Source of the DNA: Acidobacteriota bacterium
GTDB lineage: Bacteria > Acidobacteriota > UBA6911
NCBI GenBank assembly: GCA_012729555.1
Contig: JAAYCX010000020.1
Span: forward strand, 14,908-78,907
Length of the DNA: 64,000 nucleotides
Direction of reading: 5' to 3'
Position 1 is the first letter of the stretch. Every line of letters starts with the position of its first letter. The notes beneath the pieces are model-generated. The model ran no database searches. It was not told the DNA's origin and worked only from the letters and a program-made list of their open reading frames with translations. Positions 1 through 64,000 of this stretch are shown piece by piece. The position numbers and the translations under genes were made by a program.

Positions 1-783
1 GTCGCCATGACGCTGCTCAACCTCGCCAAGCGGACCGGCATCCCCGTCTTCCTCATCGGCCACGTCACCAAGGACGGCGCCATCGCGGGACCGAAGGCGC
101 TCGAGCACATCGTCGACGTCGTCCTCTATTTCGAGGGGGAGGGACGGCGCAACCACCGCATCGTCCGGGCGGTGAAGAACCGCTTCGGGGCGGCCAACGA
201 GGTCGGCATCTTCGAGATGACCTCCCGCGGCCTGGTCCCGGCCGCCAACCCCTCCGGCCTCTTTCTCCCCGACCGGGAGCTTTCGGCCGGCAGCTCGGTC
301 ATCTGCGCGATGGAGGGGACGCGGCCGCTCCTGGTCGAAATCCAGGCGCTGGTGGTCGCCACCCAGTACAGCACGGCGCGCCGCGTCGCCGACGGCGTCA
401 ACTACAACCGGATCTCGGTCCTGGTGGCGATGCTCGAAAAGCGGCTGGGAGTGCAGATGACGGGGAGCGACATCTACGTCAACACCGCCGGGGGGCTCGA
501 GGTGGACGAGCCCGCGGCCGACCTCGGCCTCTTCGCCGCCATCCTCGGCAGCCTGCGCAACCGCCCGCTGACCCCCGGGACCGTGCTCGTGGGGGAACTG
601 AGCCTGTCGGGCGACGTGCGCCCCGTCCCCCAGGCCCCCCTGAGGGTGCGCGAGGCGGCGGCCATGGGTTTCTCCCGCGTCCTCCTCCCCGCGGGGAACC
701 TCCCCCTCGTCGACCCCGTCGGCGGCATCGGGCTCGTGCCGATCGGGACGGTGGCGGAGCTCGCCGAGCTGATCTTCCCCTGA
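1..783 (+). CDS. radA: DNA repair protein RadA/Sms, C-terminal portion (5' end lies outside window)
   Basis: ORF 7..783 is open to the window edge; translation carries the RadA KNRFG motif (VKNRFGAANEVGIFEMT) and the Lon-protease-like C-terminal domain (GELSLSGDVRPV). Confidence 0.85.
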   Translation, partial: VAMTLLNLAKRTGIPVFLIGHVTKDGAIAGPKALEHIVDVVLYFEGEGRRNHRIVRAVKNRFGAANEVGIFEMTSRGLVPAANPSGLFLPDRELSAGSSVICAMEGTRPLLVEIQALVVATQYSTARRVADGVNYNRISVLVAMLEKRLGVQMTGSDIYVNTAGGLEVDEPAADLGLFAAILGSLRNRPLTPGTVLVGELSLSGDVRPVPQAPLRVREAAAMGFSRVLLPAGNLPLVDPVGGIGLVPIGTVAELAELIFP

Positions 784-917
784 CGCCGGTCCAGGAATAT
801 AAGGTGACTGCGCCGCCGATTCCTGCTAGATTGTATGCATGTCAGCCGTAATCCATTTCTGGCTTTACTTTCTTTTTTCCATTGATAGCGTTCGGTTTAT
901 ACCAAAGGAGTCCCTCG

Positions 918-2006
918 ATGGATCTCTGGATCATCCGGGTTTTTCTCTTCGCCGCCATCCTGATAAGCGGTTTCTACGTGCGCCCCTTCGGGCCCAATCT
1001 TTACCTGACCTTCGTCTTCGGCATTGTTTTCGGGCTCGTCATTCTCTTTGTTGAGTACCGCATCCGCGCGCTCTCCCTGAAAACCCTGCTGGGGGGGGCG
1101 GTCGGTTCGCTTCTGGGCATCATCGGCGCGAGCCTCGTCAGCCTCGTCGTCGGGCGGATGAACTTCGTCCACCCCCAGACCGAAACCTTCGTGCAGATCC
1201 TCATCCTCATCCTGATGACCTACATCGGGATGCTCTCGGGGGCCGGCAAGGGGGAATTCCTCGACCTCACCTCGCTCGGGGGGATCTTCACCGACAGCGC
1301 CCTGCGCAAGTCGTGCAAGATCCTCGACACCAGCGTCATCATCGACGGCCGCATCGCCGACATCTGCAAGACCGGTTTTCTGGAGGGGACGCTGGTCGCC
1401 CCCCATTTCGTGCTGCGCGAGCTGCAGCAGATCGCCGACAGCGCCGACAGCGCCAAGCGCAACCGCGGCCGGCGCGGGCTGGACGTGCTCGAGAAGATCA
1501 AGTCCGCCCCCGGGGTGTCGGTGCAGATCGTCGAAAAGGACTTCCCCGAGGTCAAGGAAGTGGACCTCAAGCTGATCGAACTGGCCAAGGACATGGGAGC
1601 CAAGATCGTCACCAACGACTTCAACCTCAACAAGGTGTCGCAGCTGAGGGGGGTCGACGTCCTGAACATCAACGAGCTGGCCAACGCGCTCAAGCCCGTC
1701 GTCCTCCCCGGCGAGACGATGAAGGTGTTCATCCTGAAGGAGGGGAAGGAGTACAACCAGGGGGTGGCCTACCTCGACGACGGGACGATGGTGGTGGTCG
1801 ACAACGCCCGCCGCATGATCGGCAAGACCATCGCCACCCAGGTCACCTCGGTGCTGCAGACGACGGCGGGGAAGATGATCTTCGGGCGCTTCCCCGAGGA
1901 GGCGGAACCGGGCTCCCGGCAGGAGCGCCGTTCCTATGACCGCGGCGGGACGGTCGCGCGCTTCAGCAACGGCGAAGACGAGAAAGAACGCCTGAAGGAA
2001 CGGTAG
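918..2006 (+). CDS. yacL: YacL-like membrane protein with PIN and TRAM domains
   Basis: ATG at 918 preceded by AAAGGAG (905-911); N-terminal hydrophobic helices, PIN-like region (ILDTSVIIDGRIADI...KIVTNDFNLNKV) and C-terminal TRAM-like beta region; position immediately after radA as in Bacillus radA-disA-yacL. Confidence 0.7.
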   Translation: MDLWIIRVFLFAAILISGFYVRPFGPNLYLTFVFGIVFGLVILFVEYRIRALSLKTLLGGAVGSLLGIIGASLVSLVVGRMNFVHPQTETFVQILILILMTYIGMLSGAGKGEFLDLTSLGGIFTDSALRKSCKILDTSVIIDGRIADICKTGFLEGTLVAPHFVLRELQQIADSADSAKRNRGRRGLDVLEKIKSAPGVSVQIVEKDFPEVKEVDLKLIELAKDMGAKIVTNDFNLNKVSQLRGVDVLNINELANALKPVVLPGETMKVFILKEGKEYNQGVAYLDDGTMVVVDNARRMIGKTIATQVTSVLQTTAGKMIFGRFPEEAEPGSRQERRSYDRGGTVARFSNGEDEKERLKER

Positions 2007-2014
2007 CCGCCCGT

Positions 2015-3220
2015 ATGCCCGACACACGCACCCTCAGCCGGCTCCGGGCCGCGGCGGTGATCGCCGCCGGCGGTACCGGCACGCGCATGAACGCCGGGGT
2101 CCCCAAGCAGTTCCTGGAGATCGCCGGCCGGCCGATCCTCTGCCGCACCGTGGAGCGGATGGCCCTCCTCCCCCAGGTGCGGGCGATCGTCGTGGCGCTG
2201 CCGGCCGCGCACATCCCGCGGGCGGAGGCGCTCCTCGGCGGCCGCGCGCGCTGCGTTGCGGGGGGGGAGACGCGCCAGGACTCGGTCCTCGGTGCCGTCC
2301 GGGCGCTCCCCGCGGACATCGACGTCATCCTGGTGCACGACGCGGTGCGCCCCCTCTGCCCGGAGGAGGTGATGCTGCGGGTGCTCGAAACCGCGTGGGC
2401 CAAAGGGGCCGCGGTCCCCGCCCTCCCCGCGACCGACACCATCGGGCGCGTCTCCAGGCGCGGGCGGGTGCTCCGGACGCCGCCGCGCGCGGAGCTCTAC
2501 GCGATCCAGACGCCGCAGGGGTTCCACGCCGCGCTCCTCAGGGAGGCGCTCGAGCGCGCCGAGGCGGAGGGGTTCCAGGGGACCGACGAGTCCTCGGTGG
2601 TGCGCCGGGCGGGGCACGCGGTCTGGGTGGTCCCCGGCTCCCCCGACAACCTGAAGATCACCCGCCCGCTCGACCTGGAGATCGCCGGGCGGCTGCTCGG
2701 GAAGGAGGGGGCCGTGAACGGACCGGAAATGCGCGTCGGGCAGGGGATCGACTACCACCGCCTGGCCACCGGGCGCCGGCTGGTCCTGGGGGGGGTGGAG
2801 ATCCCTTTTGAAAAGGGGCTCGAGGGGCATTCGGACGCCGACGTGCTCCTGCACGCCGTCTGCGACGCGCTCCTGGGCGCGGCCGGGATGGGCGACATCG
2901 GGCGCCTCTTCCCCGACACCGACCCCGCCTGGCGCGGGCGCGCGAGCCTCTTCTTCCTGGAGGAGGTGGGCCGCCGCGTCGCCGCCGCAGGGTGGCGCGC
3001 GGTGAACGTCGACGCCACGCTCGTGCTCGAGAGGCCGAAGATCGCGCCGCACGCGGCCGCGATGCGGCGCCGCATCGCCGCGGCCCTGGGACTCGGCGAG
3101 GGGGCCGTCAGCGTCAAGGCGACGACGAGCGAGGGGATGAACGCCGAGGGGCGCGGCGAGGGGGTGTCGGCGCAGGCGGTCGCCCTCCTCGCCCGCGCCC
3201 CGGCACCTGTCACGGGATGA
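2015..3220 (+). CDS. ispDF: bifunctional 2-C-methyl-D-erythritol 4-phosphate cytidylyltransferase / 2-C-methyl-D-erythritol 2,4-cyclodiphosphate synthase (IspD-IspF fusion)
   Basis: N-terminal half with IspD glycine-rich motif AAVIAAGGTGTRM; C-terminal half with IspF motifs GIDYHRL...GHSDADVLLHAV...DIGRLFPDTDP; single 401-aa ORF. Confidence 0.9.
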   Translation: MPDTRTLSRLRAAAVIAAGGTGTRMNAGVPKQFLEIAGRPILCRTVERMALLPQVRAIVVALPAAHIPRAEALLGGRARCVAGGETRQDSVLGAVRALPADIDVILVHDAVRPLCPEEVMLRVLETAWAKGAAVPALPATDTIGRVSRRGRVLRTPPRAELYAIQTPQGFHAALLREALERAEAEGFQGTDESSVVRRAGHAVWVVPGSPDNLKITRPLDLEIAGRLLGKEGAVNGPEMRVGQGIDYHRLATGRRLVLGGVEIPFEKGLEGHSDADVLLHAVCDALLGAAGMGDIGRLFPDTDPAWRGRASLFFLEEVGRRVAAAGWRAVNVDATLVLERPKIAPHAAAMRRRIAAALGLGEGAVSVKATTSEGMNAEGRGEGVSAQAVALLARAPAPVTG

Positions 3221-3224
3221 GACC

Positions 3225-4721
3225 ATGAATTCCGAAAATCCGATCCGGGTGCGCTTCGCGCCCAGCCCCACCGGCTTCCTGCACGTGGGGAACGTGCGCA
3301 CGGCCCTGTTCAACTGGCTCCTGGCCGGCCGGCACGGGGGGACCTTCGTCCTGCGCATCGAGGACACCGACGCCGCGCGGAGCGAGACGCGCTTCGAGCG
3401 GCAGCTCGTGGAGGACCTCTCCTGGCTGGGGCTCGACTGGAGCGAGGGGATCGACCGGGGGGGGGAGTACGGCCCCTACCGGCAGACCGACCGCTACGAC
3501 CTCTACCGCCGCTACGCCGCGCGCCTCCTCGACGAGGACCGTGCCTACCGCTGCTTCTGCTCCGCCGCGGAGCTCGAGGAGACGCGCCGGCTGCAGCTCG
3601 AGCGGCGGGAGACCCCCCGCTACGCGGGCACCTGCCGGCGCCTCCCCCCGGACGAGATCCGGGAGCGGGTGGGGAGGGGAGACCCCTTCACCCTGCGCCT
3701 CCGGGTACGCCCCGGGTGCGTCGGCTTCGACGACCTCGTCTTCGGCCGGATCGAGATCGAGACCTCCCAGGTGAGCGACCCGGTGCTCGTGCGCAGCGAC
3801 GGGAGCCCGACCTACAACTTCTGCTGCGTCGTCGACGACCTGCTGATGCGGATATCGCACGTCGTGCGCGGCGACGGCCACCTGTCGAACACCCACCGCC
3901 AGGTCCTGATCTACGAGGCGCTCTCGGCGGAGCCGCCGCGCTTCGCCCACCTGTCGACCATCCTGGGCCCCGACGGGCAGAAGCTGAGCAAGCGCCACGG
4001 CGCGACTTCCATCGAGGATTTCCGGCGGCGCGGCTACCTCCCCGAGGCCCTGGTCAACTACCTGGCGCTGCTCGGGTGGTCCCCCCCCGAGGACGGCCGG
4101 GAGGTCCTCGCGCTCGACGAGATCAGGGAGCAGTTCGACCTCGGGCGGGTGCAGAAGAGCCCCGCCATCTTCGACACGGCCAAGCTCGACTGGATGAACC
4201 GCACCTGGATCCACCGGATCCCCGGGACGGAGCTGCTCGGCGCCGCGCGCCCCCATTTCACGGCGGCGGGCCTCCTCCCCGCCGAATCTTCCCCCGCCCT
4301 GGACGCCTGGGCCGGCAGGGTGATCGACCTGGTCAAGACGCGGGTGGACCACCTCGACCAGCTCCCGGAGGCCGCGGAGGTCGTCTACGGCGCCGACCCG
4401 CCCGCGCTCGATGCGGACGCCCGCGCCGCGCTCGCGGCCCCGGAAGGGCGGGAGGTCGCCCTCGACTTCGTGCGGCGGGTGGAGGCCGGGGGAGCGCTCA
4501 CGCCCGAGGGCTACCGGCGGATCGTGGGGGAGGTCAAGTCGGCCACCGGGCGCAAGGGACGGCACCTCTACCACCCGATCCGGGCGGTCCTGACCGGGCA
4601 GGGCTCCGGCCCCGACCTCGAAACCCTGGCGCCGCTCTGCGACGAGGGGGCGCGCCTGCCGCTGCCGCGCCCGGTGCTCTCCCCGGCCGCGCGCGCGCGC
4701 CGCATCCTCGAGGCGGTCTGA
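3225..4721 (+). CDS. gltX: glutamate--tRNA ligase
   Basis: Class I HIGH region (PSPTGFLHVGNVRTALFNWLLA) and KLSKR (KMSKS-type) motif; 498 aa. Confidence 0.9.
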   Translation: MNSENPIRVRFAPSPTGFLHVGNVRTALFNWLLAGRHGGTFVLRIEDTDAARSETRFERQLVEDLSWLGLDWSEGIDRGGEYGPYRQTDRYDLYRRYAARLLDEDRAYRCFCSAAELEETRRLQLERRETPRYAGTCRRLPPDEIRERVGRGDPFTLRLRVRPGCVGFDDLVFGRIEIETSQVSDPVLVRSDGSPTYNFCCVVDDLLMRISHVVRGDGHLSNTHRQVLIYEALSAEPPRFAHLSTILGPDGQKLSKRHGATSIEDFRRRGYLPEALVNYLALLGWSPPEDGREVLALDEIREQFDLGRVQKSPAIFDTAKLDWMNRTWIHRIPGTELLGAARPHFTAAGLLPAESSPALDAWAGRVIDLVKTRVDHLDQLPEAAEVVYGADPPALDADARAALAAPEGREVALDFVRRVEAGGALTPEGYRRIVGEVKSATGRKGRHLYHPIRAVLTGQGSGPDLETLAPLCDEGARLPLPRPVLSPAARARRILEAV

Positions 4722-4727
4722 GGCGCC

Positions 4728-5462
4728 ATGTCCCTGATCTACGGCATCCACGCGGTGGCGGAAGCGCTCCGGGCGCACCCCGAAAAGATCGAGCGGATCA
4801 CCGTCGAGCGCGGCGGGCGCAACCCCCGCGTCCAGGAGATCGTCCGGGAAGCCGGGGAGCGCCGCGTGCGCCTCTCCTTCGAGCCGCGGGAGTGGATGGA
4901 CCGCCGGTGCGGCGGGGAGCGGCACCAGGGGGTGCTCGCCGTCACCGCCGAAATCGACACCCTCGAAGTCGAGGAGGTCCTCGCCGCGGCCCGGACCCCC
5001 GGCCTCCTGGTGGTGCTCGACGGGATCGAAGACCCCCACAACCTGGGCGCCGTCCTGCGCTCGGCCGAGGCCGCCGGCGCCGACGGCGTCTTCGTGCCGC
5101 GCCACCGCTCCGCCGCGCTCGGCGCCGCGGCGGTCAAGGCGAGCGCCGGGGCCGCCGCCCACGTCCGCCTCGCGCGGGCGCCCAACGTCTCCCGCCTCAT
5201 CGAGAGCCTGAAGGGCGCGGGGTACTGGAGCGTGGGGCTCGACGCGGCGGCGCCCGAGCCGCTCTGGAAGATCGATCTGACCGTCCCGGTCGCCCTGGTG
5301 CTGGGCAACGAGGGGACGGGGCTGCACCGGCTGGTGCGGGAGAAGTGCGACCTCGTGGCCTCGCTCCCGATCGCCGGGCGGGTGGGCTCCTACAACGTGA
5401 GCGTCGCCGCCGGGATCACCCTGTACGAAGTGCAGCGCCAGCGCGCCCAAAAACTGAAGTGA
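4728..5462 (+). CDS. rlmB: TrmH-family 23S rRNA 2'-O-ribose methyltransferase (RlmB-like)
   Basis: SpoU/TrmH methylase motifs (LVLGNEGTGL, IPIAGRVGSYNVSVAAGI); follows gltX as yacO/rlmB does in Firmicutes. Confidence 0.75.
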   Translation: MSLIYGIHAVAEALRAHPEKIERITVERGGRNPRVQEIVREAGERRVRLSFEPREWMDRRCGGERHQGVLAVTAEIDTLEVEEVLAAARTPGLLVVLDGIEDPHNLGAVLRSAEAAGADGVFVPRHRSAALGAAAVKASAGAAAHVRLARAPNVSRLIESLKGAGYWSVGLDAAAPEPLWKIDLTVPVALVLGNEGTGLHRLVREKCDLVASLPIAGRVGSYNVSVAAGITLYEVQRQRAQKLK

Positions 5463-5523
5463 ACGGCCCCCGCTGCCGAAAAGCAGGAGTGCCCGGACTC
5501 ATTGGACTTTCGGGGTCGCCCCT

Positions 5524-6450
5524 ATGGCCGTCATAGAGATAGAAAACCTGACCAAGGACTTCGCCGTCGGCTTCTGGCGCAAGCGGCCGGTGCGCGCGCT
5601 CGACGCCCTCTCCCTCGAGGTGCGCGCGGGGGAGATCTTCGGCTTCCTCGGGCCGAACGGGGCGGGCAAGAGCACCACCCTGAAGCTCCTGATGCACCTG
5701 CTGCACCCGACATCGGGCTCGGCCCGCATCCTGGGGCGCCCGGCGGGGGACACCGCGATGCACGAGCGGATCGGGTACCTGCCCGAAAACCCCTACTTCT
5801 ACGACTACCTGACCCCCCGGGAGCTCCTCACATTCATGGGCCGGCTTTTCGGCCTGGCGGGGCCCCCCCTCGCCCGCAGGGTCCGGGAGCTCGTCGGCGA
5901 GGTGGGACTCGCGGCGTCGGCCGACGTGCAGCTGCGCAAATTCTCCAAGGGGATGGTCCAGCGCCTGGGGATCGCCCAGGCCCTCGTCAACGAACCCGAG
6001 GTGGTCTTCCTCGACGAACCGATGTCGGGGCTCGACCCGCTCGGGCGCATGGAGGTGCGCCGCATCGTGACCGGGCTGAGGGAGCGGGGGGTGACCGTCT
6101 TCCTGAGCTCCCACATCCTCCCCGACGTCGAGGCGATGTGCGACCGGGTGGCGATCCTCGACCGGGGGAGGCTCCAGGAGGCGGGGACGCTCGAGGACAT
6201 CCTCAGGGCGCGGATCGCGGGGCACGAGATCATCCTCTCCGGCTGGACCGAGGCCACCCCGGACCTCCTCCGCCCCTGGTGCTCCGAGGTGCGGGCCATG
6301 GGGGAGCGGCTGCACCTGCGTGCGGACGACCGCGAAAACCTCGAGGCGGTGCTCGGCTTCGTCTTCGCCCACGGGCTGGACCTCGTCTCGGTCAACCCGA
6401 TCCGCCCCTCGCTCGAGGAATATTTCCAGACCCTGGTGACCGGAAAGTAG
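5524..6450 (+). CDS. ABC transporter ATP-binding protein (ABC-2 type)
   Basis: Walker [11 protein letters not shown], signature [15 protein letters not shown], Walker [13 protein letters not shown]. Confidence 0.85.
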
Positions 6451-6460
6451 AGGCAGCGTC

Positions 6461-7255
6461 ATGAACCGCATCCTGGCCATCGCCGAGAACACCTTCCGCG
6501 AAACGGTCCGCGACAAGATCCTCTACAACCTGATCCTCTTCGCCCTCGTCATGATCGGCAGTTCGCTCGCCCTGGGGCAGCTCACCCTCGGCAACGAGGA
6601 CAAGGTGATCCTCGACCTGGGCCTGGGCGCCATCTCCGTCTTCGGGCTCCTGATCGCCATCTTCATCGGGATCGGCCTGGTCTACAAGGAGCTGGAAAAA
6701 CGGACCGTCTACGCCCTCCTGGCCAAGCCGGTGCGGCGCCACGAACTGATCCTGGGCAAGTACCTCGGCCTCCTCTCGACGCTCGGGGTCAACCTGGCCG
6801 TGATGACGGCGGGGCTCGCCCTGGCGCTCGCTTACACGGGGCGGGCGCCGGCGGGGGCCTACGGGCGCCTCCTGCCGGCCGTGGGCCTCATCTTCCTCTC
6901 GCTCGCCCTGGCCACCGCGCTCGCGCTCCTCTTTTCGACCTTTTCGACGCCGGCCCTGGCCGCCCTCTTCACCTTCTTCCTCTGGGTCATCGGGCATTTC
7001 AACGCCGACCTCCGCCGCTTCGGCGAACTCTCGGGATCGCCCGCCGTCGAGGCTCTCGGCCGCGCGCTCTACTACGTCATCCCCAATTTCGGGAACTTCA
7101 ACCTGATCGACGGCCGTGCCGTCCTGCAGACGGCGGGCTACGCGCGCCCCGTCGAGTGGTGGGCCGTGGGGGGAGCCGGCGCCTACGCCGTCGTCTACAT
7201 CGCCCTCCTGCTGGCCCTCTCGATCCTCATCTTCGCCCGGCGGGACTTCAAATGA
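6461..7255 (+). CDS. ABC-2 family transporter permease
   Basis: Six predicted hydrophobic helices, immediately downstream of the ATPase (10-nt gap). Confidence 0.75.
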   Translation: MNRILAIAENTFRETVRDKILYNLILFALVMIGSSLALGQLTLGNEDKVILDLGLGAISVFGLLIAIFIGIGLVYKELEKRTVYALLAKPVRRHELILGKYLGLLSTLGVNLAVMTAGLALALAYTGRAPAGAYGRLLPAVGLIFLSLALATALALLFSTFSTPALAALFTFFLWVIGHFNADLRRFGELSGSPAVEALGRALYYVIPNFGNFNLIDGRAVLQTAGYARPVEWWAVGGAGAYAVVYIALLLALSILIFARRDFK

Positions 7256-8121
7256 AAGGCGGGGGGGGGGAAACATCGAAGGTGGTGCTCGGCTGCGTCG
7301 GCGCCGCCCTGGCCGCGGCGCTGCTGGTCGGCCCGGTGCAGGACTTCATCGACGCGCGCTCCCCGGCCGGGGAGGAGCCCGACCTCCTCTTCTTCAACTC
7401 CCCCGGCCTGGTCCAGAAGATGGCCCTCGGCTTCGAGCCCCTGCTGGCCGACCTCTACTGGATGCGCACCATCCAGTACTACGGGCGGCGCGACGACGAG
7501 GGGCGGCGGCGGGAGAGCTTCGGAAACCTCTACACCCTCCTCGACATCACCACCACCCTCGACCCGGGACTCCAGGACGCCTACCGCGCCGGGAGCTGCT
7601 TCCTCTCCGAGCCCCCGCCGGTCGGGGCGGGCCGGCCCGACCTGGCCCTCGAGCTCCTCAAGAAGGGGGCGCGGGCGCATCCCCGCGAGTGGCGCCTGGT
7701 CTACGAGCGGGGGTTCGTCCACTACCTCTACCTGAAGGACTACGCCGCCGCGGGGGACACCTGGCTCGAGGCGGGCCGGGTCCCCGGGGCGCCCGAGTGG
7801 CTCGCGGGCCTGGCGGCCATGGCGCTGTCGAAGGGGGGGGCCGAGGAGGTCGCCGTCGCCCTCTGGCGGCGCCAGTACGAGGAGGCGACGAGCGACGCGG
7901 TGCGCGACAACGCCCGCAACCACCTCCACTCGCTCCAGGTCAAGCGGGACCTCGCCGAGCTCAGGGACCGCATCGAGCGCCACCGCGCCGCGACCGGCTC
8001 CTTCCCCCCGAGCCTCCGGACCCCCCGGGACCCGATGGGGACCCCCTACGCCTACGACCCCCGCTCCGGCCGGGTGGAGCTCGACCCGGGGAGCGCCGTC
8101 CGCTTCCTCGACCTCCCCTGA
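7252..8121 (+). CDS. hypothetical membrane-anchored protein, translationally coupled to the ABC-2 permease
   Basis: ATG at 7252 overlaps the permease stop (ATGA); N-terminal hydrophobic anchor (VVLGCVGAALAAALLVG) followed by a helical soluble domain; no recognisable family. Confidence 0.5.
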   Translation: MKGGGGETSKVVLGCVGAALAAALLVGPVQDFIDARSPAGEEPDLLFFNSPGLVQKMALGFEPLLADLYWMRTIQYYGRRDDEGRRRESFGNLYTLLDITTTLDPGLQDAYRAGSCFLSEPPPVGAGRPDLALELLKKGARAHPREWRLVYERGFVHYLYLKDYAAAGDTWLEAGRVPGAPEWLAGLAAMALSKGGAEEVAVALWRRQYEEATSDAVRDNARNHLHSLQVKRDLAELRDRIERHRAATGSFPPSLRTPRDPMGTPYAYDPRSGRVELDPGSAVRFLDLP

Positions 8122-8174
8122 CCCATCATTTTTGTTTATTATCCCGAAATCCTATCCTATAGTCGATGCAGCTT

Positions 8175-8190
8175 CCATTTTCTAAAATGG
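8175..8190. promoter_or_regulatory. perfect 7-bp inverted repeat CCATTTT-CT-AAAATGG upstream of aqpZ
   Basis: Palindrome seen directly in sequence 27 nt upstream of the aqpZ start codon, inside an AT-richer leader. Confidence 0.3.
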
Positions 8191-8216
8191 CTGTATTCCG
8201 ACAAGGAGACTCCGCT

Positions 8217-8909
8217 ATGGGTAAGAAACTGGGCGCCGAATTCATCGGCACGTTCTGGCTCGTGCTCGGCGGCTGCGGCAGCGCGGTCCTGGCGGCCGCC
8301 TTCCCCGACCTGGGGATCGGCTTCGCCGGCGTGGCCCTGGCCTTCGGGCTGACCGTCCTGACCATGGCCTTCGCCATTGGCCACATCTCCGGCTGCCACC
8401 TCAACCCCGCCGTGTCCTTCGGGCTCTGGGCGGGCCGCCGCTTTCCCGGCAGGGACCTGTTCGGGTACATCGTGGCCCAGGTGCTGGGCGGCGCGCTCGC
8501 GGCCCTGGTCCTCTACCTCATCGCCAGCGGGAGCTCGGGCTTCAGCCTGAGCGGCGGGTTCGCCGCCAACGGGTACGGGGAGCATTCCCCCGGCGGGTAC
8601 GCGCTCGGGGCCGCTTTCCTGTGCGAGCTGGTGATGACGTTCATCTTCCTCATCGTCATCATGGGCGCGACCGACAAGCGGGCGCCGCAGGGGTTCGCCC
8701 CCATCGCCATCGGGCTGGCGCTGACGCTGATCCACCTGATCAGCATCCCGGTCACGAACACCTCGGTCAACCCCGCGCGCAGCACCAGCCAGGCGCTCTT
8801 CGTCCAGGGGTGGGCGCTCGCGCAGCTCTGGCTCTTCTGGCTCGCCCCCATCCTGGGCGCGCTCCTGGCGGGCCTCACCTACCGCGGGATTTTCGAGGAC
8901 AAGGCCTGA
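8217..8909 (+). CDS. aqpZ: aquaporin Z (MIP-family water channel)
   Basis: Two NPA boxes (HLNPAVS and SVNPARS), six TM helices; ATG 8217 with AAGGAG at 8204-8209. Confidence 0.9.
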
Positions 8910-8920
8910 CCCGAATGCAG

Positions 8921-8946
8921 GGAAGGGGGCCTCGGGGCCCCCTTCC
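8921..8946. terminator. GC-rich hairpin GGAAGGGGGCC-tcgg-GGCCCCCTTCC between convergent aqpZ and a GGDEF gene
   Basis: Perfect 11-bp stem with 4-nt loop read from the sequence 12 nt after the aqpZ stop; no U-tract. Could act bidirectionally. Confidence 0.4.
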
Positions 8947-8967
8947 GGTTCCCGCCGCCCCATACCC

Positions 8968-9015
8968 CCATTCCGTCAAATCATTTGACAGAATGGGGCC
9001 TATTCTGTCAAATCG
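8968..9015. repeat. cluster of three TTCYGTCAAAT(C) motifs (forward, reverse, forward)
   Basis: ttccgtcaaatc 8971-8982, atttgacagaa (reverse complement) 8984-8994, ttctgtcaaatc 9004-9015; lies in the convergent intergenic region; locally AT-richer. Confidence 0.45.
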
Positions 9016-9039
9016 TTGGACGAAATCGGGGGATGGAGC

Positions 9040-11334
9040 CTATTCCGCCATGGTCACGCGGTCGCGCCCGGCGTTCTTGCTGCGGTAAAGGGCCTTGTCG
9101 GCCGCCTCGACGAGCGCCTGGGCGCTGCGGCCGTGGTCGGGGAAGACGGCCACCCCCATCGACGCCGTGATGCGCCCCAGGGGGATGCCGCGGTAGTGGA
9201 CATCCAGGCGCTGGATCGCCTCCTTGAAGAACTCGGCCCGCTGCCGGGTGACGTCGCGGCTCCCCTCGGGCAGGATCAGGGTGAACTCCTCCCCCCCGTA
9301 ACGGCAGGCGATGTCCTCGCCGCGGATGTTGCCCCGCAGCAGCAGCCCCAGCTCCTTCAGCAGCAGGTCCCCCGCCTCGTGCCCGAAGTTGTCGTTGAAG
9401 TACTTGAAGTGGTCGAGGTCGATCATGATCATCCCCAGCGGGCGCTGGTTCCGGGCCGCCCGGCGCAGTTCCAGCTCGAGCGACTCCTCCATGAACCTCC
9501 GGTTGAAGAGCCCCGTCAGCGGGTCGCGGATCGACTGGCTGCGCAGCGTCTCGTGCAGGCGCAGGTTCGACAGCGCCATGGCGATGTGCTCCGACATGGT
9601 GACGGCCAGCCGCTGCTTGCTCTCGGTCATCTGGACGTCGTCCGGCTGCATGAGGTGCAGCATCCCGAGCGCCTCGCTCTGCGCCATCATCGGGATGCAC
9701 ATGTAGCCGGCCGGGGCGGGGTGGTGCACGTGGCGGCAGACCAGGCCGGAGCCCGCGTGCTCGACCCAGTGGATCCGCCCCCGCCGCAGCGCCCAGCATT
9801 CGGCCGGGGCGAAGGACTCCTCCGCCAGCTCCGGGTCCCCCCAGACCGCCGCGGCCTCCACCGAGTCGCGGGAGGAGGAGATGACGTAGAGCGCCCCCAC
9901 CTTCGCCGGGAAGATCTGCTGCGCCACCCGGACGATGGCGCCGTAGGCCTCCTCGGTCGTGAGGCAGGCGCGCAGGATGTCGCCCATCTCGTTGAGGAGG
10001 ACCATCTCGCGCGTCCGCTGCTCCAGCTCCCCCACCCAGGCCTCGAGCTTCTCCTTCGCCTCCTTCAGCTGCGCCTCGGTCTTCTTGCGCGCGGTGATGT
10101 CGCGCGCGATCCCCTGCACCGACACGGCCCTCCCCTCGCGGAAGAGGGGGCGGGTGCTGACCTCCAGGGCGACGCGGCCGCCGTCCTTGGCCACGATCTC
10201 CAGTTCGTAATTCAGGGGGATTTCGCCCGCCACCTGCGGGTCGGTCAGCACTTCCCCCAGGTGGGCGCACTCGGGCGTCAGGAGGTCGGTGAACTTCATC
10301 TCGAGCGCCTCGGAGCGGGTGTAGAGCGCGATCCGCTCGATCGCCCGGTTGATCGACAGGATCCTCCCCTCGAAGTCGTGGGTGTAGATGATGTCGCTGG
10401 CGTTTTCGAACATCTCCCGGTAGATCCCTTCGCGCTCCTTCCGTTCCCCGGTGCCGCTGCGGCGGAAATACTCCCCGGGGTTGCGGAAGATCTCGACCAG
10501 GCGCGGCTCCTGGTGCACCAGGGGGAGAAAATGGGCCCGCACCGCCGGGTGGAGTTCGCTCCCGATCTCCGGGTGCGCCTCCATCCACATGTGCTCCCCC
10601 CGGGCCGCGGCGAGCAGGAGCGTCAGCGAAAGGTACCAGGCGTCCCCCAGCAGGTCCTTCAGCCCCGCCGTCGCGCGCTCCGCCCCGGGGACCCCCAAAA
10701 AGAGGGCCAGGGCGAGGGTGGACACCCCCTCCTCGAACCCGGGGACGCCGGCGGGCCAGGATCCGGAGGAGCGTGTCGTGCCGGCCAGGGCCGAGAGCGC
10801 GTTTTCGATCTCCCCGGCGTCGGGCTCCGGGAGTTCCAGCAGTTCCCTCACCTCGCGCGCGCCGACCCCCAGCTCGCGCAGGGTGCACGCGTGCACCACG
10901 GCGAAATAGGGGGAGGTCGTCGAACGGGAGAGGCGCAGCCGGAGCTTCTCCCTGAAAAGCTCCGGGAGCGGGTTGTCGCAGAAGCCCGCACGGTACCGGC
11001 GCCAGAGGTCTTCGAGGATGTCGGGAAACTCGAGGGCGGGAATGAAGCAGGGGGGTAGGAAACCGATCCGCTCCTCGATCGCGGCGCGGATGCGGGAAGC
11101 GTCCCCGCCGGCGGCCGGGGGCGCGGGCGCGGCCTCCGGGGCGAGTTCCGGTTCCAGGCGCTTCAGCTCCTCGAGCTTCCCCCAGAGGGCTTCCAGTTCG
11201 CCGTCCGTGCTGCCTTCCCGTTCCATTGCGCGATGAACCCGAGTGAGTAGAGCCTGCCCGTGACGCACCAGCGACGACGCATCTTCGGTTTGCTTCATCA
11301 GGGGCGGGGGGAGCGCTGTTTGCCTGAAGGGCAA
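9040..11334 (-). CDS. PAS-GAF-GGDEF diguanylate cyclase (intact GGEEF active site and RxxD I-site)
   Basis: C-terminal GGDEF domain with RGEDIACRYGGEEF; upstream GAF and PAS segments. Start is uncertain: TTG at 11334 or ATG at 11298. Confidence 0.85.
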   Translation of the reverse strand: MPFRQTALPPPLMKQTEDASSLVRHGQALLTRVHRAMEREGSTDGELEALWGKLEELKRLEPELAPEAAPAPPAAGGDASRIRAAIEERIGFLPPCFIPALEFPDILEDLWRRYRAGFCDNPLPELFREKLRLRLSRSTTSPYFAVVHACTLRELGVGAREVRELLELPEPDAGEIENALSALAGTTRSSGSWPAGVPGFEEGVSTLALALFLGVPGAERATAGLKDLLGDAWYLSLTLLLAAARGEHMWMEAHPEIGSELHPAVRAHFLPLVHQEPRLVEIFRNPGEYFRRSGTGERKEREGIYREMFENASDIIYTHDFEGRILSINRAIERIALYTRSEALEMKFTDLLTPECAHLGEVLTDPQVAGEIPLNYELEIVAKDGGRVALEVSTRPLFREGRAVSVQGIARDITARKKTEAQLKEAKEKLEAWVGELEQRTREMVLLNEMGDILRACLTTEEAYGAIVRVAQQIFPAKVGALYVISSSRDSVEAAAVWGDPELAEESFAPAECWALRRGRIHWVEHAGSGLVCRHVHHPAPAGYMCIPMMAQSEALGMLHLMQPDDVQMTESKQRLAVTMSEHIAMALSNLRLHETLRSQSIRDPLTGLFNRRFMEESLELELRRAARNQRPLGMIMIDLDHFKYFNDNFGHEAGDLLLKELGLLLRGNIRGEDIACRYGGEEFTLILPEGSRDVTRQRAEFFKEAIQRLDVHYRGIPLGRITASMGVAVFPDHGRSAQALVEAADKALYRSKNAGRDRVTMAE
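9459..9592. repeat. about 130-bp segment roughly 95% identical to 11816..11949 (paralog gene conversion tract)
   Basis: Manual alignment of both gene segments (both encode MALSNLRLHETLRNQSIRDPLTGLFNR at the start of the GGDEF domain); only about 7 mismatches over about 130 nt. Confidence 0.7.
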
Positions 11335-11391
11335 TTCTGACCCAACTCCCCGGAAAGGCCAAGAAAAAAATGCGTTGGGGGGGAGCCGGCG

Positions 11392-13356
11392 TCAGCTGGC
11401 GACCACCACCGAGTCCCCGCCCCCCGAGCGCGCCCGGCCGACGGCCGCCTCCGCCGAGCGCAGGAGGGCCTCCACGGTCTGCCCGTGATCGGGGAAGAGG
11501 GCCATCCCGACCGACGCGGAGACCCGGTCCCCCTCCCGCGCCCCGGGATACTGCACGTCCATCCCCCGCACCAGGTCCCTCAGCGTCTCGGCCCGCCTCC
11601 GGCCGACGTCGCGGCCGCTGTGGGGAAGGAGCAGCACGAAAGCGTGCCCGCTGAAGCGGCAGGCGACGTCTCCCTTGCGGATCCTGGACTGCAGCCGCGC
11701 GGCGGTCCGGCAGAGGAGGGAGTCCCCGGCGTCGAGCCCCCAGTCTTCGGTCATTTTCTGGAACCGGTCGAGCGCGGCCATGATCACCACCAGCGTCCCC
11801 TGGGTGCGCGCCGCGCGCCGCAGCTCCAGCTCGAGCGCCTCCTCCATGAAGCTGCGGTTGAAGAGCCCGGTCAGCGGGTCGCGGATCGACTGGTTGCGCA
11901 GCGTCTCGTGCAGGCGCAGGTTCGACAGCGCCATGGCGACCCGCTCCCCCATGGCGGTCGCGAGCCGCTGCTTCGCTTCGCCGAGCGGCGTCCCGTCGGC
12001 GTGGGCCAGGTGGAGCACCCCCACCGCCTCGCTCTGGGCCATCATCGGGACGCAGAGGTAGCCGCGCGGAGGGGGGGTCTCCAGGTGCTTGCACAGGAGG
12101 CCGACGCCGGTGTCCTCCACCCAGTGCACCCTCCCCCGGCGCAGGGCCCAGCATTCGTCGGGGGTGAAGGTGGTCGCCATCCGCTCCGCGTCCCCCCACC
12201 CGGCGACCGATTCCACGATGTTGCGGAGCGGGCCCATCACGTAGAGCGCCCCCGCCTCCTCCGGAAAGATCTCCCGGGCGATCCGCACGATCACCTCGTA
12301 GACCTCCTCGGCCGTGAGGCAGGCGCGCAGGATGTCGCCCATCTCGCCGAGCAGCGTCATCTCGCGGGTGCGCTGCTCCAGGTCCCGCACCCAGGCCTCG
12401 AGCCTGCGGTTGGCCGCGGCGAGCTCCCCCTCGGCCCTCTTCCGCTCGCTGACGTCCCGGGCGATCCCCTGGATCCCGTGGGGGCGGCCTTCGCGGAAGA
12501 TGAGACGGTGGCTCACCTCGAAGGTGAAGCGGGCGCCGTCCTTGGCGATGACGTCCAGTTCGGCCGTCATCGGCACCGCGTCGGCGATCTGCCGGTCGAT
12601 CATCCTGCGGGCGGCCGCCCTCGATTCGGGGGCCACCAGCTGGCTGAACCGCATCCGGAGGGCCTCCTCCAGGGAGTATCCCAGCATCCGCTCCGCCGCC
12701 TTGTTCATGGAGGTGATTCTGCCGGAGAGGTCGTGGGTGTAGACCATGTCGTAGGCGTTTTCGAACAGTTCCCGGTAGCGCTCCTCGCTCGCGCGCCGCG
12801 CCTCCTCGGCCAGCGCCCGCTCGGTCACGTCGCGCACGATCGCCAGGCCCCCGATCACCTCCCCCTCCCCCGGGCCGTGGATGGGACCGTAGTACCCCTC
12901 GAACCAGACGCTCGCGCCCCCCGGGGCCGTGTAGCACTTCCCCTTCGAAACGCTCTTCCGCCCCTCGAGCGCCGCACCGATGTTCGCGTCCTCCCCCAGC
13001 TCCTCCAGGAAGGGGCAGGCCAGGAAGGCGGGGCGGCCGAGGACCTCCCCCGCGGCGAGGCCGAACATCCTCTCCATCGCGGGGTTCCAGACCGTGAAGA
13101 ACCCGTCCCGGTCGAAGGCGATGATGCCGTCGACGCTGCTGTCGACGAGCCACCCGAGGAGCTGTTTCTCGCTCTCGAGCGCGCGGACCCTGGCGGGGAC
13201 GGGGGGGCGCTCCGGGGCGCCGGCCGGGGCGGGGGGGGCGCTCGCGGCGCCGCTGGGGGACGGGCGCAGGATGAGGCTGTGCAGGTGCGCGATCTCCTCG
13301 CGCAGCGACTCCAGTTCCTCTGCAAGATCGCTCTTGGGCGTGTCTTTCGGTTCCAT
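11392..13356 (-). CDS. PAS-PAS-GAF protein with degenerate GGDEF domain (SGHAF in place of GGDEF; I-site RKGD retained)
   Basis: Tandem paralog of the downstream gene. Active-site pentapeptide is SGHAF, confirmed on DNA (agcgggcacgctttc read on the minus strand); the RxxD motif is present 5 residues upstream. Confidence 0.85.
   Translation of the reverse strand: MEPKDTPKSDLAEELESLREEIAHLHSLILRPSPSGAASAPPAPAGAPERPPVPARVRALESEKQLLGWLVDSSVDGIIAFDRDGFFTVWNPAMERMFGLAAGEVLGRPAFLACPFLEELGEDANIGAALEGRKSVSKGKCYTAPGGASVWFEGYYGPIHGPGEGEVIGGLAIVRDVTERALAEEARRASEERYRELFENAYDMVYTHDLSGRITSMNKAAERMLGYSLEEALRMRFSQLVAPESRAAARRMIDRQIADAVPMTAELDVIAKDGARFTFEVSHRLIFREGRPHGIQGIARDVSERKRAEGELAAANRRLEAWVRDLEQRTREMTLLGEMGDILRACLTAEEVYEVIVRIAREIFPEEAGALYVMGPLRNIVESVAGWGDAERMATTFTPDECWALRRGRVHWVEDTGVGLLCKHLETPPPRGYLCVPMMAQSEAVGVLHLAHADGTPLGEAKQRLATAMGERVAMALSNLRLHETLRNQSIRDPLTGLFNRSFMEEALELELRRAARTQGTLVVIMAALDRFQKMTEDWGLDAGDSLLCRTAARLQSRIRKGDVACRFSGHAFVLLLPHSGRDVGRRRAETLRDLVRGMDVQYPGAREGDRVSASVGMALFPDHGQTVEALLRSAEAAVGRARSGGGDSVVVAS
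11816..11949. repeat. partner copy of the about 130-bp near-identical tract at 9459..9592
   Basis: See 9459..9592. Confidence 0.7.
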
Positions 13357-13537
13357 GGGATCTCACGCCCCGCTCCGGGGCCGGGTGCCGGGGAGCTCAA
13401 ATGCATTTATATGAAAGGCTTATGCCCCCCCGCACCGCACTCAGGTTATCGTTGGGGGGAGGCGGAACCTTTAGACAAATCGCCTCCGGCGGGGCTCCCG
13501 TTTGTCATCCGCCCCCCGCCCGTATATATTTAATACC

Positions 13538-14410
13538 ATGAAGTACGAAGGGATGATTTACCGGCCTCCCAGCGAGGCCGACAGCCTGATCCTGCAGGTG
13601 GCGGTGGGGTGCTCCTACAACCGCTGCACCTTCTGCCACTCCTTCCGGGGGAAGACCTTCCGCGTCAAGTCGTTCGAGGAGATCCGGGAGGACATCGACG
13701 AGGCCTCCGCCTGCGGCCCGATCCGGCGCGTTTTCCTGGCCGACGGGGACGCGCTGGTGATGACCCAGCCGGAGCTGGTGCGGGTGCTCGGCTACCTCCG
13801 GGAGAAGATCCGCGGGCTGGAGCGGGTGGGGATCTACGCCAACGCCGTCGACATCCTGAAAAAGGAGCCGGAGGAGCTCGAAGAGCTCCGCTCCCTGGGG
13901 CTCGGCATCCTCTACCTGGGGCTGGAATCGGGGAACCCGGAGGTGCTCCGGCGGATCCGCAAAAACGCCACCGCGGAGCAGATGGTCCGGGCGGGAAAGC
14001 GGGTGAAGAGCTCGGGCATCCTCCTCTCGATCACGGTGCTGCTGGGGATCGGCGGGGTCGAGCTGAGCCAGGAGCACGCGCGGGACACCGGCAGGGTCCT
14101 GTCGGAGATGGACCCCGATTTCGTCGGCGCCCTCTCCCTCATCGTCGTCCCCGGCACCCCGATCGAAGAGGACCTCCGGAGCGGCCGCCTGGTCCTCCCC
14201 TCCCCCTTCGGCCTCATCCAGGAGCTGGGGATCATGATCGCCCACACCGACGTCACCCGCTGCTTCTTCGCCTCCAACCACGCCTCCAATTACCTGCCGC
14301 TCAGGATCCGGATGCCGGAGGAAAAGGGGCGCGCCCTCGGCCTCATCCGGGAAGTGCTGGAAAGAAAGGACCCGGAGCTGCTGCGCCCCGAATTCATGCG
14401 GGCCCTGTAA
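13538..14410 (+). CDS. radical SAM domain protein (unusual CX4CX2C cluster spacing)
   Basis: ATG 13538; motif VGCSYNRCTFCHSF read from gtg gcg gtg ggg tgc tcc tac aac cgc tgc acc ttc tgc; glycine-rich SAM-binding region follows. Family not assignable by eye. Confidence 0.7.
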   Translation: MKYEGMIYRPPSEADSLILQVAVGCSYNRCTFCHSFRGKTFRVKSFEEIREDIDEASACGPIRRVFLADGDALVMTQPELVRVLGYLREKIRGLERVGIYANAVDILKKEPEELEELRSLGLGILYLGLESGNPEVLRRIRKNATAEQMVRAGKRVKSSGILLSITVLLGIGGVELSQEHARDTGRVLSEMDPDFVGALSLIVVPGTPIEEDLRSGRLVLPSPFGLIQELGIMIAHTDVTRCFFASNHASNYLPLRIRMPEEKGRALGLIREVLERKDPELLRPEFMRAL

Positions 14411-14476
14411 CTCGCGGGTCGGCCCGGGCCTGTGGTATACTCGATGGGATTGGGAACCGTTCCGGAAAGAAGCGTT

Positions 14477-14881
14477 ATGGGCGCAGGAAAGAAATTCTGG
14501 GTGGGAGGCCTCATCATCGTCGCGGCCCTGGCGTGGCTCGGGTTCGTGGGCTTCCAGGAGAGCAAGGCCTACTACATCACGGTGGACGAGTTCAGCTCGC
14601 TGCGGGGGGAATACGAGGGGAAGCGCTTCAAGCTCGCCGGGGACGTCGTCGAGGGATCGATCGACCGGAGCCGGCCGCAGATGGAGTTCGTCATCTCGAG
14701 CCCCCGGTCGAGCATCCGCGTCCGCTACACCGGCGCGGACATCATCCCCGACACCTTCAAGGACGGGTCGAAGGCCCTGGTGGAAGGGACCGTCGCCCCC
14801 GACGGCGTCTTCGAAGCCCGGCGGATAGAGGCGAAGTGCGCTTCGAAATACGAAGCGGAGTACGACGAGAGAACCTCCTGA
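14477..14881 (+). CDS. ccmE: cytochrome c-type biogenesis heme chaperone CcmE, Cys (CxxxY) variant
   Basis: N-terminal membrane anchor and OB-fold core; heme-binding motif reads AKCASKYEA, with Cys where canonical CcmE has His (HxxxY). Confidence 0.85.
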   Translation: MGAGKKFWVGGLIIVAALAWLGFVGFQESKAYYITVDEFSSLRGEYEGKRFKLAGDVVEGSIDRSRPQMEFVISSPRSSIRVRYTGADIIPDTFKDGSKALVEGTVAPDGVFEARRIEAKCASKYEAEYDERTS

Positions 14882-14894
14882 CTTCAGGGACTTC

Positions 14895-16880
14895 ATGGCC
14901 GATTTCGGAAATTTCTGCCTTCTCCTGGCCCTGTGCCTTTCGCTCTACGCCCTCATCGCCTCGCTGACCGGCGCCTCCCTCGCCCGGCGCCGCGTCGTCT
15001 GGAGCGGGGAGCGCGCGGCGCTCGCCGCCTCGGCGGCCGCCCTCCTCGCCTTCGGCGCCCTCCTCTACCTCATGCTGGCGGACGATTTCGCCACCTCCCA
15101 CGTGGCCAACAACAGCAGCCGCTCGCTCCCCATCCTGTACAAGATCTCGGCCATCTGGGGGGGGCACGACGGCTCGATGCTCCTGTGGGTGTTCTTCACC
15201 GCCCTCCTCTCGGGCCTCGTCATCGTGCAGAACCGCCGCCGCCACCGGGACATGATGCCCTGGGTGGTCGCCGTGCTGATGGTCAACCTCGCCTTCTTCC
15301 TCGCGCTCAACCTCTTTTTGTCCAACCCCTTCGACCAGCTGGTCCGGATCTCGCCCGACGGCGCGACGGCCCCCTTCGTCCCCGCCGACGGGAGGGGGCT
15401 CAACCCGCTGCTCCAGTACTGGGCCATGGTCATCCACCCCCCGATCCTCTACGTGGGCTTCATCGGCTTCGTGGTCCCCTTCGCCTTCGCCGTCGCCGCC
15501 CTCGTCACCCGGCAGCAGGGCAACGCCTGGGTCCGGATCGTCCGGCGCTGGACGCTGGTGGTCTGGCTGTTGCTGGGGATCGGCATCATCCTCGGCGGCA
15601 AGTGGGCCTACGTCGTGCTCGGGTGGGGGGGGTACTGGGGGTGGGACCCGGTGGAGAACGCCTCCCTGATGCCGTGGCTGGTGAGCACCGCTTTCCTCCA
15701 TTCCATCGTCGTGCAGGAGCGGCGCGGGATGCTGAAGGTCTGGAACGTCATCCTGGTCCTCCTCACCTACCTCCTCGGGATCTTCGGGACCTTTCTCACC
15801 CGCAGCGGGATCGTCAATTCGGTGCACGCCTTCGCCGACTCGAACCTGGGAAGGTTCTTCGTCTACTACATGGCCTTCGTGCTCGCCGGCACCCTCCTGC
15901 TCCTGGCCGACCGGCAGCCGTACCTGCGGAGCGAGCGGCGGCTCGACTCGATGATCTCGCGCGAAAGCGCCTTCCTGTTCAACAACCTCGTGCTGGTGGC
16001 CGCCTGTTTCGCCGTGTTCTGGGGCACGATGTTCCCCGCCCTGTCGGAATGGATCCGGGGGACCAAGATCTCGGTCGGCCCCCTCTTCTTCGACAGGATC
16101 AACGTCCCGATCGGTCTGCTCCTGCTCCTGCTGACCGGGATCGGGCCGCTGCTGGCCTGGCGCCGGGCCTCGCCCGCCGCCCTCGGCCGGGCGTTTTTGT
16201 GGCCCGGCGTCGCCGCCGCCCTGGCCCTGGCCGGGCTCCTCGCCGGGGGGCTCCGGAATTTTTACGTGACCGTCTGCCTCACCCTCTGCGCCTTCGTCCT
16301 GGCGACCATCGTCCAGGAGTTCGCCGAAGGCGCCCGGGTACGGATGCGGCAGCACGGGGAACGTTTCCCCGAAGCCCTCGGCCGCCTCGTCCTCCGCAAC
16401 ACCCGCCGCTACGGGGGGTACGTCGTCCACCTCGGCGTGGTGCTCATGTTCGTGGGGTTCGCCGGGAACGCCTTCAACCGGGAGGCCACGCTCCACCTCC
16501 AGACGGGGGAGACGGGGAGGGTGGGCGATTACGCCCTCACCCTGGCCGATTTCCACCAGGGGCGGGAGGCCCTGTACGAGTACGGGCGGGCGGTGATCGA
16601 GGTCACCCGCGACGGCCGGCCGGCCGGCACCCTGACCGCGGAAAAGCGCATCTTCGATTCCGGGGGGCAGACCACCACGACCGTGGGCCTTCGCAGCACC
16701 CCGAAGGAGGACCTGTACGTGGTCTTCACCGGCATCACGGGGGACGCCTTCGAGATCAAGGCGCACGTGAACCCCCTGGTGTTCTGGCTCTGGCTCGGGT
16801 CCGGGATCCTGGTCCTGGGGACCCTCCTGACCCTTTTGAACTCAAAGCGCGGCGGCCGCCCCGGGGAGGCCGTTCGCTGA
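14895..16880 (+). CDS. ccmF: cytochrome c-type biogenesis protein CcmF
   Basis: 661-aa polytopic membrane protein with CcmF/NrfE signature segments (WGGYWGWDPVEN, conserved His residues). Confidence 0.9.
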   Translation: MADFGNFCLLLALCLSLYALIASLTGASLARRRVVWSGERAALAASAAALLAFGALLYLMLADDFATSHVANNSSRSLPILYKISAIWGGHDGSMLLWVFFTALLSGLVIVQNRRRHRDMMPWVVAVLMVNLAFFLALNLFLSNPFDQLVRISPDGATAPFVPADGRGLNPLLQYWAMVIHPPILYVGFIGFVVPFAFAVAALVTRQQGNAWVRIVRRWTLVVWLLLGIGIILGGKWAYVVLGWGGYWGWDPVENASLMPWLVSTAFLHSIVVQERRGMLKVWNVILVLLTYLLGIFGTFLTRSGIVNSVHAFADSNLGRFFVYYMAFVLAGTLLLLADRQPYLRSERRLDSMISRESAFLFNNLVLVAACFAVFWGTMFPALSEWIRGTKISVGPLFFDRINVPIGLLLLLLTGIGPLLAWRRASPAALGRAFLWPGVAAALALAGLLAGGLRNFYVTVCLTLCAFVLATIVQEFAEGARVRMRQHGERFPEALGRLVLRNTRRYGGYVVHLGVVLMFVGFAGNAFNREATLHLQTGETGRVGDYALTLADFHQGREALYEYGRAVIEVTRDGRPAGTLTAEKRIFDSGGQTTTTVGLRSTPKEDLYVVFTGITGDAFEIKAHVNPLVFWLWLGSGILVLGTLLTLLNSKRGGRPGEAVR

Positions 16881-16918
16881 CGGGCGCCGGCCCGGGGGCC
16901 GGCTGACAGGGAGTGGCG

Positions 16919-17323
16919 ATGCTCTGGATCGTGTGCGCGGTGGCCGTCGTGGTCGCGGGAGGGTTCGTCCTCGCCCCCCTCTTCAGGAGCGCGCCCCCGG
17001 GGGCGGACGCCGGGGGGGAAACGGAGCGCGACCGCCTGCTCGAGCGCAAGACGGCGTGCTACCGCAACCTCAAGGAGCTGGAGTTCCAGTTCGGGATGGG
17101 GCGCCTCCTCGAGGCCGATTACGAAATGCTCCGGGCGGAACACCGGGCCGAGGCGGCCCGCATCCTGGAGGAGCTGGAGCGGCTCGGGGCTCCCGGCGGC
17201 CGGCGGGCGGCCGGGCTCGGGCCGGGGGGGAAGAAAGAGCGTGACAGCGCCCGCTGCCCCGCCTGCGGCGCCGCCGTCTCCCCCGGCAAGAAATTCTGTG
17301 CGGACTGCGGAAAGCGGCTTTAA
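16919..17323 (+). CDS. hypothetical membrane-anchored protein with C-terminal zinc ribbon (CPAC...CADC)
   Basis: Sits between ccmF and ccmA; N-terminal TM helix, helical middle and two CxxC pairs at the C-terminus; ATG 16919 after AGGGAG. Confidence 0.5.
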   Translation: MLWIVCAVAVVVAGGFVLAPLFRSAPPGADAGGETERDRLLERKTACYRNLKELEFQFGMGRLLEADYEMLRAEHRAEAARILEELERLGAPGGRRAAGLGPGGKKERDSARCPACGAAVSPGKKFCADCGKRL

Positions 17324-17327
17324 AACC

Positions 17328-18395
17328 ATGAAAACGGTGCGCCTGATTCTGATCCTGATCCTCTCCGCGGCCGGGGCACGGGCCCAGGAGCGCGGCGTCG
17401 TCGAAGGGCGGCTGGTCAACCGGACCGACCCCTCGATCCTCCCCTCCGGCGCCCCGCTCGAGATCCTCGAGCTGGAGGGGGGGATGCGGACCATCCGGAG
17501 CGCCGTCACCGATGCCGCGGGGGGAGTGCGCATCGAGGGGCTCCCCCGGTCGGAGCGGCTGATGCTGCGCGCCTCCTGGCGGGGGGTCCCCTACCACGCC
17601 CCGCTCGCCTTCGACGCCGCGGGGGTGGCCCGGGTGGAGCTCGAAGTCTACGAGACCACCTCTTCCGACGCCGACATCCGGGTGGAAAAGGTCCAGATGG
17701 CGTTCCAGTTCTCCGGGGACCGGATCCAGGCGCTCGAAACCTGGACCCTCCATAACCGCTCCCGTCCCCCCAGGATCTACGCCGACCCGGCGGGCACCTT
17801 CCGGATCTCCAAGGCGCCGGGGATCCTCCAGCCGCCGCGGATGCGGGTGACGGCCCCCGACTCCACCATGCCGCTGGTGCAGCCGGCGCTCGAAAGCGCC
17901 GACGGGGAGAGCTACTACACCCTCTACCCCTTGCGCCCCGGCCTGACCCTCATCGAGGCGGAGCAGGCGCTCCCCTACGCCGACCGCGCCTACACGTTCG
18001 TCAAGAAGTTCCACCGCGACGTGGAAGCGTTCCATATCGGCGTCCTCCCCGCCGACATGCTCCTCGAGGGGGCGGGGATCGAGCGGGTCGAGTCGCCCGG
18101 CGGCATGGCCGTCTACTCGAGCCCCGCGGCGGGCGCGGGGACGGAGGCGGCCTGGACCTTCTCGGGCGGGACCCCGGTGCCCGCGGCGTCCGCGCCCGGG
18201 GCGTCCGCGCCCGGGGCGGAGGAGGCGGAAGAGGGGGACCGCGTGGTGGCCCGCCCTTCGGCGGTGGGGCGAAACGCCCTCGTCATCGGCCCCCTGTTGC
18301 TCCTCGCCTTCATCCTCCCGCTCTGGTACGCCTGCAACCGGCCCCCCGGCCGGGGGCGTACGGCGAAGGCGTACAGCGAAAAAGTAAAGCCATGA
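17328..18395 (+). CDS. hypothetical exported protein with carboxypeptidase-regulatory-like N-domain and C-terminal TM anchor
   Basis: Signal peptide MKTVRLILILILSAAGARA, then GVVEGRLVNRTD..., then C-terminal hydrophobic helix VIGPLLLLAFILPLWY; inserted inside the ccm cluster. Confidence 0.55.
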   Translation: MKTVRLILILILSAAGARAQERGVVEGRLVNRTDPSILPSGAPLEILELEGGMRTIRSAVTDAAGGVRIEGLPRSERLMLRASWRGVPYHAPLAFDAAGVARVELEVYETTSSDADIRVEKVQMAFQFSGDRIQALETWTLHNRSRPPRIYADPAGTFRISKAPGILQPPRMRVTAPDSTMPLVQPALESADGESYYTLYPLRPGLTLIEAEQALPYADRAYTFVKKFHRDVEAFHIGVLPADMLLEGAGIERVESPGGMAVYSSPAAGAGTEAAWTFSGGTPVPAASAPGASAPGAEEAEEGDRVVARPSAVGRNALVIGPLLLLAFILPLWYACNRPPGRGRTAKAYSEKVKP

Positions 18396-19126
18396 TCGAA
18401 GTCCGGGGACTGGCCAAATACTACGGCAGGCAGAGCGCGCTGCGCGGCCTCGACCTGCGGATCGCGCGGGGGGACTTCATCGCCCTCTTCGGCAGAAACG
18501 GCGCCGGGAAGACCACCTTCCTGAGGATCCTGGCGGGGCTCGCGCGCCCCTCCGCCGGCACCTGCCGGATCGCGCCGGCGGCCGGAGGCGCCGGCGGGGA
18601 GACCCCCGCCCGGACCCGCGGCCGGATCGGATACCTCTCCCACCACACCTCCCTCTACCCCGACCTGACCGCCCTGGAAAACCTGCGCTTCTTCGCCCAT
18701 CTGGCGGGGGTGCCGGCCGACGACCCCTCGCTCGCCGGGAAAATCGGCGCGGTGGGGCTCGCCGGGCGGGAGCGCGAACCGGTGCGCACCTACTCCCGGG
18801 GGATGCAGCAGCGCCTGGGCATCGCCCGGGCGCTGCTGCACGACCCCGACATTCTCCTGCTCGACGAGCCCTTCACGGGCCTCGACCAGGCCGGCGCCGA
18901 TTTTCTGAAGGGCTACCTCGCCGGGGCGCGCCGCGCGGGAAAGACGTGCGTCATGGCGCTCCACGACGCCGGGCTCGGCCACCAGCTGGCGAGCCGGCTG
19001 GTGGTGATCGACCGGGGGACGGCCGCGCTCGACGTCGAGCGGGACTCCCTCCCGCTCGACGCCTTCCGCGAGCGGTACGCGGCCATCCTCGGCCCGCGCC
19101 CCCCCGCCGGCGGGGGGGCGTCATGA
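18392..19126 (+). CDS. ccmA: heme exporter ATP-binding protein CcmA
   Basis: Walker A GRNGAGKTT, signature YSRGMQQRLGIARAL, Walker B ILLLDEPFTGLD; ATGA overlap with the previous gene. Confidence 0.8.
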   Translation: MIEVRGLAKYYGRQSALRGLDLRIARGDFIALFGRNGAGKTTFLRILAGLARPSAGTCRIAPAAGGAGGETPARTRGRIGYLSHHTSLYPDLTALENLRFFAHLAGVPADDPSLAGKIGAVGLAGREREPVRTYSRGMQQRLGIARALLHDPDILLLDEPFTGLDQAGADFLKGYLAGARRAGKTCVMALHDAGLGHQLASRLVVIDRGTAALDVERDSLPLDAFRERYAAILGPRPPAGGGAS

Positions 19127-19791
19127 GAAGGCTCTGGGCCGTGTTCCGCAAGGACCTCGCGATCGAGCTGAGAACCAAGGACTCGCTCAACACGATGCTG
19201 TTCTTCGGGATCGTGGTCCTGGTCGTCTTCCACTTCGCCCTCCGTTCGGGCGAGGTCGAGGCGCGGGCGGCCGCGCCCGGGGTCCTCTGGGTCGCCTTCG
19301 CCTTCGCCGGGACGCTGGGGCTCAACCGGATGTTCGCGGCGGAGAAGGAAAACGGCTGCCTGGAGGGGCTGATGATGATGCCGGCGGACCGGGGGGTCCT
19401 CTACCTCGGGAAGATGCTGGCCGGGACCGTCTTCATGCTCGCGGCCGAAGCCGTCATCTTCGTCGCGAGCCTCGTCTTCTTCAACCTCGAAGTCTGGGGC
19501 GAACTCCCCTGGCTCGCGCTGGTGTTTTTCGTCGGGACGCTGGGGTTCACCGCCGTCGGGACGCTCCTGGCGGCCGTCGCCGTGAACACCCGGATGCGGG
19601 AGGTGCTCCTCCCCGTGATCCTCTTCCCCGTGGTCCTGCCGGTGCTGATCCACGCGGTGGAGGCGACGGCCCTCGTCCTGGGCGGGGCGGACCGGGGGGA
19701 GCTCCGGCTCCCGCTCGCCGTCCTGTCGGTTTTCACGGTCGTGTTCGGCACGATCGCCTATCTGCTCTTCGAGCACGTTCTGGAGGACTAG
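19123..19791 (+). CDS. ccmB: heme exporter protein CcmB
   Basis: Six-TM protein; ATG 19123 overlaps the ccmA stop; typical CcmB N-terminus MRRLWAVFRKDLAIELR. Confidence 0.8.
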   Translation: MRRLWAVFRKDLAIELRTKDSLNTMLFFGIVVLVVFHFALRSGEVEARAAAPGVLWVAFAFAGTLGLNRMFAAEKENGCLEGLMMMPADRGVLYLGKMLAGTVFMLAAEAVIFVASLVFFNLEVWGELPWLALVFFVGTLGFTAVGTLLAAVAVNTRMREVLLPVILFPVVLPVLIHAVEATALVLGGADRGELRLPLAVLSVFTVVFGTIAYLLFEHVLED

Positions 19792-19792
19792 G

Positions 19793-20473
19793 ATGAACGA
19801 ACGGACCTCCGCCCGCCTGGACCCGGTCCTGTGGGGCATCCTGGGGATCGCGATGCTGGCCGCGCTCTACCTGGCCCTCGTCGACGCCCCCAGGGAGCGG
19901 ACCATGGGGGACCTGCAGCGCATCTTCTACTTTCACGTGGCCGCCGCCGTCGCGGGGCTGACGGCCTTCGGCGTCAATTTCGCCTCCTCGATCGCTTACG
20001 TGGCCCGCCGGGAGCGGCGGTGGGACCGCCTGGCGCTCTGCGCGGCCGAGACCGGGGTCGCCTTTTTCGCCATCGTCCTCCTCACCGGCCCGATCTGGGC
20101 CAAGCCGGTCTGGATGGTCTGGTGGACCTGGTCGCCGCGGCTGACCTCGTCCCTCGTCCTCTGTCTCCTCTACGTCGCCTACCTGCTCGTGCGGCGCTAC
20201 CTCGAGGACCCCGACCGGCGGGCGATGATCGCCGCCGTGTTCGGCATCGTGGCCTTCGTCGACGCCCCGCTGGTCTGGTTCTCCATCCGCTGGTGGCGCG
20301 ACATCCACCCCTCGCCGATGCTCGAGAGCGGGGGGATCGACCCGGCCATGCGCCCCGCGTTCTGGGCCTGCCTGGCGGCCTTCGAGCTGCTGCTGGTCTA
20401 CCTGCTGCGGCGGCGCTACGCGCTGGAATCGCTCGAGGAGGAGCTGGAACGGCTCGGGCGCCTGGCGGAATGA
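19793..20473 (+). CDS. ccmC: heme exporter protein CcmC
   Basis: Conserved tryptophan-rich WWD-type segment (WAKPVWMVWWTWSPRL) and conserved His residues. Confidence 0.85.
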   Translation: MNERTSARLDPVLWGILGIAMLAALYLALVDAPRERTMGDLQRIFYFHVAAAVAGLTAFGVNFASSIAYVARRERRWDRLALCAAETGVAFFAIVLLTGPIWAKPVWMVWWTWSPRLTSSLVLCLLYVAYLLVRRYLEDPDRRAMIAAVFGIVAFVDAPLVWFSIRWWRDIHPSPMLESGGIDPAMRPAFWACLAAFELLLVYLLRRRYALESLEEELERLGRLAE

Positions 20474-20492
20474 TTTTCAGGGAGTCTGCCCC

Positions 20493-20633
20493 ATGAACAC
20501 CATGAACTATCTCTTCGCGGCCAACGCCGTCATCTGGATCGTGCTCGCCCTCTTCCTGCTCCGGCTGCACGCGCGCGAGCGGAAACTGGGGGAGGAAATC
20601 GCCCGCCTGCGCCGGCTGATCGACAGGACCTAG
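20493..20633 (+). CDS. ccmD: heme exporter protein CcmD (46 aa; absent from ORF track)
   Basis: atgaacaccatgaactat...gacaggacctag gives MNTMNYLFAANAVIWIVLALFLLRLHARERKLGEEIARLRRLIDRT: single TM followed by a basic tail, directly after ccmC. Confidence 0.6.
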   Translation: MNTMNYLFAANAVIWIVLALFLLRLHARERKLGEEIARLRRLIDRT

Positions 20634-22828
20634 TCGGCGGCGACGGGCTGCGGGGCCAGCCGGAGGAGGAGGGCGCGCGCTTCTTCGCCGAGGAATTCCC
20701 AGAGCCCGAGCCGCGAGAGCGTTTCGGGGAGCGGGACCCCCTCCGGGCTCCACCCCCGCTCGCGGTAGTAGGCCGCGATCAGCCCCCGCAGCCGCTCCTT
20801 GCGGCAGGCCATGAGCCGCTCCCGCTTTTCCGCCGTCGGCAGCTCCGCGAGCCGCTCGGGCGCGAGGCCGCAGCAGGCGGCGAGCTCCCCGTCGTTGTAG
20901 GCGGCCTCCGCCTCGTAGAGGAGGTCGTCGGTCGGCCCGAGGGCGCGGTCGGGGATCCAGTCGTGGCGCGAGGTCTCCTCCCCGTAGCGGAGCACGTTCA
21001 GGACCCGCTGCAGGTTGATGTCGCGGTCGGTGCGGGCGAAGATCTCCTCCCACCCCAGCTCGGTCCCCAGCACGCCGTTGTAGTACTCGGCGTAGATCTC
21101 CTGCGTCGCCGGGTTGATGTTGACGTCCCCCTCCCCGCGCGCGTTCGATTCCGGGTTGAAGACATCGACCCAGGGGAGCTTGCACACCCCCATGTTGTCG
21201 TTCCCCAGGCGCACGCGCGGGTAGCTGACCAGCGCCCGGGCCTTGTCCTCGAAGGTGGGGAAGGCGCCCAGGAGGTCGGCCTTGATCAGCCAGGCGGCGG
21301 CGTGGTGGGCGCCGATGTCGCTCGCCGCGGCGTAGGACGCCTGCATCGAGAGGGAGCGGTGGGTCCGGTAGAAGGAGAAGGGAAGCCCCTTGGTCTGCAT
21401 CGCGAACGTCTCCAGTTCCGGGAGCGCGTCCTCCCCCGTCCGGGCGCGATGGCGCGCGGCGACCCAGGCGACCAGTTCCCCGATCCCCCTCCCGGCGGCG
21501 CGCGCCATTTCGCCCGACCCGTGCGCCAGGCGGTGGATGAATTCCAGGGCGGCCGGTTCGTCCCCCCACGAGAGCGCCGGGCCCCCGCCGTCCCCCGGCT
21601 CGAGGTAGCCGCGCTGCAGCGCCTCCATCAGGAACGCCATGATGCAGGAGGTGGTGATGGTGTCGATGCCGTAGTTGTCGCAGTGCCAGTTGGCTTCCAT
21701 GATGAACTCGGGGTTCCAGATGCCGAGGTTCGACCCGAAGCCGGCGGCGGTCTCGTATTCGGGCCCGTCCACCCACACCCGGCGCCCGGCGTGCGGGCCG
21801 CTCCGGAGCGTCACGCACCCCCCCTTGGTGCACTGCAGGTTGCAGCCGGGGAAGCAGCCGTCCATCCCCCGGTGGTCGAAGAGGTGCTCGGCGTAGTGCC
21901 TCCCGCAGATCTGTCCCGCCCTGGGGTCGGAGCCGAGCTGGAAGTTGCGGACCGGGAGCGACTGGTACTCCTCCCTGTTCATGAAGGTGATGAGCCCCGC
22001 GCTCCCCTTGCGCGCCATCTGGAGCGACCCGGGGTCGACCTCGCGCACCACCTTCTGCAGCCGCCCCCCCGCCCGGCGGGCGCGCTCCCAGTCGGCGGCG
22101 CCGTAGGGGTTTTCGCCGCGCGGGCTCTCGGCCACGACCACGATCGCGCCGAGGTTCTTGTCCCGCATAACGGTGCCGAGGCCCGTCCTTCCCGCCTGCT
22201 TGACCCGGAAGATCCCGCGCCCCCCCTCGCGCGGCTTGGTGACGTCCCAGTAGTGGCTGTTGATGCAGCCGTAGGCCGTGTGGGCGGCGCCGACGCCGGT
22301 GGAGAGGAAGGCGATGCGGCGCCGGTCGACCCCGGCCGCCTCGAAACGCCGGGCGATCTCCCCCTCCAGCTCGAACGCCTCCTCCCCCGGGGGCGCCTCC
22401 TCGATCCGCACCTCCCCCCGCAGGCCGTCGACGACCACCATCGCCCGCCCGGCCGATTTCCCGACCACCTCGAGGGCGTCGAACCCCGCGTACTTCAGGT
22501 AGGCCCCGAAATACCCGCCGAAGTTGGACACCCCGGGGATGCGGGTCAGGGGGGAGAGGGAGACCGCCATCGCCTTGGCCGCCCCCGGGAACTGGGGGAT
22601 CCCCCCGAGCGGGCCGTTGGCCACGATCAGGGGGTTTTCGGGGTCCTCGGGCCGGGTGGCGGCCGAGACCGCCTGGTGCAGCAGGTAGAGGCCCAGGGCG
22701 CGCCCCCCCAGGAAATAGTCCCGGACCTTCGGGTCGAGCGTCCGGACCGCGGCCGAGCGCGCGGCGAGGTCCACGCGGAGGACCCTGTTGGTGTAGCCGC
22801 GCTCGATCGTCCCTCTGCTGTAGTGCAT
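20630..22828 (-). CDS. tungsten-type aldehyde:ferredoxin oxidoreductase (AOR family), long 732-aa form
   Basis: N-terminal AOR_N-like segment (GYTNRVLRVDL...) and catalytic-domain motifs including DGCFPGCNLQCTKGGC; ATG at 22828. Confidence 0.8.
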   Translation of the reverse strand: MHYSRGTIERGYTNRVLRVDLAARSAAVRTLDPKVRDYFLGGRALGLYLLHQAVSAATRPEDPENPLIVANGPLGGIPQFPGAAKAMAVSLSPLTRIPGVSNFGGYFGAYLKYAGFDALEVVGKSAGRAMVVVDGLRGEVRIEEAPPGEEAFELEGEIARRFEAAGVDRRRIAFLSTGVGAAHTAYGCINSHYWDVTKPREGGRGIFRVKQAGRTGLGTVMRDKNLGAIVVVAESPRGENPYGAADWERARRAGGRLQKVVREVDPGSLQMARKGSAGLITFMNREEYQSLPVRNFQLGSDPRAGQICGRHYAEHLFDHRGMDGCFPGCNLQCTKGGCVTLRSGPHAGRRVWVDGPEYETAAGFGSNLGIWNPEFIMEANWHCDNYGIDTITTSCIMAFLMEALQRGYLEPGDGGGPALSWGDEPAALEFIHRLAHGSGEMARAAGRGIGELVAWVAARHRARTGEDALPELETFAMQTKGLPFSFYRTHRSLSMQASYAAASDIGAHHAAAWLIKADLLGAFPTFEDKARALVSYPRVRLGNDNMGVCKLPWVDVFNPESNARGEGDVNINPATQEIYAEYYNGVLGTELGWEEIFARTDRDINLQRVLNVLRYGEETSRHDWIPDRALGPTDDLLYEAEAAYNDGELAACCGLAPERLAELPTAEKRERLMACRKERLRGLIAAYYRERGWSPEGVPLPETLSRLGLWEFLGEEARALLLRLAPQPVAAD

Positions 22829-22893
22829 ATTCCCTTCCCGGACCGCAAAACCGCCGAAGCAAAGGTATCAAAGATAAGGGGGCGGGGTTCACC

Positions 22894-22924
22894 CTGTCAA
22901 GAAATCCCTCCCCCCCTGCTATAA
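22894..22924 (+). promoter_or_regulatory. putative sigma70-like promoter for pepP (TGTCAA-19-TATAAT)
   Basis: tataat at 22919-22924 about 27 nt upstream of the GTG start, AAAGGAG RBS at 22940; -35 is weak. Confidence 0.3.
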
Positions 22925-22951
22925 TGGGACCCAGCCACAAAGGAGCCTGAC

Positions 22952-24355
22952 GTGAAAACAGCTTCCCCGAACGCCGACTGGGCCGCGATCTTCCGCGGGC
23001 GACGCGACCGGATCCGGGCCCGGACCGGAGGCGGCCCGATCCTCTGGCTGGGGCACGCGCCCCAGCCGCGCAACTACGCCGCCAACACCTACCCCTTCCG
23101 GCAGAATTCCCATTTCCTCTACTGCACCGGGCTGGCCGAACCGGACCTCGCCCTCCTCTCGCTGCCGGAAGCGGGGCGCGACATCCTCTTCGGCGACGGG
23201 GCGAGCCTCGACGACATCGTCTGGACCGGCCCGCGCCCCTCGCTCGAGGAGCTGGCGGCCGCGGCCGGCATCGACGACGTCCGCCCGGCGGAGAGCCTCC
23301 GGGGAGTCCTCGACGAGGCGCGGCGGCAGGGGCAGCCCGTCCACTACCTCCCCCCCTACCGGCACTCCTCGGTCTACGCCCTCTCGCGCCTGCTCGACAT
23401 CCCGATGGAGGAAGTGGGGGGGCGCGCCTCCTCCCTCCTGATGGAGCAGGTGGCGATCGAGCGGAGCGTCAAGGGCCCCGAGGAGGTGGCCGAGATCGAG
23501 GAGGCGCTCGGGATCACCGGCCGGATGCACCGCGCGGCGATGGCGGCGGCGCGCCCCGGGATGAAGGAAAGCGAGCTGGCGGGCCTGATCCAGGCGATTG
23601 CCCTCGCCGAAGACCGCGCCCAGGCCTACGACCCGATCGTGACGGTGCACGGGGAGGTGCTGCACAACCACTCCTACGACAATGTCCTCGCCGCGGGGGG
23701 GCTGGTGCTCAACGACTCCGGGGCGGAGTCCCCGATGGGCTACGCTTCGGACATCACCCGCACCTTCCCCGTCTCCGGGCGCTTCTCGCCGCTCCAGGCC
23801 GACCTCTACCGCGCCGTGCTCGGGACGCAGCGGGAGGCCATCGCCATGATCCGCCCCGGCGTCTCCTACCGCGAAGTCCACCTCGGCGCCTGCCGCCGCC
23901 TGGCCGAAGCGCTCCGCGGCCTGGGGCTGATGAAGGGGGACCCCGCGGCCGCGGTCGAGGCGGGGGCCCACGCGCTCTTTTTGCCGCACGGGATCGGCCA
24001 CATGCTCGGGCTCGACGTGCACGACATGGAGGACCTCGGGGACGTGGTCGGGCACGGAAAGGAGAAGCGCCCGGGTCAGTTCGGGCTCAACTACCTGAGG
24101 CTCAGCCGCCCGCTCGAGGCGGGGTTCGTGCTGACGGTGGAGCCGGGGGTCTACTTCATCCCCGCCCTCATCGAGCGCTGGCGCGCCGAAGGGCTCCACC
24201 GGGAATTTCTCGACTACGACCGGATCGCCCCCCTGGCCGGCTTCGGGGGGATCCGCACCGAAGACGACGTCCTGGTCACCCCCGAAGGGGCCCGCGTCCT
24301 GGGCCCCCCGGTCCCGAAGACGGTCGAGGAGGTGGAGGAGGCGTGCGCCCGATGA
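22952..24355 (+). CDS. pepP: Xaa-Pro aminopeptidase (M24B family)
   Basis: GTG start 22952; M24 metal-binding segments (HGIGHMLGLDVHD, VEPGVYF) and the AMP_N domain. Confidence 0.85.
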   Translation: MKTASPNADWAAIFRGRRDRIRARTGGGPILWLGHAPQPRNYAANTYPFRQNSHFLYCTGLAEPDLALLSLPEAGRDILFGDGASLDDIVWTGPRPSLEELAAAAGIDDVRPAESLRGVLDEARRQGQPVHYLPPYRHSSVYALSRLLDIPMEEVGGRASSLLMEQVAIERSVKGPEEVAEIEEALGITGRMHRAAMAAARPGMKESELAGLIQAIALAEDRAQAYDPIVTVHGEVLHNHSYDNVLAAGGLVLNDSGAESPMGYASDITRTFPVSGRFSPLQADLYRAVLGTQREAIAMIRPGVSYREVHLGACRRLAEALRGLGLMKGDPAAAVEAGAHALFLPHGIGHMLGLDVHDMEDLGDVVGHGKEKRPGQFGLNYLRLSRPLEAGFVLTVEPGVYFIPALIERWRAEGLHREFLDYDRIAPLAGFGGIRTEDDVLVTPEGARVLGPPVPKTVEEVEEACAR

Positions 24356-24933
24356 AGGCGGTGTGCGTCTACTGCGGCTCGAGCGCCGGCACCGGCGCAA
24401 AATACCGGGAAGCCGCGCGCACCCTGGGCCGCACGCTGGTCCGGCAAGGCCTCGAGCTGGTCTACGGGGGGGCGCGGGTGGGACTGATGGGGGAGCTGGC
24501 CGACGCCGTGCTCGCTTCGGGAGGAAGGGTCACCGGCGTCATCCCGGAAGCCTTCGCCGCGCGGGTGGCGCACGGGGGCCTCACCGGGCTCGAGATCGTC
24601 GGCGGCATGCACGAACGCAAGCAGAGGATGTTCGACCTCTCCGACGCCTTCATCGCCCTCCCCGGCGGGTTCGGGACCCTGGAGGAGCTGACGGAACTCC
24701 TGACGTGGGGGCAGCTCGACTTTCACCGGAAACCGTGCGGCCTTCTCAATGTTTCGGGCTTCTACGACCCGCTGCTGGCCTTTCTGGATCACGCCGTGCG
24801 GGAGGGCTTCATCAAGGCGGCGCACCGCCGGATGCTTTTCGCCTCGGAGGACTCCGAAGCCCTGCTCGAGCATTTCGGTTGCTACGACGCCCCGAAGACC
24901 GATAAGTGGTATAATCGGCCGATCGATTCCTGA
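24352..24933 (+). CDS. LOG-family cytokinin riboside 5'-monophosphate phosphoribohydrolase
   Basis: Motifs VCVYCGSS, GGxGxMG-like (GGARVGLMG) and PGGFGTLEEL; ATGA overlap with pepP. Confidence 0.85.
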   Translation: MKAVCVYCGSSAGTGAKYREAARTLGRTLVRQGLELVYGGARVGLMGELADAVLASGGRVTGVIPEAFAARVAHGGLTGLEIVGGMHERKQRMFDLSDAFIALPGGFGTLEELTELLTWGQLDFHRKPCGLLNVSGFYDPLLAFLDHAVREGFIKAAHRRMLFASEDSEALLEHFGCYDAPKTDKWYNRPIDS

Positions 24934-24937
24934 AGGC

Positions 24938-26230
24938 ATGATCCGAAACAGCGGATTTTCAAGAATAACCATAGAGGGGAAAGTGATTACGCTTATTGAG
25001 GCCCTGAATTTCCGTTCCCTCAGGTACGTGCGCCAGAGCCTTGGCGGATTTCACGTCCTGATCGGACCCAATGCCAGCGGAAAGACCACTTTCCTGGATG
25101 TTCCCGCCTTCCTCGGCCGGCTCGTATCCGACGGCCTGGAATCGGCCGTCGGCGAGCGCACGGCGAATTTCCAGGATCTTGTATGGCGCCGTGAGGGGCA
25201 GAGATTCGAACTCGCCATCGAGGCGGCGATACCGGCAAAACTCCGGAAGACGGGGGGCAACGGGGATTTCGATACCATTCGCTACGAAGTCGCCGTCGGG
25301 GCCCATCCGCAAACGGAGGAGTTGTCGATACTGGCGGAAAGCGTTCTGCTCAGGAATGCCCCGGTCGCCGAACCTCCCCAGAGAGACTTTTTTCCTTTCC
25401 TGCGGACGCCCCCCAATACGATCCTGTCGCCGAAATCCTCCCGGGGCTCAAAAACCGTTATCCGGAAGGTAGCTAAAGGCAACGACAACTTTTACGACGA
25501 AACGGGGAAAGGCTGGGATCATTCCTTCAAACTTGGCCCGATGAAGAGCGCCCTGGGCAACCTCCCGGAAGACGAATCCAGATTCCCGGTTTCAAGCTGG
25601 CTCAAGGGGTTCCTGATCAACGGTCTGCAACAGATCATCCTCAACAGCCTGCTCATCCGGCGGGCCAGCCCGCCCGGACAAATCCGGGGATTCCGGCCGG
25701 ATGGCTCCAACCTCCCCTGGGTGATTTCCGAGCTCGAAAAAAAGGGTTCCCCTGTCCTGGGGGAATGGATCGCCCACCTGCGGACGGCCCTGCCCGATCT
25801 CGAGGGCATCCGTACCGTCGAGAGGGCGGATGACCGGCACCGTTACATGATGTTGAGGTACCGGGACGGGCTGGAAGTCCCTTCATGGATGGCGTCCGAC
25901 GGGACGCTCCGGCTGCTGGCATTGACACTGCCCGCGTATCTTCCGGAATTCAGGGGCGCCTACCTGATCGAGGAGCCGGAAAACGGCATCCATCCGCGCG
26001 CCGTGGAGACCCTGTTCCAGTCGCTCTCCTCCGTCTACGACGCCCAGATTCTGGTGGCCACCCACTCCCCCGTGATTTTGAGCATCGTCCGGCCGGAGGA
26101 TGTGCTCTGCTTCGCCAAAACAGAAGAGGGGGCCACCGATATCGTGCGCGGCAGCGAGCATCCGGCCCTCGCGGAATGGCGGGGGGAGACCAACCTGGGC
26201 GTCATCTTCGCCGCCGGAGTTCTGGGATGA
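24938..26230 (+). CDS. cytosolic ABC-type ATPase of the AAA_21 / OLD-like family
   Basis: Walker A GPNASGKTTFLD, signature-like SDGTLRLLALTL, Walker B AYLIEEPENGIHP, H-loop VATHSP; no TM segments. Alternative start GTG 24983 is preceded by GAGGGGA; lower GC than the flanks. Confidence 0.8.
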   Translation: MIRNSGFSRITIEGKVITLIEALNFRSLRYVRQSLGGFHVLIGPNASGKTTFLDVPAFLGRLVSDGLESAVGERTANFQDLVWRREGQRFELAIEAAIPAKLRKTGGNGDFDTIRYEVAVGAHPQTEELSILAESVLLRNAPVAEPPQRDFFPFLRTPPNTILSPKSSRGSKTVIRKVAKGNDNFYDETGKGWDHSFKLGPMKSALGNLPEDESRFPVSSWLKGFLINGLQQIILNSLLIRRASPPGQIRGFRPDGSNLPWVISELEKKGSPVLGEWIAHLRTALPDLEGIRTVERADDRHRYMMLRYRDGLEVPSWMASDGTLRLLALTLPAYLPEFRGAYLIEEPENGIHPRAVETLFQSLSSVYDAQILVATHSPVILSIVRPEDVLCFAKTEEGATDIVRGSEHPALAEWRGETNLGVIFAAGVLG

Positions 26231-26886
26231 AGGCCGAGGCGCCCGGCAAGGACCTCATCGCCCTGGTCGCCGACAAGAATATGGAACACGCCCTGCGGGG
26301 CCTGCTGAATCGTCACGAATCTCTGGGAATCCGTCCACTAAGAGAAAAAAGGGACTACGACATATTCGTACACCCGCACAGGGATCCGGGCTGCCTGGCA
26401 AAATCCACCGAATTCCTTCGGCCCTGGCAGCGGACCTATCGCCGGGCCCTGGTGATGTTTGACCGGGAAGGCTGTGGCCGGGAAGCCCAATCGCGCCTCG
26501 AACTCGAAAGCGAGCTCGAGCAGCAGCTGGCGCGATCGGGATGGGACGAACGGGCGGCGGTGGTGATCATCGACCCGGAGCTGGAAAACTGGGTGTGGAG
26601 CAGCTCGCCTCTCGTGGATCGGGCGCTGGGCTGGACAGGACGGTCCCCCGACCTCCGCCAATGGCTCCTGGATGAAGGCTTTCTGAAATCAGCCGCGGAG
26701 GCGAAGCCCGCGCCCCCCAAACCGGCCATGGATCGAGCCCTGAGGATGGGGAAAAAACCGCATTCATCCTCGCTGTTCCAGCAGCTTGCCGAGACGGTTT
26801 CGCTTTCGGGATGCACCGACGACGCCTTCCTGAAGCTCAGGCAGATCCTGATCGGCTGGTTTCCGCTGTCGGCGTCGGAAAATTGA
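26227..26886 (+). CDS. uncharacterised 219-aa partner of the AAA_21 ATPase (possible divergent Toprim/RloB/DUF4276-like effector)
   Basis: ATG 26227 overlaps the ATPase stop (ATGA); alternating hydrophobic-strand and acidic motifs (LIALVADKNMEH, ALVMFDREG, VVIIDPELENW); no confident family by eye; low-GC DNA. Confidence 0.55.
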   Translation: MKAEAPGKDLIALVADKNMEHALRGLLNRHESLGIRPLREKRDYDIFVHPHRDPGCLAKSTEFLRPWQRTYRRALVMFDREGCGREAQSRLELESELEQQLARSGWDERAAVVIIDPELENWVWSSSPLVDRALGWTGRSPDLRQWLLDEGFLKSAAEAKPAPPKPAMDRALRMGKKPHSSSLFQQLAETVSLSGCTDDAFLKLRQILIGWFPLSASEN

Positions 26887-26914
26887 TGACTCTCCCGGGC
26901 TGATGCCGTCCCGT

Positions 26915-27907
26915 TCAGCGGTTGGGGATCCCCATCGCCGCGCGCACCTCGCGAAGGAGGGGCGCGGCGACCCGGCGCGCGCGCTCCGCGCCGCGGCGCA
27001 GGACCTCGGCGATATACTCCGGCTGGCTCTCCAGTTCGCGCCGGCGCGCGCGCACCGGCTCGAACCGGCGCATGTAGAGGTCGAAGATCGCCTCCTTCAC
27101 CTCGCGGTAGCCGAGACCCCCGCTCGTGAAGCGGTCGCGCCAGTACTCCCGCTCCTCCTCCGTGCAGAAGAGTTTCAGGACCGCGTAGAGCATGCTCCTG
27201 TCCGGGTCCTTCGGCTCCTTGAGGGAGGCGGAATCGGTGACGATGGAGAAGATCTGCTGGCGCACCTCCTCCTCGGGGGCGAACAGTTCGATGGTGTTGT
27301 TGTACGACTTCGACATCTTCCGGCCGTCCCGCCCCGGGACCACCGCCACGCTCTCCGGGATGTAGGCCTCGGGGACGGTGAGCAGCTCCCCGTAGAGGTG
27401 GTTGAAACTCCCGGCGATGTCGCGCGTCACCTCGATGTGCTGCTTCTGGTCCTGGCCGACGGGGACGCGGTTGGCGCGCACGATGAGGATGTCGGCCGCC
27501 TGCAGGACCGGGTAGGCGAACAGGCCGTGGTCGGAGGAGAGCCCCTGCGCGATCTTGTCCTTGTAGGCGTGGCAGCGCTCGAGCAGCCCCATCGGGGTCA
27601 CCGTGGTCAGCAGCCACTGCAGTTCGCACACCTCGGGCAGGTCGCTCTGCACGTAGATGGCCGCCAGCTCCGGGTCGAGCCCCAGGGCGATGTAGTCGGC
27701 CGCGGTGCTGCGGGTCAGCCCAAGCAGCCGCCCCGGCTCGCGCACCGAGGTCAGCGCGTGGTAGTTCGCCAGGAAGTAGTAGCACTCGTGCCCTTCCCGG
27801 ATGAACTGGACGAACTGCTGCACCGCCCCGAAATAATTGCCGAGATGGAGGTTTCCCGAGGGCTGGATGCCCGAGACAATGGTCAGCTTCCTGGTCGCGT
27901 CGGTCAT
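26915..27907 (-). CDS. trpS: tryptophan--tRNA ligase
   Basis: Class I motifs (SGIQPSGNLHLGNY as HIGH; KMSKS as KMSKS); start chosen at MTDATRKL (27907); the ORF is open up to 27979. Confidence 0.85.
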   Translation of the reverse strand: MTDATRKLTIVSGIQPSGNLHLGNYFGAVQQFVQFIREGHECYYFLANYHALTSVREPGRLLGLTRSTAADYIALGLDPELAAIYVQSDLPEVCELQWLLTTVTPMGLLERCHAYKDKIAQGLSSDHGLFAYPVLQAADILIVRANRVPVGQDQKQHIEVTRDIAGSFNHLYGELLTVPEAYIPESVAVVPGRDGRKMSKSYNNTIELFAPEEEVRQQIFSIVTDSASLKEPKDPDRSMLYAVLKLFCTEEEREYWRDRFTSGGLGYREVKEAIFDLYMRRFEPVRARRRELESQPEYIAEVLRRGAERARRVAAPLLREVRAAMGIPNR

Positions 27908-28105
27908 GGTGTTCCTTGTCGTTCCCCTTTGAGTTGGTGCGCAATCGAAGATAGTGTCATTGCCCGCCCCCTTTTTCAACGAAGAGTTTGCCGGCGGGGC
28001 GGAGATTGTGGAACCCCGCGGGGGTGCGGGGCGTATCGCCCTTCGTTGACTCGCTGGTGCATAATGCCTATACTTTTCCGAGGGAATGAAGTATCCGGAG
28101 GGTAG

Positions 28106-29764
28106 ATGATGCGTTTTTCAAGAATTTGGGCCGTTCTGGCCATCCTCAGCCTGGGATCGGGCCTCTGCCTTTCCGGCGCGGCCCAGGACAGTTCCAGGAA
28201 AAGGGAGCGGAGCCAGACCGAGCGCTACAAGGAGTGGCTCGACAAGGACGTGGTCTACATCATCTCCGAGGAGGAGAAACAGTTCTTCAAGGACCTGAAG
28301 AACGACGAGGAACGGGAGAGCTTCATCGAGCAGTTCTGGCAGCGGCGCAACCCCGACCCGCGCTCCCCTTACAACTCCTTCAAGGAAGAGCATTACCGGC
28401 GCATCGCCTACGCCAACCAGCACTACACCTCCGGCATCCCGGGCTGGCGCACCGACCGCGGGCGCGTCTACATCCTCTGGGGCCCCCCCGACCAGACCGA
28501 ATCGCGCCCGACCGGCGGCATCTACTACCGGAGCCGCCTGGAAGGAGGGGGGTCCACTTCCGTCTTCCCCTTTGAAAAGTGGTGGTACCGCCACATCGAC
28601 GGCGTCGGCGACGACATCGAGCTGGAGTTCGTCGACAGCTCCAACAGCGGGGAGTACCGCCTGGCGATGAGCCCGGACGAAAAGGACGCCCTGATCAACG
28701 TCCCCGGCGCCGGCCTGACCCTGGCGGAGGAAATGGGGCTGGCCGACAAGCGGGACCGCGCCTTCTTCAACCCGAGCGGCTGGTACGACCCCAACAACCC
28801 CCAGGCCGCGGGGCGCCGCACCAAGGACGGACCGTTCGACCGGATGGAGCAGTTCTTCACCGTGCAGCGCCCGCCCAAGATCAAGTTCGAGGACCTCAAG
28901 AGCGTGGTCACCACCAACGTCACCTTCAGCAGCCTGGCCTACGACCTGAAGACCGATTACATCAAGCTCTCCGAGGACAAGGTCATGGTCCCGATCACCC
29001 TGGAACTCGACAACCGGGACCTGGAATTCAAGAAGGACAAGGACTTCAACCGCGCGCACATCAACGTCTACGGCATCGTGACCGGGCTCACCAACCGCAT
29101 CCACGCGGAATGGGAGGACGAGATCGCGCGCGACTTCATCGACCTCTACTTCGACGCCGGGAAGGAGAAGCGGTCGGCCTACCAGCGCATCATCGCCCTG
29201 CCGCCCGGACAGCGCTACAAGCTCGACCTGGTGCTCAAGGACGTCAACAGCAAGAAGGTGGGGGCCATGAGCGTGGGCCTGGTCGTGCCCAAGTTCGACT
29301 CCCCCGGGCTGCAGTCGAGCACCATCATCCTGGCCAACACGATCACGGCCGCGCCGATGAACGCCACGCAGCTGGACCAGTACGTCATCGGGGACATGCG
29401 GGTGGTCCCCAACGTCACCGCCGAATACGTCCCGGGGCAGAACCTGGTCCCCTACATGCAGATCTACAACATGGAGATCGACCAGACCAGCGAGAAGCCT
29501 TCGCTCGACATCAAGTTCGTCGTCAAGAAGGACGGGAAGGTGGTGGAGGAGACCGAGGACACCGCCGTCAATTCCGAACAGTTCTACTACGGCCAGCGGG
29601 TGGTGCTGGTCGGCAGGATCCCCCTGAAGGGGGTCTCCCCGGGGAAATACACCCTGGAAATCCAGGTGGTGGACAAGATCTCGGGGAATTCGCTGACGAC
29701 CAGGACGGACTTCAAGGTCAAGAACCCCCCGGCGCCCCCGGTCCAGGCCGCCAACCCGGACTGA
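28106..29764 (+). CDS. GWxTD-domain exported protein
   Basis: Signal peptide MMRFSRIWAVLAILSLGSGLCLSGAA; GWxTD motif GWRTDRGRVYILWGPPD. Confidence 0.75.
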   Translation: MMRFSRIWAVLAILSLGSGLCLSGAAQDSSRKRERSQTERYKEWLDKDVVYIISEEEKQFFKDLKNDEERESFIEQFWQRRNPDPRSPYNSFKEEHYRRIAYANQHYTSGIPGWRTDRGRVYILWGPPDQTESRPTGGIYYRSRLEGGGSTSVFPFEKWWYRHIDGVGDDIELEFVDSSNSGEYRLAMSPDEKDALINVPGAGLTLAEEMGLADKRDRAFFNPSGWYDPNNPQAAGRRTKDGPFDRMEQFFTVQRPPKIKFEDLKSVVTTNVTFSSLAYDLKTDYIKLSEDKVMVPITLELDNRDLEFKKDKDFNRAHINVYGIVTGLTNRIHAEWEDEIARDFIDLYFDAGKEKRSAYQRIIALPPGQRYKLDLVLKDVNSKKVGAMSVGLVVPKFDSPGLQSSTIILANTITAAPMNATQLDQYVIGDMRVVPNVTAEYVPGQNLVPYMQIYNMEIDQTSEKPSLDIKFVVKKDGKVVEETEDTAVNSEQFYYGQRVVLVGRIPLKGVSPGKYTLEIQVVDKISGNSLTTRTDFKVKNPPAPPVQAANPD

Positions 29765-29792
29765 CCCGGGCCGTCGCCGGAAAGGGGAAGGC

Positions 29793-30641
29793 ATGAGGGT
29801 CCTCATCGTCGGTGCGCGCGGGATGCTGGGCGGCGAGCTCCTCGAAGCGTTCGCCCCGCGCCATGACACCGCGGGGCTCGACCTGCCCGACATCGACATC
29901 ACCGACGAGGCCTCGTCCCTGGAGCTCGTGCGGGCGGCCGCCCCGGACCTCGTCGTCAACGCCGCCGCCTATACCCGCGTCGACGAATGCGAAACGCATC
30001 CCGGGGCCGCATTCCGCGTCAACGGAGAGGGGGCGGGCCACCTCGCCCGGGCGGCCGCGGAGGCGGGCGCCGCGCTGGTCCACTTCAGCACCGACTACGT
30101 CTTCGACGGGGAGAAGGCGGATCCCTATGTCGAGGAGGACGTCCCGAACCCCCGGAGCGTCTACGGCCGTTCCAAGCTGCTGGGGGAGACGCTGGTCCGC
30201 GAGCGCTGCCCGGAGCACCTCCTCCTGCGCATCTCCTGGCTCTTCGGCCCCCACGGGAAAAACTTCATCCGCACCATCCTCGACGCCGCCCGGAGGGGGA
30301 AGCCGCTGCGGGTGGTGGACGACCAGACGGGAAGCCCCACCTGCGCGCGGGACGCGGCGGCGCGGACGGTCGAGATGGCCGAGGCCGGCTGCCGGGGGGT
30401 GTACCACCTCACCAACCGCGGCTCCTGCAGCTGGTACGAGCTGGCCCGCCGCTCGGTCGAGTGGGCCGGGCTGACCGGGGTGAGCCTCACCCCGGTCCCC
30501 GCCTCGGAATTCCCCAGCCTCGCGCCGCGCCCCGCCCGCTCCACCCTGGCCAACGCCCGCCTGCTGCGCGAGGGCTTCCCGCCGCTGCGCCCCTGGCAGG
30601 AAGCGGCGCGCGAATATGTCGAAAATCACCTGAAAAAATAG
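29793..30641 (+). CDS. rmlD: dTDP-4-dehydrorhamnose reductase
   Basis: Rossmann GxxGxxG (VGARGMLGGEL) and YxxxK (YGRSK), RmlD_sub_bind-like length. Confidence 0.85.
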   Translation: MRVLIVGARGMLGGELLEAFAPRHDTAGLDLPDIDITDEASSLELVRAAAPDLVVNAAAYTRVDECETHPGAAFRVNGEGAGHLARAAAEAGAALVHFSTDYVFDGEKADPYVEEDVPNPRSVYGRSKLLGETLVRERCPEHLLLRISWLFGPHGKNFIRTILDAARRGKPLRVVDDQTGSPTCARDAAARTVEMAEAGCRGVYHLTNRGSCSWYELARRSVEWAGLTGVSLTPVPASEFPSLAPRPARSTLANARLLREGFPPLRPWQEAAREYVENHLKK

Positions 30642-30720
30642 AACCTACCCCCTCTTATAGTATACTTTCCCCTCGGGGAGACAGATTTCCAATACATAGG
30701 GTTTTCGATTCGGCGGGGCC

Positions 30721-31188
30721 ATGGCGGAGAAGCAGGCGGGGGAAAAGGTCGTCGCGACCAACAAGAAGGCGTTTCACGAGTATTTCATCCTGGACAGGCT
30801 GGAGGCCGGCATCAGCCTCCTGGGGACCGAGGTCAAGGCCATCCGCGAAGGGCGGCTGAACCTCAAGGACAGCTACGCCCTGATCAGGAACGGCGAGGCC
30901 CTCCTCTTCAACTGCCACATCAGCCCCTATTCCCACGGCAACCGCGAAAACCACGAGCCGACGCGCCCCCGCAAGCTCCTGCTGCACCGGCAGGAGATCC
31001 GCAAGCTGATCGGGAAGACGCAGGAGAAGGGGCTGACCCTGACCCCCCTGCGCGTCTATTTCAAGCGGGGGAAGATCAAGGTCGAGCTCGGCGTCGCGCG
31101 GGGGAAGAAGCTGGTGGACAAGAGAGAATCGGAGCGGCGGAAGGAAGCGGACCGGGAAGCGGCCGCCGCCATGAAGAACCGTCGCTGA
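30721..31188 (+). CDS. smpB: SsrA-binding protein
   Basis: Canonical SmpB sequence ([35 protein letters not shown]...); possible -10 TATAGT/TATACT in the 30.66 kb leader. Confidence 0.9.
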
Positions 31189-31204
31189 CCACAGGAGGCT
31201 GCAT

Positions 31205-32689
31205 ATGGATATAGAGTATCGGCCGGGCGCTTTTTCCGACACCGCCTGCGACCTGCTGGCGTATCCCGTTTTTGAAGAGGAGGCCGGGGACTTCGCCCCG
31301 CTCGAGCCGCTGGACACAAGGGTCCGCGGCGCGGTCCGGAGGGCGCTGGAATCGGGCGAGTTCAAACCGGAACCCTGCCGGACCTGCACCCTCTTCCCCG
31401 CCGGTGGGCTGCGGGCGCGCCGCCTGCTGCTGGTGGGGGCGGGAAAGAAAGGGCGCTTCGACCCCGCCGCGCTGCGCGACGTCGCCGGCACCGCGGTGCG
31501 GGCGGCCCGGGCGGCCGCCTGCCGGACGATGGCCCTCCTCGGCCGGGGGGACCACCCGCCGGGGCTCGCGGCCCGGGTGGCGGCCGAGGGGGCGCTCTAC
31601 GCCGGCTACGAGGCCGATATCTACAAGACGCGCGACCGCGAGCGGCGGGAGCTCGAGCGGTTCTACGTCCTCCTGCCCGGCGCCCCCGCGCGCGCCGCGG
31701 GCGAGGCGGCCGAAGGGATCCGGCGCGGCGTCATCACGGGGGAAGCCACCAATTTCGCCCGCACCCTGGCCAACGAACCGGCCAATATCCTGACCCCCGC
31801 GCGCCTGGCCGAGCGCGCCCGGGAGATCCCCGGCCTCGCCGTGCGGACCCTGGACCGCGAAGAGATGGAAAAGATGGGGATGCACGCGCTCCTGGCCGTC
31901 AGCCGCGGCAGCGCCGAGCCCCCGGGCCTCATCGTCCTGGAAATCCCCGGGGAGAAGGGGAAGCGGCCGGGCCGTGGTCCGCTGCACGCCCTGGTGGGCA
32001 AGGGCGTCACCTTCGACAGCGGGGGGATCTCGCTCAAGCCCGCGGACAAGATGGAGGAGATGAAGGGGGACATGGCCGGGGGCGCCGCGGTCCTCGGGGC
32101 CATGGCCGCCCTGGCCAGGCTCAAGCCCCGGGTCCCCGTCATCGGGCTGGTCCCGGCGGTCGAAAACCTTCCCGGCGGCCGGGCCACCCGGCCGGGGGAC
32201 GTGGTCCGATCGTACCTGGGCAAGACGGTGGAGATCATCAACACCGACGCCGAGGGGCGCCTCATCCTGGCCGACGCGCTGGCCTACGCCCGGACCCTGG
32301 GCGCCGCCCGTCTCCTCGATGTCGCCACCCTGACCGGGGCCTGCATGGTCGCCCTCGGGCGCGTCAACGCCGGGATGATGGGGACGGACCAGAAGACGAT
32401 GGACCTGCTGCTCCGGAACCGCCGCGTCACCGGGGAGGGGCTCTGGCAGCTCCCGATGGACGACGCCTACCGGAAGGCGATCCGGAGCGAGATCGCCGAC
32501 GTGAAGAACATCGGCGACCGCTGGGGGGGGGCCATCACGGCGGCCAAGTTCCTCGAGGAGTTCACCGAGGACACCCCCTGGGTTCACCTCGACATCGCGG
32601 GGATGGACCTGGAGACCGACGGGCGCCCCTTCGCCTGCAAGGGGGCCACGGGGTTCGGGGTGAGGACGCTCGTCAGCTGGCTGGAATAG
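31205..32689 (+). CDS. pepA: leucyl aminopeptidase (M17)
   Basis: M17 signature NTDAEGRLILADALAYA and catalytic KGVTFDSGG. Confidence 0.85.
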   Translation: MDIEYRPGAFSDTACDLLAYPVFEEEAGDFAPLEPLDTRVRGAVRRALESGEFKPEPCRTCTLFPAGGLRARRLLLVGAGKKGRFDPAALRDVAGTAVRAARAAACRTMALLGRGDHPPGLAARVAAEGALYAGYEADIYKTRDRERRELERFYVLLPGAPARAAGEAAEGIRRGVITGEATNFARTLANEPANILTPARLAERAREIPGLAVRTLDREEMEKMGMHALLAVSRGSAEPPGLIVLEIPGEKGKRPGRGPLHALVGKGVTFDSGGISLKPADKMEEMKGDMAGGAAVLGAMAALARLKPRVPVIGLVPAVENLPGGRATRPGDVVRSYLGKTVEIINTDAEGRLILADALAYARTLGAARLLDVATLTGACMVALGRVNAGMMGTDQKTMDLLLRNRRVTGEGLWQLPMDDAYRKAIRSEIADVKNIGDRWGGAITAAKFLEEFTEDTPWVHLDIAGMDLETDGRPFACKGATGFGVRTLVSWLE

Positions 32690-32693
32690 GCCG

Positions 32694-33710
32694 TCACCGG
32701 CACCGGGTGCGGGCGGCCGCGAGGCGCAGGGCCCAGCGGACGGCCGAGTTCATGCTGTCGTGGCGCGCCGTCCCCTTCCCCGCGATCTCGTAGGCCGTGC
32801 CGTGGTCGACCGAGGTGCGCACGAAGGGGAGCCCGAGCGTCACGTTGACCGTCTCCCCGAAGCCGATGAGCTTGACGGGGCCGAGCCCCTGGTCGTGGTA
32901 CATGGCCAGCACCACGTCGAACTCGCCGCTGTAGGCGCGCCAGAAGAGGGTGTCGGCCGGGAGCGGGCCCTCGATGACGGCGGCGGGAAACTCGGCGCGC
33001 GCCCGCCCGATCGCGGGCAGCAGCACCCTCTCTTCCTCCGACCCCATGATCCCCCCCTCCCCGGCGTGCGGGTTGAGCCCCGCGACCGCCACCCGCCGGC
33101 AGGGGAGCCCCAGGCGCGGGAACTCGGTCAGGAGGACGCGCAGCTTCCCGTACACGATGTCGGGTGAGAGGGTGTCGACGACCGTGCGCAGCGGGGAGTG
33201 GATGGTGGCCAGGACCACCCGGAGCCGCTCGGTCAAAAAGGCCATCGCGATCTCGCGGGCCCCCGAGAGATGGGCCAGAAACTCGGTGTGCCCCGGAAAG
33301 TCGTAGCCCGCCTCCTGGAAGAACCACTTGTTCAGGGGGGCGGTGACCATGGCGTCGAGGTTCCCCCGGAGGCAGGCGGCGGCGCATTCACAGACGTTGC
33401 GCGCCGCGGCGGCCCCGCTCGCCCTCGATCCCTTCCCGGGGACGACGCCCGAGACCGGGATGTCCACGACCGCCCGCTCCGGCAGGGGGCGGCCGCCGTG
33501 CAGGGCTTCGGGGGCCACGGTCTCGTAGGGGAAGGGGAGCCCGAGCTCCCGCGCGCGCTCCGCGAGCAGGTCGCGGCCGCCGAAGAGCACCAGGCGGCAT
33601 CGTCCGAACTCCTCCTCCGCGGCCGCCCGGAGCGAAACCTCCGGCCCGACCCCGGCGGGATCGCCGGTGGTGATGCCGATGCGGGGAGTAAAAGCGGCCT
33701 GTTCTGGCAA
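32694..33710 (-). CDS. pdxA: 4-hydroxythreonine-4-phosphate dehydrogenase family protein
   Basis: PdxA-family motifs (GDPAGVGPE, HTEFLA, DHGTAYEIAGKG). Confidence 0.8.
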   Translation of the reverse strand: MPEQAAFTPRIGITTGDPAGVGPEVSLRAAAEEEFGRCRLVLFGGRDLLAERARELGLPFPYETVAPEALHGGRPLPERAVVDIPVSGVVPGKGSRASGAAAARNVCECAAACLRGNLDAMVTAPLNKWFFQEAGYDFPGHTEFLAHLSGAREIAMAFLTERLRVVLATIHSPLRTVVDTLSPDIVYGKLRVLLTEFPRLGLPCRRVAVAGLNPHAGEGGIMGSEEERVLLPAIGRARAEFPAAVIEGPLPADTLFWRAYSGEFDVVLAMYHDQGLGPVKLIGFGETVNVTLGLPFVRTSVDHGTAYEIAGKGTARHDSMNSAVRWALRLAAARTRCR

Positions 33711-33720
33711 GGGGACCCGG

Positions 33721-34062
33721 TTACTCCTCTTCGCGGTGGTCCAGATCGACCTCGTCGGGCTCCTGGTCTTCGTTCTGCTTGTGGATGTACTTGATCACGT
33801 GCTTCATGATGAGGAGGTTCGGCCCGTCGCCGCGGTGCACCTTGATGCAGCTCTTGTCGTACCACTCGATGACGCCCCGGATCTCCTCGCCGTCGATGAG
33901 GGCGACGACCATCGGTGTCTTTGCCGCCATCTGCTTGATGTAGTAATAGTTCTCGGCGTTGGTCACCTCCGGCGGGACGCGCTTGCGAGGCACGGAACCG
34001 TAACGCGGCATCTGGTCCTTGATCTCGGACAAACTGGGACGAATGAGCTTCCTGTTTACCAT
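33721..34062 (-). CDS. Hfq-like Sm-fold RNA-binding protein (divergent)
   Basis: Alignable to the Hfq Sm1/Sm2 core: NYYYIKQMAAKTPMVVALIDGEEIRGVIEWYDKSCIKV...MKHVIKYI against the Hfq ...[25 protein letters not shown]...YKHAIST; acidic tail; AT-richer gene. Confidence 0.45.
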   Translation of the reverse strand: MVNRKLIRPSLSEIKDQMPRYGSVPRKRVPPEVTNAENYYYIKQMAAKTPMVVALIDGEEIRGVIEWYDKSCIKVHRGDGPNLLIMKHVIKYIHKQNEDQEPDEVDLDHREEE

Positions 34063-34182
34063 AGGATCCTCCGGTGGAGGTTGCTAGAGAGCGATTGGCG
34101 ATATTCCGCGAGCCGCCGTAAGCTGCCTGTCCGTGCGGTCGATCAGTCGGATTAAGCGGCATTGTAATCTCTCACTGTCCCT

Positions 34183-34211
34183 TTGACAAGAGAAAATTAA
34201 TCCGCTAAATT
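34183..34211 (+). promoter_or_regulatory. near-consensus sigma70 promoter TTGACA-17-TAAATT upstream of the TPR gene
   Basis: TTGACA at 34183-34188, 17-nt spacer, TAAATT at 34206-34211, about 45 nt before ATG 34257; located in a 194-nt AT-rich divergent intergenic region. Confidence 0.4.
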
Positions 34212-34256
34212 TAATGTCCAGTGAGTTTAGAAATGCCTTATTCCCCGGGGTGCCGC

Positions 34257-34685
34257 ATGATGAAACCCCTGCTGGTCCTGTCGCTGCTGCTGGCGCCCGC
34301 CCTCCCGCGGCCGGACGCGGCCGGGGCGCAGGACTCCGGCCGGCCCCGACTGATCCGGGACACCGCCGTGGCCGAAGGGGAGGAGGAGAGGGCCGCGGAG
34401 GAGCCGCTGCCGGAGCCCGACCCCGCCCGGGCGGAGGAAAGCGTCGATATCGGCGACTACTATTTCAAGCGGAAGAACTATCCGGCCGCCATCGAGCGAT
34501 ACCTCGAGGCGCTCCGGTACCAGCCCGACTTCATCCCGGCCTGGGAAGCCCTGTCGAAGGCCTACGAGAAAAGCGGGCAGCGCTCCAGGGCGATCGACGC
34601 CCTGAAGTCGCTGATCGAAAAGAACCCCGACTCCCCCGGGGTCCCGGAATACCGCCGGAAGCTGGAGCGGCTGGAAAAGCCGTAG
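34257..34685 (+). CDS. exported tetratricopeptide-repeat protein
   Basis: Signal peptide MMKPLLVLSLLLAPALP; TPR-like helices (YYFKRKNYPAAIERYLEALRYQPDFIPAWEALSKAYEKSGQ). Confidence 0.55.
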   Translation: MMKPLLVLSLLLAPALPRPDAAGAQDSGRPRLIRDTAVAEGEEERAAEEPLPEPDPARAEESVDIGDYYFKRKNYPAAIERYLEALRYQPDFIPAWEALSKAYEKSGQRSRAIDALKSLIEKNPDSPGVPEYRRKLERLEKP

Positions 34686-34698
34686 ACCCCGGCCGGAA

Positions 34699-35796
34699 TC
34701 AGCGCCGGGTGATTTCGATGAAGAGGGCCTCGAGCGCGATCTGGCGGTTCACGTTGCTCCTGAGGTTCAGCTTGAGCCTCCGCACCCCCTCGATGGCGCG
34801 CACCACGGTCTGGTGCCGCGCCGACCGGGCGAGCGGGCCGATCCGGTCGAGCAGGTCCCGCTGCCCCACCCGCCCCGGGTCGATCCCCGCGTAGTAGACA
34901 TCCTCGAGCAGGGCCGAAACCGAATCGATGTAGACCGGGAAGGACTGCTTGTCCCGGGCCGCCTGGGCCGCCGCGGCGCTGGCTTCGCGGAAGGACCCCT
35001 TCCGCAGCAGGAGGGATACGAAGGCGAACGCCTGCTCCCGGATCCCGCCGTAGGCGGCGGTGTCGACCTCGAGGGCGGCCCCGAGGCTCCCCCCGCCGAG
35101 GAGGGCCGCCAGGCGCGCCTGGGCCGCCGGACGGCCCTCCGCCTCGACCAGGTGCCGTTCGATCCTCTCCGGAGGGATCTCCCCGAAATGGAGCAGGCGG
35201 CAGCGCGAGCGGATGGTGTCGAGCAGCGCGTAGGGGTTGGAGGTCACGAGAAGGATCACCGTGCGGCTCGGGGGCTCCTCCAGGGTCTTGAGCAGGCAGT
35301 TCTGGGCCTCGACCGTCATCTGGTCGGCCGGGTCGAGGATCACGGCGCGGTAGCGCGCCTCGATCGGCTGAAAGGCGATTTCCCCGATGAGGCCCCGGAC
35401 CCGCTTGATGCCGATCGCCGTCTTCCCCTCGTCCGGCCCGACCAGGTGCAGATCGGGATGGCGCATCTCCCTGATCCTGCAGCTCGGGCAGCTGCCGCAG
35501 GGACGGTCCCCCCTTTTTTCGCATTCCAGCCGCCGCGCCAGGAGGGCGGCGCCGATCCTCACGCAGGGGGAGCAGCGGCCGCAGGCGTCGTCCCCTTCCG
35601 GGGAGAGGCAGTTGAGGCGGCGGGCGGCCATGAGGGCCAGGGTGCATTTGCCGACCCCGGGCGGGCCGGCGAAGATCATGGCGTGCGGCAACCGGTCGCG
35701 GCCGATCGCGCGCCGCAGGATTTCGACCGCCCGCGCGTTGCCGATGAAGGAGTCGAAGCCGGGGGCCGTCTTCGGGGGAAGGGTGCGCGCGCTCAC
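34699..35796 (-). CDS. holB: DNA polymerase III subunit delta'
   Basis: AAA+ Walker A GPPGVGKCT, zinc module CxxC-CxxC (CGRCSPC...CGSCPSC), sensor motifs; GTG start at 35796 overlaps the tmk stop (GTGA). Confidence 0.8.
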   Translation of the reverse strand: MSARTLPPKTAPGFDSFIGNARAVEILRRAIGRDRLPHAMIFAGPPGVGKCTLALMAARRLNCLSPEGDDACGRCSPCVRIGAALLARRLECEKRGDRPCGSCPSCRIREMRHPDLHLVGPDEGKTAIGIKRVRGLIGEIAFQPIEARYRAVILDPADQMTVEAQNCLLKTLEEPPSRTVILLVTSNPYALLDTIRSRCRLLHFGEIPPERIERHLVEAEGRPAAQARLAALLGGGSLGAALEVDTAAYGGIREQAFAFVSLLLRKGSFREASAAAAQAARDKQSFPVYIDSVSALLEDVYYAGIDPGRVGQRDLLDRIGPLARSARHQTVVRAIEGVRRLKLNLRSNVNRQIALEALFIEITRR

Positions 35797-36422
35797 GGCA
35801 GCCACCGGTCGAGAAGCTCCCGGACCCGGGCGAAGACCTCGTCCGGACTCCCGCCGGCGTCCACGACCTCGATCCGGCCGGGAAAGCGCCGGGCCAGCTC
35901 GAGGTAGCCCTGGCGGATCTTCCGGTGGAAGGAAAGATCCTCCTCCTCGAACCGCCCCTCGGCCGCCGCGGCCGGGTCGGAGCCGTTGCGCGCCCGCGCC
36001 CGGCCGAGCCCCGTTTCCACGTCGAGGTCGAAGAGGACGGTCCGGTCCGGCTCGATGATGCCCAGGAGCCGGGCCACCCGCTCGATGTCGTCCATGGGAA
36101 TCCCGCGCGCGGCCCCCTGGTAGACGCGCGTGGCGTCCTGGTACCGGTCGCACAGCACCACCTGGCCGCGCCCGAGGGCGGGCTCGATCTCTTCGCGCAG
36201 ATGCTGGTGCCGGTCGGCGAGGTAGAGGAGGAGTTCCGACCACGGCTCCCGCCGGCCGCCATCGGGACTGAGCAAAACCCGGCGCAGCGCGCGCCCGAAC
36301 TCGGTCCCCCCGGGCTCCCGCGTCAGCAGGCAGGGGACGCCGCGGCGGACGAGGTGCCCGTGCGCCCGCCCGATCTGCAGGCTCTTGCCGGAACCTTCTA
36401 TCCCTTCAAAGGTGATGAACAT
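35793..36422 (-). CDS. tmk: thymidylate kinase
   Basis: P-loop FEGIEGSGKS, DRY-like motif (CDRYQDA) and lid region. Confidence 0.9.
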   Translation of the reverse strand: MFITFEGIEGSGKSLQIGRAHGHLVRRGVPCLLTREPGGTEFGRALRRVLLSPDGGRREPWSELLLYLADRHQHLREEIEPALGRGQVVLCDRYQDATRVYQGAARGIPMDDIERVARLLGIIEPDRTVLFDLDVETGLGRARARNGSDPAAAAEGRFEEEDLSFHRKIRQGYLELARRFPGRIEVVDAGGSPDEVFARVRELLDRWLP

Positions 36423-36523
36423 CGGAATCCTTGCCAGGGGGGCCGAAGCCTTCTAGAATGCATCAGGGTAACAAAGCCCGGTCCTCAACTCAAACCGAAT
36501 TCTCAGCCGAGGCGCGGAGGCCC

Positions 36524-37219
36524 ATGAACCCGATTGCGCGGAACCTTCAATCGATCCGGGAGGAGATCGGCAGGGCGGCCCGGGAGTGCGGGCGCGCGCC
36601 CGGGGACGTCCTCCTCCTGGCGGTGAGCAAGACCTTCCCCCCGGAAACGATCGCGGAAGCGGTCCGGGCGGGGCAGACGCGATTCGGGGAAAACCGCGTC
36701 CAGGAGGCCGAGGGGAAGATCCCCCTGTTCGGCCCCGATCCGAAGCTCGAATGGCACCTGATCGGCCACCTGCAGTCGAACAAGGCGCGCCGGGCGGCGG
36801 AGCTGTTCGACGTCATCCACTCGGTGGACGGCCTGAAGCTGGCCGCGCGCCTCGACCAGGCCGCGGGGGAGGCCGGCCGGACCCTTTCGGTCCTGCTGCA
36901 GGCGGACCTCGCCGGGGAGGAGACCAAATTCGGCGCGACCCCCGAGGAGATCCGCGCGCTCCTGGAAGCGGCCGCCGGCTGGCCCAACCTCCGCGTCGAC
37001 GGGCTGATGACGATCCCCCCCTTCTTCGACGACCCCGCCCGCTCGCGCCCCTATTTCGAGCGGCTGCGCCGGTTGCTGGAGGAGCTCGAATCGGAGCGGC
37101 CCGGGTGCCTGGGGCGGCGGCATCTTTCGATGGGGATGAGCCACGATTTCGCGGAGGCGATCCGGGAGGGGGCCACCATCGTCCGCGTCGGCACCGCCAT
37201 CTTCGGGTCGCGCGCATGA
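36524..37219 (+). CDS. yggS: YggS-family pyridoxal phosphate homeostasis protein
   Basis: PLP-binding AVSKT (Lys) motif and HxIGxLQSNK motif (HLIGHLQSNK). Confidence 0.85.
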   Translation: MNPIARNLQSIREEIGRAARECGRAPGDVLLLAVSKTFPPETIAEAVRAGQTRFGENRVQEAEGKIPLFGPDPKLEWHLIGHLQSNKARRAAELFDVIHSVDGLKLAARLDQAAGEAGRTLSVLLQADLAGEETKFGATPEEIRALLEAAAGWPNLRVDGLMTIPPFFDDPARSRPYFERLRRLLEELESERPGCLGRRHLSMGMSHDFAEAIREGATIVRVGTAIFGSRA

Positions 37220-37548
37220 CGGGGGAGCTCGACATCCGGGAAACCGCGGAGGGGGTGGAGGTGCGCCTCCACGTCCAGCCGCGGGCGAAGCGGACGGAAA
37301 TCGCCGGGACCCACAACCGCGCCCTGAAGCTGAAGGTGGCCGCCCCGCCGGTCGACGACGCCGCCAACCACGCCGTCATCCGGTTCCTGGCCTCCGTCCT
37401 GGGGGTCGCCCGGTCCTCCATCGCCATCGCGGCGGGAACGAAATCGAGGGACAAGACGGTCCGGGTCCGCGGCCTGTCGCCCGCGCAGGTCCTGGCCCGC
37501 CTCGAACCCCGCCAGGTCCCGCCCGCTGTGCAAAAACTGTGGAAATGA
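37216..37548 (+). CDS. DUF167 (YggU-like) protein
   Basis: ATGA overlap with yggS; translation has DUF167-like stretches (VHVQPRAKRTEI, LKLKVAAPPVDDAANHAVIRFLA); yggS-yggU synteny. Confidence 0.7.
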   Translation: MTGELDIRETAEGVEVRLHVQPRAKRTEIAGTHNRALKLKVAAPPVDDAANHAVIRFLASVLGVARSSIAIAAGTKSRDKTVRVRGLSPAQVLARLEPRQVPPAVQKLWK

Positions 37549-37678
37549 TGTGGAAAGGGCTGAGGACGTCTTTCCGTTAACGTTGCATCGAAAGGGTTTG
37601 AGAATTACGCACCGGGTGGGGGGCGGCCTGTGGAAAATTCCGCCCGTCCTCGTCCTATCGGCTGGGGGCCCGGGAGGG

Positions 37679-38485
37679 TTACGTTCCGGTCAGGATGCGG
37701 ACGACGACGGCGGTGATGTTGTCCGGCCCCCCCGCCTCGTTGGCCGACCGGACCAGGCGCCGGCAGGAGTCCTCCGGGGAGGCGTCCGGCCCGGCGAGGA
37801 TCCGCCCGATCTCCCCGTCCCCGAGCACGTCGGTCAGCCCGTCGGAGCAGAGGAGGTAGAGGTCCCCTTCCCGGCAATCGGCGGAGCGGAGGTCCACCTC
37901 GACGTCGGGGTGGGTGCCGATCGAGCGGGTGACGAGGTGCTTGTGGGGGTGGCGGACGATCTCGTCCTTGGAGAGGATCCCGTTTTCGTACAGCGGCCAG
38001 ACCAGGGAGTGGTCGCGCGTCAGCTGCTCGAGAACCCCCTCCCGCAGGAGGTAGGCGCGCGAGTCCCCCACCTGGGCCACGTGGTAGCGGGGCCCGTCGA
38101 AAAGGAGCGCCGTCAGGGTGGTGCCCATCCCGCGGTACTCGGCGCGCGCCCGCTGCGTCTCGTACACGCGCGCGTTGGCCTGCCGCACGGCCGAGCCGAG
38201 AGTCTTTCCCGCATCCCCGGCGGCGCCGGCGGCATCGATGGCGTCGTGCACGACCGAGGCCGCGATCCGGCTGGCGACCTCGCCGGCGGCGTGCCCCCCC
38301 ATCCCGTCGGCCACCAGGAAAAGGCGGTTCGGGCCGTCGACGACGAACGCGTCCTCGTTGGAGGCGCGCACCCTCCCCTGATCGCTCAGCACCCCGAATT
38401 CGATGTGCACTCGGCATACCCCGGCGTCCGTGATGGGGCCGGTCCGCCGCCCGCGCGGCGGCCGGTCCAGGACGCTGTTCATCAT
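37679..38485 (-). CDS. PP2C-family Ser/Thr protein phosphatase
   Basis: PPM metal-binding motifs (FVVADGMGGHAAGEVAS, DGLTD, GGPDNITAVVV); ATG at 38485. Confidence 0.85.
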   Translation of the reverse strand: MMNSVLDRPPRGRRTGPITDAGVCRVHIEFGVLSDQGRVRASNEDAFVVDGPNRLFLVADGMGGHAAGEVASRIAASVVHDAIDAAGAAGDAGKTLGSAVRQANARVYETQRARAEYRGMGTTLTALLFDGPRYHVAQVGDSRAYLLREGVLEQLTRDHSLVWPLYENGILSKDEIVRHPHKHLVTRSIGTHPDVEVDLRSADCREGDLYLLCSDGLTDVLGDGEIGRILAGPDASPEDSCRRLVRSANEAGGPDNITAVVVRILTGT

Positions 38486-38610
38486 ACCCCGCTTTCGGCC
38501 CGAACGACACCAAAACCATGGGGCGAAATCGCACCCGTTCACCGGCCGCGGACACCCGGCCGGCTTGAGCCGTGTGCTATGATATCGCAAACCACAGGCA
38601 CGAGGCCCAT

Positions 38611-40386
38611 ATGATCCCAAGCCATAAAAACATATTCCGGTTTCTTTCCCTTCTCCTGCTGCTCGGGGGCGTCGCCCTCCCCGCCGCGGCCGGGGTTTCC
38701 CGCGCCGTCCAGCAGGAATACCGGGAACGCTACGAGAACAAGGCGATGGTGCTGAAGGTCCCCCTGTACGGCGACCGGCAGACGGTGCGCATCACGGGCC
38801 CGGGCTATCGCGTCGAGCCGGGGTCCGGGACCCCGCGCTTCAAGGTGGGGGACCAGCTGCGGGTCATGGAAGTCTCCTTCTCGGGGGACCAGGTCCGTTT
38901 CCGCCTGAGCCCCGTCACCACTTCCGAGACGGTCGAGCTCTCCTTCCAGTTCGACGCCGGCCTCGAGGACGATTTCCCCAACCGGAAGGTGTTCGACCAG
39001 GCGCTCGGGGCCGTCCTCACGGAGGGGCTCCGGTACACCGAGATCGACGACGCCCGGCGCCGATTCGTGACCGGCCATTTCGAACGGTCGGTGCGGGAAC
39101 TGGCGGAGGCCGCCTCCATCAGCCGTGACGCGGCGCTCGAGCAGATCGCCCCGCTCCTCCCCGCCTACCAGCAGGCGAAGCGGGAAACCGCCTCGCTGGA
39201 GGAACGGCTCCGGAAGATATCGGCCCAGCTGGAAGCCGCCCGGGGCGAGAACCGCGAGCTCCAGGCGCAGGTCGGGAACCTCGAGGCGGAATCCTCCCGC
39301 CTGAAGCGCTCGAGCTCGGAGCTGGAGCAACGGATGCGCGCCTCCTCCTCCCAGATTTCGCGCCTGGGGGAGGAACTGCGGGCGGCCCAGGGGACGGCCC
39401 AGGGGTACCAGAAGGAGTTGGCGGAAATCCAGCGCTCGCTGAACCTGAAGGCGGAGGCGGGCAAGGACCTCTCCAGGCAGATCGCCGAACTGGGCCGGGC
39501 GCTGCGCACCCTGCAGGGGGAAAAGGAGACGCTCACGGGGAAGGTCGCCTCGCTCGAGAAGGAGCTCGCGTCCCGCGCGGCGGCCGCCGCGCGCCTCGGG
39601 GACGAAATCACCGAGCTCCGGCGGGGTAACGCCGACCTGGAGAAGACCATCCGGACGCTGACCTCGAAGGAGGATTCGCTCGCCCGGCGGTACCTGGAGC
39701 TCAAGAACGAGAAGGAAAAGCTGGACGACTTCGCCGCGGGCGTCCGGGCGCTGCGGACGCGGCTCGTGGAGGAGAAGGACTCGGACGGCTTCCGCACCGG
39801 CAAGGCGGAGGTGCTCGTCAACGACCTGGTCATCGGCTCCCTCGAATGGAGGATCCCCGCCGCGGTCGCGCGCGGCCGGGGGGCGGAGGCGGAAGCCGCG
39901 TTCACGGCCGAGTCGATCGATTACGTGCGCGCCACGCCGGAGGAAAAGCGCGTGCTCCGCTCCCTGGTCGACCCGCTCCGGGTCCGCATCGGCCTCGACC
40001 CGGGGGCCGCGGCCCTCCGGGCGGAGGCGGGGCCGGGGGAAGCGGTCCGGGAGGTCCGGGAGCGGGAGCGCTCCCTCTGGACATGGACGCTGCACAACCA
40101 GGGAACCCGCGACGCCCGGCTCCGCTTTTCGGTCCGCCTGGTCCACCGTGGCGGCGGGGAGATCGAGCTCTTCGACCGCGAGCCGGTGCTCGAAGCCTCG
40201 GACGCGCTGCGCCGCGTGCGCGATGCCCTGCGCCCGGTCCCCCTGGCCGTCGGCGCGGTCCTGGGGTTTCTCCTCTTCGGCATCGTCGGCGTGTTCCGGC
40301 GCCCGGGCCGTCCCCGCCCGCCCGCCCCGCGTTCCGGCACGCGCGCGGAACCCGGGCCGGACCCCGCCCACACGAAAGGGCTGTGA
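38611..40386 (+). CDS. exported coiled-coil protein with C-terminal TM anchor
   Basis: Signal peptide, about 250 aa of heptad-rich Ala/Glu/Leu/Arg sequence, C-terminal hydrophobic helix AVGAVLGFLLFGIVGVF; divergent from the PP2C gene. Confidence 0.55.
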   Translation: MIPSHKNIFRFLSLLLLLGGVALPAAAGVSRAVQQEYRERYENKAMVLKVPLYGDRQTVRITGPGYRVEPGSGTPRFKVGDQLRVMEVSFSGDQVRFRLSPVTTSETVELSFQFDAGLEDDFPNRKVFDQALGAVLTEGLRYTEIDDARRRFVTGHFERSVRELAEAASISRDAALEQIAPLLPAYQQAKRETASLEERLRKISAQLEAARGENRELQAQVGNLEAESSRLKRSSSELEQRMRASSSQISRLGEELRAAQGTAQGYQKELAEIQRSLNLKAEAGKDLSRQIAELGRALRTLQGEKETLTGKVASLEKELASRAAAAARLGDEITELRRGNADLEKTIRTLTSKEDSLARRYLELKNEKEKLDDFAAGVRALRTRLVEEKDSDGFRTGKAEVLVNDLVIGSLEWRIPAAVARGRGAEAEAAFTAESIDYVRATPEEKRVLRSLVDPLRVRIGLDPGAAALRAEAGPGEAVREVRERERSLWTWTLHNQGTRDARLRFSVRLVHRGGGEIELFDREPVLEASDALRRVRDALRPVPLAVGAVLGFLLFGIVGVFRRPGRPRPPAPRSGTRAEPGPDPAHTKGL

Positions 40387-40387
40387 C

Positions 40388-42247
40388 TCACTCCACCTTG
40401 CCGCCGACGATGATCTGGCGGGTGGAGGAGATCCAGGCGCGGATGCGCTCGGAATCGCCGGCGTTGAGGAAACGGAAGTTGTATTTCCGGTTGTCGCGGG
40501 TCCGGACCGACATCTGGTCCCCCTCGATCGCGAAGTGGCGCATTTCGCGGTAGGACTCGTAGAAGCTGTGGTCGGTCTCCGACGTCCGGTATTCCATCCC
40601 CTGCTCCGAGAAATGGAGGTTCCCCCGGCAGCTCGAAAACGCGTGGCGGTGCTCCACCGGGTAGGAATGCTTCATGACGGCGGCGGCGCGGTCCCGGTCC
40701 CTCAGGTCCTGGATCATGGACAGGAGGCGCTCGGGGGTGTACGAATCCGCCCCCCCGAGTTCACGGGCCCGGACCAGGTGCGCCTCGGCCCGCCCGAGGT
40801 CGTTGCGGTGGTAGTCGTAGAGCAGGCCCAGGTTCAGGTGCGCCAGGACGTTGCGCGGGTTCAGTTGGAGGCTCTTCTCGAAATTCAGGATGGCGGTATC
40901 GAGCTGCTTCCGGTTCTGGTGGCTGGCGCCGATGTAGAAGTAGGCCTCGTCGCTCGCCGGCTCCGACTTGAGATATTCGCCCCACTCCGCGATCGATTTT
41001 TCGTAGGCGCCCGCGCGAAAGGACTGGAGCGCCGACTGGCGCAGCGCGGTGACCCTGGCGCGCGATTCCTTTTCCTCGCTCTTCTGCCGCTCGGTCTGCG
41101 CCGCCTCCGCGAGCCGGGACTCGACCGTCTCCAGGCGGGCGCGGCTGTAGGTGTCCTCGGGGAAATACTGGAGCATCGCCCGGAAATCGGCGCGCGCCCC
41201 GGCCCAGTCGGAAGCGGCGATCTTGGCGTCCCCGCGGTTCTGCATCAGCTCCTTGAGGTGCGCGATCGCCTCCCGGATGTAGCCGTTGTTCGGGTCGAGA
41301 CGCTGGATGCTCCGGATGGCGTCGAGCGCGTTGTCCCGGTCGGGGGGGAGGAGGCTGCCGACCTTCATGGCCGCCTCGGCCCGGGCGCGCCACCGGGCGA
41401 TCTGCTCCTCGCGGTCCTGCACTCTCGCGTCGAGCCTGGCCGCGATCTCCTCGAGGCGCTCCCCGATGGCGCCGTCCTCCGGGAAAAGGAGGAGGAGGTT
41501 CTTGTACTGCTTTTCCGATTCCAGCCAGTCCTCCCGCGCGTAGGCCAGTTCGGCGCGCCGGCGGAAGGTGTCGGCCAGCCGGGCGCGGGTGTCGGCCGCG
41601 TCCTTGTTGGCGGGGTCGATCTCGAGGATCCGGTCGACGAAATAGAGAACGTTGTAGTCCTCGGGCGGGGGGAGCAGGATGTTGTCCTTCAGGGCGCCGT
41701 CCAGCTTCCGGCCGAGCGCTTCGATTTCCGCCAGCTGTTCGTTGCTGAGCCGGGGAACCACGGGCTCCAGTTCCCAGTGCACGCTTTCGGTCGCATACGG
41801 GATCACCATCACCTGCCGGGTCTGCTCCCGGTACCCCTCGAGCCGGACCCCCACCTGGTGCCCCCCGCTCGGCAGGTTCCCGATCGAGAGGGGCGACGTC
41901 CCCCTCACCTTGCCGTCGATGGAGACCAGCGCCCCCGCGGGGGTGGTCTTGACCGTCAGCCCCCCGAACTTCGGCTTCCAGTACTGGTAGAGGAAGGCGG
42001 CGGTGAAGGCGACCATCCCGAGGAGGACCAGGACCGCAAACCCCGTCATGAGGGTGCGCACCCTGATCTGGGCCGGCCTCCGCGGCCCCCCCTTCGGCGC
42101 CCCCCCGCCGGACGGGCCCCCGCCGGACGGGCCCCCGCCGGGCGGACCCCCGCCGGGCGGGCCCCCGGCCAGGGACCTCCCGTCGACGGGGCAGAAGGAG
42201 AATTCCTCCGGGTACTCTTTACCGCACTCTGGACACTCTCTGGTCAA
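40388..42247 (-). CDS. zinc-ribbon / low-complexity (PGGG)n / TM / PEGA / TPR multidomain protein
   Basis: N-terminus ECPECGKEYPEEFSFCPVDG (zinc ribbon), Gly/Pro repeats, TM helix, PEGA-like beta domain (LTVKTTPAGALVSIDGKVRGTSPL), multiple TPR-like repeats. Confidence 0.6.
   Translation of the reverse strand: MTRECPECGKEYPEEFSFCPVDGRSLAGGPPGGGPPGGGPSGGGPSGGGAPKGGPRRPAQIRVRTLMTGFAVLVLLGMVAFTAAFLYQYWKPKFGGLTVKTTPAGALVSIDGKVRGTSPLSIGNLPSGGHQVGVRLEGYREQTRQVMVIPYATESVHWELEPVVPRLSNEQLAEIEALGRKLDGALKDNILLPPPEDYNVLYFVDRILEIDPANKDAADTRARLADTFRRRAELAYAREDWLESEKQYKNLLLLFPEDGAIGERLEEIAARLDARVQDREEQIARWRARAEAAMKVGSLLPPDRDNALDAIRSIQRLDPNNGYIREAIAHLKELMQNRGDAKIAASDWAGARADFRAMLQYFPEDTYSRARLETVESRLAEAAQTERQKSEEKESRARVTALRQSALQSFRAGAYEKSIAEWGEYLKSEPASDEAYFYIGASHQNRKQLDTAILNFEKSLQLNPRNVLAHLNLGLLYDYHRNDLGRAEAHLVRARELGGADSYTPERLLSMIQDLRDRDRAAAVMKHSYPVEHRHAFSSCRGNLHFSEQGMEYRTSETDHSFYESYREMRHFAIEGDQMSVRTRDNRKYNFRFLNAGDSERIRAWISSTRQIIVGGKVE
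42102..42170. repeat. 4.6 tandem copies of a 15-nt unit CCCCCGCCGG(A/G)CGGG encoding (G)GPPGG repeats
   Basis: Units at 42102-42116, 42117-42131, 42132-42146, 42147-42161 and a partial copy at 42162-42170, read directly from the sequence. Confidence 0.65.
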
Positions 42248-42296
42248 AGCCGCTCCCTGTCGGTTGTCGATGCCTCATCGGCGGCGGGCCGCCCCG

Positions 42297-43673
42297 TCAC
42301 GGCACCTTGAAACGGGCCGCGGGGAGGAACTCGCCCTGCCCGGCGCGCCCGTGGACCTTGTTCTCCCGCGCGATCACCTTCCCCCGCTGCAGCACCATCC
42401 AGGGGGTCCCGCGCAGGTTCATCCCCTCGTAAGGGGTGTAGTCGGAGCGCGAGAGGCTCGTGGCCTTCGAAAGGGTGACCTCGGCCGCGGGATCGAAGAG
42501 GATCATGTCGGCGTCGCTCCCCACCGCCAGCGTCCCCTTGCGCGGGAAGAGCCCGAAAATCTTGGCCGGCGAGGTGCTCACCAGGTCGACCAGGCGGTTG
42601 GGCGAGATCCTCCCCGCGGCGACGCCGGCGGAATGAAGGAGGGACACCCGCTCCTGGATCCCCGCGAACCCGCGCGGGGCCCTGGTGAAATCCTCCCTCC
42701 CGAGGTCCTTCTGCCCCGCGTAGTGGAACGCCCGGTGGTCGCTCCCGACCGAGTGGATGTCGCCGCTCGAGATCGCCTTCCAGAGGACGTCGGCGTGCCA
42801 GGAGGGGCGCAGCGGCGGGATGCAGGTGTACTTCACGCCGTCCGGCTCCTCGTACCGGTCGCTCGCGAGCACCAGGAAATGGGGGGAGGTCTCGGCGTAG
42901 ACCACCTGGCCGCGGTCCCGGGCCGCCTTGACCTTCTCGATCGCGTGCGCGGAGGAGATGCCGCTCAGGTAGATGGGGGCCCGGGCCATCTCGGCGATGC
43001 TGATGGCGCGGGCGGTCGCCTGGGCCTCCACTTCCGGCGGCCGGGCCTCGGGAAGGTACCGGGCCGACGTCTTCCCCTCCGACGCCAGCCGGCCCAGGTA
43101 GGTCCGGATGATCTCCCCGTTCTCGGCGTGCAGGCAGACGATCGCCCCGGCGCCGCGGGCGCACTCGAGCAGTTCCAGCAGCCGGCCGTCGTGGATGTAC
43201 CGTTCGCCCCACCCGTCGAGCCGGGCGTGAAAGCTGGTGACGCCGGCGGCGACCATGGCGGGGATTTCCTCGAGGATCCCCGGGGTCACCTCGCTGAGCG
43301 CGATGTGAAAGGCGTAGTCCACCACCGAACGCCCGGCCGCCTTCTCCTTCCATGTCTCCAGGGCCCCGGCCAGGGTCCCCCCGGGGACCTGTTCCGCGTA
43401 ATCGATCACGGTGGTGGTCCCCCCGGCGGCGCCCGCCGCGGTCGCGCTCTCGAAATCGTCGACCGTCGTCATGCCGTCGCACTCGACGTCGAGGTGCGTG
43501 TGCGCGTCGACGGCCCCCGGCAGCACCCACTTGCCCGTCGCGTCGATGATCTCGTTGGCGATCTTGGATATCTCCCCCCCGATTTCGCACACCCTGCCGT
43601 TCTTGACCAGGATGTCGGCCCGGTAGGTGTCGGTGGCCGTGATGATGGTTCCGTTCTTGATCAGTGTCGTCAT
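42297..43673 (-). CDS. dihydropyrimidinase / D-hydantoinase (cyclic amidohydrolase)
   Basis: Amidohydrolase metal ligands (DAHTHLD, carbamylated-Lys region VTSFH, HAENG, GSDH). Confidence 0.8.
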   Translation of the reverse strand: MTTLIKNGTIITATDTYRADILVKNGRVCEIGGEISKIANEIIDATGKWVLPGAVDAHTHLDVECDGMTTVDDFESATAAGAAGGTTTVIDYAEQVPGGTLAGALETWKEKAAGRSVVDYAFHIALSEVTPGILEEIPAMVAAGVTSFHARLDGWGERYIHDGRLLELLECARGAGAIVCLHAENGEIIRTYLGRLASEGKTSARYLPEARPPEVEAQATARAISIAEMARAPIYLSGISSAHAIEKVKAARDRGQVVYAETSPHFLVLASDRYEEPDGVKYTCIPPLRPSWHADVLWKAISSGDIHSVGSDHRAFHYAGQKDLGREDFTRAPRGFAGIQERVSLLHSAGVAAGRISPNRLVDLVSTSPAKIFGLFPRKGTLAVGSDADMILFDPAAEVTLSKATSLSRSDYTPYEGMNLRGTPWMVLQRGKVIARENKVHGRAGQGEFLPAARFKVP

Positions 43674-43739
43674 CTGGTTCTCCCGCGTGCGTGGCCCGGC
43701 CGATAATTTCCGGATTATATCAAAGTGAGCGGGCGCCTG

Positions 43740-45050
43740 TCAGCGGCCCTGTTCGGCCCCGTCGAAGACCCGGGCGAAGACGGCGTCGACGTTGCGCAGC
43801 TGCAGGTCGGGGTTGACGACCGCGCGCACCTCCTCCGCGTCGAGGACCCGGGTGATGTCGGGGTCCCCGGCGAGGACCTCGAAAAAGTCCCGGTCCTCGT
43901 CCCATACCTTCATGGCGCAGCGCTGGACCCAGCGGTAGGCCTCCTCCCGCAGCACCCCCTTGCGGGTCAGGTCGAGGAGCAGCTGCCCGGAATAGGCCAG
44001 CCCGCGCGTCAGCCCGATGTTTTTGAGCATGCGGTCGGGGTGGACCACCAGCCCCGACACGATGCGCGTCATCGCCCGGAGCATGTAGCAGAGCACCGAG
44101 GTGGCGTCGGGGAGGATCACGCGTTCGGCGGAGGAGTGGGAGATGTCCCGCTCGTGCCAGAGCGCGACGTTCTCGAGCGCCGTGACCGAGTACCCCCGCA
44201 GCAGGCGGGAGAGCCCCGAGACCTGCTCGCACTTGACCGGGTTCCGCTTGTGCGGCATCGCCGAGGACCCCTTCTGCCCGGAGGCGAAAGGCTCCTCCGC
44301 CTCCCGCACCTCGGTCCTCTGCAGGTGGCGGATCTCGGTGGCGAACTTGTCGAGGGAGCTCCCGGCGATGGCGATCGCCGAGACGTACTCCGCGTGGCGG
44401 TCCCGCTGCAGCGTCTGGGTGGACACGGGCGCGGGCACGAGCCCCAGCCGCTCGCACACCCGCGCCTCCACGTCCGGGTCGAGGTGCGCGAAGGTCCCCA
44501 CCGCCCCCGACAGCTTGCCGACGGCCATCGTCTCGGCCGCCCGCCGCATCCGCTCCCGGTTGCGCCGCATCTCGTCGTACCAGACCGCCAGCTTGAGCCC
44601 GAAGGTGGTGATTTCGGCGTGCACCCCGTGCGTGCGTCCCATCATGAGGGTCCGCCGGTGCTCCAGGGCGCGGGCGCGGATGGCGTCCGCGAGCGCATCC
44701 ATCGCCTCGAGGATCCTGGCGCTCGCCTGCAGGAGCTGCACCGCGCGGGCGGTGTCGACCACGTCGGTGGAGGTCAGGCCCCAGTGGATGTAGCGGGATT
44801 CGGGCCCCACGTGCTCGGCCACGCTGGTGGTGAACGCGATCAGGTCGTGGTGCGTGACCGATTCGATCTCCCTGATCCGGGGGACGGAGAACGCCGCCTT
44901 CCGCTCGATGACGTCCATCGCCTCGCGCGGGATCCACCCCTTTTCGGCCAGCACGCGGCAGGTCTCCAGCTCCACCAGGAGCCAGGTCCGGAACATGTTC
45001 TCCTCCGACCAGATCTCGGCCAGGTCCCCGGGCATATAACGATCGATCAT
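43740..45050 (-). CDS. purB: adenylosuccinate lyase
   Basis: Fumarate-lyase signature GSSAMPHKRNP and typical PurB N-terminus MIDRYMPGDLAEIWSEENMF. Confidence 0.9.
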   Translation of the reverse strand: MIDRYMPGDLAEIWSEENMFRTWLLVELETCRVLAEKGWIPREAMDVIERKAAFSVPRIREIESVTHHDLIAFTTSVAEHVGPESRYIHWGLTSTDVVDTARAVQLLQASARILEAMDALADAIRARALEHRRTLMMGRTHGVHAEITTFGLKLAVWYDEMRRNRERMRRAAETMAVGKLSGAVGTFAHLDPDVEARVCERLGLVPAPVSTQTLQRDRHAEYVSAIAIAGSSLDKFATEIRHLQRTEVREAEEPFASGQKGSSAMPHKRNPVKCEQVSGLSRLLRGYSVTALENVALWHERDISHSSAERVILPDATSVLCYMLRAMTRIVSGLVVHPDRMLKNIGLTRGLAYSGQLLLDLTRKGVLREEAYRWVQRCAMKVWDEDRDFFEVLAGDPDITRVLDAEEVRAVVNPDLQLRNVDAVFARVFDGAEQGR

Positions 45051-45070
45051 GGTTCTCTCCTCCAGCTTCT

Positions 45071-45856
45071 TCAGTATCGGAACGTCGGGCCGATCCTGTC
45101 CGGGTGGGCCAGTTCGATCCGGGTCTGCGGCGCCTGCGGCCCGGCGCGCTCCTCCAGGGCCCTCCGGGCCGACAGCAGCGCCAGTTCGGGAAGGTTGTTC
45201 TGTTTGCTGAGGTGGGCCAGCACCACCACCGCCGCCCGGCCGTCGAAATCGTGCGCCAGGTAGTGCGCCACCGAATCGTTGGAAAGGTGGCCGCGCCGGC
45301 TCATCACCCGCTGCTTCAGCGCCCAGGGGTAGGGCCCCACCTTGAGCAGCCGCTCGTCGTGGTTCGACTCGAGCACGATGGCGTCGGAGCCGCGCAGCCG
45401 CTCCAGGACGAGGTTCGAAAGAAACCCCAGGTCGAGCGCGATCGAGATCCTCACCCCGTCCTTCTCCAGGACGAAGCCGAGCGGGTCGGTCGCGTCGTGG
45501 GGGACCGAAAAGCCGGTGACGCCGATCCCCCCGATCTGGAAACCTTCGCCCGGGCGGATCGACCGGAGCCTGCGTTCGTCGAGCCGCAGGCCCGAACCGC
45601 CGAACGCCTCCTCCGTCATGAAGACGGGGATGTCGAGGCCCTTGGCGAAGGGGCCGACCCCCCGGCAGTGGTCGCCGTGCTCGTGGGAGATCACGATGGC
45701 CGACACCCTCTCCGGTTCCAGCCCGATTTCACGCAGCCTGCGCGCGGTTTCCCGCCCGCTCAGCCCGACATCGACCAGGATATGGGTCTCCCCGTCGCTC
45801 ACCAGGGTGGCGTTGCCCGAACTGCCGCTTCCCAGCACCGTGAAACAGAGCCCCAT
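45071..45856 (-). CDS. MBL-fold metallo-hydrolase
   Basis: HxHxDH motif (ISHEHGDHCRG) and downstream His/Asp ligands. Confidence 0.8.
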   Translation of the reverse strand: MGLCFTVLGSGSSGNATLVSDGETHILVDVGLSGRETARRLREIGLEPERVSAIVISHEHGDHCRGVGPFAKGLDIPVFMTEEAFGGSGLRLDERRLRSIRPGEGFQIGGIGVTGFSVPHDATDPLGFVLEKDGVRISIALDLGFLSNLVLERLRGSDAIVLESNHDERLLKVGPYPWALKQRVMSRRGHLSNDSVAHYLAHDFDGRAAVVVLAHLSKQNNLPELALLSARRALEERAGPQAPQTRIELAHPDRIGPTFRY

Positions 45857-45859
45857 CGG

Positions 45860-47128
45860 TCACGCACCCGCGGGCGCAGCCCCGAAGTCCGCGCCGGCCC
45901 CGCTGCCGAGGGCGGTCAGGGCGAGGGAGGGGGGATCGAACACGCGGCCGGCCAGGGCGCGGATCTCCCGCGCCGTGACCCGGTCGACCGCTTTCAGGAT
46001 CTCCTCCGGTTCCTGGCACTTCCCGTGATACATCATCTGCTGGGCCAGGTGCGTCATCCGGTTGCCGGAACTCTCCAGCCCCAGCATGATCGAACCCTTC
46101 AGGCACTCCCGGGCGCGCTCGAGCTCCCCGTGCGCCACCGGCCGCTCCCTCAGCCGGCGCAGCTCCCGGAGCGTCAGCTCCACCACCTCCGCCGCCCGGG
46201 CGGGGGCGCACCCGGCGTAGACCACGAGCGAGCCGGTGTCCCGGTAGAGGTTCAGCATCGAGTAAATGGAATAGACCAGCCCCCGCTTTTCGCGGATGTT
46301 CTGGAACAGGCGGGAGCTCATCCCCCCCCCGAGGACGCTCGAGAGGAGGTAGGCGGCGTACCGCTCCCCGGAAACGACGGGGGGGGACACCGTCCCCAGG
46401 CAGAGGTGCGTCTGCTCCAGGTGCCGCTTGCGGCGCACCCTCCGCCCCGGGCAGGCTTCGGGGGGCGCCCCCGCGTCGGCCGCGGCGCCCGGGGCCAGGG
46501 CGGAGAAATGGCGCTCCGCCAGGGCCTGGACCTCCCGGTGGTTGACGTTCCCCGCGACCGCGACGAGGATGTTGCCGGCCGTGTAGTGCTCCCGGAAGAA
46601 CCTGCGGACGTCGGCGCGCGAGATCGCCGCCACCGTTTCCTTGGTGCCCGATATGGGCCGGCCGAGGGGGTGCCCCTTCCAGAAATGCTCCAGGTGCATG
46701 TCGAGGACCAGCTCCTGGGGGGAGTCCTCGACCATGTTGATCTCCTCGAAGATCACGTTGCGCTCCCGCTCGATCTCCCGCGCGGGGAAGGTCGGGTGGA
46801 GGACGATGTCGGACAGGAGGTCGAACGCCAGCGGCAGGTGCCTGTCCATCACCCGGGCGTAGTAGCCGACGTACTCCTTTTCGGTGAAGGCGTTGAGCTC
46901 GCCCCCCACCGAATCGATCGCGGCGGCGATGGCGGCGGCCGAGCGGGTGCGCGTCCCCTTGAAAAGGAGATGCTCGATGAAATGGGAGATCCCCGCGTGA
47001 TGGGCCCTTTCGGCCCGGGAGCCGCACCGGACCCAGACCCCCAGCGACACCGAGCGGAGCTGGGGCATGGCCTCGGAAACCACGACGAGACCGTTGGGGA
47101 GCACCTTTTTCCGGACGTCCATCCGCAT
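45860..47128 (-). CDS. M16-family zinc peptidase (pitrilysin-like)
   Basis: Inverted zincin motif HFIEHLLFKGT; start assigned to ATG 47128 (MRMDVRKKVLPNGLVVV); the in-frame upstream extension to 48079 is rejected. Confidence 0.8.
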   Translation of the reverse strand: MRMDVRKKVLPNGLVVVSEAMPQLRSVSLGVWVRCGSRAERAHHAGISHFIEHLLFKGTRTRSAAAIAAAIDSVGGELNAFTEKEYVGYYARVMDRHLPLAFDLLSDIVLHPTFPAREIERERNVIFEEINMVEDSPQELVLDMHLEHFWKGHPLGRPISGTKETVAAISRADVRRFFREHYTAGNILVAVAGNVNHREVQALAERHFSALAPGAAADAGAPPEACPGRRVRRKRHLEQTHLCLGTVSPPVVSGERYAAYLLSSVLGGGMSSRLFQNIREKRGLVYSIYSMLNLYRDTGSLVVYAGCAPARAAEVVELTLRELRRLRERPVAHGELERARECLKGSIMLGLESSGNRMTHLAQQMMYHGKCQEPEEILKAVDRVTAREIRALAGRVFDPPSLALTALGSGAGADFGAAPAGA

Positions 47129-47227
47129 GACCGTATTACTTACCACAACGGCGGAGCGGCGGCCAGCCTCAAACGGCGCCCCGGCACTCGAAGAGGGGGC
47201 GCCAAACATGGTATTTTGGAAACGGAT

Positions 47228-48286
47228 ATGAAAACCAGGAACGTGGTGGGGATGGACCTCGGGGAGATGGAGGCGGTGGCGGCGGGCCTGGGGGAGCCGC
47301 GCTACCGGGCGCGGCAGATCTACGCCGGGGTCTACCGCCGCCTGCGGCGCTCGTGGGACGCCTTCCCCGACCTGCCGAAAACGCTGCGCGCGCGCCTCGC
47401 GGCGGAATGTTCCATCGCCTGGCCGCCGCTCGCGGAGACGGCCGCTAGCCGGGACGGCACGCGCCGCTACCTGTTCGAGGTCTCCCCGGGGGCCTGCGTC
47501 GAGTCGGTCTTCATCCCCGAGGAGAAGCGGGACACCCTCTGCATCTCGACCCAGGTGGGGTGCGCCCTCGGCTGCCTCTTCTGCGTCACCGGCCGCCGGC
47601 CGCTCCTGCGCAACCTTACCCCGGGGGAGATCGCCGGCCAGGTGCTCACCCTCGCGGCCGACCGCGGCACGGCCTCCCGGCGCCTCAACATCGTGATCAT
47701 GGGAATGGGGGAACCGCTCCTCAACTACGACAACGTCATGGCCGCCGTGCGGCTGATGACCGACCCGGAGGGGATGGCCGTCTCCCCGCGCCGCGTCACC
47801 CTCTCCACGGCGGGCGTGGTCCCGGGGATCGAGCGGCTCGCCCGGGAACCGGTCCGGCCCAACCTGGCCGTCTCCCTGAACGCGGCGACCGACGAGGTCC
47901 GGGACTGGCTCATGCCCATCAACCGGACCTGGAACATCGCCGCGCTCCTGGACGCCTGCCGCCGTTTCCCCCTGGCCGAGCGGCGCCGGATCACCTTCGA
48001 ATACGTGCTCGTGGGCGGGGTGAACGACTCCCCCGCCGACGCCCGGGCGCTCGCGCGCCTGCTCCGCGGGCTGCGCCACAAGGTCAACCTGATCCCGCTC
48101 AACCCCGACCCGTCGATCGGGCTCGCCCCGCCCGCCGGGGAGCGGGTGCTGGAATTTCAGCAGGTCCTCTCCGCCGCCCGCGTCACCGCGAGCGTGCGCC
48201 GCGCCCGGGGGGAGGACATCGCCGCCGCCTGCGGCATGCTGGCGGGAAAGGCGCGCGGGCAGGCGGGGGTCACCCCAGGGCGATGA
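47228..48286 (+). CDS. rlmN: 23S rRNA (adenine2503-C2)-methyltransferase, radical SAM
   Basis: Radical SAM CxxxCxxC (CALGCLFC), plus typical RlmN N-terminal and C-terminal motifs (MGMGEPL, conserved catalytic Cys region). Confidence 0.9.
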   Translation: MKTRNVVGMDLGEMEAVAAGLGEPRYRARQIYAGVYRRLRRSWDAFPDLPKTLRARLAAECSIAWPPLAETAASRDGTRRYLFEVSPGACVESVFIPEEKRDTLCISTQVGCALGCLFCVTGRRPLLRNLTPGEIAGQVLTLAADRGTASRRLNIVIMGMGEPLLNYDNVMAAVRLMTDPEGMAVSPRRVTLSTAGVVPGIERLAREPVRPNLAVSLNAATDEVRDWLMPINRTWNIAALLDACRRFPLAERRRITFEYVLVGGVNDSPADARALARLLRGLRHKVNLIPLNPDPSIGLAPPAGERVLEFQQVLSAARVTASVRRARGEDIAAACGMLAGKARGQAGVTPGR

Positions 48287-48965
48287 CGGACATCATGCGC
48301 CCGGCGGCCGCCCCCTCCCGGCGGTAGGAGAAGAACTCCCGGGGGCGGCACGCCGTGCAGAGGCCCGAGTCGTACCGGCGCGCCCGCGCCACCCCGGCCT
48401 CCTCCATCTGCGCGTCGAGCACCCGGGGGAGGTCGAGGAGGAACTTTCCCGGCCGGCCGGGCGCGGGGCGCGCCGCCCCGGGGCAGCCCGCGGCGAAGGC
48501 GGCCGCCACCTCGGGCCCGACCTCGAAGCAGCAGGCGCGGATCCCGGGGCCGACGGCGACATGGAGGTCCCCCGGCCGGCTGCCGAATTCCCGGACCAGC
48601 GCGCGGAAGGTCTCGGCGAGGACGCCCGCGAGGGTGCCCCGCCAGCCGGAGTGGACCGCGGCCACGGCGCCCGCGACCGGGTCGGCGACCAGGACGGGGA
48701 AGCAGTCGGCCGTTCTCACCCCCAGCGCGGCGCCGGGGAAGGCGGCGGCCAGGGCGTCCCCCTCGGGGGGGTCCCACGCGCCGGGCGGTTCCCGCACGAC
48801 GCACACCCGGCTCGAGTGCACCTGGCGCAGGGTCAGCAGAGGGGAAGCGGCCGCGCCGGCGCGGGTGAAAAAGGCGTGGCGCACCCCCGGGACTCTTTCA
48901 AACTCCCGGCAGCTGTAATAAGGTATTCCCCGGGCGTACCGGAGGAGGAAAGCGTCGTGGGGCAT
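48270..48965 (-). CDS. pgeF: peptidoglycan editing factor PgeF (YfiH/DUF152 laccase-domain protein)
   Basis: Conserved Cys/His motifs (TADCFPV, HSGWRG, CTAC); its 3' end overlaps convergent rlmN by 17 nt. Confidence 0.75.
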   Translation of the reverse strand: MPHDAFLLRYARGIPYYSCREFERVPGVRHAFFTRAGAAASPLLTLRQVHSSRVCVVREPPGAWDPPEGDALAAAFPGAALGVRTADCFPVLVADPVAGAVAAVHSGWRGTLAGVLAETFRALVREFGSRPGDLHVAVGPGIRACCFEVGPEVAAAFAAGCPGAARPAPGRPGKFLLDLPRVLDAQMEEAGVARARRYDSGLCTACRPREFFSYRREGAAAGRMMSVIALG

Positions 48966-49023
48966 CGCCTGAAATAGTGGGGCGGCGCGCCGCCCGCTGT
49001 CAACCCGCTTCTCGGAGCCGAGC

Positions 49024-49404
49024 ATGATCGTGGGGACCGGAATCGATATCGTCGACATCCCCCGCCTGCGCAGGATCCTCGGGCGGCCGGGGGAGCGTTT
49101 CACCGCGCGGGTGTTCACCCCCTCCGAGCGGGAGTACTGCCTCGGCCACCGCGACCCGGTCCCCCATTTCGCCGCGCGCTTCGCCGCCAAGGAGGCGCTC
49201 ATGAAGGCGCTGGGGACCGGCTGGGGGAAAGGGGTCTCCTGGCGGGACGCCGAGGTGGTGCGCCGCCGGCCCGCCGCCCCCCTCCTGCTCCTTCACGGCG
49301 AGGCCGCGGCGATCGCCGCCTCCCTGGGGGCCTCGGCCGTCCACCTCAGCCTCACCCACGCGGACGGCTGGGCGGCCGCCACGGTGATCCTGGAAAAACG
49401 CTGA
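49024..49404 (+). CDS. acpS: holo-[acyl-carrier-protein] synthase
   Basis: GIDIVDIPR and FAAKEALMKA motifs. Confidence 0.85.
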   Translation: MIVGTGIDIVDIPRLRRILGRPGERFTARVFTPSEREYCLGHRDPVPHFAARFAAKEALMKALGTGWGKGVSWRDAEVVRRRPAAPLLLLHGEAAAIAASLGASAVHLSLTHADGWAAATVILEKR

Positions 49405-49420
49405 CCGCGGGGAGACGACC

Positions 49421-51241
49421 ATGAAGCCGCTGGAACTGCTCGCCCCCGCCGGGACCCCCGAGATCGGCATCGCCGCCATCGACCACGGCGCCGACGCCGT
49501 CTATATCGGCGCCCCGCGCTTCGGCGCCCGCGCCGCGGCCGGGGCCGACCTCGCGGGGATCGAGCGCCTGGTGCGGCACGCCCATTTCTTCCGCGCCCGG
49601 GTCTACGTGGCGCTCAACACCATCCTCACCGACGGGGAACTCCCCGAAGCCCTGGGGCTCTGCCGGGAGATCCACGCGCTCGGGGCGGACGGGCTGATCC
49701 TCCAGGACGTCGGCCTGCTCGAGCTCGACCTCCCCCCCATCCCCCTGATCGCCAGCACCCAGATGCACAACCACACGCCGGAGCGGATCGCGTTTCTCGA
49801 GAAGGTCGGGTTCCGCCGCGTCATCCTGGCGCGCGAGCTGGCGCTCGAGGAGATCGCGGCCATCCGCCGCGCCACGGGCGTCGAGCTCGAGTCCTTCGTC
49901 CACGGCGCCCTCTGCGTCAGTTACAGCGGCCGGTGCTACATGAGCCAGGCGGTGGCCGCCCGCAGCGGCAACCGCGGGGTCTGCGCCCAGCCCTGCCGCG
50001 GCCGCTACACCCTGCTCGACGGCCGCGGGCGCGTGATCGAGTCCGACCGCCACCTCCTCTCCCTCAGGGACCTCTGCCTGATCGAGGACCTCCCCGCCCT
50101 GGTCGGGGCGGGGGTCGCCTCCTTCAAGATCGAGGGGCGCTACAAGGAGATCGAGTACGTCAAGAACGTCACCGCCGCCTACAGCCGCGCGCTCGACGCC
50201 TTCATCGCCCGCACGGAGGGCTACCGCCGCGCCTCCTCCGGCCGGTGCGACCTCCGCTTCACCCCCGACCCGCGGAAAACGTTCAACCGCGGCTACACCC
50301 GCTTTTTCCTCCATGGCGGCGGGCCGAAGGTCGCCTCGCTCGACACGCAGAAATCGATCGGGGAGCCGGTCGGCGCCGTCACGCGCCTGGGCGACGGCTG
50401 GTTCGAGACCGACGGGGCGCGCCTGCAGAACGGGGACGGCCTCTGCTTTTTCACCCGCGCCCGCACCCTCGCCGGCTTCCGGGTGGAGCGGGTGGAGGGG
50501 GAGCGCGTCTACCCCTCCGCCATGGAGGGGGTGCGCCCGGGCGCCCGCCTCTTCCGCAACCTCGACATCGCCTTCAACCGGCTCCTCAGGAAGAGCTCCG
50601 GGCGGCGCCGGATCGGGGTGGAGATGGATTTCGCGCATGACGGCGACGCCGTCCGCCTCGCCGTCCGGGACGAGGACGGGCACGAGGCCGCGGCGGAGGC
50701 CCCCCTCCCCTTCGAACCCCCGCTCGACCCGGAGAAATCGCTCGAGCAGGTGCGGACGCGGCTCGCGGCCACCGGCAACACCCCCTTCGTCGCCACGGAG
50801 ATCCGCGTCCCCGGCCCGGTCGGCTTCTACCCCCTGAGCTTCCTCAACCGGCTCAAGCGCGACGCGCTCGAGGCGCTCGGGCGGGTCCGGGCCGAAACGT
50901 ACCCCCGCGCGGAGGCGCCGCTCGTCCCCAACGACGCCCCCTTCCCCGAGCCGCGCCTCGACTACCACTCGAACGTCCTCAACCGCCACGCGCGCCGCTT
51001 CTACGAGCGCCACGGCGCCGAGGTGGTCGAGGGCGCTTTCGAGACGCTGGCCGACCCGGTGGGGCGGGCGGTGATGACGTCGCGCTACTGCCTCCGCCGC
51101 GAGCTCGACGCCTGCCCCCGCTGCGGCGGCGCGCGCCTCCTCGATGAGCCGCTCCGGATCAGGGACAGCGGCCACACCTACCTTCTGCGCTTCGACTGCG
51201 ACGCCTGCCGGATGTCGGTCATCCTGGAAAGCAAAAAATAG
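49421..51241 (+). CDS. U32-family peptidase (collagenase-like; RlhA/YhbU-type)
   Basis: U32 motifs (ELLAPAG, IESFVHGALCVSYSGRCYMS) plus a C-terminal extension. Confidence 0.8.
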   Translation: MKPLELLAPAGTPEIGIAAIDHGADAVYIGAPRFGARAAAGADLAGIERLVRHAHFFRARVYVALNTILTDGELPEALGLCREIHALGADGLILQDVGLLELDLPPIPLIASTQMHNHTPERIAFLEKVGFRRVILARELALEEIAAIRRATGVELESFVHGALCVSYSGRCYMSQAVAARSGNRGVCAQPCRGRYTLLDGRGRVIESDRHLLSLRDLCLIEDLPALVGAGVASFKIEGRYKEIEYVKNVTAAYSRALDAFIARTEGYRRASSGRCDLRFTPDPRKTFNRGYTRFFLHGGGPKVASLDTQKSIGEPVGAVTRLGDGWFETDGARLQNGDGLCFFTRARTLAGFRVERVEGERVYPSAMEGVRPGARLFRNLDIAFNRLLRKSSGRRRIGVEMDFAHDGDAVRLAVRDEDGHEAAAEAPLPFEPPLDPEKSLEQVRTRLAATGNTPFVATEIRVPGPVGFYPLSFLNRLKRDALEALGRVRAETYPRAEAPLVPNDAPFPEPRLDYHSNVLNRHARRFYERHGAEVVEGAFETLADPVGRAVMTSRYCLRRELDACPRCGGARLLDEPLRIRDSGHTYLLRFDCDACRMSVILESKK

Positions 51242-51268
51242 AGGGCATCCGCATTCCGACGCCGGGAA

Positions 51269-52810
51269 TCAGGGAGTCTTCTTCTGCGCCTTCGCCGCCT
51301 CCATCATGCGGGTGAGCGGCCCGATATCGAAGCGGGTGCGGCTGTGCATCCCGCCGTCCCTCATGTCGACCTCCACCGTCATCTTCCCCGACAGCGGGGG
51401 GAGCGCCCCGGCGCCGGCACCCGGGGGCGCCAGCGTCCGGATCCCGGCGAAAAGCGCGCCGAGGTCGATCTCCATCAGGGAGGTGGGGCCCGCGGCGGGC
51501 ACGGGCGCCAAGGCGGCCGTGCGCGCCGCCAGGTCGGCGATCCCGGCGTCGCTCGAGGCGAAGAGGAGGAGGTCGCCCGAGGCCGCCATCCTCATCTCGA
51601 GAGGGACCTTTTCGAGCGGGTTGTCCCCCGCCCCGGTCCCGGGGAGCGCCCCGGGGTTCATCCGCAGCCCCACGACCCGCAGCCCGGCCACGGTGCTATC
51701 GGCCGTCCGCTCGTAAAGCGCTCCCGCCGGCGCCTGATCCTCTGCCGCGGCCAGCGCCGCCACCCGCCCGGCGTAGCGGTCCAGGAAGGGGAGATAGGTT
51801 TTGTCGATATACGCGTCGCCGTCGACCCCCGGGCGCAGGACGTAGATCCCCCTCATCGCGATCCCCTCCCGGTCGATCCGCATCCCGCCGGACATTTCGC
51901 CGGTGAACGCTTCGGCCAGCGCCGAGAGTTCCCCCGGATCGAAGCCGAGCCGGCGGTAGAGGCGCCCGTAAACCAGCTCGGCCAGTTCCATCATCCCCGA
52001 CATCTCCGGGGCGCGCGAGCGGAAGCGCAGCGGCATGTCGGCGGCCACCTCGCCCAACCGCATCTCCCCGCCGGGGTCGACGAAGAGGCGCCCGAGCGCC
52101 GTGTCCCGGCCCGCCTCGACGTCCAGGACCAGCGACAGGGCCTCCCCCTCCACCTCCATCCCCAGGCGCAGCGTCTCCGCCTGCCCGAGGAGGCCCAGCA
52201 TGTCGCCCATCATGGCCCGGATCTCCTCGGGGGGGATCGCGGCGGCCCCGGGCGCCCGAGGAGCCGGCTCCGCTTCCCCGATCTTCGCGAGCGCCGCGTC
52301 GAGCTGGGGCTTCATCCGGGCCGCCATGAGGGCGGCGGGAATCTCGAGCACCAGGTTGGCCGGCGGCCGGACGGCCGAGGCCCGCACGAGCGCCTGCTCG
52401 AGGGCCGGGTCCACGGCCTGGGGCGCCCCCGGCCTGGGCGGGAAGGAGAGAAGGTAGTACCCTTCCCGCGCGGCGGCGCCGAAGGCCGCCTGGAACTGCG
52501 GGTTGGGGGCGGCGTACGGGACCAGCGCCACCAGCGCGGGGCTCGGCCCCCCTTCGAGCACCCCGGCCACCACCGGGCGCGCGGGGTCGAGCCACCCGGT
52601 CCCCCCGACGAGGGCGCGCAGCATCCCCACCTGGGCCCGGACGGGCGAATCGGCCGGGGTCAGGGCCTCCACGTCCCGGATCAGCCGCTCCACGTCCCCG
52701 ATTTTGACGAGGAGCGGGGGCTCCGCGGCCCCGGCCGCGGGGAGGAAGACTCCTGCGGCCAGGGTGAAAAGCAGGCAAAGGACGGCGCACCGGCATCTCT
52801 GGTCAGGCAT
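51269..52810 (-). CDS. hypothetical exported Ala/Gly/Pro-rich protein
   Basis: Signal peptide AVLCLLFTLAAGVFLPAAGAA; no recognisable domain; AT-rich promoter region at 52811-52910. Confidence 0.5.
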   Translation of the reverse strand: MPDQRCRCAVLCLLFTLAAGVFLPAAGAAEPPLLVKIGDVERLIRDVEALTPADSPVRAQVGMLRALVGGTGWLDPARPVVAGVLEGGPSPALVALVPYAAPNPQFQAAFGAAAREGYYLLSFPPRPGAPQAVDPALEQALVRASAVRPPANLVLEIPAALMAARMKPQLDAALAKIGEAEPAPRAPGAAAIPPEEIRAMMGDMLGLLGQAETLRLGMEVEGEALSLVLDVEAGRDTALGRLFVDPGGEMRLGEVAADMPLRFRSRAPEMSGMMELAELVYGRLYRRLGFDPGELSALAEAFTGEMSGGMRIDREGIAMRGIYVLRPGVDGDAYIDKTYLPFLDRYAGRVAALAAAEDQAPAGALYERTADSTVAGLRVVGLRMNPGALPGTGAGDNPLEKVPLEMRMAASGDLLLFASSDAGIADLAARTAALAPVPAAGPTSLMEIDLGALFAGIRTLAPPGAGAGALPPLSGKMTVEVDMRDGGMHSRTRFDIGPLTRMMEAAKAQKKTP

Positions 52811-52910
52811 GGCTCCTCCCGAAGGAATATGACAAGTCTTATATCATATTTCCATGATTCCAAAAACCGCGCGCTTAACAAGAGCCGTTGGGTTGAGCGG
52901 ACCTTTTGGC

Positions 52911-53813
52911 CTAAAATTTCGCGATTTCAATCTTACGCATTTGCATCATGTTGGCGAACGCGTGCGGTTTGTTCATCAGTTCTTCCATGTTCGCCGGGAC
53001 CACCTGCCAGCTGACACCGAATCTGTCTTTGCTCCAGCCGCACTGCTCCGCCCCCGGTACCGCCGAGAGTTTTTCCCAGAAGTAATCGATCTCGGCCTGA
53101 TCCTGACACGCGATCGACAGGGAAATCGCTTCGTTGAAGTTGAAGTCATGCTCGACCCCGCTGTCCATCGCCGCGAACCATTGGCCTGCCAACGTGAAGT
53201 CGGCGAACATCAGCGACCCTGACCTGGCCGGACCGGTATCGTCCGCATAACGGGCGAGCGTGCCCAACCTGGCGTCTTCGAATACGGACAGATAATGATG
53301 GATCGCTTCCTCTGCGCGGTTGTTGTTTTCGCCTGAGAACATCAGCGACGGTATGACGAAGGGACGCGGCTCGCCGGCGGGGTCGGTCAAAATCAGCTGC
53401 CACGTCAGCCCGTAGCGGTCCTTGACCCAGCCATAGCGTTTGCTGAAGGGATAGGCCCCCAACGGCATGAGGGCCTCGCCGCCGTCGATGAGTCTGTTCC
53501 ACAGCTCCTCGAGGTGCTCGCCCGCCCGCCCGTCACGCGACGGGTCGAAATTCAGCATGAACGAAATCGATGGGTTGAATGCAAACTCCGGCCCGGCGTT
53601 GATGGCCACAAACCGAAACCCCCCGACTTCGAAGTCGACGGTCAGCACCTTGCCGGCCAGCCCGAGCTGAAACGCCGCCAACCCCTCCTCGGCGCTTTTC
53701 GGGTAATAAATAGTGGAACCCACCTTGCCCTCCGGAAACGCCGACGCGTAAAAACCGGCCGCTTCCTGGGCATTGCCATCGAACCACAAATTCGGAGTGA
53801 TTTTCTGTTGCAT
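52911..53813 (-). CDS. tandem-domain VOC/PhnB-like (3-demethylubiquinone-9 3-methyltransferase-domain) protein
   Basis: Two PhnB-like halves (ITPNLWFDGNAQEAAGFY... and FTLAGQWFAAMDSG...); ATG 53813 preceded by AAGGAGG; lower GC. Confidence 0.6.
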   Translation of the reverse strand: MQQKITPNLWFDGNAQEAAGFYASAFPEGKVGSTIYYPKSAEEGLAAFQLGLAGKVLTVDFEVGGFRFVAINAGPEFAFNPSISFMLNFDPSRDGRAGEHLEELWNRLIDGGEALMPLGAYPFSKRYGWVKDRYGLTWQLILTDPAGEPRPFVIPSLMFSGENNNRAEEAIHHYLSVFEDARLGTLARYADDTGPARSGSLMFADFTLAGQWFAAMDSGVEHDFNFNEAISLSIACQDQAEIDYFWEKLSAVPGAEQCGWSKDRFGVSWQVVPANMEELMNKPHAFANMMQMRKIEIAKF

Positions 53814-53870
53814 GACGCCCTCCTCCTTCATGCTCCTGTCACTCCATGATACCAGATGCGGGATCAGCTC

Positions 53871-53899
53871 TTTGCCCTGGTCCGTCCCCGTTTTTTTAT
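53871..53899. repeat. copy A of 28/29-nt repeat TTTGCCCTGGTCCGTCCCCGTTTTTT(T)AT
   Basis: Identical core to copy B at 55612..55639; overlaps the hipA stop codon (53896-53898). Confidence 0.65.
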
Positions 53900-55149
53900 C
53901 CTGATGCGGCCTTCAGATCTTCATGTTCGAACGCGGACGACATGCGGTCGATCTCAGCCGGTGTAAGGCCGAGCTTCCTCGCCTCCCGACGCCATGAGGA
54001 AACCGCCCGCCCCACCTGCTTCGCGATCGCATGGGCTTCGTCCTCGCATAGTTCGAAATAGCCGGAGACCTGGAGCGCCAGCTTCAGTGACGCGGTGCCG
54101 TCGTAGAGATCGATAGCGGTGGTCAGAATGCGCCGTTTAATGTCGGTGGGCACGGGATTGAGGTCGTATGCCGGCGACAGCCGCCAACCGGAGGAACCGG
54201 CCCATAGAAAGCCGTGGTTGCGCAGATGGTCGTCCGTATTCGAAATCAGGACGTTGAACACAATCCTCCGCCAGAGCGCGTGCATGTCTTCCTTCGGTTC
54301 CGCGCCATGCTGACGGAGAACATCGACGAATTCCAGGTAACTCCGCGCCTCGTTGTCTTTGGCGTCGAGCATGCTCATCGCGGATAAAAACGGCAGGCGC
54401 GTTTCCTGCTCCCGGTCGAAACGGCGCAGTAAAAGAACGGGCCTGTCGGCCACGGTTTCAAGACGCCAGGTCGGAACCGGGATGCCTGCCTTCGCGGCCA
54501 GCGTCAGGGCCACAGCCTCCCACAGGACCGTATTCACCTCGTCTCCCTTGTCCGGAAACTTGGCAATGGCGAGATGGCCGTCGCGGTCCCGGACCGAGGC
54601 TTTGGGCCGGGCGCCGCCGAGCGATGAGCCGGGCGCGAGGAGCAGCCGCAAATCCTCATCACTGTCCGTGTCGCTCGAAACATGCTCCGCCGCGGATAGA
54701 AGTCGCGGCAGCTCCCATAGTGGCGGAATCCTCCTCTGTCCCTGCCCGGCCAGAAACGGCCCCCCTTCCCGGTCGGCGAAACGCAATGCTCCCTGGCGCG
54801 CTTCATCGTCCACCATGAGGAGATAGTCGATTTCCCCGAGGGTGCGCGGCGTCTCTCCCTGAAGCTCGGCGCGCCTTCGCTCGGCGCGTCGCATCAGGAC
54901 GCGTCCCCATCGATCAGGGGCGGAGTCGCCGATGGATCCGAAAAGCGCTTTATCGGATGGTGTGTGAAACGGTCCCGGCCCGAGGGTCAGGGCAGGCTCG
55001 AGGGAAAAGCGATCGGAATGAGTGAGCCAGCTCTTGTCGTATTCAAAGGTGGCGCTCTCCCTGTCCTTGCGCATGCGCGCCCACAGGCGCCCCACCAGGT
55101 GAGGAATGCCTTGCAGGTCCACGAAGACCAGCACTTCTCTGTCCATCAA
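53896..55149 (-). CDS. hipA: HipA-family type II toxin (Ser/Thr kinase)
   Basis: HipA N-terminal domain and C-terminal catalytic motif ISNTDDHLRNHGFLW...SPAYDLNP. Confidence 0.85.
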   Translation of the reverse strand: MMDREVLVFVDLQGIPHLVGRLWARMRKDRESATFEYDKSWLTHSDRFSLEPALTLGPGPFHTPSDKALFGSIGDSAPDRWGRVLMRRAERRRAELQGETPRTLGEIDYLLMVDDEARQGALRFADREGGPFLAGQGQRRIPPLWELPRLLSAAEHVSSDTDSDEDLRLLLAPGSSLGGARPKASVRDRDGHLAIAKFPDKGDEVNTVLWEAVALTLAAKAGIPVPTWRLETVADRPVLLLRRFDREQETRLPFLSAMSMLDAKDNEARSYLEFVDVLRQHGAEPKEDMHALWRRIVFNVLISNTDDHLRNHGFLWAGSSGWRLSPAYDLNPVPTDIKRRILTTAIDLYDGTASLKLALQVSGYFELCEDEAHAIAKQVGRAVSSWRREARKLGLTPAEIDRMSSAFEHEDLKAASG

Positions 55150-55514
55150 CGGATACCCCCGTCTTTTGGCTTGCCGGGATTCCGCCGACGCGAAGGCCGG
55201 ATGCGCAGAGGGAGACGCTCCTCTTCAAGTTCCCGTCCGACGGCATCGTGCCGGGGGTCGGCGACATCGGCAAGCCGGTCGACCATTCCCAGGGCGAAAA
55301 GAACGGTGGCCCAGGTGCCCAGCGAGACGCCGGGATCCCCCTTCTCCACTTTGTTCAGGGTCGTGCGGCTGATGGACGCACGCTCCGCCATGACCGCGAC
55401 GGGGATGCGGCGCCGCCGCCGGGCGTCACGGACATCGTGCCCCAGCTTGCGGAGGGCACGCCTCACCGGTATCGGTGCCCCCGAAAATGATCGCCTGTCG
55501 CCTTTATCGTCCAT
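55146..55514 (-). CDS. hipB: HipB-like XRE-family HTH antitoxin
   Basis: HTH_XRE segment (MAERASISRTTLNKVEKGDPGVSLGTWATVLFALG); overlaps the hipA start by 4 nt. Confidence 0.75.
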   Translation of the reverse strand: MDDKGDRRSFSGAPIPVRRALRKLGHDVRDARRRRRIPVAVMAERASISRTTLNKVEKGDPGVSLGTWATVLFALGMVDRLADVADPRHDAVGRELEEERLPLRIRPSRRRNPGKPKDGGIR

Positions 55515-55515
55515 T

Positions 55516-55551
55516 ATAATAGTCCTTAATAAATAGAAGGTACACTATTAT
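55516..55551. promoter_or_regulatory. inverted repeat ATAATAGT-N20-ACTATTAT in hipBA leader (candidate HipB operator)
   Basis: Arms at 55516-55523 and 55544-55551, immediately upstream of the hipB start on the minus strand; a TTGACA-like box lies further upstream on that strand. Confidence 0.3.
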
Positions 55552-55611
55552 GGACGTTCTGTCAATGGAGGCGCGACCGCACCGGAAGAAGATCCTCTGT
55601 TTTTTCAGTTA

Positions 55612-55639
55612 TTTGCCCTGGTCCGTCCCCGTTTTTTAT
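55612..55639. repeat. copy B of the 28-nt repeat TTTGCCCTGGTCCGTCCCCGTTTTTTAT
   Basis: Overlaps the stop codon (55636-55638) of the cytochrome gene; identical core to copy A. Confidence 0.65.
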
Positions 55640-56766
55640 TGGAGGGCGCCGAAGAAAACGATCTTTTCGCCGGCCAGGAGGGCGTCGCGCTCCTTCTCCC
55701 ACTCGAAGTCGCGCGTCCCCTCCGGCAGGGGGCGGACGCGGACGGCGATGATCGAAAAAGAGCTCCGGCCGCCGTTATGGTCGTACTCCTCGTTGAAGGC
55801 GTACTCGGGGGCCACGCTCTTTTGACATTCGGCGCCGGCGTTTTTCGGCAGGTCGGGGGGCGAGGGGACGAACTGGGGAACGACCAGGCGCAGCGGGCCG
55901 GTGCCGACGATGCGGCCGCTCGCGGGGTCCAGGTGCGCCGGCTCGATCTTCCGGCCGTTCTCCTCGAAGGCGAGCATGACCTTCATCGAAGGGAGCGCCC
56001 GGCCGGGGTCGAGGCCCGCAGCGTTGTAATTGACCCAGCCGCAGGCGCCCAGCGCTTTCTTGTCGAGCCCCGGCACCGGCCTGGCCTGCGCCCACTCGCG
56101 CCGGAGCTCCTCGAGGGTGAACGTCCCCTCGAACCCGTCGACCGAGATGAAATCGACGCTCTCCGCCCCGGGCGCGAGCCCGATCGCCTCGAGGAGCGCG
56201 TACACGGAGTTGCCCCGGTACTGGTTGTAGAAGTCCCCCTGGCGGTTGTGGGAGGTGTTGAGAAACACGGTGTGGCCGACGACGGGGGAGAGGGCGCGGA
56301 GTTCCCGCCCGGAGTAGACCCGGTGGGGGGCGAGGGCGGCCCCGGGGCGGCTCGAAGCCTCCCCCGGGAGGGTGCCGGCCAGCAGTTCCGCCTCGTTCGA
56401 GACGCCGTCGCCGTCGGCGTCCCCCCCGGCGATCTTCCGCAGGGCGGCGACGCCGCGGCCGGCGGCCAGGTACTCGGCGCCGAACCGGGTGAGGGTGGCC
56501 ACGGCCGGACGGCCCCCCCGGACGTGGACCGCGTGGCAATAGCCGCAGTGGTTCTCGACCCGGCTCCCGGAGCCTTCCTCGACCCGCCCGCTCCGGTGGC
56601 AGGGGGCGCACGAATCGGACGCGCCCCCCTTGAGCTGCGGGTAGGCCGCCAGCACCGCTTCGACGTCGCGGTCGTCCGCATGCCCCTTGTAGGCCGCGTA
56701 GCCCGTAACCAACAACAGCCCGAGTCCCAGTGAAGCGGCCGCCAGCCACCGGTGGTTATGCGCCAT
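55636..56766 (-). CDS. membrane-anchored di-heme c-type cytochrome fused to a sulfite-oxidase-like (Mo-oxidoreductase-type) domain
   Basis: Two CxxCH motifs (CAPCH, CGYCH); C-terminal region has a PLRLVVP-type motif as in Mo-cofactor oxidoreductase domains; start taken at ATG 56766 (MAHNHRWLAAASLGLGLLLV). Confidence 0.55.
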   Translation of the reverse strand: MAHNHRWLAAASLGLGLLLVTGYAAYKGHADDRDVEAVLAAYPQLKGGASDSCAPCHRSGRVEEGSGSRVENHCGYCHAVHVRGGRPAVATLTRFGAEYLAAGRGVAALRKIAGGDADGDGVSNEAELLAGTLPGEASSRPGAALAPHRVYSGRELRALSPVVGHTVFLNTSHNRQGDFYNQYRGNSVYALLEAIGLAPGAESVDFISVDGFEGTFTLEELRREWAQARPVPGLDKKALGACGWVNYNAAGLDPGRALPSMKVMLAFEENGRKIEPAHLDPASGRIVGTGPLRLVVPQFVPSPPDLPKNAGAECQKSVAPEYAFNEEYDHNGGRSSFSIIAVRVRPLPEGTRDFEWEKERDALLAGEKIVFFGALQ

Positions 56767-56942
56767 GGCTCTCCATCCCTGTTCGTTTGAATTTGTCATC
56801 CGGAACGCTCCCTGCTCTTTTTGACGGATATTCACGTCCGCCGGAAGTGTACCACGAAGGGGCGGTTTCCCCTGTGCCCACAAATGGGGTATAATAAGAC
56901 TGGTTGTTAGACTAGTTGATACTTTGCGGGAGGGAAGCGGCC

Positions 56943-57188
56943 GTGAAGACCATAGGGGCTTTTGACGCCAAAACGAACCTCAGCCGGCTGCTGAGGGAGG
57001 TGGAAGTCGACCGGGAGGTGTTTGTCATCGAACGCAACCGGAGGAAGGTGGCTACCCTGGTTCCCTACCGCGAAGGGAACCGGGCGGCATCGGAATCGAT
57101 CGTGGAGCGTTTTCGCCGGCTCCGCGCCCGCGGCGGAAGCGACGCCACCCCGGTCAAAGAGCTCATTTCGGAAGGGAGAAAGCGATGA
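56943..57188 (+). CDS. Phd/YefM-family antitoxin (VapB-like)
   Basis: 81 aa from GTG 56943 (VKTIGAFDAKTNLSRLLREVEVDREVFVIERNRRKVATLVP...), a typical Phd N-terminus; TTG 56916 is an alternative start; 4-nt overlap with vapC. Confidence 0.65.
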   Translation: MKTIGAFDAKTNLSRLLREVEVDREVFVIERNRRKVATLVPYREGNRAASESIVERFRRLRARGGSDATPVKELISEGRKR

Positions 57189-57607
57189 GGGAGGAGACGG
57201 TGGTGGTGGACTGCTCCATCTCCGCTTCGTGGTACCTCAGGGACGAAGCCTCCCCCCGCGCTGAAAACGTTCTGGCGCGCATTGCCGATGGGACCTTTCA
57301 TGCCCTCGTCCCCTCGCTCTGGTGGTACGAAAACGTCAACGTCATCAAATCGGCGCAGCGCCGCGGGAGACTGCGCCCCCGGGATGCCGCCACCGCGCTC
57401 TTTCTCCTCCGGGAGTTGCCGCTGGAAACCTGGGATCCCGACAAGCAGGGGATCGCGGGGCTGCTCCAGTTCACGCTCGCGCATAATCTTTCCGCCTACG
57501 ACGCCGCTTATCTCCACCTGGCCGTTTCCACCGGGGCCACGCTGTTCACCGCGGATTCGGACCTTCTGGCCCTGAGCGATCGGTACCCCTGCATTTCCGG
57601 AAGGTAA
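57185..57607 (+). CDS. vapC: PIN-domain ribonuclease toxin VapC
   Basis: PIN acidic residues (VVVDCS...; ...FTADSDL) and 140-aa length; ATGA overlap with the antitoxin. Confidence 0.8.
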   Translation: MREETVVVDCSISASWYLRDEASPRAENVLARIADGTFHALVPSLWWYENVNVIKSAQRRGRLRPRDAATALFLLRELPLETWDPDKQGIAGLLQFTLAHNLSAYDAAYLHLAVSTGATLFTADSDLLALSDRYPCISGR

Positions 57608-57790
57608 ACCTCTTATTCTCAGTGCCTTACTTCGGTTCGGCGTATTGATGTAGACCCTTTCCGTCTTCATTGCTGACAACCATGCAGGTGATCCGAATCT
57701 CTTCACCCGTTCTTTTGATGAACCCTTTGCTTTCGAGAAAGGAAACCTCCTGCTCGTATTTTTCCCGGCTCCACTGGTTGCTATTCATAT

Positions 57791-58054
57791 ATGAAGCACA
57801 GCCGGAAAACGGATATCGGCGCCGAGTTGCTTCGTCACTTGAGTGAAAAACAGGTGCCCGGCACCGTTTATTCCTATCGGCCCGCCGATTTGCTCTACTA
57901 TGCAGATAGCGGCGGGAGAAAGACGGGCATGAGTGCAAGGTTCGGCGCGGGACTACGCAATTTTCGGGAGACCTACCAAAGGCTGGTGAACAGCTGGATT
58001 TGGATTGATAATGCCGGGGCGGAACCCATCATTATCGAAGCGGGAGACAACTGA
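57791..58054 (+). CDS. hypothetical 87-aa protein (first of overlapping small ORF pair)
   Basis: ATG 57791 in roughly 50% GC DNA; stop TGA overlaps the next ATG (TGATG); no family recognised. Confidence 0.4.
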   Translation: MKHSRKTDIGAELLRHLSEKQVPGTVYSYRPADLLYYADSGGRKTGMSARFGAGLRNFRETYQRLVNSWIWIDNAGAEPIIIEAGDN

Positions 58055-58281
58055 TGGCCAGCAGGATTATCGGTTCGAAGGATCCGGATATCCTTTCCTC
58101 CATAAAAGCGCTGCGTCGGGCGGCACGTCGGGCGCTTCAGATCGGTCTGGAGACAGGTACCCCGGTCTACGTGATGAAGCGGGGCAAAATCGTCGATCTC
58201 ACCCTGAGTTACCGCGGTAAAGCCAAGGGCAAATCCAAAACCGGGGATCGTGCAGCCGTCGTTGCTCGAGCCAAAAAATAG
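58054..58281 (+). CDS. hypothetical 75-aa basic protein (second of overlapping small ORF pair)
   Basis: ATG 58054 with GGGAGA 9 nt upstream; Lys/Arg-rich C-terminus; no family recognised. Confidence 0.4.
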   Translation: MASRIIGSKDPDILSSIKALRRAARRALQIGLETGTPVYVMKRGKIVDLTLSYRGKAKGKSKTGDRAAVVARAKK

Positions 58282-58337
58282 GCGCCCGCCGCTGTTCGAA
58301 CTGCCCCCTGCCCCCCTTGACTACCATATCTTCATGA

Positions 58338-59639
58338 TTACTCTGGTCCATCCCCGTTTATCAGGGAGGCGAGGCCTTCGGGCTCCTCGATGCGGACGGT
58401 GACGAGGCGGTTGGGGGGGAGCGGGTCGGGGACGCGGGCGGCGAGGTAGTTGCCGGTGAGGACGCGGGTGCCGTCCGGGCCCGCCGCGAGGGTGACGGCC
58501 GGCAGGGTGCGCCCCGTGAAGCGGCGGCGGAAGGCCGCGCTCTTGGCGCGGCCGATGGCGAGCACGCGCTCGAGCCGGCGGGCGAGCGCGCGCGGCGGGA
58601 CCCGGCCGGGGAGCGCGAACGCCTCCGTCCCCTCCCGGGGGGAGAAGGGGAAGACGTGCAGGTAGGCCAGGGGCAGCTCTTCGAGCAGCGCGCAGCCGGC
58701 GGCGAAATCGTCCTCCGTTTCCCCGGGGAAGCCGACGATGACGTCGGTGCCGACGGCGGCGTCGGGGAGCGAGCGCACGATCTCCCCGACGAGCTCCCGG
58801 TACCGGGCCGCGCCGTAGGGGCGGTGCATGAGGCGGAGGATCCGGTCGCACCCGCTCTGGAGCGGAATGTGAAAGTGGTGCGCGATGACGGGGCTCGACG
58901 CGGCGAGCCGGAGGATGCCGGGATCGAAGTCCATCGGTTCGATGCTGCTGAGGCGCACGCGGCCGATGCCGGGGATCCGGACGACCCGTTCGAGCAGCTC
59001 CGCGAGGCCCGGGTGACCCTCCTGCTTGCGGCCGTAGGCGCCCAGGTGCACCCCGGTGAGCACGATCTCACGGAACCCCGCCGCCGTGAGCGCACTGATT
59101 TCGGCCAGCACCGCTTCGGGGGGCGCGCTGCGGCCGGGGCCGCGCACCTTGGGGACGATGCAGTAGGCGCACCCGGAGTCGCACCCGTCCTGGATCTTCA
59201 CCAGGGGGCGGGTCTTCCCCCCGGTCCGCCCCATCGGGGGGAGGGGGCAGTCCGCGGCCGCGTCGACGGGGGACCACGAGACGCGGGCCGGCCCGGAGGC
59301 CGCGGTTTCCTTCAGCAGTTCGGGAAGGCGCGCGCGTTCGGCGTTTCCCACCACGAGGCGGACGCCGGGGAGGGCGGCGACCCCTTCGGGGTCGCGCTGG
59401 GCGTAGCAGCCCAGGACGACGATGCGGGCCCCGGGGTTGCCGCGGTGCAGGCGGCGCACGACCTGGCGCACCTCGCGGTCGGAGCGGTGGGTGACGGTGC
59501 AGCTGTTGACCACGATCAGGTCGGCGGCGCGCCAGTCGCCGCTTTCGTCCATGGGGAGCGCGGCGAGGGTCGCCCGGATGCCGGCGCTGTCGGCCTGGTT
59601 GGCGCGGCAGCCGAAGGTCCGGATGTGAAAGCTAGGCAT
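58338..59639 (-). CDS. MiaB/RimO-family radical SAM methylthiotransferase (MtaB-like)
   Basis: MTTase N-domain (IRTFGCRANQADS), radical SAM CDSGCAYC, and a TRAM-like C-terminus. Confidence 0.8.
   Translation of the reverse strand: MPSFHIRTFGCRANQADSAGIRATLAALPMDESGDWRAADLIVVNSCTVTHRSDREVRQVVRRLHRGNPGARIVVLGCYAQRDPEGVAALPGVRLVVGNAERARLPELLKETAASGPARVSWSPVDAAADCPLPPMGRTGGKTRPLVKIQDGCDSGCAYCIVPKVRGPGRSAPPEAVLAEISALTAAGFREIVLTGVHLGAYGRKQEGHPGLAELLERVVRIPGIGRVRLSSIEPMDFDPGILRLAASSPVIAHHFHIPLQSGCDRILRLMHRPYGAARYRELVGEIVRSLPDAAVGTDVIVGFPGETEDDFAAGCALLEELPLAYLHVFPFSPREGTEAFALPGRVPPRALARRLERVLAIGRAKSAAFRRRFTGRTLPAVTLAAGPDGTRVLTGNYLAARVPDPLPPNRLVTVRIEEPEGLASLINGDGPE
58343..58361. repeat. diverged copy C of the island repeat core (CTGGTCCATCCCCGTTTAT) inside the mtaB-like 3' end
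   Basis: Matches CTGGTCC.TCCCCGTTT.AT of copies A and B; here it encodes the C-terminal residues INGDGPE of the methylthiotransferase. Confidence 0.45.
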
Positions 59640-60138
59640 CCATCGCTTTCCTCAGGGCCAGGTCCTTCTCCTCGACCCGGTCCGCCAGCTTTTTCTTGTA
59701 GGCGCGGAGCCGCCCGGCCAGTTCCTCGTCGCCGCGCGCCAGGATCTGGGCGGCGAGCACCGCGGCGTTGGCCGCCCCCATCTTCCCGATCCCCATGGTC
59801 GCCACCGGGATCCCCGCCGGCATCATCGAGGTGGAGAGGAGCGCGTCCAGCCCCAGCAGCGGGGAGCTGTCGATCGGGACGCCGATGACGGGGAGGATCG
59901 TCTCCGCCGCGATGACGCCCGCCAGGTGCGCCGCCGCCCCCGCGCAGGCGATCACGACCTGGACCCCCCGCTCTTCGAGCCCCGCGGCGTAGCGGTGGGT
60001 GCGCGCCGGGGAGCGGTGGGCGCTCGAGATGGTCACCTCGTGCGGGATGCCCAGCTCCTTCAGGATCTTCTGCATCTCCCCGACGACGGGAAGATCGGAA
60101 TCGCTCCCCAGCACCACGGATACTTTCGGTTCAGTCAC
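59632..60138 (-). CDS. purE: 5-(carboxyamino)imidazole ribonucleotide mutase
   Basis: PurE motifs (VSVVLGSDSD, SAHRSP, AGAAAHLAG); GTG start at 60138 after GGGAGGAG. Confidence 0.9.
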   Translation of the reverse strand: MTEPKVSVVLGSDSDLPVVGEMQKILKELGIPHEVTISSAHRSPARTHRYAAGLEERGVQVVIACAGAAAHLAGVIAAETILPVIGVPIDSSPLLGLDALLSTSMMPAGIPVATMGIGKMGAANAAVLAAQILARGDEELAGRLRAYKKKLADRVEEKDLALRKAMDA

Positions 60139-60169
60139 GGCAATCTCCTCCCTGAAGGCGCGCGGCGGG

Positions 60170-61453
60170 TCAGGCGCCCTGTTTCAGCCCCTTCGCCCCG
60201 ATGTCGCGGCGGCACTGCATCCCCTCGAAATGGATCTTGTTGACCCCCTCGTAGGCCAGCATGATGGCCCCGGCCAGGTCGCGGTCGAGGGCCGTGACCC
60301 CCAGCACCCGGCCGCCGTCGGTGACGATCTCTTCCCCCTCGAGCCGCGTCCCGGCGTGAAAGACGGACACCCGGGGGTCTTCGGCCGCCATCTCGAGCCC
60401 CGTGATCCGCTTCCCCTTGACGTAGGGCCCGGGATACCCGCCGGAAGCGAGCACCACGCAGACGGCGGCGTCGGGGCTCCACTCGGCCTGGTAGTCCGCC
60501 AGCCGCCCGTCGCAGACGGCGCCGCACAGCTCGGCGAAATCGCTCCGGAGCCGGGGGAGGATCACCTGGCACTCGGGGTCCCCCATCCGGACGTTGAATT
60601 CCAGCACCCTGGGCCCCCGCTCGGTCAGCATCAGCCCGGCGTAGAGGATCCCCTTGAAGGGATACCCCTCGGCCCGCATCCCGTCGATCACGGGCCGGAT
60701 GACTTTCCTGAGCACCTCCCGCTCGAGGGCGGGGCCGAGGATGTCGTCGCACGAGTAGGTCCCCATCCCCCCCGTGTTGGGCCCCCGGTCGCCGTCGAAC
60801 ACGGCCTTGTGGTCGCGCGCGGCCGCGGCCGGGAGGACGGTCCGGCCGTCGGTGAAGACGATGTAGGAGGCCTCGATCCCCTGGAGGCACTCCTCGACGA
60901 TGATCCAGTTGCCGGCGGAGCCGAATTCCCGCTCCACCATGATCCGCCGCACGGCGTCGCACGCCTCGTCGGCGTCCCGGGCGACCACCACCCCCTTCCC
61001 CGCGGCCAGGCCGTCGGCCTTCACCACGATGGGGTATTCGGCCTCCGGCGAGCGCAGGTAGGCCTCGGCGATCTGCGGGTCCTGGTAGGTGGTGTAGCGC
61101 GCGGTCGGGATCCCGTGGCGCGCCATGAAGTCCTTGGAGAAGACCTTGCTCGATTCGAGCTGCGCCGCCTCGCGCGTCGGCCCCAGCACCCGGATCCCCT
61201 CGGCCTCCAGCCGGTTCACCAGCCCCGCGGCCAGCGGCCCCTCGGGCCCCACGATCACCAGGTCGATCCTCTCCCGCCGCGCCAGGTCGACGATCCCGCC
61301 GGCGTCGGCGGCCTCGACCGGCACGCAGCGCGCGTCGCGGGAGATGCCGCCGTTGCCCGGCGCGCACAGGACCGACTCCACCTTCGGGCTCTGGCGCAGT
61401 TTCCAGACCAGCACATGCTCTCTTCCCCCGGACCCGATGACCAGTACTCTCAT
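60170..61453 (-). CDS. purD: phosphoribosylamine--glycine ligase
   Basis: Typical PurD N-terminus MRVLVIGSGGREH and ATP-grasp motifs; ATG at 61453; the ORF-track extension to 62410 is rejected. Confidence 0.9.
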   Translation of the reverse strand: MRVLVIGSGGREHVLVWKLRQSPKVESVLCAPGNGGISRDARCVPVEAADAGGIVDLARRERIDLVIVGPEGPLAAGLVNRLEAEGIRVLGPTREAAQLESSKVFSKDFMARHGIPTARYTTYQDPQIAEAYLRSPEAEYPIVVKADGLAAGKGVVVARDADEACDAVRRIMVEREFGSAGNWIIVEECLQGIEASYIVFTDGRTVLPAAAARDHKAVFDGDRGPNTGGMGTYSCDDILGPALEREVLRKVIRPVIDGMRAEGYPFKGILYAGLMLTERGPRVLEFNVRMGDPECQVILPRLRSDFAELCGAVCDGRLADYQAEWSPDAAVCVVLASGGYPGPYVKGKRITGLEMAAEDPRVSVFHAGTRLEGEEIVTDGGRVLGVTALDRDLAGAIMLAYEGVNKIHFEGMQCRRDIGAKGLKQGA

Positions 61454-61482
61454 ATCGCCTCGCACACTTCGGTTGTGCTGCT

Positions 61483-62361
61483 TCAGTAACCTTCCAGGTC
61501 GAGCGACCGGAGCCACGCGCCGAACGCCGGCCCCAGCTCCCCGTGGCGCAGCGCCAGCTCGACCGTCGCCTGGAGAAACCCCAGCTTGTCCCCCGCGTCC
61601 AGCCGCCGGCCGCGGAAGCGGCAGGCCAGCACCCGTTCGCGGCCGAGCAGGCGGCGCAGGCCGTCGGTCAGCTGGATCTCCCCCCCGCTCCCCCGGCCGG
61701 TCTCCTCCAGGGCGGGGAAGATGGACGGGGGGAGGATGTACCTGCCGATGATGGCCAGCCGGGAGGGAGCCTCCCCGGGCCCCGGCTTCTCCACCATGTC
61801 CTCGACTTCGAACACCCCCTCTTCCCCGAGCGGGCGCGCCCTGACGATGCCGTAGCGGCCGGTCTCCTCCTCGGGCACCTCCATCACCGCCACGACCGCG
61901 GCCCCGTGCCGCTCGTGGATGTCCATCAGCTGGCGGGTGCAGGGAACGTCCGCGACGATGACGTCGTCCCCGAGGAGCACGGCGAACGGCTCCCCCGCCA
62001 CCAGGTCCCGGGCGGTCAGGACGGCGTGACCGAGCCCGAGCGCCTCGCCCTGCCGGATGTAGGCGATCCGGGCCAGGTCGGAAACCGCCCGCACGGCCCG
62101 GAGCAGCTCCGGCTTCCCCCGCTCCTCGAGCGTCTTCTCCAGCTCGTAGGACACGTCGAAATGGTCCTCGATGGCCCCCTTCCCCCGGCTCGTGACGATC
62201 ACCAGGCCCTCGAGCCCCGAGGCGACCGCCTCCTCCACCGCGTACTGCAGGATCGGCTTGTCCACCAGCGGCAGCATCTCCTTCGCCTGCGCCTTGGTGG
62301 CCGGGAGGAACCGGGTCCCCAGTCCCGCCGCCGGAAAAACCGCCCGCCTGATTCTGGCCAT
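61483..62361 (-). CDS. galU: UTP--glucose-1-phosphate uridylyltransferase
   Basis: GalU N-terminal signature region (AVFPAAGLGTRFLPATK) and VEKP motif. Confidence 0.85.
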   Translation of the reverse strand: MARIRRAVFPAAGLGTRFLPATKAQAKEMLPLVDKPILQYAVEEAVASGLEGLVIVTSRGKGAIEDHFDVSYELEKTLEERGKPELLRAVRAVSDLARIAYIRQGEALGLGHAVLTARDLVAGEPFAVLLGDDVIVADVPCTRQLMDIHERHGAAVVAVMEVPEEETGRYGIVRARPLGEEGVFEVEDMVEKPGPGEAPSRLAIIGRYILPPSIFPALEETGRGSGGEIQLTDGLRRLLGRERVLACRFRGRRLDAGDKLGFLQATVELALRHGELGPAFGAWLRSLDLEGY

Positions 62362-62467
62362 CGTGGTTTCCCCCCTGTGGTTTCCGGAAAAATGATTGAA
62401 ACAATGGCATCTGTCAAAGTCAATGGTAGAATGCGCATGGACATCAACCGATCACAGGGAAACGGCC

Positions 62468-63742
62468 ATGCTGGACAAGAACTTCGTGCGGGAAAACCTG
62501 GATTTCGTGAGGGAGCGGCTGGCCGCCCGCGGGGGCGCCTACCCGCTCGAGGAGCTCGTGGCCGCCGACGCCGGGTGGAAGGAAGTCCAGGGGCGGATCG
62601 AGGAGCTCCGGAGGAGGCGCAACGAGGCTTCGGAGGCGATAGGAAAGGTGAAGCGGGCGGGGGGGGACACCGCCGCCGAGCAGGCCCGGGTGAAGGAGAT
62701 CTCCTCGGAGATCAAGACGCTCGAGGAGGAGGCCCGCGCCGCCGAGGAGCGCCTCCTCGGCTGTCTGCACACCATCCCCAACCTGCCGCACCCCTCGGTC
62801 CCGGTCGGGCGCGACGAAAGCGCCAACGTGGAGGTGCGCCGCTGGGGAAAGGCCCCGGAGTTCGACTTCGAGCCCCTGGACCACGTCGACCTGGGCGCCT
62901 CGCTCGGGATCCTCGACATGGACCGCGCGGCGAAGATCACCGGCGCGCGCTTTTCGCTCCTTCGCGGCGCGGGGGCCCTGCTCGAGCGGGCGCTGATCCA
63001 GTTCATGCTCGACCTGCACACCCGGGAGCACGGGTACGAGGAGGTCCTCCCCCCCCTGATGGCCAACTCCGCCAGCCTGTTCGGCACGGGCAACCTCCCC
63101 AAGTTCGCCCAGGACCTCTTCCACGTGGAGGGGACCGACTACTACCTGATCCCGACGGCCGAGGTGCCGGTGACCAACATCTTCCGGGACGAGACGCTGG
63201 AGGCCGCGGAGCTGCCGCGGAAATTCGTCGCCTACACCCCCTGCTTCCGGAGCGAGGCCGGCTCCTACGGCAAGGATGTCCGGGGCCTGATCCGGCAGCA
63301 CCAGTTCAACAAGGTGGAGCTGGTGAAATTCGCCGACCCGGAAAGATCGTACGACGAGCTGGAGGCCCTGACGAGGGACGCGGCCGAGGTGCTGGAGCGC
63401 CTGGGGCTCCACCACAGGGTGGTGGCGCTCTCGACGGGGGACATGGGGTTTTCGAGCGCCAAGACCTACGACATCGAGGTGTGGCTGCCGAGCCAGGGGC
63501 GTTTCCGGGAGATCTCCTCCTGCAGCAACTTCGAGGCTTTCCAGGCGCGGCGCGCCAACATCCGCTTTCGCTCCGGGAGCGGCAGGAAACAGCACGTGCA
63601 CACCCTGAACGGTTCGGGCCTCGCCATAGGCCGGACCTGGCTGGCGGTTCTGGAGAACTGCCAGGAGCGGGACGGCTCGGTCCGGGTCCCGGAGGCGCTG
63701 CGCCCCTACATGCGGGGGATGGACGTCCTCAGGCCGAGGTAG
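62468..63742 (+). CDS. serS: serine--tRNA ligase
   Basis: N-terminal coiled-coil arm and class II motifs ([41 protein letters not shown]). Confidence 0.9.
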
Positions 63743-64000
63743 CTACTCCCCTTCCGTCGGGATCGGCAAGGGGCGCTCGAGCAGGATGTCGAGGGTGGAC
63801 CCGCGGTGGATCTCCAGGTCCCGCCCCTCGGAGCTGAATACGGACCCCCGGTCCCCCACCCTGGGCGCGTCGCCGGCCGCGCCGGAGGGAGGGGCGCCCT
63901 CTTTCCCCCGCCCGGAGGAGCTCTCCGGGCTCCCCTCGGCGTCGATCCGGACCAGGAGGGCGGCGATCTCCCGCTCCCCGCGGCCGGGGATGCTGATCGA
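63743..64000 (-). CDS. 3' end of an unidentified minus-strand gene running off the window edge
   Basis: Reverse-strand frame open from the edge to TAG at 63743 (...GSVFSSEGRDLEIHRGSTLDILLERPLPIPTEGE*), preceded by a Gly/Ser/Pro/Ala-rich linker; no M in window, so absent from the ORF track. Confidence 0.3.
   Translation of the reverse strand, partial: SISIPGRGEREIAALLVRIDAEGSPESSSGRGKEGAPPSGAAGDAPRVGDRGSVFSSEGRDLEIHRGSTLDILLERPLPIPTEGE

Follow-up and report, generated by a model that had tools for sequence, protein, structure and literature searches.

We analysed a 64-kb stretch of DNA from an acidobacterium (the window), in which two overlapping genes encode a MAD3-like ABC ATPase and a MAD4-like Toprim protein. 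By analogy with PARIS, AbiL and HEC-01, we propose that the locus is a horizontally acquired module that works autonomously and in which an ATPase regulates a Toprim nuclease, a reading to which we give a probability of about 0.6. The stand-alone pair would probably serve as a small, independent defence module. MAD3 and MAD4 belong to the Methylation-Associated Defence System (MADS), which comprises eight genes over ~22 kb (Maestri et al., 10.1101/2023.03.30.534895; later Cell Host Microbe 2024). The two proteins score above the MAD3 and MAD4 cut-offs, and both MAD proteins are required for MADS defence, which supports reading the pair as a defence module. Judged by sequence comparison, the relatedness to MAD3 and MAD4 places the pair in an already known family, and the stand-alone arrangement is a variant outside MADS. 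If the pair is active alone, a two-gene system of hundreds of environmental species would join the ABC-ATPase/Toprim defences, and MAD3–MAD4 would become the probable module that supplies the nuclease effector of MADS. The 2-kb minimal version would then be far easier to handle biochemically than the ~22-kb, eight-gene system.

A low-GC islet with two overlapping genes

The earlier note had described two open reading frames joined by an ATGA overlap; both are present on the plus strand, and the overlap lies where claimed (Table 1). The 4-nt overlap implies translational coupling of the two genes. The note had also offered a GTG at 24983 as an alternative start for gene 1, and this proved to be the correct start, rather than the ATG at 24938. 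Both the alignment with MAD3 of MADS and the NCBIfam model begin at the GTG, and the top 120 homologues are mostly 413–422 aa long, with 415 aa as the commonest length. In addition, in a relative that is 94% identical (L007), the ATG reads ACG and GAGGGGAAAGTG is perfectly conserved; the 40 nt upstream of GAGGGGAAAGTG diverge. The ribosome-binding site of gene 2 may, as an additional constraint, contribute to the invariance of the AGVLG at the C-terminus of gene 1.

Table 1. Features of the gene pair and its surrounding islet, in window coordinates
Feature	Position	Strand	Remark
Low-GC islet, ~2 kb, pair as sole content	24934..26914		between LOG-family gene and trpS
Shine-Dalgarno-like GAGGGGA before gene 1 GTG start	24974..24980	+	read from sequence
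Gene 1, MAD3-like ABC ATPase, 415 aa	24983..26230	+	SMC/Rad50/OLD-type head
Walker A GPNASGKT of gene 1	25064-25087	+	
Signature-like SDGTLR of gene 1	25895-25912	+	
Walker B LIEE of gene 1	25964-25975	+	
H-loop His361 of gene 1	26063-26065	+	
GGAG ribosome-binding site of gene 2	26216..26219	+	within final gene 1 codons; 7 nt before ATG at 26227
ATGA, gene 2 start codon overlapping gene 1 stop codon	26227..26230	+	read from sequence
Gene 2, MAD4-like, 219 aa	26227..26886	+	Toprim + helical domain as in OLD catalytic C-terminal region
D16 (in LVAD) of gene 2	26272-26274	+	candidate active site, conserved
D53, E81 of gene 2		+	candidate active site, conserved
D79 (in FDREG) of gene 2	26461-26463	+	candidate active site, conserved
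E118 and E120 (in DPELENW) of gene 2	26578-26586	+	candidate active site, conserved
K165 of gene 2	26719-26721	+	candidate active site, conserved

The islet is bordered by the stop of the LOG-family gene at 24933 and the end of the convergent trpS at 26915. Its GC content is 61.4%, compared with 69.5% in the remaining window, and the third-position GC of the pair is 0.74–0.76, compared with 0.86–0.96 in neighbouring genes. The GC content of the pair was also below that of the flanks in 72 of 75 homologous loci. The gene pair was apparently acquired horizontally, from elsewhere. We found no direct or inverted repeats flanking the pair as cassette boundaries, no promoter-like site for it, and no shared k-mers upstream or downstream of it across 72–80 loci. 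To look for an empty site, we searched metagenome contigs for exact copies of a 33-mer taken from the LOG-gene 3' end and obtained no match; LOG relatives on 80 contigs showed at most 61% identity and no shared PepP or TrpS synteny. The gene upstream of the pair lay on the same strand in 37 cases and on the opposite strand in 19 by a crude gene caller, so that co-orientation is suggestive only. An NCBIfam scan of the neighbouring genes at 14.9–34.7 kb returned housekeeping families only. Further toxin–antitoxin islets are present in the window. The only RNA gene called there was one dubious tRNA at a long distance from the pair, and Rfam families were not matched anywhere in the window.

The ATPase and its Toprim partner

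Gene 1 had been read as an AAA_21/ABC ATPase with neither a membrane domain nor an adjacent permease. Consistent with this, Pfam AAA_21 (PF13304) matched at 1.7e-27 with the motifs intact, AF2 predicts a soluble head that is SMC/Rad50-like, and the pair is flanked by the LOG-family gene and trpS. All motifs quoted in the earlier note for both genes were found in the translations and are invariant or nearly so in homologues, far beyond chance; the nucleotide-binding motifs of gene 1 are intact and all invariant. The head most closely resembles SMC and Rad50, and a long coiled coil of the Rad50/SMC kind is absent from the model. The fold groups with SMC, Rad50, PtuA, AriA, GajA and OLD, apart from the transporters; clustering with transporter ATPases, which had been named as a refuting outcome, was thus not what we observed. 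Sequence matches of gene 1 to solved structures (PtuA, OLD and AriA) were confined to the C-terminal Walker B/H-loop segment. Against the NCBIfam MAD3 equivalog NF047739, gene 1 scored 502.7 bits (cut-off 420). The identity of the ATPase across phyla was 67–80%, an unusual level for a protein that would sense phage proteins, which evolve fast.

The predicted fold of gene 2 (pLDDT 93.9) is that of the Toprim-plus-helical catalytic region of OLD nucleases, and two independent structure-comparison methods identified the OLD catalytic region. By secondary-structure order, D16, D79, E81, E118, E120 and K165 correspond to BpOLD E400, D455, D457, T506/E508 and K562, and by the order of structural elements E20 corresponds to E404. 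At least 98% of the 121 members of the stand-alone clade have D16, D79, E118, E120 and K165, and 95 of the 121 have E81. These candidate catalytic residues, E81 included, are conserved in the stand-alone and MADS clades alike. Gene 2 departs from the Toprim signature in having Asp for the canonical Glu and D79-x-E81 (DxE) for DxD; the Asp that the earlier note had pointed out in place of the first-strand Glu is D16. No solved structure was found for gene 2 by sequence.

The suggestion that gene 2 is an uncharacterised or new partner family did not survive, because it scored 241.8 bits against the NCBIfam MAD4 equivalog NF047734, above the curated cut-off of 160; its sole PADLOC match was mad4 (3.8e-7). 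The suggested likeness to DUF4276 held as a distant one: PF14103 matched residues 63–129 at 13.6 bits (E 0.083), short of the gathering threshold of 30.2. DUF4276 was the only Pfam family with recurrent matches in the clade (E ≤ 1 for 31 of 121 members; best 6.1e-5). These profile scores make gene 2 a distant DUF4276 relative and not a member by the Pfam criterion. DUF4276, of which Mad4 is cited as a homologue, and RloB have both been placed in the Toprim superfamily.

We then compared the pair with other ATPase-coupled systems. Gene 2 shares the catalytic-region fold with OLD (P2 Old; class 2 Bp/Xcc OLD, PDB 6NK8 and 6NJW; Ts OLD, 6P74). However, the pair splits the functions over two polypeptides, whose ORFs are separated by a stop codon, and gene 2 carries the Asp and DxE in place of the invariant Glu and DxD; it showed no detectable sequence similarity to the Toprim_Old and OLD models. 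In PARIS, the ABC ATPase AriA is paired with AriB, a DUF4435 Toprim nuclease, whereas gene 2 matched neither the DUF4435 nor the AriB profile. The AriA model PDLC02980 (304 positions) covers the same gene 1 residues as Pfam AAA_21, and the match therefore looks generic. In addition, PARIS is typically found on phages and satellites, whereas the pair family is absent from viral collections. In AbiL and RloA-RloB, an AAA_21 ATPase is paired with the Toprim-like RloB, often in type I R-M loci. Gene 1 matched AbiLi at 1.1e-19, whereas gene 2 matched neither RloB (PF13707) nor AbiLii, and one of 121 clade members touched RloB (E 0.014).

HEC-01A of the Hma-embedded PADLOC candidate HEC-01 (10.1101/2024.01.29.577857) was the best PADLOC match of gene 1, at 1.6e-40 over nearly the full length. 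HEC-01 has the same ABC ATPase plus TOPRIM architecture, with an OLD-like metal site in the partner, and sits as a pair within a larger system, as MAD3–MAD4 does in MADS. Nevertheless, gene 2 matched no HEC-01B model at E ≤ 1. HEC-01 gave no protection against the tested phages in E. coli (10.1101/2024.01.29.577857). PD-T4-4, considered as an ATPase with a DUF4276 protein, was rejected as a candidate, since the literature places it among the PD-(D/E)XK systems and gene 2 had no such PADLOC match. PADLOC holds no profile for the stand-alone clade beyond the weak mad3 and mad4 matches. Overall, the profile-search, PADLOC and fold-comparison checks that the earlier note had proposed resolved the proteins as MAD3-like and MAD4-like, with an OLD-type fold for gene 2.

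Stand-alone pairs and MADS

In P. aeruginosa, mad3 and mad4 are each genetically required for MADS defence, and deletion of mad5 is possible only when mad2 or mad3 is lost as well (10.1101/2023.03.30.534895), indicating that toxicity requires MAD3. A mad3 deletion strain was used to grow the plasmids that served as methylated stock; mad3 is therefore evidently dispensable for methylation. The MacSyFinder model of MADS requires MAD6 (kinase), MAD7 (DptG-like) and MAD8 (HerA-like ATPase) with at most 10 intervening genes, and treats MAD3 and MAD4 as accessory, not always detected; the system was reported in Proteobacteria and Actinobacteria (10.1101/2023.03.30.534895). According to a 2026 review, the restriction mechanism of MADS is still unknown.

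Like the present pair, MAD3 and MAD4 are adjacent, in the same gene order and with a 4-nt overlap (MADS operons L006 and L091). Gene 1 and gene 2 share 35% full-length identity with MAD3 and MAD4 of a verified operon, and gene 2 has D16, D53, D79, PELE, K165, C196 and W211 in common with MAD4. However, mad2 and mad5 directly flank mad3–mad4 in MADS operons, whereas the pair stands without either. When all eight proteins of one verified operon were used as tblastn queries against the window, MAD3 and MAD4 alone were matched. The best E value for MAD6, MAD7 and MAD8 was 0.36, and those for MAD2 (N6-adenine methyltransferase) and MAD5 (specificity subunit) exceeded 1. As the other six genes (MAD1, MAD2 and MAD5 to MAD8) are absent from the window, the locus is not a MADS system; with no methyltransferase or specificity subunit, there is no methylation-based self/non-self marking in cis. 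A true MADS pair scored 547.5 (MAD3) and 233.2 bits (MAD4) on the same NCBIfam models. The models thus do not separate stand-alone from true MADS pairs. These equivalogs would lead annotations to name such genes 'methylation-associated' with no methylation system nearby.

We next examined homologous pairs in other genomes. The ATPase gene was immediately upstream at 79 of the 80 best genome loci, and the 80th started too near the contig end for this to be judged. No homologues of MAD2, MAD5, MAD7 or MAD8 were found within 10 kb in these 80 loci, which span many phyla. Of 72 homologous loci whose ATPase is intact, 64 have retained the 4-nt overlap. The ATPase was disrupted in 10 of 82 loci (~12%), and copies with a broken ATPase and an intact MAD4 exist. 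The stand-alone MAD4s form a separate clade, with ~54% identity within it and ~37% to MADS-operon MAD4, and E20, H49, C56 and G82-C83 are conserved in this clade only; all four MADS-type MAD4 members inspected lay in full operons. Among 185,579 species-representative genomes, stand-alone pairs accounted for 531 of 550 pattern matches, with ~1,700 clusters at 50% identity. They occur mostly in Acidobacteriota, Planctomycetota, Chloroflexota, Desulfobacterota and Bacillota, that is, mainly in phyla other than those of MADS. No conserved third gene emerged when ORFs within 4 kb were clustered across 83 loci, the commonest family occurring in 7. As to the defence-island context raised in the earlier note, some copies adjoin defence-like genes, and 5 of 8 Pfam-annotated contexts, the window included, contained housekeeping genes only.

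Mobile elements such as phages and plasmids carry many defence systems. Viral, phage and plasmid collections barely hold the stand-alone clade: we found no relatives of the pair in 2.9 million viral contigs or in 50,697 phage records. In a set of 72,556 plasmids, gene 2 matched a Piscinibacter MADS plasmid only, and gene 1 matched the same plasmid and an orphan ATPase on a Geoalkalibacter plasmid. This near-absence counts against the proposed reading of the pair, as do the contexts with housekeeping genes only, the high identity of the ATPase across phyla, the lack of protection by HEC-01, and the Asp and DxE of gene 2.

Proposed mechanism and competing explanations

The mechanism that we propose is modelled on the split or fused ABC-ATPase/Toprim systems OLD, PARIS AriA–AriB and Gabija GajA. 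The gene 1 and gene 2 proteins would form a complex, in which the ATPase would act as sensor and regulator. An infection-associated protein or aberrant nucleic acid may serve as the trigger that releases or opens the metal-dependent nuclease. Gene 2 would then cut nucleic acid, either DNA or tRNA as in OLD and PARIS, and the cleavage would stop phage replication or the infected cell.

We weighed this mechanism against four other explanations. The pair could be a selfish toxin–antitoxin addiction module, in which the ATPase restrains a nuclease toxin that kills losers of the pair rather than protecting against phages. The pair is a compact, promoter-less cassette that lies singly in housekeeping operons and lacks mobility genes, which would fit this explanation, as would the Pfam text for AAA_21 ('putative AbiEii toxin, Type IV TA system' domain), the broken-ATPase copies with intact MAD4 and the other toxin–antitoxin islets of the window. 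We nevertheless consider it unlikely, because plasmids, on which addiction modules flourish, almost lack the pair, and phage defence requires the homologous MAD3 and MAD4. Moreover, loci in which the nuclease is intact although the ATPase is disrupted argue that the free nuclease is not constitutively lethal, and toxin–antitoxin and abortive-infection roles can coexist. A housekeeping role in repair or processing, as for SbcCD, Rad50–Mre11 or the RNase M5-type Toprim maturases, would suit the SMC/Rad50-like head, the very high conservation of the ATPase across phyla, the mostly housekeeping neighbours and the absence of the family from phages. Such a role is quite improbable given the patchy spread, neighbours that differ in nearly every lineage (commonest family in 7 of 83 loci), a GC content systematically below that of the host flanks and disrupted copies at ~12% of loci. 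In addition, the closest characterised relatives are defence genes, and the model lacks the long coiled coil of the Rad50/SMC kind.

It is very unlikely that the pair is a detached MADS part, acting in trans with mad1, mad2 and mad5–8 elsewhere, or a decaying remnant. The equivalog models do name both proteins MAD3 and MAD4, the authors' own detection model treats these as accessory, and the visible genome is 64 kb only. However, the eight tblastn queries recovered MAD3 and MAD4 alone in the window, MAD2, MAD5, MAD7 and MAD8 were missing within 10 kb at the other loci examined, and the four inspected MADS-type members were all in full operons. The stand-alone clade is also separate in identity (~54% within, ~37% to MADS-type MAD4) and has its own conserved H49, C56 and C83. 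Finally, gene 1 might have been the ATPase subunit of an ABC transporter with its permease elsewhere, in view of its generic ABC motifs and weak NCBIfam matches to transporter ATPases (E 0.006 to 0.09). The position of its fold among SMC, Rad50, PtuA, AriA, GajA and OLD, and the pairing of its homologue with a gene 2 homologue in the best genome loci, effectively refute this explanation.

Going further, the stand-alone pair could be a widespread system that provides defence autonomously, and MADS itself a composite, in which a copy of this ATPase–Toprim module was captured between methyltransferase and specificity genes. We regard this extension as possible but rather doubtful. The captured module would be comparable to the PrrC, RloAB and HEC pairs embedded in type I R-M or Hma loci, and in MADS it may be the toxic effector or a guard of the methylation complex. 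The dependence of mad5 deletion on the loss of mad2 or mad3 is consistent with such a capture. In a composite MADS, the stand-alone clade would sense something other than methylation, and sensing might involve the H49, C56 and C83 cluster near the active site together with a highly conserved ATPase insert.

The one apparent fusion of both domains, an 825-aa protein (P0471), was considered as a sign that the two proteins interact and rejected, as it ends in 230 R/P/S-rich, junk-like residues; it is probably a frameshifted contig artefact.

Family assignment and gene boundaries

The product of gene 1, the ATPase gene, matched the NCBIfam model NF047739 ('methylation-associated defense system AAA family ATPase MAD3') at 502.7 bits (cut-off 420; E 1e-150), and that of gene 2, its downstream partner, matched NF047734 (MAD4) at 241.8 bits (cut-off 160; E 7e-72). 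The PADLOC mad3 and mad4 models gave weaker matches (2.4e-29 and 3.8e-7), and the top PADLOC match of gene 1 was HEC-01A (1.6e-40). The NCBIfam assignment of the two proteins to MAD3 and MAD4 is unambiguous. The suggestion in the earlier note that gene 2 might represent a new partner family was therefore wrong, because the assignment and the published description of the Methylation-Associated Defence System (MADS) already cover it. In the supplementary notes on MADS, Mad3 is likened to AbiEii, its HHpred matches being OLD-like, and Mad4 is likened to DUF4276 (10.1101/2023.03.30.534895); a 2025 paper placed DUF4276, with Mad4 cited, and RloB in the Toprim superfamily (PMC12065111).

The two forward-strand open reading frames and their ATGA overlap at 26227-26230 were both present as the earlier note had described, and all of the motifs it quoted were found in the translation. 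However, it had preferred an ATG at 24938 as the start of gene 1 and offered a GTG as the alternative; the alternative was retained and the ATG, located 4 nt past the stop of the upstream LOG-family gene, was not, because four results favor the GTG. The NCBIfam MAD3 model starts at residue 16 of the ATG form; the alignment of MAD3 from a genuine MADS operon begins at 24983; homologues (top 120) are mostly 413–422 aa long with a mode of 415, the length obtained from the GTG; and the closest relative, an Acidobacteria MAG colinear with the window across 20.6 kb (94% identical in gene 1), carries ACG in place of the ATG while GAGGGGAAAGTG is perfectly conserved. The pair begins 49 nt beyond the LOG-family gene on the same strand and no promoter-like site was found, so that read-through from the host operon may supply its transcription. 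A crude gene call across loci gave an upstream neighbour oriented like the pair 37 times and oriented against it 19 times.

Coordinates of the pair and of other features (window positions unless a locus is named)
Feature	Position	Strand	Detail
Gene 1	24983-26230	+	415 aa, GTG start
Gene 2	26227-26886	+	219 aa
GGAG			7 nt upstream of gene 2 start
Gene 2 residue 49	26371-26373		
Gene 2 residue 56	26392-26394		
Gene 2 residue 83	26473-26475		
Gene 2 residue 196	26812-26814		
Xaa-Pro peptidase/LOG-family gene overlap	24343-24355		13 nt
Phd/YefM antitoxin and PIN-domain VapC-like toxin	56916-57607	+	PF02604, 2.6e-9; PF01850, 2.8e-9; 4-nt overlap; low-GC islet
Lowest GC of the window	~57400-57900		0.53; directly downstream of the Phd/PIN pair; no ORF called, no Rfam match
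Third low-GC islet	52551-55149	-	
HipA-like kinase toxin	53896-55149	-	HipA_C, 6e-49; in third islet
VOC-like protein	52911-53831	-	two 3-dmu-9_3-mt domains; adjoins HipA-like gene
Adjacent PAS-GGDEF genes	9040-13356 (9040-11334, 11392-13356)	-	diguanylate cyclase-type
ARAGORN 'tRNA-???'	487-578	-	four-base anticodon; within RadA-like ORF at window start
Pair locus on metagenomic contig (L095)	4054-8829		
Orphan ATPase locus, Geoalkalibacter subterraneus plasmid pGSUB1 (L090)	8001-13042		

Predicted folds of the two proteins

Gene 1 matched Pfam AAA_21 end to end (1.7e-27), and its AF2 model (pLDDT 86.5) showed an SMC/Rad50-type ABC head. That gene 1 encodes a transporter ATPase is extremely improbable: in the fold comparison, transporter ATPase domains reached only 11.6 or less, and Walker A (GPNASGKT), the signature-like SDGTLR, Walker B (LIEE) and the H-loop His were invariant among 53 homologues. 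Together, these results dispose of the transporter alternative. At E<=1e-10, the relatives of gene 1 number more than 7,800, and ATPase identity across phyla is 67–80%, insert included.

Gene 2 matched nothing in Pfam above threshold (13.6 bits for DUF4276, whose gathering score is 30.2), and a sequence search of the PDB found no relative. Its AF2 model (pLDDT 93.9) consisted of b1-a1-b2-a2-b3-a3-b4 followed by a helical domain. The top Foldseek match was the C-terminal region of Xanthomonas OLD (probability 0.99, TM-score 0.51–0.53, full length), with no other credible match. The structural intuition of the earlier note, which had loosely compared gene 2 with Toprim-type partners, was good. 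Asp at the position of the expected Toprim Glu was also read correctly: D16 lies directly past b1. E20 follows, D79-x-E81 lies past b3, E118 and E120 open the first helix past b4, and K165 starts a helix in the helical domain. The two-metal site of Bp OLD comprises E400, E404, D455, D457, T506/E508 and K562 (PMC6755086); judging by the order of structural elements, D16, E20, D79-x-E81, E118, E120 and K165 would correspond to these residues. Across 121 close homologues, conservation of D16, D79, E118, E120 and K165 was at least 98%, and the MADS-type clade conserves these five residues too.

Stand-alone pairs and their genomic contexts

MADS was described in P. aeruginosa as an eight-gene operon of ~22 kb, in which mad2-4 and mad6-8 are each required for defence and for which the detection model of its authors makes MAD6-8 mandatory (10.1101/2023.03.30.534895). 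We located a complete operon on a Piscinibacter gummiphilus plasmid, with 8/8 proteins above the NCBIfam MAD1–MAD8 cut-offs, and compared its proteins with the window. MAD3 and MAD4 matched (both 35% identity; E 8e-72 and 3e-33), whereas the best E among MAD1, MAD2, MAD5, MAD6, MAD7 and MAD8 was 0.36. The neighbours are ccmF, ccmA, ccmB, ccmC, an aldehyde:ferredoxin oxidoreductase, the Xaa-Pro peptidase and the LOG-family gene upstream, and trpS, a GWxTD-domain gene, rmlD, smpB, pepA and pdxA downstream. Because the mandatory MAD6-8 were not found in the window, the pair does not qualify as MADS, and the methylation genes are likewise missing. That is, the pair belongs to the MAD3 and MAD4 protein families without being a MADS system. 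The genuine MADS pair scored 547.5 and 233.2 bits with the same models; these scores are essentially equal to those of the window, and therefore the NCBIfam 'equivalog' models cannot separate stand-alone from MADS pairs. Pipelines using NF047739 and NF047734 would name hundreds of orphan pairs 'methylation-associated' without a nearby methyltransferase.

In a scan of 185,579 species-representative genomes, 550 stretches fit the peptide pattern and 531 of them encoded a gene 2 relative. The best 80 of the 531 were 49–57% identical to gene 2 (the closest relative excepted) and came from Acidobacteriota, Planctomycetota, Chloroflexota, Desulfobacterota, Bacillota, Nitrospinota, Armatimonadota and others. 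A gene 1 homologue, 42–72% identical (94% in the closest relative), lay directly upstream in 79 of these 80 loci, the 80th beginning too near a contig end to show the upstream gene. MAD2, MAD5, MAD7 and MAD8 homologues were found within 10 kb in none of the 80, and MAD6 matches, in three, were confined to the generic kinase domain. MAD4 sequences found with the Piscinibacter query formed a second group; median identity was 54% in the stand-alone group, 67% in the MADS group and 37% between them, and all four MADS-type members whose context was inspected were ordered MTase-ATPase-MAD4-S-kinase-MAD7-MAD8. E20, H49, C56 and G82-C83 are near-invariant in the stand-alone clade, compared with A20, D49, V56, W82 and E/D83 in the MADS clade; C196 is common to both. 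H49, C56 and C83 occupy the edge of the Toprim sheet where the active site lies and, with C196, could provide a further site for metal binding or redox chemistry.

When 1.84 billion representative proteins were searched with a profile, 1,694 clusters passed E<=1e-3, and 649 passed E<=1e-30. Two word-index-limited searches gave at least 570 protein clusters for the stand-alone form and 91 for the MADS-type form, so that the former appears to be the more widespread. A literature search, which covered the MADS paper as a preprint, found no description of stand-alone MAD3-MAD4 pairs. We regard the pair as a stand-alone, minimal form of the MAD3-MAD4 module.

The 4-nt overlap was retained in 64 of 72 stand-alone loci, and the GC content of the pair was below that of its flanks in 72/75 (mean 6.3 points); in the window it was 61.4% against 69.5%, with third-position GC of ~0.75 against ~0.93. 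The ATPase gene was split, truncated or frameshifted beside an intact MAD4-like gene in 10 of 82 loci (L003, L011, L014, L016, L046, L052, L057, L060, L078 and L079). This could reflect assembly error or real decay; decay would suggest that the ATPase is costly or that the free nuclease does no harm. No conserved third gene was found near the pair, the commonest neighbour family occurring in 7/83 loci. Five of eight Pfam-annotated contexts were housekeeping only (the window, L001, L003, L096 within a beta-oxidation operon and L097 among menaquinone genes). The other three had defence-like neighbours: an nSTAND/AAA protein with an S8 peptidase, an SMC-like ATPase with an SLFN/AlbA_2 protein and an MmeI-type R-M enzyme in L004; a second AAA_15 ATPase pair in L094; and a 977-aa N6-methylase gene in L095, 1.2 kb beyond a 61-aa ORF. 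In L095 the pair starts 4 nt past gyrB, and the 61-aa ORF that comes next has a faint GyrB C-terminal match, as if the 3' end of gyrB had been duplicated or displaced by insertion.

Searches of 2.9 million viral contigs and of 50,697 phage records found no family member, and on 72,556 plasmids the family was almost absent. The plasmid pGSUB1 carries an orphan ATPase, 37% identical to gene 1, without a MAD4-like partner; an Eco57I-type methylase, a NERD-like nuclease and another methyltransferase follow, so that here the ATPase family may be paired differently, with R-M genes.

Possible mechanism and role, and other features of the window

By analogy with the OLD/PARIS/AbiL/HEC-01 class of ABC-ATPase and Toprim modules, like which the pair would work, an ATPase-controlled Toprim nuclease is the best-supported mechanism. 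Translational coupling would yield the two proteins in a fixed ratio; they would probably form a complex, and its ABC ATPase may sense a trigger and govern access to the nuclease. Mechanisms of this kind are established in relatives of the same architecture. In PARIS, AriB is bound by AriA, is set free when a phage protein acts as the trigger, and then cleaves tRNA (PMC11464382); P2 Old is a tRNase opened when its tetramer is destabilised (10.64898/2026.07.10.737580); and class 2 OLD enzymes cleave DNA by two-metal catalysis (PMC6755086). We infer a defence function for the pair and, from such analogies, complex formation, trigger, substrate (DNA or tRNA) and phenotype. The 67–80% identity of the ATPase and the absence from mobile-element collections are difficult to reconcile with the sensing of phage proteins that evolve rapidly; a conserved ligand (nucleic-acid structure or host complex) seems the more likely trigger. 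The pair differs from each relative: compared with OLD nucleases in the strict sense, it is split and has Glu-to-Asp and DxE instead; DUF4435 of PARIS and RloB of AbiL/RloAB were not found in it; gene 2 falls below the DUF4276 threshold; and HEC-01, the nearest PADLOC candidate of the same architecture, reportedly gave no protection in E. coli and has a component, HEC-01B, that the pair does not match.

The genetics of MADS, whose restriction mechanism was still listed as unknown in 2026, fit MAD3 (with MAD4) as a harmful effector. mad5 could be deleted only together with mad2 or mad3, and the methylated plasmid stock came from a mad3 deletion strain (10.1101/2023.03.30.534895); tolerance of losing the specificity subunit thus depended on the absence of mad2 or mad3, and methylation evidently does not require mad3. 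Tentatively, the pair may be an autonomous system that MADS captured as an effector or guard module. A MADS part acting in trans, or a MADS remnant, is very improbable given the separation of the clades and the stand-alone contexts. A compact, promoter-less insertion into operons is compatible with a toxin-antitoxin-like addiction cassette; however, rarity on plasmids makes this unlikely. A housekeeping repair or processing nuclease would agree with the genomic contexts and sequence conservation, but the patchy distribution, GC shift and disrupted copies render it quite unlikely.

Elsewhere in the window, the ARAGORN tRNA is almost certainly a false positive, with no supporting Rfam tRNA match. 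The HipA-like and VOC-like genes have third-position GC of 0.73–0.78 against ~0.93 elsewhere. The two PAS-GGDEF genes appear clearly paralogous from the long common stretches judged by eye in their translations.

Follow-up and report, generated by a model that had tools for sequence, protein, structure and literature searches.

Results

The segment between the tRNA methylthiotransferase gene mtaB and a U32 peptidase gene of an uncultured Acidobacteriota bacterium, which occurs in digester and bioreactor metagenomes, is probably (we put the odds at roughly 70%) a chromosomal gene-gain hotspot in which small nonautonomous modules have accumulated one after another at an att-like site. The segment lies within a stretch of 64,000 nucleotides (hereafter the window) and is organized by a direct repeat that had been overlooked in the original prediction.

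Blastn breakpoints and junction sequences against two relatives with an empty site (L091 and L100) place the whole variable segment, which carries no strand assignment, at 51267..58296. The island had been proposed to span 52811-58337, starting beyond an exported-protein gene that was taken for a housekeeping flank. These limits had to be corrected to approximately 51267-58296, as the exported-protein gene is itself variable, being present in L085, L088, and L101 and missing from L100 and from L091, a relative with 87% MtaB identity. This gene (51269..52810, minus strand) encodes a 513-amino acid protein of unknown family, for which Pfam and NCBIfam searches returned no match, and it has a native-like composition despite its location within the variable region. 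The conserved flanks are instead mtaB (58338..59639, minus strand; Pfam UPF0004 and Radical_SAM) and the U32 peptidase gene (49421..51241, plus strand; precomputed Pfam Peptidase_U32 and DUF3656). The latter is a right flank conserved within the genus, with 89% nucleotide identity to L091, while the synteny purD-purE-mtaB is retained down to the 55% relatives. The same arrangement was seen in at least 24 independent contigs of metagenome assemblies held at JGI and ENA, which rules out misassembly. No excision variant was seen across these contigs; the arrangement is fixed in the population, and this counts against the att-like reading.

Comparison of relatives, ranked by MtaB identity, confirmed that the island is an accessory islet. 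In the 87% (L091-93) and 78% (L100) relatives, only ~135 nt separate mtaB from the U32 gene and the islet is absent. The 92% relative (L085-87) lacks hipBA and the PhnB-like gene and carries an extra PIN/Phd pair adjoining the U32 gene, while in the 91% relative (L088-90), an alpha/beta-hydrolase gene and an orphan Phd come after hipB and a hipA stub. At 55-62% identity, mtaB adjoins acpS. Gene set and order thus differ between relatives, contradicting the near-identical content in all close relatives that would speak against an island.

The base composition also proved to be nonuniform. The GC content is 0.70-0.79 in the flanks versus 0.49-0.68 in the island, with the exception of the gene for a GEGP-motif dihaem protein. 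Native genes (mtaB, purE, purD, the U32 gene, and acpS) have GC3 values of 0.93-0.96, compared to 0.59-0.80 overall for the PhnB-like, toxin-antitoxin (TA), and zeta-module genes (PhnB, 0.775; hipA and hipB, 0.73; phd, 0.74; vapC, 0.80; zeta stub, 0.65; orf75, 0.62; orf53, 0.59). For HipA, cluster representatives that share 82-91% amino acid identity number more than 100, including metagenome-assembled genomes named Binataceae, Terriglobales, and Bryobacteraceae, in contrast to MtaB, whose identity drops to 62% outside the genus. Moreover, hipBA (window 55569 to 53906) is 88% identical at the nucleotide level to an unrelated contig of 52% GC, in which hipBA sits near AbiEi and an IS21 element. 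The GC3 values, the spread of HipA, and this nucleotide identity point to a foreign origin of the TA genes. The GEGP gene (0.915) and the exported-protein gene (0.93) have native-looking GC3, and both show a vertical-like divergence (for GEGP, 62-67% to other Acidobacteriota, similar to MtaB). Judging from these values, the two may be native to the genome and relocated, not imported.

All of the genes proposed between the flanks were reproduced with unchanged coordinates by ORF, Pfam, and NCBIfam analysis, and recombinase and transposase domains were absent from every island ORF in the Pfam and NCBIfam searches, in agreement with the reported lack of a mobility gene. The tandem PhnB-like/VOC-type gene (52911..53831, minus strand; 306 amino acids; two PF06983 (PhnB/3-dmu-9_3-mt) domains, E 3.7e-69) is accessory cargo, found only in window-type and L101 strains and missing from L085 and L088. 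The Ser/Thr kinase toxin gene hipA (53896..55149, minus strand; Pfam HipA_C, E 6e-49, and Couple_hipA) overlaps the Xre/HTH_31 antitoxin gene hipB (55146..55514, minus strand; Pfam HTH_31). The catalytic loop of HipA is intact, with NTDDHLRNHG and SPAYDL aligning to HipT (8ezr); the protein has 417 amino acids versus 426 in most of its closest homologues, the last ~9 codons being replaced at the M4 repeat junction. The second pair consists of a phd/yefM-type antitoxin gene (56916..57188, plus strand; PF02604, 37 bits) and, with a 4-nt overlap, the PIN-domain toxin gene vapC (57185..57607, plus strand; PF01850, 38 bits), whose product retains the acidic residues when aligned to the PIN protein PAE0151. 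In their domains, in the order of the genes, and in the overlap of stop and start codons, the pairs agree with the type II families HipBA and Phd/VapC. The TA genes are presumed to be active.

The GEGP-motif dihaem protein (55636..56766, longest ORF to 56883, minus strand) matched NF041762 with 357 bits against a cutoff of 300. The protein carries two CxxCH motifs as well as a membrane anchor, an Asp-rich stretch resembling TSP3, and a domain of the sulfite-oxidase-like/PruR-like type. The proposed fusion of a di-heme cytochrome to a Mo-oxidoreductase-like domain was upheld by the NF041762 match and the two CxxCH motifs, with the fold assigned by structure prediction and the Pfam Oxidored_molyb match remaining subthreshold (15.9 versus 24). 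The AF2 model (pLDDT 86), for which Foldseek returned PruR (7kos, E 1e-4), YedY, and the nitrate-reductase Mo domain, predicts a sulfite-oxidase-like fold.

The interval 57608-58337 had been described as one of three AT-rich joints. While all three are indeed AT-rich (0.48, 0.44, and 0.54 GC), this one is not a joint but contains gene remnants: a truncated exported-protein gene, a zeta-toxin stub, and an intact 75-amino acid partner gene. Likewise, the two tiny overlapping ORFs reported here exist, but they represent a decayed zeta-toxin-family module rather than a candidate TA pair; of the two complete pairs and a candidate third that had been counted, hipBA and phd-vapC stand, and the third is degenerate and not a functional pair. 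An 87-amino acid ORF (57791-58054) was rejected as a real gene and regarded as a fusion artefact, since homologues were found only for residues 47-87, which always match the C-terminal ends of Zeta_toxin/AAA_33 proteins. The alignment of these ends defines a 3' stub (57937..58054, plus strand) that retains the last ~38 codons, the P-loop part being deleted. The zeta gene is intact (173 amino acids) in L101 and L112, a strain with 97% MtaB identity being among those that have the intact toxin; the L101 protein scores 40.7 bits for Zeta_toxin and carries the Walker A motif GPNGAGKT. The intact partner gene orf75 (58054..58281, plus strand), a candidate antitoxin without a Pfam match, is translationally coupled to the upstream gene (TGATG). 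Its counterparts lie downstream of the intact zeta gene in L101 and L112, and it is 51% identical over 41 amino acids to a 59-amino acid ORF downstream of a zeta-toxin-family gene on Synechocystis pSYSG. The module differs from zeta-toxin-family kinases in that the small partner is located downstream and not upstream (epsilon-type), and in that the toxin gene of this genome is truncated. When compared to L112 and L101 by blastn, the AT-rich stretch 57640..57936 (no strand) proved to be a doubly deleted remnant of the former zeta upstream region and of a small exported-protein gene, whose 3' half corresponds to a 53-amino acid ORF (orf53, 57627-57788, minus strand); L112 positions 83-494 and 643-1039 are missing from the window.

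The direct repeat (26-50 nt; core AAAAAACGGGGACGGACCAGRGYAAA) is present in three full copies (M1, M3, and M4) and one partial copy (M2'), all in the same orientation. M1 (58320..58364, minus strand; core AAACGGGGATGGACCAGAGTAA; 33 bits, E 1e-8) encodes the last codons of mtaB (NGDGPE and the stop codon). M3 (55587..55639, minus strand; 54.7 bits, E 3e-15) begins directly at the GEGP stop codon, and M4 (53850..53898, minus strand; 44 bits, E 5e-12) directly at the hipA stop codon. The diverged M2' (57609..57641, minus strand; GCCGAACCGAAGTAAGGCACTGAGAATAAGAGG) matches the consensus at 25 of 33 positions and has its 5' half replaced; L101, L085, and L088 carry a full copy at the equivalent place. 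Within the 64 kb, matches at 18 or more of the 26 core positions are confined to the island copies, and shuffled sequences gave none. Equivalent copies were found in relatives, one of them with the same final CCAGAGTAA as the mtaB end, and the copy at the mtaB end is retained at the empty site.

Three rearrangements have a breakpoint within the repeat or at its edge. M1 is a hybrid of two tandem copies, M1 and M1b, that lie 44 nt apart in relatives, and comparison with L085, L088, L091, and L112 suggests that the window and L101 have lost 44 nt between them. The window further differs from L101 by a replacement that begins inside the M2 core, and homology to L101 resumes within the core. Last, the indel between L085 and the window begins at the end of the M3 unit.

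In related metagenome contigs, the core was also found at unrelated loci beside variable DNA, although it is very rare (five stretches in the metagenome scan). At these loci, the ends of ORFs are fused to it, and as three different reading frames are used, it is a DNA-level element. Elsewhere, the core lies in either orientation and also forms close tandem pairs, and the spacing of tandem copies (19-48 nt) is a point against the att-like reading. The core shows neither dyad symmetry nor a hairpin, one or the other of which is displayed by most tyrosine-recombinase cores, attC sites, and dif sites. The motif had no match in phage, plasmid, or viral collections, and no recombinase gene was detected in the island, any variant, or the other low-GC patches of the window that were scanned. 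No repeat copy marks the right edges (the PhnB/exported-gene and exported-gene/U32 junctions) or the junctions of the extra PIN/Phd pair in L085 and of the hydrolase replacement in L088; therefore, not every event at the hotspot used the repeat. The repeat is also absent around hipBA homologues in other genomes, indicating that the traveling unit is not repeat bearing there.

Discussion

We propose that the repeat would serve as an att-like site for a recombinase whose gene lies elsewhere; the enzyme would add arriving DNA at the repeat and, from time to time, remove what lies between two copies. The modules added in this way would be the zeta-family ATPase gene with its 75-amino acid partner, phd-vapC along with the GEGP gene, hipBA, and the PhnB-like cargo with the exported-protein gene, giving an array that may be likened to recombinase-less SCC or CIME accretion arrays. 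The island is nonautonomous and eroding, the P-loop of the zeta toxin having been lost here. The earlier description of a "decayed or nonautonomous island" is fair, because the region is absent or variable in relatives, lacks a recombinase, and is visibly decaying, with the zeta toxin shortened here versus intact in the 97% strain.

A generic hotspot, in which modules arrive by homologous or illegitimate recombination with flanking-core homology, would account for the same island if the repeat were a small dispersed (REP/MITE-like or 3'-end) element, seeded secondarily after stop codons and merely supplying short homology for later deletions. The occurrence of the motif at other loci, where it lies in either orientation and forms close tandem pairs, fits this idea, as do the failure to find a recombinase and the motif-free junctions and hipBA homologues. 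Hotspots without mobile-element genes are, moreover, common, and homologous recombination at flanking core genes has been proposed for them (PMC5635113). Nonetheless, we consider it rather unlikely, as within the 64 kb the motif is confined to the island, where every copy points the same way and is placed precisely at the end of a module, the first lying within the coding end of a conserved gene even at the empty site. The motif also lacks terminal inverted repeats and a hairpin, and its five stretches in the metagenome scan make it very rare.

Differential loss of a region ancestral to the genus, with the "empty" relatives having deleted it and nothing inserted, is very improbable: the TA and PhnB genes have strongly atypical GC3, hipBA DNA is 88% identical to a 52% GC contig, more distant relatives also lack all these genes at the site, and the modules differ between relatives in a non-nested manner. 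The native-like GC3 of the GEGP (0.915) and exported-protein (0.93) genes, the MtaB-like divergence of GEGP (62-67%), and the documented deletions (the zeta gene, and the hipA stub and orphan Phd of L088) nevertheless speak for it. We find it equally hard to believe that the island is what remained when a classical autonomous element (integron, Tn7-like transposon, ICE, or prophage) lost its mobility genes by deletion. Its position directly 3' of a conserved gene recalls Tn7-like elements, SCC, and many islands, the direct repeated sites resemble arrays of transposase- or integrase-binding sites, and Tn7-like transposons typically carry TA modules as cargo (PMC8649781). However, none of the six structural variants contains intI, tnsABC, integrase, phage, or conjugation genes, the second end is not marked by an inverted copy, no attC-type hairpin was seen, and phage, plasmid, and viral collections hold no match to the motif.

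The gene-gain hotspot that we favor shares features with several known systems. Chromosomal hotspots of horizontal transfer lie between core genes and often carry no recognizable mobile-element genes [Oliveira et al. 2017 (PMC5635113)]; the site between conserved core genes and the fast turnover of accessory genes among close relatives are similar here, whereas a generic hotspot needs no specific direct repeat that marks internal junctions and forms the coding end of a flanking gene. The present island resembles SCC in the tandem stacking of cassettes 3' of an RNA-modification gene and in a direct repeat duplicating the 3' end of that gene. SCC composite islands and pseudo-SCC are located at the 3' end of rlmH (orfX) in staphylococci and enterococci; each cassette is bounded by a direct repeat copying the rlmH 3' end, and some cassettes lack recombinase genes and are served in trans. 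Here, in contrast, the target is mtaB and the phylum is different, a ccr serine recombinase was not seen anywhere, the cassettes, at 0.6-2 kb, are much smaller than those of SCC, and there is no repeat at the right end. An enterococcal analogue of SCC has been described (PMC6222049). Chromosomal integron arrays similarly contain small, tightly trimmed, TA-rich cassettes, each followed by a recombination site, but the island has no intI or attI, a conserved linear repeat without an attC hairpin, and cassettes with their own promoters in both orientations. CIME/ICE arrays, in which cis-mobilizable elements are flanked by att sites, likewise accumulate nonautonomous segments in tandem with att-type direct repeats at a gene 3' end; unlike in these, no parent ICE or integrase was found and the modules are single operons. 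The pdif sites are 28-bp dyad-symmetric XerC/XerD sites that alternate in orientation, mostly on plasmids, whereas the motif here has no dyad symmetry and its island copies are all direct. Common to both are small TA-type modules bounded by short sites; in Acinetobacter, the pdif modules are small, often TA pairs, and depend on XerC/XerD encoded elsewhere (PMC6449649, PMC9455709).

Together, the region is a real but ordinary 7-kb patch of strain-variable, horizontally acquired genes, mostly TA pairs, 3' of a tRNA-modification gene. The pairs, with kinase, RNase, and zeta-type toxins each accompanied by an overlapping partner gene, look like typical selfish or stabilizing passengers, and they may also provide an abortive-infection defense. 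The sole unusual feature is the short repeat at internal module junctions, which doubles as the last codons of mtaB.

A gene-turnover hotspot downstream of mtaB

Comparison with relatives by blastn, together with the junction sequences, placed the breakpoints of the variable segment at ~51267-58296, between mtaB (58338-59639, minus strand) and the U32 peptidase gene. The original prediction had described an accessory island at 52811-58337 with the gene of a hypothetical exported protein as a housekeeping flank; by these breakpoints, that gene belongs to the variable DNA. All the genes named in the prediction were reproduced by the ORF list, Pfam, and NCBIfam, and the mosaic composition was borne out by GC and GC3 profiles. 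GC was 0.70-0.79 in the flanks and 0.49-0.68 in the island, with the exception of the gene encoding a GEGP motif-containing diheme protein. GC3 separated the classes cleanly. Values of 0.93-0.96 were found for mtaB, purE, purD, the U32 peptidase gene, and acpS, and the GEGP gene (0.915) and the exported-protein gene (0.93) looked native. Lower values characterized the PhnB-like gene (0.775), hipA and hipB (0.73), phd (0.74), vapC (0.80), the 3' remnant of a zeta-toxin-family gene (0.65), and the small ORFs orf75 (0.62) and orf53 (0.59).

A scan of genome contigs missed the species of the window itself, with a best match of 62%; close relatives were therefore collected through protein clusters, graded by MtaB identity, and their contigs compared. 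The identical arrangement was present in at least 24 independent metagenome contigs, which rules out an assembly artefact. The sister strain L101 (97% MtaB identity) carried the island as in the window, with the zeta-family gene intact at 173 aa. At 92% identity (loci L085-87), the interval contained a zeta-module remnant, PIN/Phd, the GEGP gene, the exported-protein gene, and a second PIN/Phd pair followed by the U32 gene, and it lacked hipBA and the PhnB-like gene; orf75 was mostly kept in these loci, yet not called as an intact gene. At 91% (L088-90), we found orf75, PIN/Phd, the GEGP gene, hipB with a hipA stub, an alpha/beta-hydrolase gene, the exported-protein gene, an orphan Phd gene, and the U32 gene. 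Relatives at 87% and 78% (L091-93 and L100) had an empty site, with ~135 nt between mtaB and the U32 gene, and at 55-62% (L004 and L005), acpS followed directly after mtaB. Gene content and order were thus not conserved, as expected of an accessory island, and the segment combined two marks of a genomic island, absence from close relatives and atypical composition. In L004 (62% MtaB identity), the mtaB-acpS gap holds a 0.8-kb low-GC (0.53) patch at 7345-8200 with no recognizable ORF. Because a low-GC patch follows mtaB there too, the site downstream of mtaB may be a long-standing insertion site.

In agreement with the prediction, Pfam, NCBIfam, and PADLOC scans of the island ORFs detected no mobility gene, including integrases and recombinases, and none of the latter was present in five other structural variants. 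The sole PADLOC matches in the island were weak ones, to a candidate system resembling HipA. Elsewhere in the window, the low-GC patches contained no integrase and encoded an AAA_21 ATPase, a GWxTD-domain protein, RmlD, a PIN-TRAM protein, and CcmF. The lack of a recombinase, together with a zeta gene that is truncated here and intact in L101, fits the proposed decayed or non-autonomous state. The evidence supports well a hotspot of gene turnover, bounded by mtaB on one side and the U32 peptidase gene on the other, that is filled with small imported modules, mostly toxin-antitoxin pairs, and is non-autonomous and partly decayed.

Among these low-GC patches, the one at ~24-30 kb (GC 0.61-0.65), in which a 493-aa AAA_21/AAA_15 (AbiEii/OLD-like) ATPase is encoded at 24749-26230 (+), may be another accessory or defense islet. 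A 374-aa ORF with PIN and TRAM domains (882-2006, +) lies in the lower-GC stretch at the window start. ARAGORN reported a "tRNA-???" with a four-base anticodon at 487-578 (-), which is probably a false positive, since Rfam found no RNA family in the whole window at gathering thresholds. In the 91% relative (L088/L089, 814-2100), an additional Phd/PIN pair and a 138-aa ORF are located upstream of the RNase III gene, and both are missing from the window-type contigs (L001-L003). This locus, ~8 kb away on the other side of mtaB, is a second toxin-antitoxin-variable site.

Toxin-antitoxin modules of the island

The two complete toxin-antitoxin pairs proposed for the island, hipBA and phd-vapC, were recovered with the domain content and the 4-nt gene overlaps anticipated for such pairs. 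hipA (53896-55149, -) encodes a HipA_C domain (PF07804, E 6e-49) and an N-terminal coupling domain (PF13657, 25.3 bits versus a cutoff of 22.5). hipB (55146-55514; HTH_31, 31 bits; TIGR03070, couple_hipB-like) is located upstream in the same operon and overlaps hipA by 4 nt. The catalytic loop and the Mg-binding Asp of HipA are kept, as NTDDHLRNHG and SPAYDL align to HipT(Lp) 8ezr; at the C terminus, ~9 residues have been replaced (417 aa versus 426). By its domains, residues, and gene order, hipBA is therefore predicted to be a type II toxin-antitoxin system. More than 100 cluster representatives (homologs P0160-P0279) share 82-91% amino acid identity with this HipA, including proteins from metagenome-assembled genomes named Binataceae, Terriglobales, and Bryobacteraceae, while MtaB identity falls to 62% outside the genus. 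Conservation so far above that of a housekeeping gene implies that a single hipBA lineage has recently become widespread by horizontal transfer. On a contig of 52% GC, hipBA adjoins AbiEi and an IS21 element and shows 88% nucleotide identity to window positions 55569-53906. The shared stretch extends from the -35 box of hipB to 10 nt short of the hipA stop codon; the module is cut very tightly. As judged from these comparisons, hipBA is of foreign origin.

The second pair consists of phd (56916-57188; Phd/YefM antitoxin, PF02604, 37.2 bits) directly upstream of vapC (57185-57607; PIN domain, PF01850, 38 bits), with the two genes overlapping in an ATGA at 57185-57188. The acidic residues of VapC are conserved, with VVDxS, YE, YDAAY, and TxD kept in the alignment to PAE0151. 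The pair thus has the makeup of a Phd/VapC (PIN) type II toxin-antitoxin system, as far as sequence can tell.

A third candidate pair had been suggested from two tiny ORFs near mtaB. The module is indeed present but incomplete. An 87-aa ORF has homologs for its last ~40 residues only, and in every case the similarity is to the C terminus of Zeta_toxin/AAA_33 proteins; the window retains the last ~38 codons of the zeta gene and lacks the Walker A/P-loop kinase domain. In L101, the zeta gene is intact (173 aa, GPNGAGKT, Zeta_toxin 40.7 bits), and both L101 and locus L112 carry an intact pair in which the zeta-family gene is followed by orf75. Relative to L112, the window has suffered two deletions. 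One truncated a small exported-protein gene, whose 5' half is lost and whose remainder is orf53, and the other took out the zeta P-loop region. An epsilon-type gene upstream of the zeta module is absent. The conserved 75-aa product of orf75, downstream of the zeta gene, resembles that of an ORF following a zeta-family gene on the Synechocystis plasmid pSYSG (51% over 41 aa). The plasmid search gave no matches for orf53 or orf75. Because homology is confined to the zeta C terminus and the pair is intact in L101 and L112, we regard the third module as decayed, with its small partner gene, a candidate antitoxin gene, surviving.

The GEGP diheme protein and other cargo

The GEGP gene (55636-56766, -) was assigned by NF041762 ("GEGP motif-containing diheme protein", 357.4 bits versus a cutoff of 300), and its product contains two CxxCH motifs, CAPCH and CGYCH. 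The Mo-oxidoreductase-like domain that had been predicted for this protein holds at the level of the fold but not at that of the sequence family. The score to the sulfite-oxidase family PF00174 was 15.9 bits versus a gathering score of 24, and the AlphaFold model (34 homologs, pLDDT 86) best matched the PDB folds of PruR pterin-binding proteins, YedY, and the Mo domain of nitrate reductase. Thus, the resemblance to Mo enzymes is at the fold level only. Homologous GEGP genes elsewhere (loci L109 and L110) have as neighbors a xanthine-dehydrogenase-type Mo enzyme and aldehyde:ferredoxin oxidoreductase, which is a tungsten enzyme, or, in a different genome, a Peripla_BP_2/FecCD/ABC importer and a TonB receptor, and one homolog (P0364) is fused to a tungstate-binding protein. 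There are hints of a role for the GEGP family in W/Mo or metal handling. The remaining cargo includes a PhnB-like gene (52911-53831, -) encoding 306 aa with two PF06983 domains.

A direct repeat at the module junctions

A repeat search revealed a 33-nt direct repeat following the stop codons of hipA and the GEGP gene; a weaker copy coincided with the stop codon of mtaB. Alignment of the copies, including those of relatives, defined a 26-nt core, AAAAAACGGGGACGGACCAGRGYAAA, and at this locus the similarity continues for ~25 nt downstream. Full copies follow the GEGP gene (M3, 55587-55639) and hipA (M4, 53850-53898), a partial copy lies at 57609-57641 (M2'), and the copy at 58320-58364 (M1) encodes the last residues of MtaB, NGDGPE*. 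Nowhere else in the 64 kb are 18 or more of the 26 core positions matched, nor does shuffled sequence reach this score, and all the copies are in direct orientation. An exact 12-mer at 32380 is in coding sequence and at chance expectation, and a suspected degenerate copy at ~57853-57875 falls below the 18/26 score and is not claimed. The core (for example, 55612-55637) shows nearly perfect mirror symmetry, AAACGGGGAC / CAGGGCAAA.

Corresponding copies were found in relatives, and an empty-site relative keeps the mtaB-end copy and a second copy (M1b) 44 nt downstream. The repeat marks the mtaB end and the internal junctions and is absent from the right edge, where the exported-protein gene meets the U32 gene. 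In a metagenome scan, a 22-mer of the core also appeared at unrelated loci, often as tandem pairs. At one locus, the motif follows a multiheme cytochrome gene convergent with mntP; at another (L098), a copy after a DUF169-like gene (823-862, +) and a second, inverted copy (1536-1588, -) bracket a gene for a 161-aa YdjM-like protein. Further core copies occur on other contigs at L097 2114-2180, L095 85-174, and L099 14146-14306. ORF ends run into the motif in three distinct reading frames, so it is an element at the level of the DNA. Eight repeat contexts folded as single-stranded DNA had no hairpin in common (z-scores -1.3 to +1.9); the repeat is therefore neither an attC site nor a terminator nor a structured RNA. 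In E-value mode, Rfam matched nothing in the island, and no terminator or promoter was predicted at the repeat. Viral contigs yielded one match, in an AT-rich coding region and attributable to chance; in plasmids, the only matches were short (19 and 24 nt) and likewise due to chance, and phages gave none.

Possible nature of the repeat

The favored reading is that the repeat is an att-like site. A recombinase encoded outside the island would join modules in tandem there, and recombination between copies would delete what lies in between. Three breakpoints among the relatives fall within the repeat or at its edge: the window and L101 share a 44-nt deletion between M1 and M1b, the replacement that distinguishes the window from L101 starts inside the M2 core, and the indel between L085 and the window begins where the M3 unit ends. 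In a bolder version, AAAAAACGGGGACGGACCAGRGYAAA would be the site recognized by a chromosomally encoded site-specific recombinase of this Acidobacteriota lineage that captures and stacks minimal cassettes, from promoter to stop codon, at a few chromosomal sites. Such a gene-capture system would resemble integrons or SCC, but its site would not be palindromic and no integrase gene would be linked to it; we give this a chance of about one in four. The capture sites proposed are the 3' end of mtaB and, possibly, the mntP-adjacent and DUF169-like-gene-adjacent loci.

Several observations weaken the case for an att-like site. No recombinase was found in the island, the five variants, or the other low-GC patches, and no excision variants were seen across the population of at least 24 contigs. 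The right edge and some variant junctions are devoid of the repeat, as is hipBA in other genomes; the core lacks dyad symmetry, and tandem copies 19-48 nt apart are not accounted for. The main competing explanation is a generic hotspot (PMC5635113) in which the repeat, dispersed and of low copy number, is no more than decoration.

If the repeat is an att-like site, SCC and pseudo-SCC islands at the 3' end of rlmH and CIME accretion arrays would be its closest analogs. In SCC composite islands, the 3'-end sequence of the target gene is repeated at cassette boundaries, as seen here for mtaB instead of rlmH; in contrast to SCC, which encodes a Ccr large serine recombinase, this island encodes no recombinase. 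Classical integrase-type genomic islands likewise carry an integrase or recombinase inside. Integrons have intI with an adjacent attI, whereas the neighbors here are purD, purE, and mtaB, with no integrase, and their attC sites are imperfect hairpins, unlike the repeat, which folds into no common one. The pdif (Xer) modules use 28-bp dyad-symmetric XerC-spacer-XerD sites, whereas the repeat has mirror symmetry only and its island copies are all direct. A Tn7-like element was considered and rejected, as there is no inverted end and mtaB is not mentioned in a survey of Tn7-like cargo and attachment sites.

The toxin-antitoxin-rich islet itself is an ordinary representative of a known kind, and the junction repeat is its sole feature worth pursuing. 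The islet adds a further case of toxin-antitoxin modules collecting in turnover hotspots, here in a poorly studied uncultured lineage of Acidobacteriota, and across strains at 87-100% MtaB identity, gain, replacement, and decay can be followed in a clean natural series. The GEGP family is now connected to pterin/Mo-binding domains through its fold and to W/Mo enzymes and metal-uptake genes through its gene neighborhoods. To our knowledge, few mobile elements have been characterized in Acidobacteriota. If the repeat is a recombination site, the 3' end of mtaB would be a new attachment site, and the phylum would possess a compact mechanism of cassette stacking.

Follow-up and report, generated by a model that had tools for sequence, protein, structure and literature searches.

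TIRYT genes, as described by Di Nocera, De Gregorio and Rocco (2013; BMC Genomics 14:522; PMC3733652), are flanked by non-REP inverted repeats that share the motif GGGGWSAS. The associated TIR families are moderately abundant and dispersed as singles, dimers and clusters, Acidobacteria included, and in the same survey head-to-tail dimers are rare for REPs and the dRS3 repeat is given as CGTC-1 (PMC3733652). The other close comparison is with the REP/REPIN-RAYT systems (Nunvar 2010; Bertels and Rainey 2011, PMC3116915; Ton-Hoang 2012). Our analysis concerns a short repeat in a variable region with toxin-antitoxin genes downstream of mtaB, within a 64-kb stretch of Acidobacteriota DNA that was analysed as a whole (the window). 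Judged by sequence comparison, this repeat is probably a TIRYT/REP-like interspersed family tied to a Y1 transposase and not the footprint of integration. Neither the repeat family nor its host clade is described in PMC3733652.

Direct reading of the window agrees with the first-pass annotation that a 28-base repeat is present in three copies on the same strand, at 53871-53899 (TTTGCCCTGGTCCGTCCCCGTTTTTTTAT), 55612-55639 (TTTGCCCTGGTCCGTCCCCGTTTTTTAT) and 58343-58361 (CTGGTCCATCCCCGTTTAT). A window search with a 17-nt core, allowing up to three mismatches, returned these three sites and one 3-mismatch site at 32376-32392 (chance expectation 0.44). A fourth, decayed copy that was missing from the annotation's list lies at 57627-57645, between vapC and the small ORFs. 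The repeat unit as a whole spans about 45 nt: a leader rich in A is followed by a 13-nt core that does not vary (GGGGACGGACCAG) and by an AT-rich RGYAAA tail; copies A and B are alike over about 36-38 nt (ATAAAAAA(A)C GGGGACGGACCAG GGCAAAnnnCTGA). Unit A (53864..53899, minus strand) comprises the leader ATAAAAAAAC (53899-53890), the core GGGGACGGACCAG (53889-53877) and the tail GGCAAAGAGCTGA (53876-53864), and unit B (55584..55639, minus strand) the leader ATAAAAAAC (55639-55631), the core (55630-55618) and the tail GGCAAATAACTGAAAAAACAGAGGATCTTCTTCC (55617-55584). As had been noticed, both overlap a stop codon, since the TAA of hipA (53896-53898) and that of the cytochrome-like gene (55636-55638) fall in the A-rich leaders; at locus L015 an indel in the A-run of unit A makes hipA read through the unit (427 aa vs 417 aa). 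L015, L005 and L012 all retain unit B at the orthologous position. The decayed unit D (57627..57645, minus strand; ACGCCGAACCGAAGTAA vs AACGGGGACGGACCAGAGTAA) aligns with intact copies in the same three loci and gives a 53-aa ORF its final codons and stop (C-terminus YAEPK-stop). Unit C (58293..58361, minus strand), with the leader ATAAAC, the core GGGGATGGACCAG (58355-58343) and a tail running to about 58293, does encode the last residues of MtaB (N-G-D-G-P-E-stop), as previously proposed. All copies in the 64-kb window that have AT-rich flanks are confined to the variable region, and the only other exact 13-mer lies within the pepA coding sequence. This clustering is non-random and not fully covered by a preference for intergenic sites, which sits less easily with an interspersed family.

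A total of 46 non-redundant core matches (at most one mismatch) were collected, three of them evidently coding coincidences; the core is essentially unchanged among them, and the true copies carry the A-rich leader and the RGYAAA tail. In sister species the unit occurs at several unrelated loci as singles, clusters and head-to-tail pairs with a period of 44-45 nt, mostly just past or overlapping gene 3' ends, and a locus of 8 kb holds 4-7 examples of the 13-mer core, which point either way and lie between AT-rich flanks. One 89.7-kb metagenome contig holds at least 13 copies, a number that looks modest, and regionally clustered more than genome-saturating. Copy number is polymorphic within a species, as seen in a 123-nt unit duplication that distinguishes L057 from L060. 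When 185,579 species genomes were scanned for GGGGACGGACCAGRGYAAA, intergenic-type matches appeared on several contigs of Acidobacteriota MAGs (six on five contigs of JAAYAJ01, four in CAZWXG01 and two in CAWJKZ01), and the family is specific to a clade of uncultured, anaerobic-digester Acidobacteria. In sister species the motif thus proved to be a multi-locus interspersed repeat at gene ends, unrelated to mtaB. This is largely the generic, REP-like distribution that the first-pass annotation had itself set against its reading of the copies as insertion scars, and the motif in addition flanks a Y1 gene of the REP-associated type.

That gene (L045:5603-6538 and L039:199-951; Pfam Y1_Tnp match at 5.6e-9) encodes a syntenic Y1/HUH (IS200-type) transposase that is flanked by inverted units in three sister species; in L039, L045, L050 and L057 two sense copies precede the gene and antisense copies follow it. 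It lies beside nrfHA (AMP-ligase genes and nrfH-nrfA as neighbours) in three species that are 89-94% identical in DNA, and similar neighbours surround a homologue at 64% protein identity. Homologues at 65% and 62% identity (L055 and L056) are flanked by a variant core, GGGGTCGGACC, which is found nowhere else in those loci. The protein carries HUH (HVH) and YxxxN..VRAG motifs, and its only NCBIfam match is to NF047646, 'REP-associated tyrosine transposase' (E 1e-18, full profile covered), with a score of 65-67 bits that falls under the 80-bit equivalog cut-off. In a blastp comparison with the published alignment it is 36% identical to sml_1152 (1e-28), 34% to aba_2776 (2e-27) and 37% to sml_4509 (1e-26), and 20% identical to the E. 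coli RAYT (E 0.02), so that in sequence it is closer to the published TIRYTs than to RAYTs. The 64-kb window does not contain the transposase gene, and the window's own species would be expected to carry it, given that sister species do whose mtaB loci are 95.5% and 93.4% identical in DNA. Since in close relatives the repeat is found at a number of loci and borders an IS200-type gene on either side, it is best regarded as an ordinary REP-like genome repeat and not as a footprint of serial integration.

The resemblance to TIRtrons/TIRYTs lies in a gene bordered on both sides, at a fairly constant distance, by inverted repeats that are not palindromic, and in the moderate number of copies that sister species carry elsewhere, whether as singles, as dimers or in clusters. 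The repeats start GGGG(A/T)CGG, near GGGGWSAS, and GGGGACGG and GGGGTCGG match that motif at 7/8 positions. Unlike in TIRYTs, however, the core is one position off GGGGWSAS, head-to-tail tandem pairs are common and the protein shares no more than 34-37% identity with the published members. With REP/REPIN-RAYT systems the repeat shares the status of a short extragenic family situated mainly downstream of genes, a linked Y1 transposase that in sister species is flanked by an inverted repeat and seems to keep its chromosomal position, and a repeat variant that shifts with the transposase lineage. It differs from them in that the unit has neither a stem-loop nor an unpaired GTAG/CGTC tag beside a stem (the core contains GACG, but not in that position), in that inverted REPIN doublets are absent and in the distance to the E. 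coli RAYT. Indeed, the unit is not palindromic, has no dyad symmetry and shows no inverse-core/core pair in its sequence; it thereby lacks one of the defining features of classical REPs. The non-palindromic unit, the 7/8 motif match, the modest copy number and the absence of the transposase from the window are further features that count against membership in such a family. dif/Xer sites, which occur in IMEX and pdif modules, are 28 nt long and have two 11-nt arms with partial dyad symmetry around a 6-nt spacer. The lack of dyad symmetry in the unit led us to reject this identity.

The variable region in which the window copies lie is flanked on its left by the conserved mtaB gene for a tRNA methylthiotransferase (58338..59639, minus strand; Pfam UPF0004 and Radical_SAM, with homologues named MtaB at source). 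Relative to an empty-site relative it extends from about 58293 to about 51279, and it therefore also includes a gene for a 513-aa secreted-looking protein (51269..52810, minus strand; host-like GC3) at the distal end. Pfam bears out the gene identities assigned earlier (PhnB/3-dmu-9_3-mt, HipA, HTH HipB, Phd, PIN/VapC and MtaB). Next to mtaB lies a remnant toxin-antitoxin pair (57791..58281, plus strand), made up of an 87-aa AAA_33/zeta-toxin-like fragment (57791-58054) and a 75-aa ORF (58054-58281); the window copies of these ORFs have no Pfam match, and L015 has a full 173-aa AAA_33/Zeta_toxin gene as the counterpart of the fragment. Then follow the phd-vapC pair (56943..57607, plus strand; PhdYeFM_antitox and PIN), a 376-aa cytochrome-like gene (55636..56766, minus strand; two CxxCH motifs, host-like codon GC3) that is kept in all occupied variants, the hipB-hipA pair (53896..55514, minus strand; HTH_31 and HipA_C, lower GC), missing from L012 and truncated in L005, and a PhnB-like gene (52911..53831, minus strand; 3-dmu-9_3-mt by Pfam, lower GC), missing from L012 and L005.

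It is possible, though in our estimation rather unlikely, that the units are active cassette boundaries, where modules the size of a gene are inserted or excised by an enzyme acting in trans, either the Y1 transposase or a recombinase of the host. By analogy, and with similarly low probability, the array downstream of mtaB would be a landing pad resembling an integron without attC or IntI, that is, a locus capturing toxin-antitoxin pairs and single accessory genes with no need of either. At four module junctions of the window a unit lies directly against the stop codon of the gene upstream, and when gene content is compared across five island variants, the edges of units match some gene-sized indels. 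The region missing from the empty site begins where the roughly 50-nt tail of unit C ends, the hipBA-phnB block begins where the 34-nt tail of unit B ends (homology of the window with L012 stops there, at 55584), and one synteny breakpoint falls within the core of unit D. A 525-nt SRPBCC gene at another, unrelated locus occupies the exact interval between two adjacent units in L050 and L039 and is missing from it in L057, L045 and L060; one of its junctions is at the 5' edge of the A-leader. However, these amount to two or three supporting cases in which insertion and deletion are indistinguishable, and most gene-content breakpoints lie off the 13-nt core, 34-50 nt away or within genes, as with the L005 replacement, whose breakpoint is in hipA. 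Moreover, six or more of the region's module junctions (phnB/513-aa, 513-aa/U32, 521-aa/vapC-phd, phd/U32 and both sides of an abhydrolase gene) and the distal island end have no copy, even a degenerate one (up to three mismatches with AT-rich flanks). The modules hold genes of both strands, and there is no evidence for circular intermediates. The earlier view of where the repeat sits holds for several module boundaries and for the mtaB 3' end.

Integron attC sites are imperfect palindromes of 57-141 nt with R''/L'' and L'/R' boxes (RYYYAAC ... GTTRRRY) that fold as hairpins. As in integron cassette arrays, small modules, often toxin-antitoxin pairs, are split here by similar repeats in the same orientation, and as in CALIN elements an integrase is absent nearby. 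In contrast to attC, the units are shorter and have no imperfect palindrome or R''/L''-L'/R' architecture. Single units are found at ordinary gene ends too, and some modules lack one. The dRS3 repeat of Neisseria is palindromic and CGTC-tagged and serves as a phage integration target. Together with NIME arrays and minimal mobile elements, it offers a parallel in short repeats that form intergenic mosaics of strain-variable content between conserved genes, but it has no sequence or enzyme kinship with the unit described here.

Far less probable is the model of the first-pass annotation, in which successive insertions by an integrase at a target within the 3' end of mtaB would have left the copies behind as att-like duplications of a core. 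The copies are indeed direct and in the same orientation, one falls within the 3' end of the conserved mtaB, and a lower-GC accessory region lies downstream of it. However, in the empty site of the sister species L008, mtaB is directly followed by a U32 peptidase gene and yet two tandem copies are present, where a single core would be expected, and the distal end of the region, like both boundaries of the 513-aa gene, has no copy. Neither the island nor the rest of the 64-kb window encodes any integrase, recombinase or transposase, as judged by Pfam searches of all island ORFs and about 50 window-wide ORFs and by precomputed Pfam annotation 10 kb to either side. A search of 2.9 million viral contigs gave no repeat matches. 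These results, together with the copies at unrelated loci and around the Y1 gene and with breakpoints mostly off the core, contradict the reading.

We give equally little credence to an element acting in regulation or at the RNA level (a terminator, a 3'-UTR stabiliser or a transcription-factor site common to adjacent genes): although the unit sits at gene 3' ends and a T-run comes after the core when the opposite strand is read, single-strand stretches of 56-101 nt fold no better than shuffles (z-scores -0.9 to +1.3, both strands for A and B), a terminator scan flagged none of the repeat sites, which rejects an intrinsic terminator, Rfam has no family matching the repeat, its orientation relative to neighbouring genes varies, and a 13-nt core that is near-invariant over about 43 copies in several species is atypical of factor-binding sites. 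The fallback proposed earlier, a shared recombination or regulatory element, comes close to the reading reached here.

A more appealing scenario is that the units of this transposase-linked family are non-autonomous elements that are, or once were, spread by the Y1 transposase through single-strand cleavage and joining, with insertion beside A-rich sites at gene ends. The main reason why they are found at apparent module boundaries would be that they colonise intergenic 3' ends in a locus where toxin-antitoxin and other accessory genes gather as well. As a secondary effect, indels may be favoured by the short homologies or fragile edges that the units supply.

Copies also recombine with one another, as exemplified by unit C, which differs from its counterparts in L005, L012 and L008 by an exact 44-nt deletion between two tandem cores. 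The window's mtaB copy is thus a 44-nt fusion of an ancestral tandem pair. MtaB homologues with about 62% identity do not end in GDGPE, and at L067 (61% identity), the one locus of this kind that was inspected, the motif is missing from the end of mtaB. The copies at the mtaB locus are old, since species with about 90-95% DNA identity carry them at orthologous positions.

The 28-nt repeat is best interpreted as part of a REP-like interspersed unit associated with TIRYTs, the Y1 transposase class with terminal inverted repeats (TIRs). Direct reading of the window bears out the sequence and placement that the first-pass annotation had given for three copies, at 53871-53899, 55612-55639 and 58343-58361, as well as their shared orientation, the plus strand as written corresponding to the sense strand of the minus-strand genes. 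In the sense of these genes, the unit runs from an A-rich leader through the core GGGGACGGACCAG to an RGYAAA tail. The TAA stop codons of hipA (53896-53898, minus strand) and of the 376-aa cytochrome-like gene (55636-55638, minus strand) lie inside the leader of a unit, while mtaB reads through its unit and ends N-G-D-G-P-E-stop. A search with a 17-nt core, allowing up to 3 mismatches, returned the three noted sites and one site with 3 mismatches, 0.44 being expected by chance in the 64-kb window. A decayed copy at 57627-57645 forms the C-terminus of a 53-aa ORF; the related loci L015, L005 and L012 carry a further intact unit between the first TA pair and vapC, where the window has the decayed version only.

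The window derives from an uncultured Acidobacteriota population that is common in anaerobic digesters, and five versions of the locus, found through contigs encoding MtaB relatives, were compared. The window and L001-3 (MtaB 100%) carry a remnant TA pair, vapC-phd, the cytochrome-like gene, hipBA, phnB, a 513-aa gene and the U32 peptidase gene. L015 (97%) has the same gene order but a full 173-aa zeta/AAA_33 toxin gene, L011-14 (92%) lack hipBA-phnB and have an additional vapC-phd adjoining the U32 peptidase gene, and L004-7 (91%) have an abhydrolase gene in place of most of hipA and all of phnB. L008-9 (87%) represent an empty site, in which 146 nt separate mtaB from the convergent U32 peptidase gene downstream. 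At the mtaB end, the empty site, L005 and L012 all have tandem cores 44 nt apart, and the window and L015 show an exact 44-nt deletion between them; thus, the mtaB copy described as diverged is a fusion of a tandem pair. The GDGPE ending that the unit gives to MtaB is found in the empty-site relative and in all close relatives, whereas it is absent from MtaB homologues at about 62% identity, and the motif is missing from the mtaB end in the one locus examined at such a distance (L067, 61% identity). Judged from these sequences, acquisition of the unit at the mtaB end happened once, and the unit is not a target derived from mtaB. The same distribution of GDGPE led us to reject the idea that the copies at the hipA and cytochrome stops are displaced ancestral mtaB 3' ends.

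Breakpoints between the variants were mapped by blastn against the window. The empty site lacks ~58293 to 51279 and L012 lacks 55584 to 52860; in L005 the stretch from 55098 to 52861 is replaced, so that the left breakpoint falls inside hipA, and the divergence of L015 from the window spans 57937 to 57639, its right-hand limit falling within a core. Breakpoints thus lie 34-50 nt past a core, within a gene or at repeat-free sites, and a scan allowing up to 3 mismatches found no further copies with AT-rich flanks at the phnB|513-aa, 513-aa|U32, extra vapC-phd and abhydrolase junctions. It is possible that modules the size of a gene are actively inserted or deleted at the edges of the unit, since all window copies with characteristic flanks sit in the variable region, three breakpoints in the window coincide with a unit's tail end or leader edge and, at a second locus downstream of nrfA, the interval between two adjacent units either contains or lacks precisely one 525-nt SRPBCC gene. 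This SRPBCC/Polyketide_cyc2 gene is found in sister species at L050 12931-13455 and L039 ~2941-3540 and is missing at L057 12862-12946; one of its junctions coincides with the 5' edge of the A-leader of a unit. However, many junctions have no unit, which argues against such edges as a general rule, and we consider this reading unlikely. If true, it would point to single-strand HUH enzymes as drivers of a new kind of turnover of accessory genes. The proposal of the first-pass annotation that the copies are att-like insertion scars fares worse, because the empty site keeps two tandem cores, the mtaB copy is a fused pair and many breakpoints lie off the core; in addition, there is no gene for an integrase, recombinase or transposase anywhere in the 64-kb window, island included. 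Other candidates were also rejected: a phage or plasmid attP, as viral contigs contain no exact match to the motif; an integron attC or CALIN, for want of a hairpin and of core/inverse-core architecture; dif/Xer modules, for want of dyad symmetry; and an intrinsic terminator or RNA family, since the unit forms no hairpin, is not called as a terminator and matches no Rfam family.

The interspersed-repeat reading gains weight from the distribution of the motif, for which the wider search raised by the first-pass annotation did turn up copies at multiple loci, on several contigs of a few Acidobacteriota MAGs. An exact-pattern scan with GGGGACGGACCAGRGYAAA, with one genome per species, returned 34 stretches. 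Coding coincidences account for about half of these, as of the genome and metagenome matches overall, and arise from the motif FALVRPPGHH of histone-deacetylase-type (HDAC) genes and the sarcosine-oxidase motif GMGTDQGK; the other genome stretches look intergenic and share the A-rich leader, one MAG (JAAYAJ01) being that of the empty-site species. In those loci the 13-nt core occurs 4-7 times per 8 kb in both orientations, often as head-to-tail pairs with a 44-45 nt period. Across 46 non-redundant matches (up to 1 mismatch, three of them evident coding coincidences) the core is essentially unchanged, and the flanks of true copies are alike only in the leader and the AT-rich RGYAAA tail. Since at least 13 copies were counted over the three retrieved stretches of a single 89.7-kb metagenome contig from the empty-site species, the repeat family is multi-locus; it looks moderate in number and regionally clustered.

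Several observations accompany these scans. The window contains an exact core at 32380-32392 (plus strand), where it encodes G-T-D-Q within the gene (31205-32689) for an M17 leucyl aminopeptidase; it is unexpected, as a rough estimate gives ~0.01 exact 13-mers by chance in 64 kb, and it is probably a coding coincidence, since it has neither the A-rich leader nor the AT-rich tail. Read on the plus strand, the repeat (53871-53888, 55612-55629) spells F-A-L-V-R-P, its DNA being identical to that which, in many genomes, specifies this part of the conserved histone-deacetylase motif; about half of the false matches in the pattern scans arose in this way. One retrieved locus, L082, begins at the window's hipA copy, and in L059 (GCA_900198705.1, FZPS01000081.1) another unit lies directly against the rpoD stop, at 6876. 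In the species represented by L057 and L060, many contigs stop at a cluster of repeats, so that short-read assemblies are broken by the units. The two loci also show a polymorphism within the species, L057 (16249-16403) having an extra 123-nt repeat unit relative to L060 (14730-14761) between the Mntp gene and a 553-aa gene. In the Chloroflexota MAG JAJRVT01 (L044 928-990) the 13-mer is present as two perfectly inverted copies that form a long hairpin, GCCGGGGACGGACCAG...CTGGTCCGTCCCCGGC, perhaps a related REPIN-like element of a different phylum, and a CRISPR spacer in a Leptolyngbyaceae MAG (L046 1100-1200) contains the 19-nt pattern between repeats GTTTCCATTCAATTGATGTCCCCAGCGAG, likely by chance.

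A Y1 transposase gene is bracketed by units in L045 (5603-6538) and L039 (199-951). It matches Pfam Y1_Tnp, and its sole NCBIfam match, "REP-associated tyrosine transposase" (E 1e-18), covers the full profile length at 65-67 bits against a cut-off of 80. Two sense units lie ~140-190 nt upstream of its start and antisense units lie downstream, a layout also seen in L050 and L057. In three species with 89-94% DNA identity, the gene has nrfH-nrfA on one side and AMP-ligase genes, or a neighbouring 667-aa gene, on the other. As these identities parallel the mtaB-locus distances between species, the comparison suggests that both sister species with an occupied island carry the gene; the alleles examined are those of the sister species, and we infer the enzyme for the window's own genome. 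A 64% homologue has similar neighbours, and two homologues from lower-GC Acidobacteria, 65% and 62% identical, are flanked by a variant core, GGGGTCGGACC, whose copies cluster around the gene. Acidobacteria as a whole have many members of this protein family. A structure-database search gave only weak IS608 TnpA matches (E 0.17). On the contig of L059 (2.85 Mb), what is shared with L057, otherwise syntenic, is limited to 2.4 kb surrounding nrfH and the Y1 gene; the wholly different flanks suggest a rearrangement or an assembly chimera.

Classical RAYTs, flanked by palindromic GTAG REPs, have been set apart from TIRYTs, whose flanks are non-REP terminal inverted repeats, several sharing GGGGWSAS; in some genomes TIRYT repeats form moderately abundant dispersed families of singles, dimers and clusters, and Acidobacteria are represented in the published set (Di Nocera et al., 2013; PMC3733652). 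Compared with the sequences of Additional file 5 of that paper, the Y1 protein of these loci most resembles TIRYTs (34-37% identity, E ~1e-27 to 1e-28) and is distant from the E. coli RAYT (20%, E 0.02). In contrast to classical RAYT REPs, the unit is not palindromic, and it folds no better than shuffled sequence. On the interpretation with the best support, the unit colonised gene 3' ends in this clade, that of mtaB included, and would have been mobilised by the Y1 enzyme. Units then stand at several module boundaries because they prefer intergenic 3' ends in a locus that also accumulates accessory genes. The 44-nt fusion and the 123-nt unit duplication, polymorphic within one species, show that rearrangement acts on the copies. 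A lineage-specific interspersed repeat thus explains apparent integration scars and averts annotation of an island with att sites. The TIRYT/TIR systems, which are little studied, also gain an uncultured clade of Acidobacteria, with natural material on repeat behaviour: old copies at orthologous positions, tandem-pair fusion, within-species unit duplication, and units giving stop codons or last residues to MtaB and other proteins.

Pfam confirmed the gene names of the first-pass annotation. GC is lower at ~52.8-58.3 kb (0.51-0.66 versus ~0.72) except in the cytochrome-like gene, which, like the 513-aa gene (51.3-52.8 kb, just beyond the low-GC stretch), has host-like codon GC3. At 57627-58054 the 173-aa AAA_33/zeta-toxin-like gene of L015 (5265-5786) is reduced in the window to an 87-aa fragment, its 3' half being replaced by 298 nt with the opposite-strand 53-aa ORF, and the 75-aa partner ORF is kept. 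An inverted repeat upstream of hipB (55486-55550; CCATAATAGT...ACTATTATAATGG) is probably a HipB operator; L005 has a 64-nt deletion in this region together with the loss of most of hipA. A low-GC3 islet without a copy of the repeat occupies 24749-26886, bordered on one side by a LOG/lysine-decarboxylase-like gene (24343-24933) and on the other by a gene for a class I tRNA synthetase (26915-27979). The islet encodes a 493-aa AAA_21 (AbiEii/OLD-type) ATPase ORF and a 333-aa ORF without a Pfam match, and could be a small defence islet.
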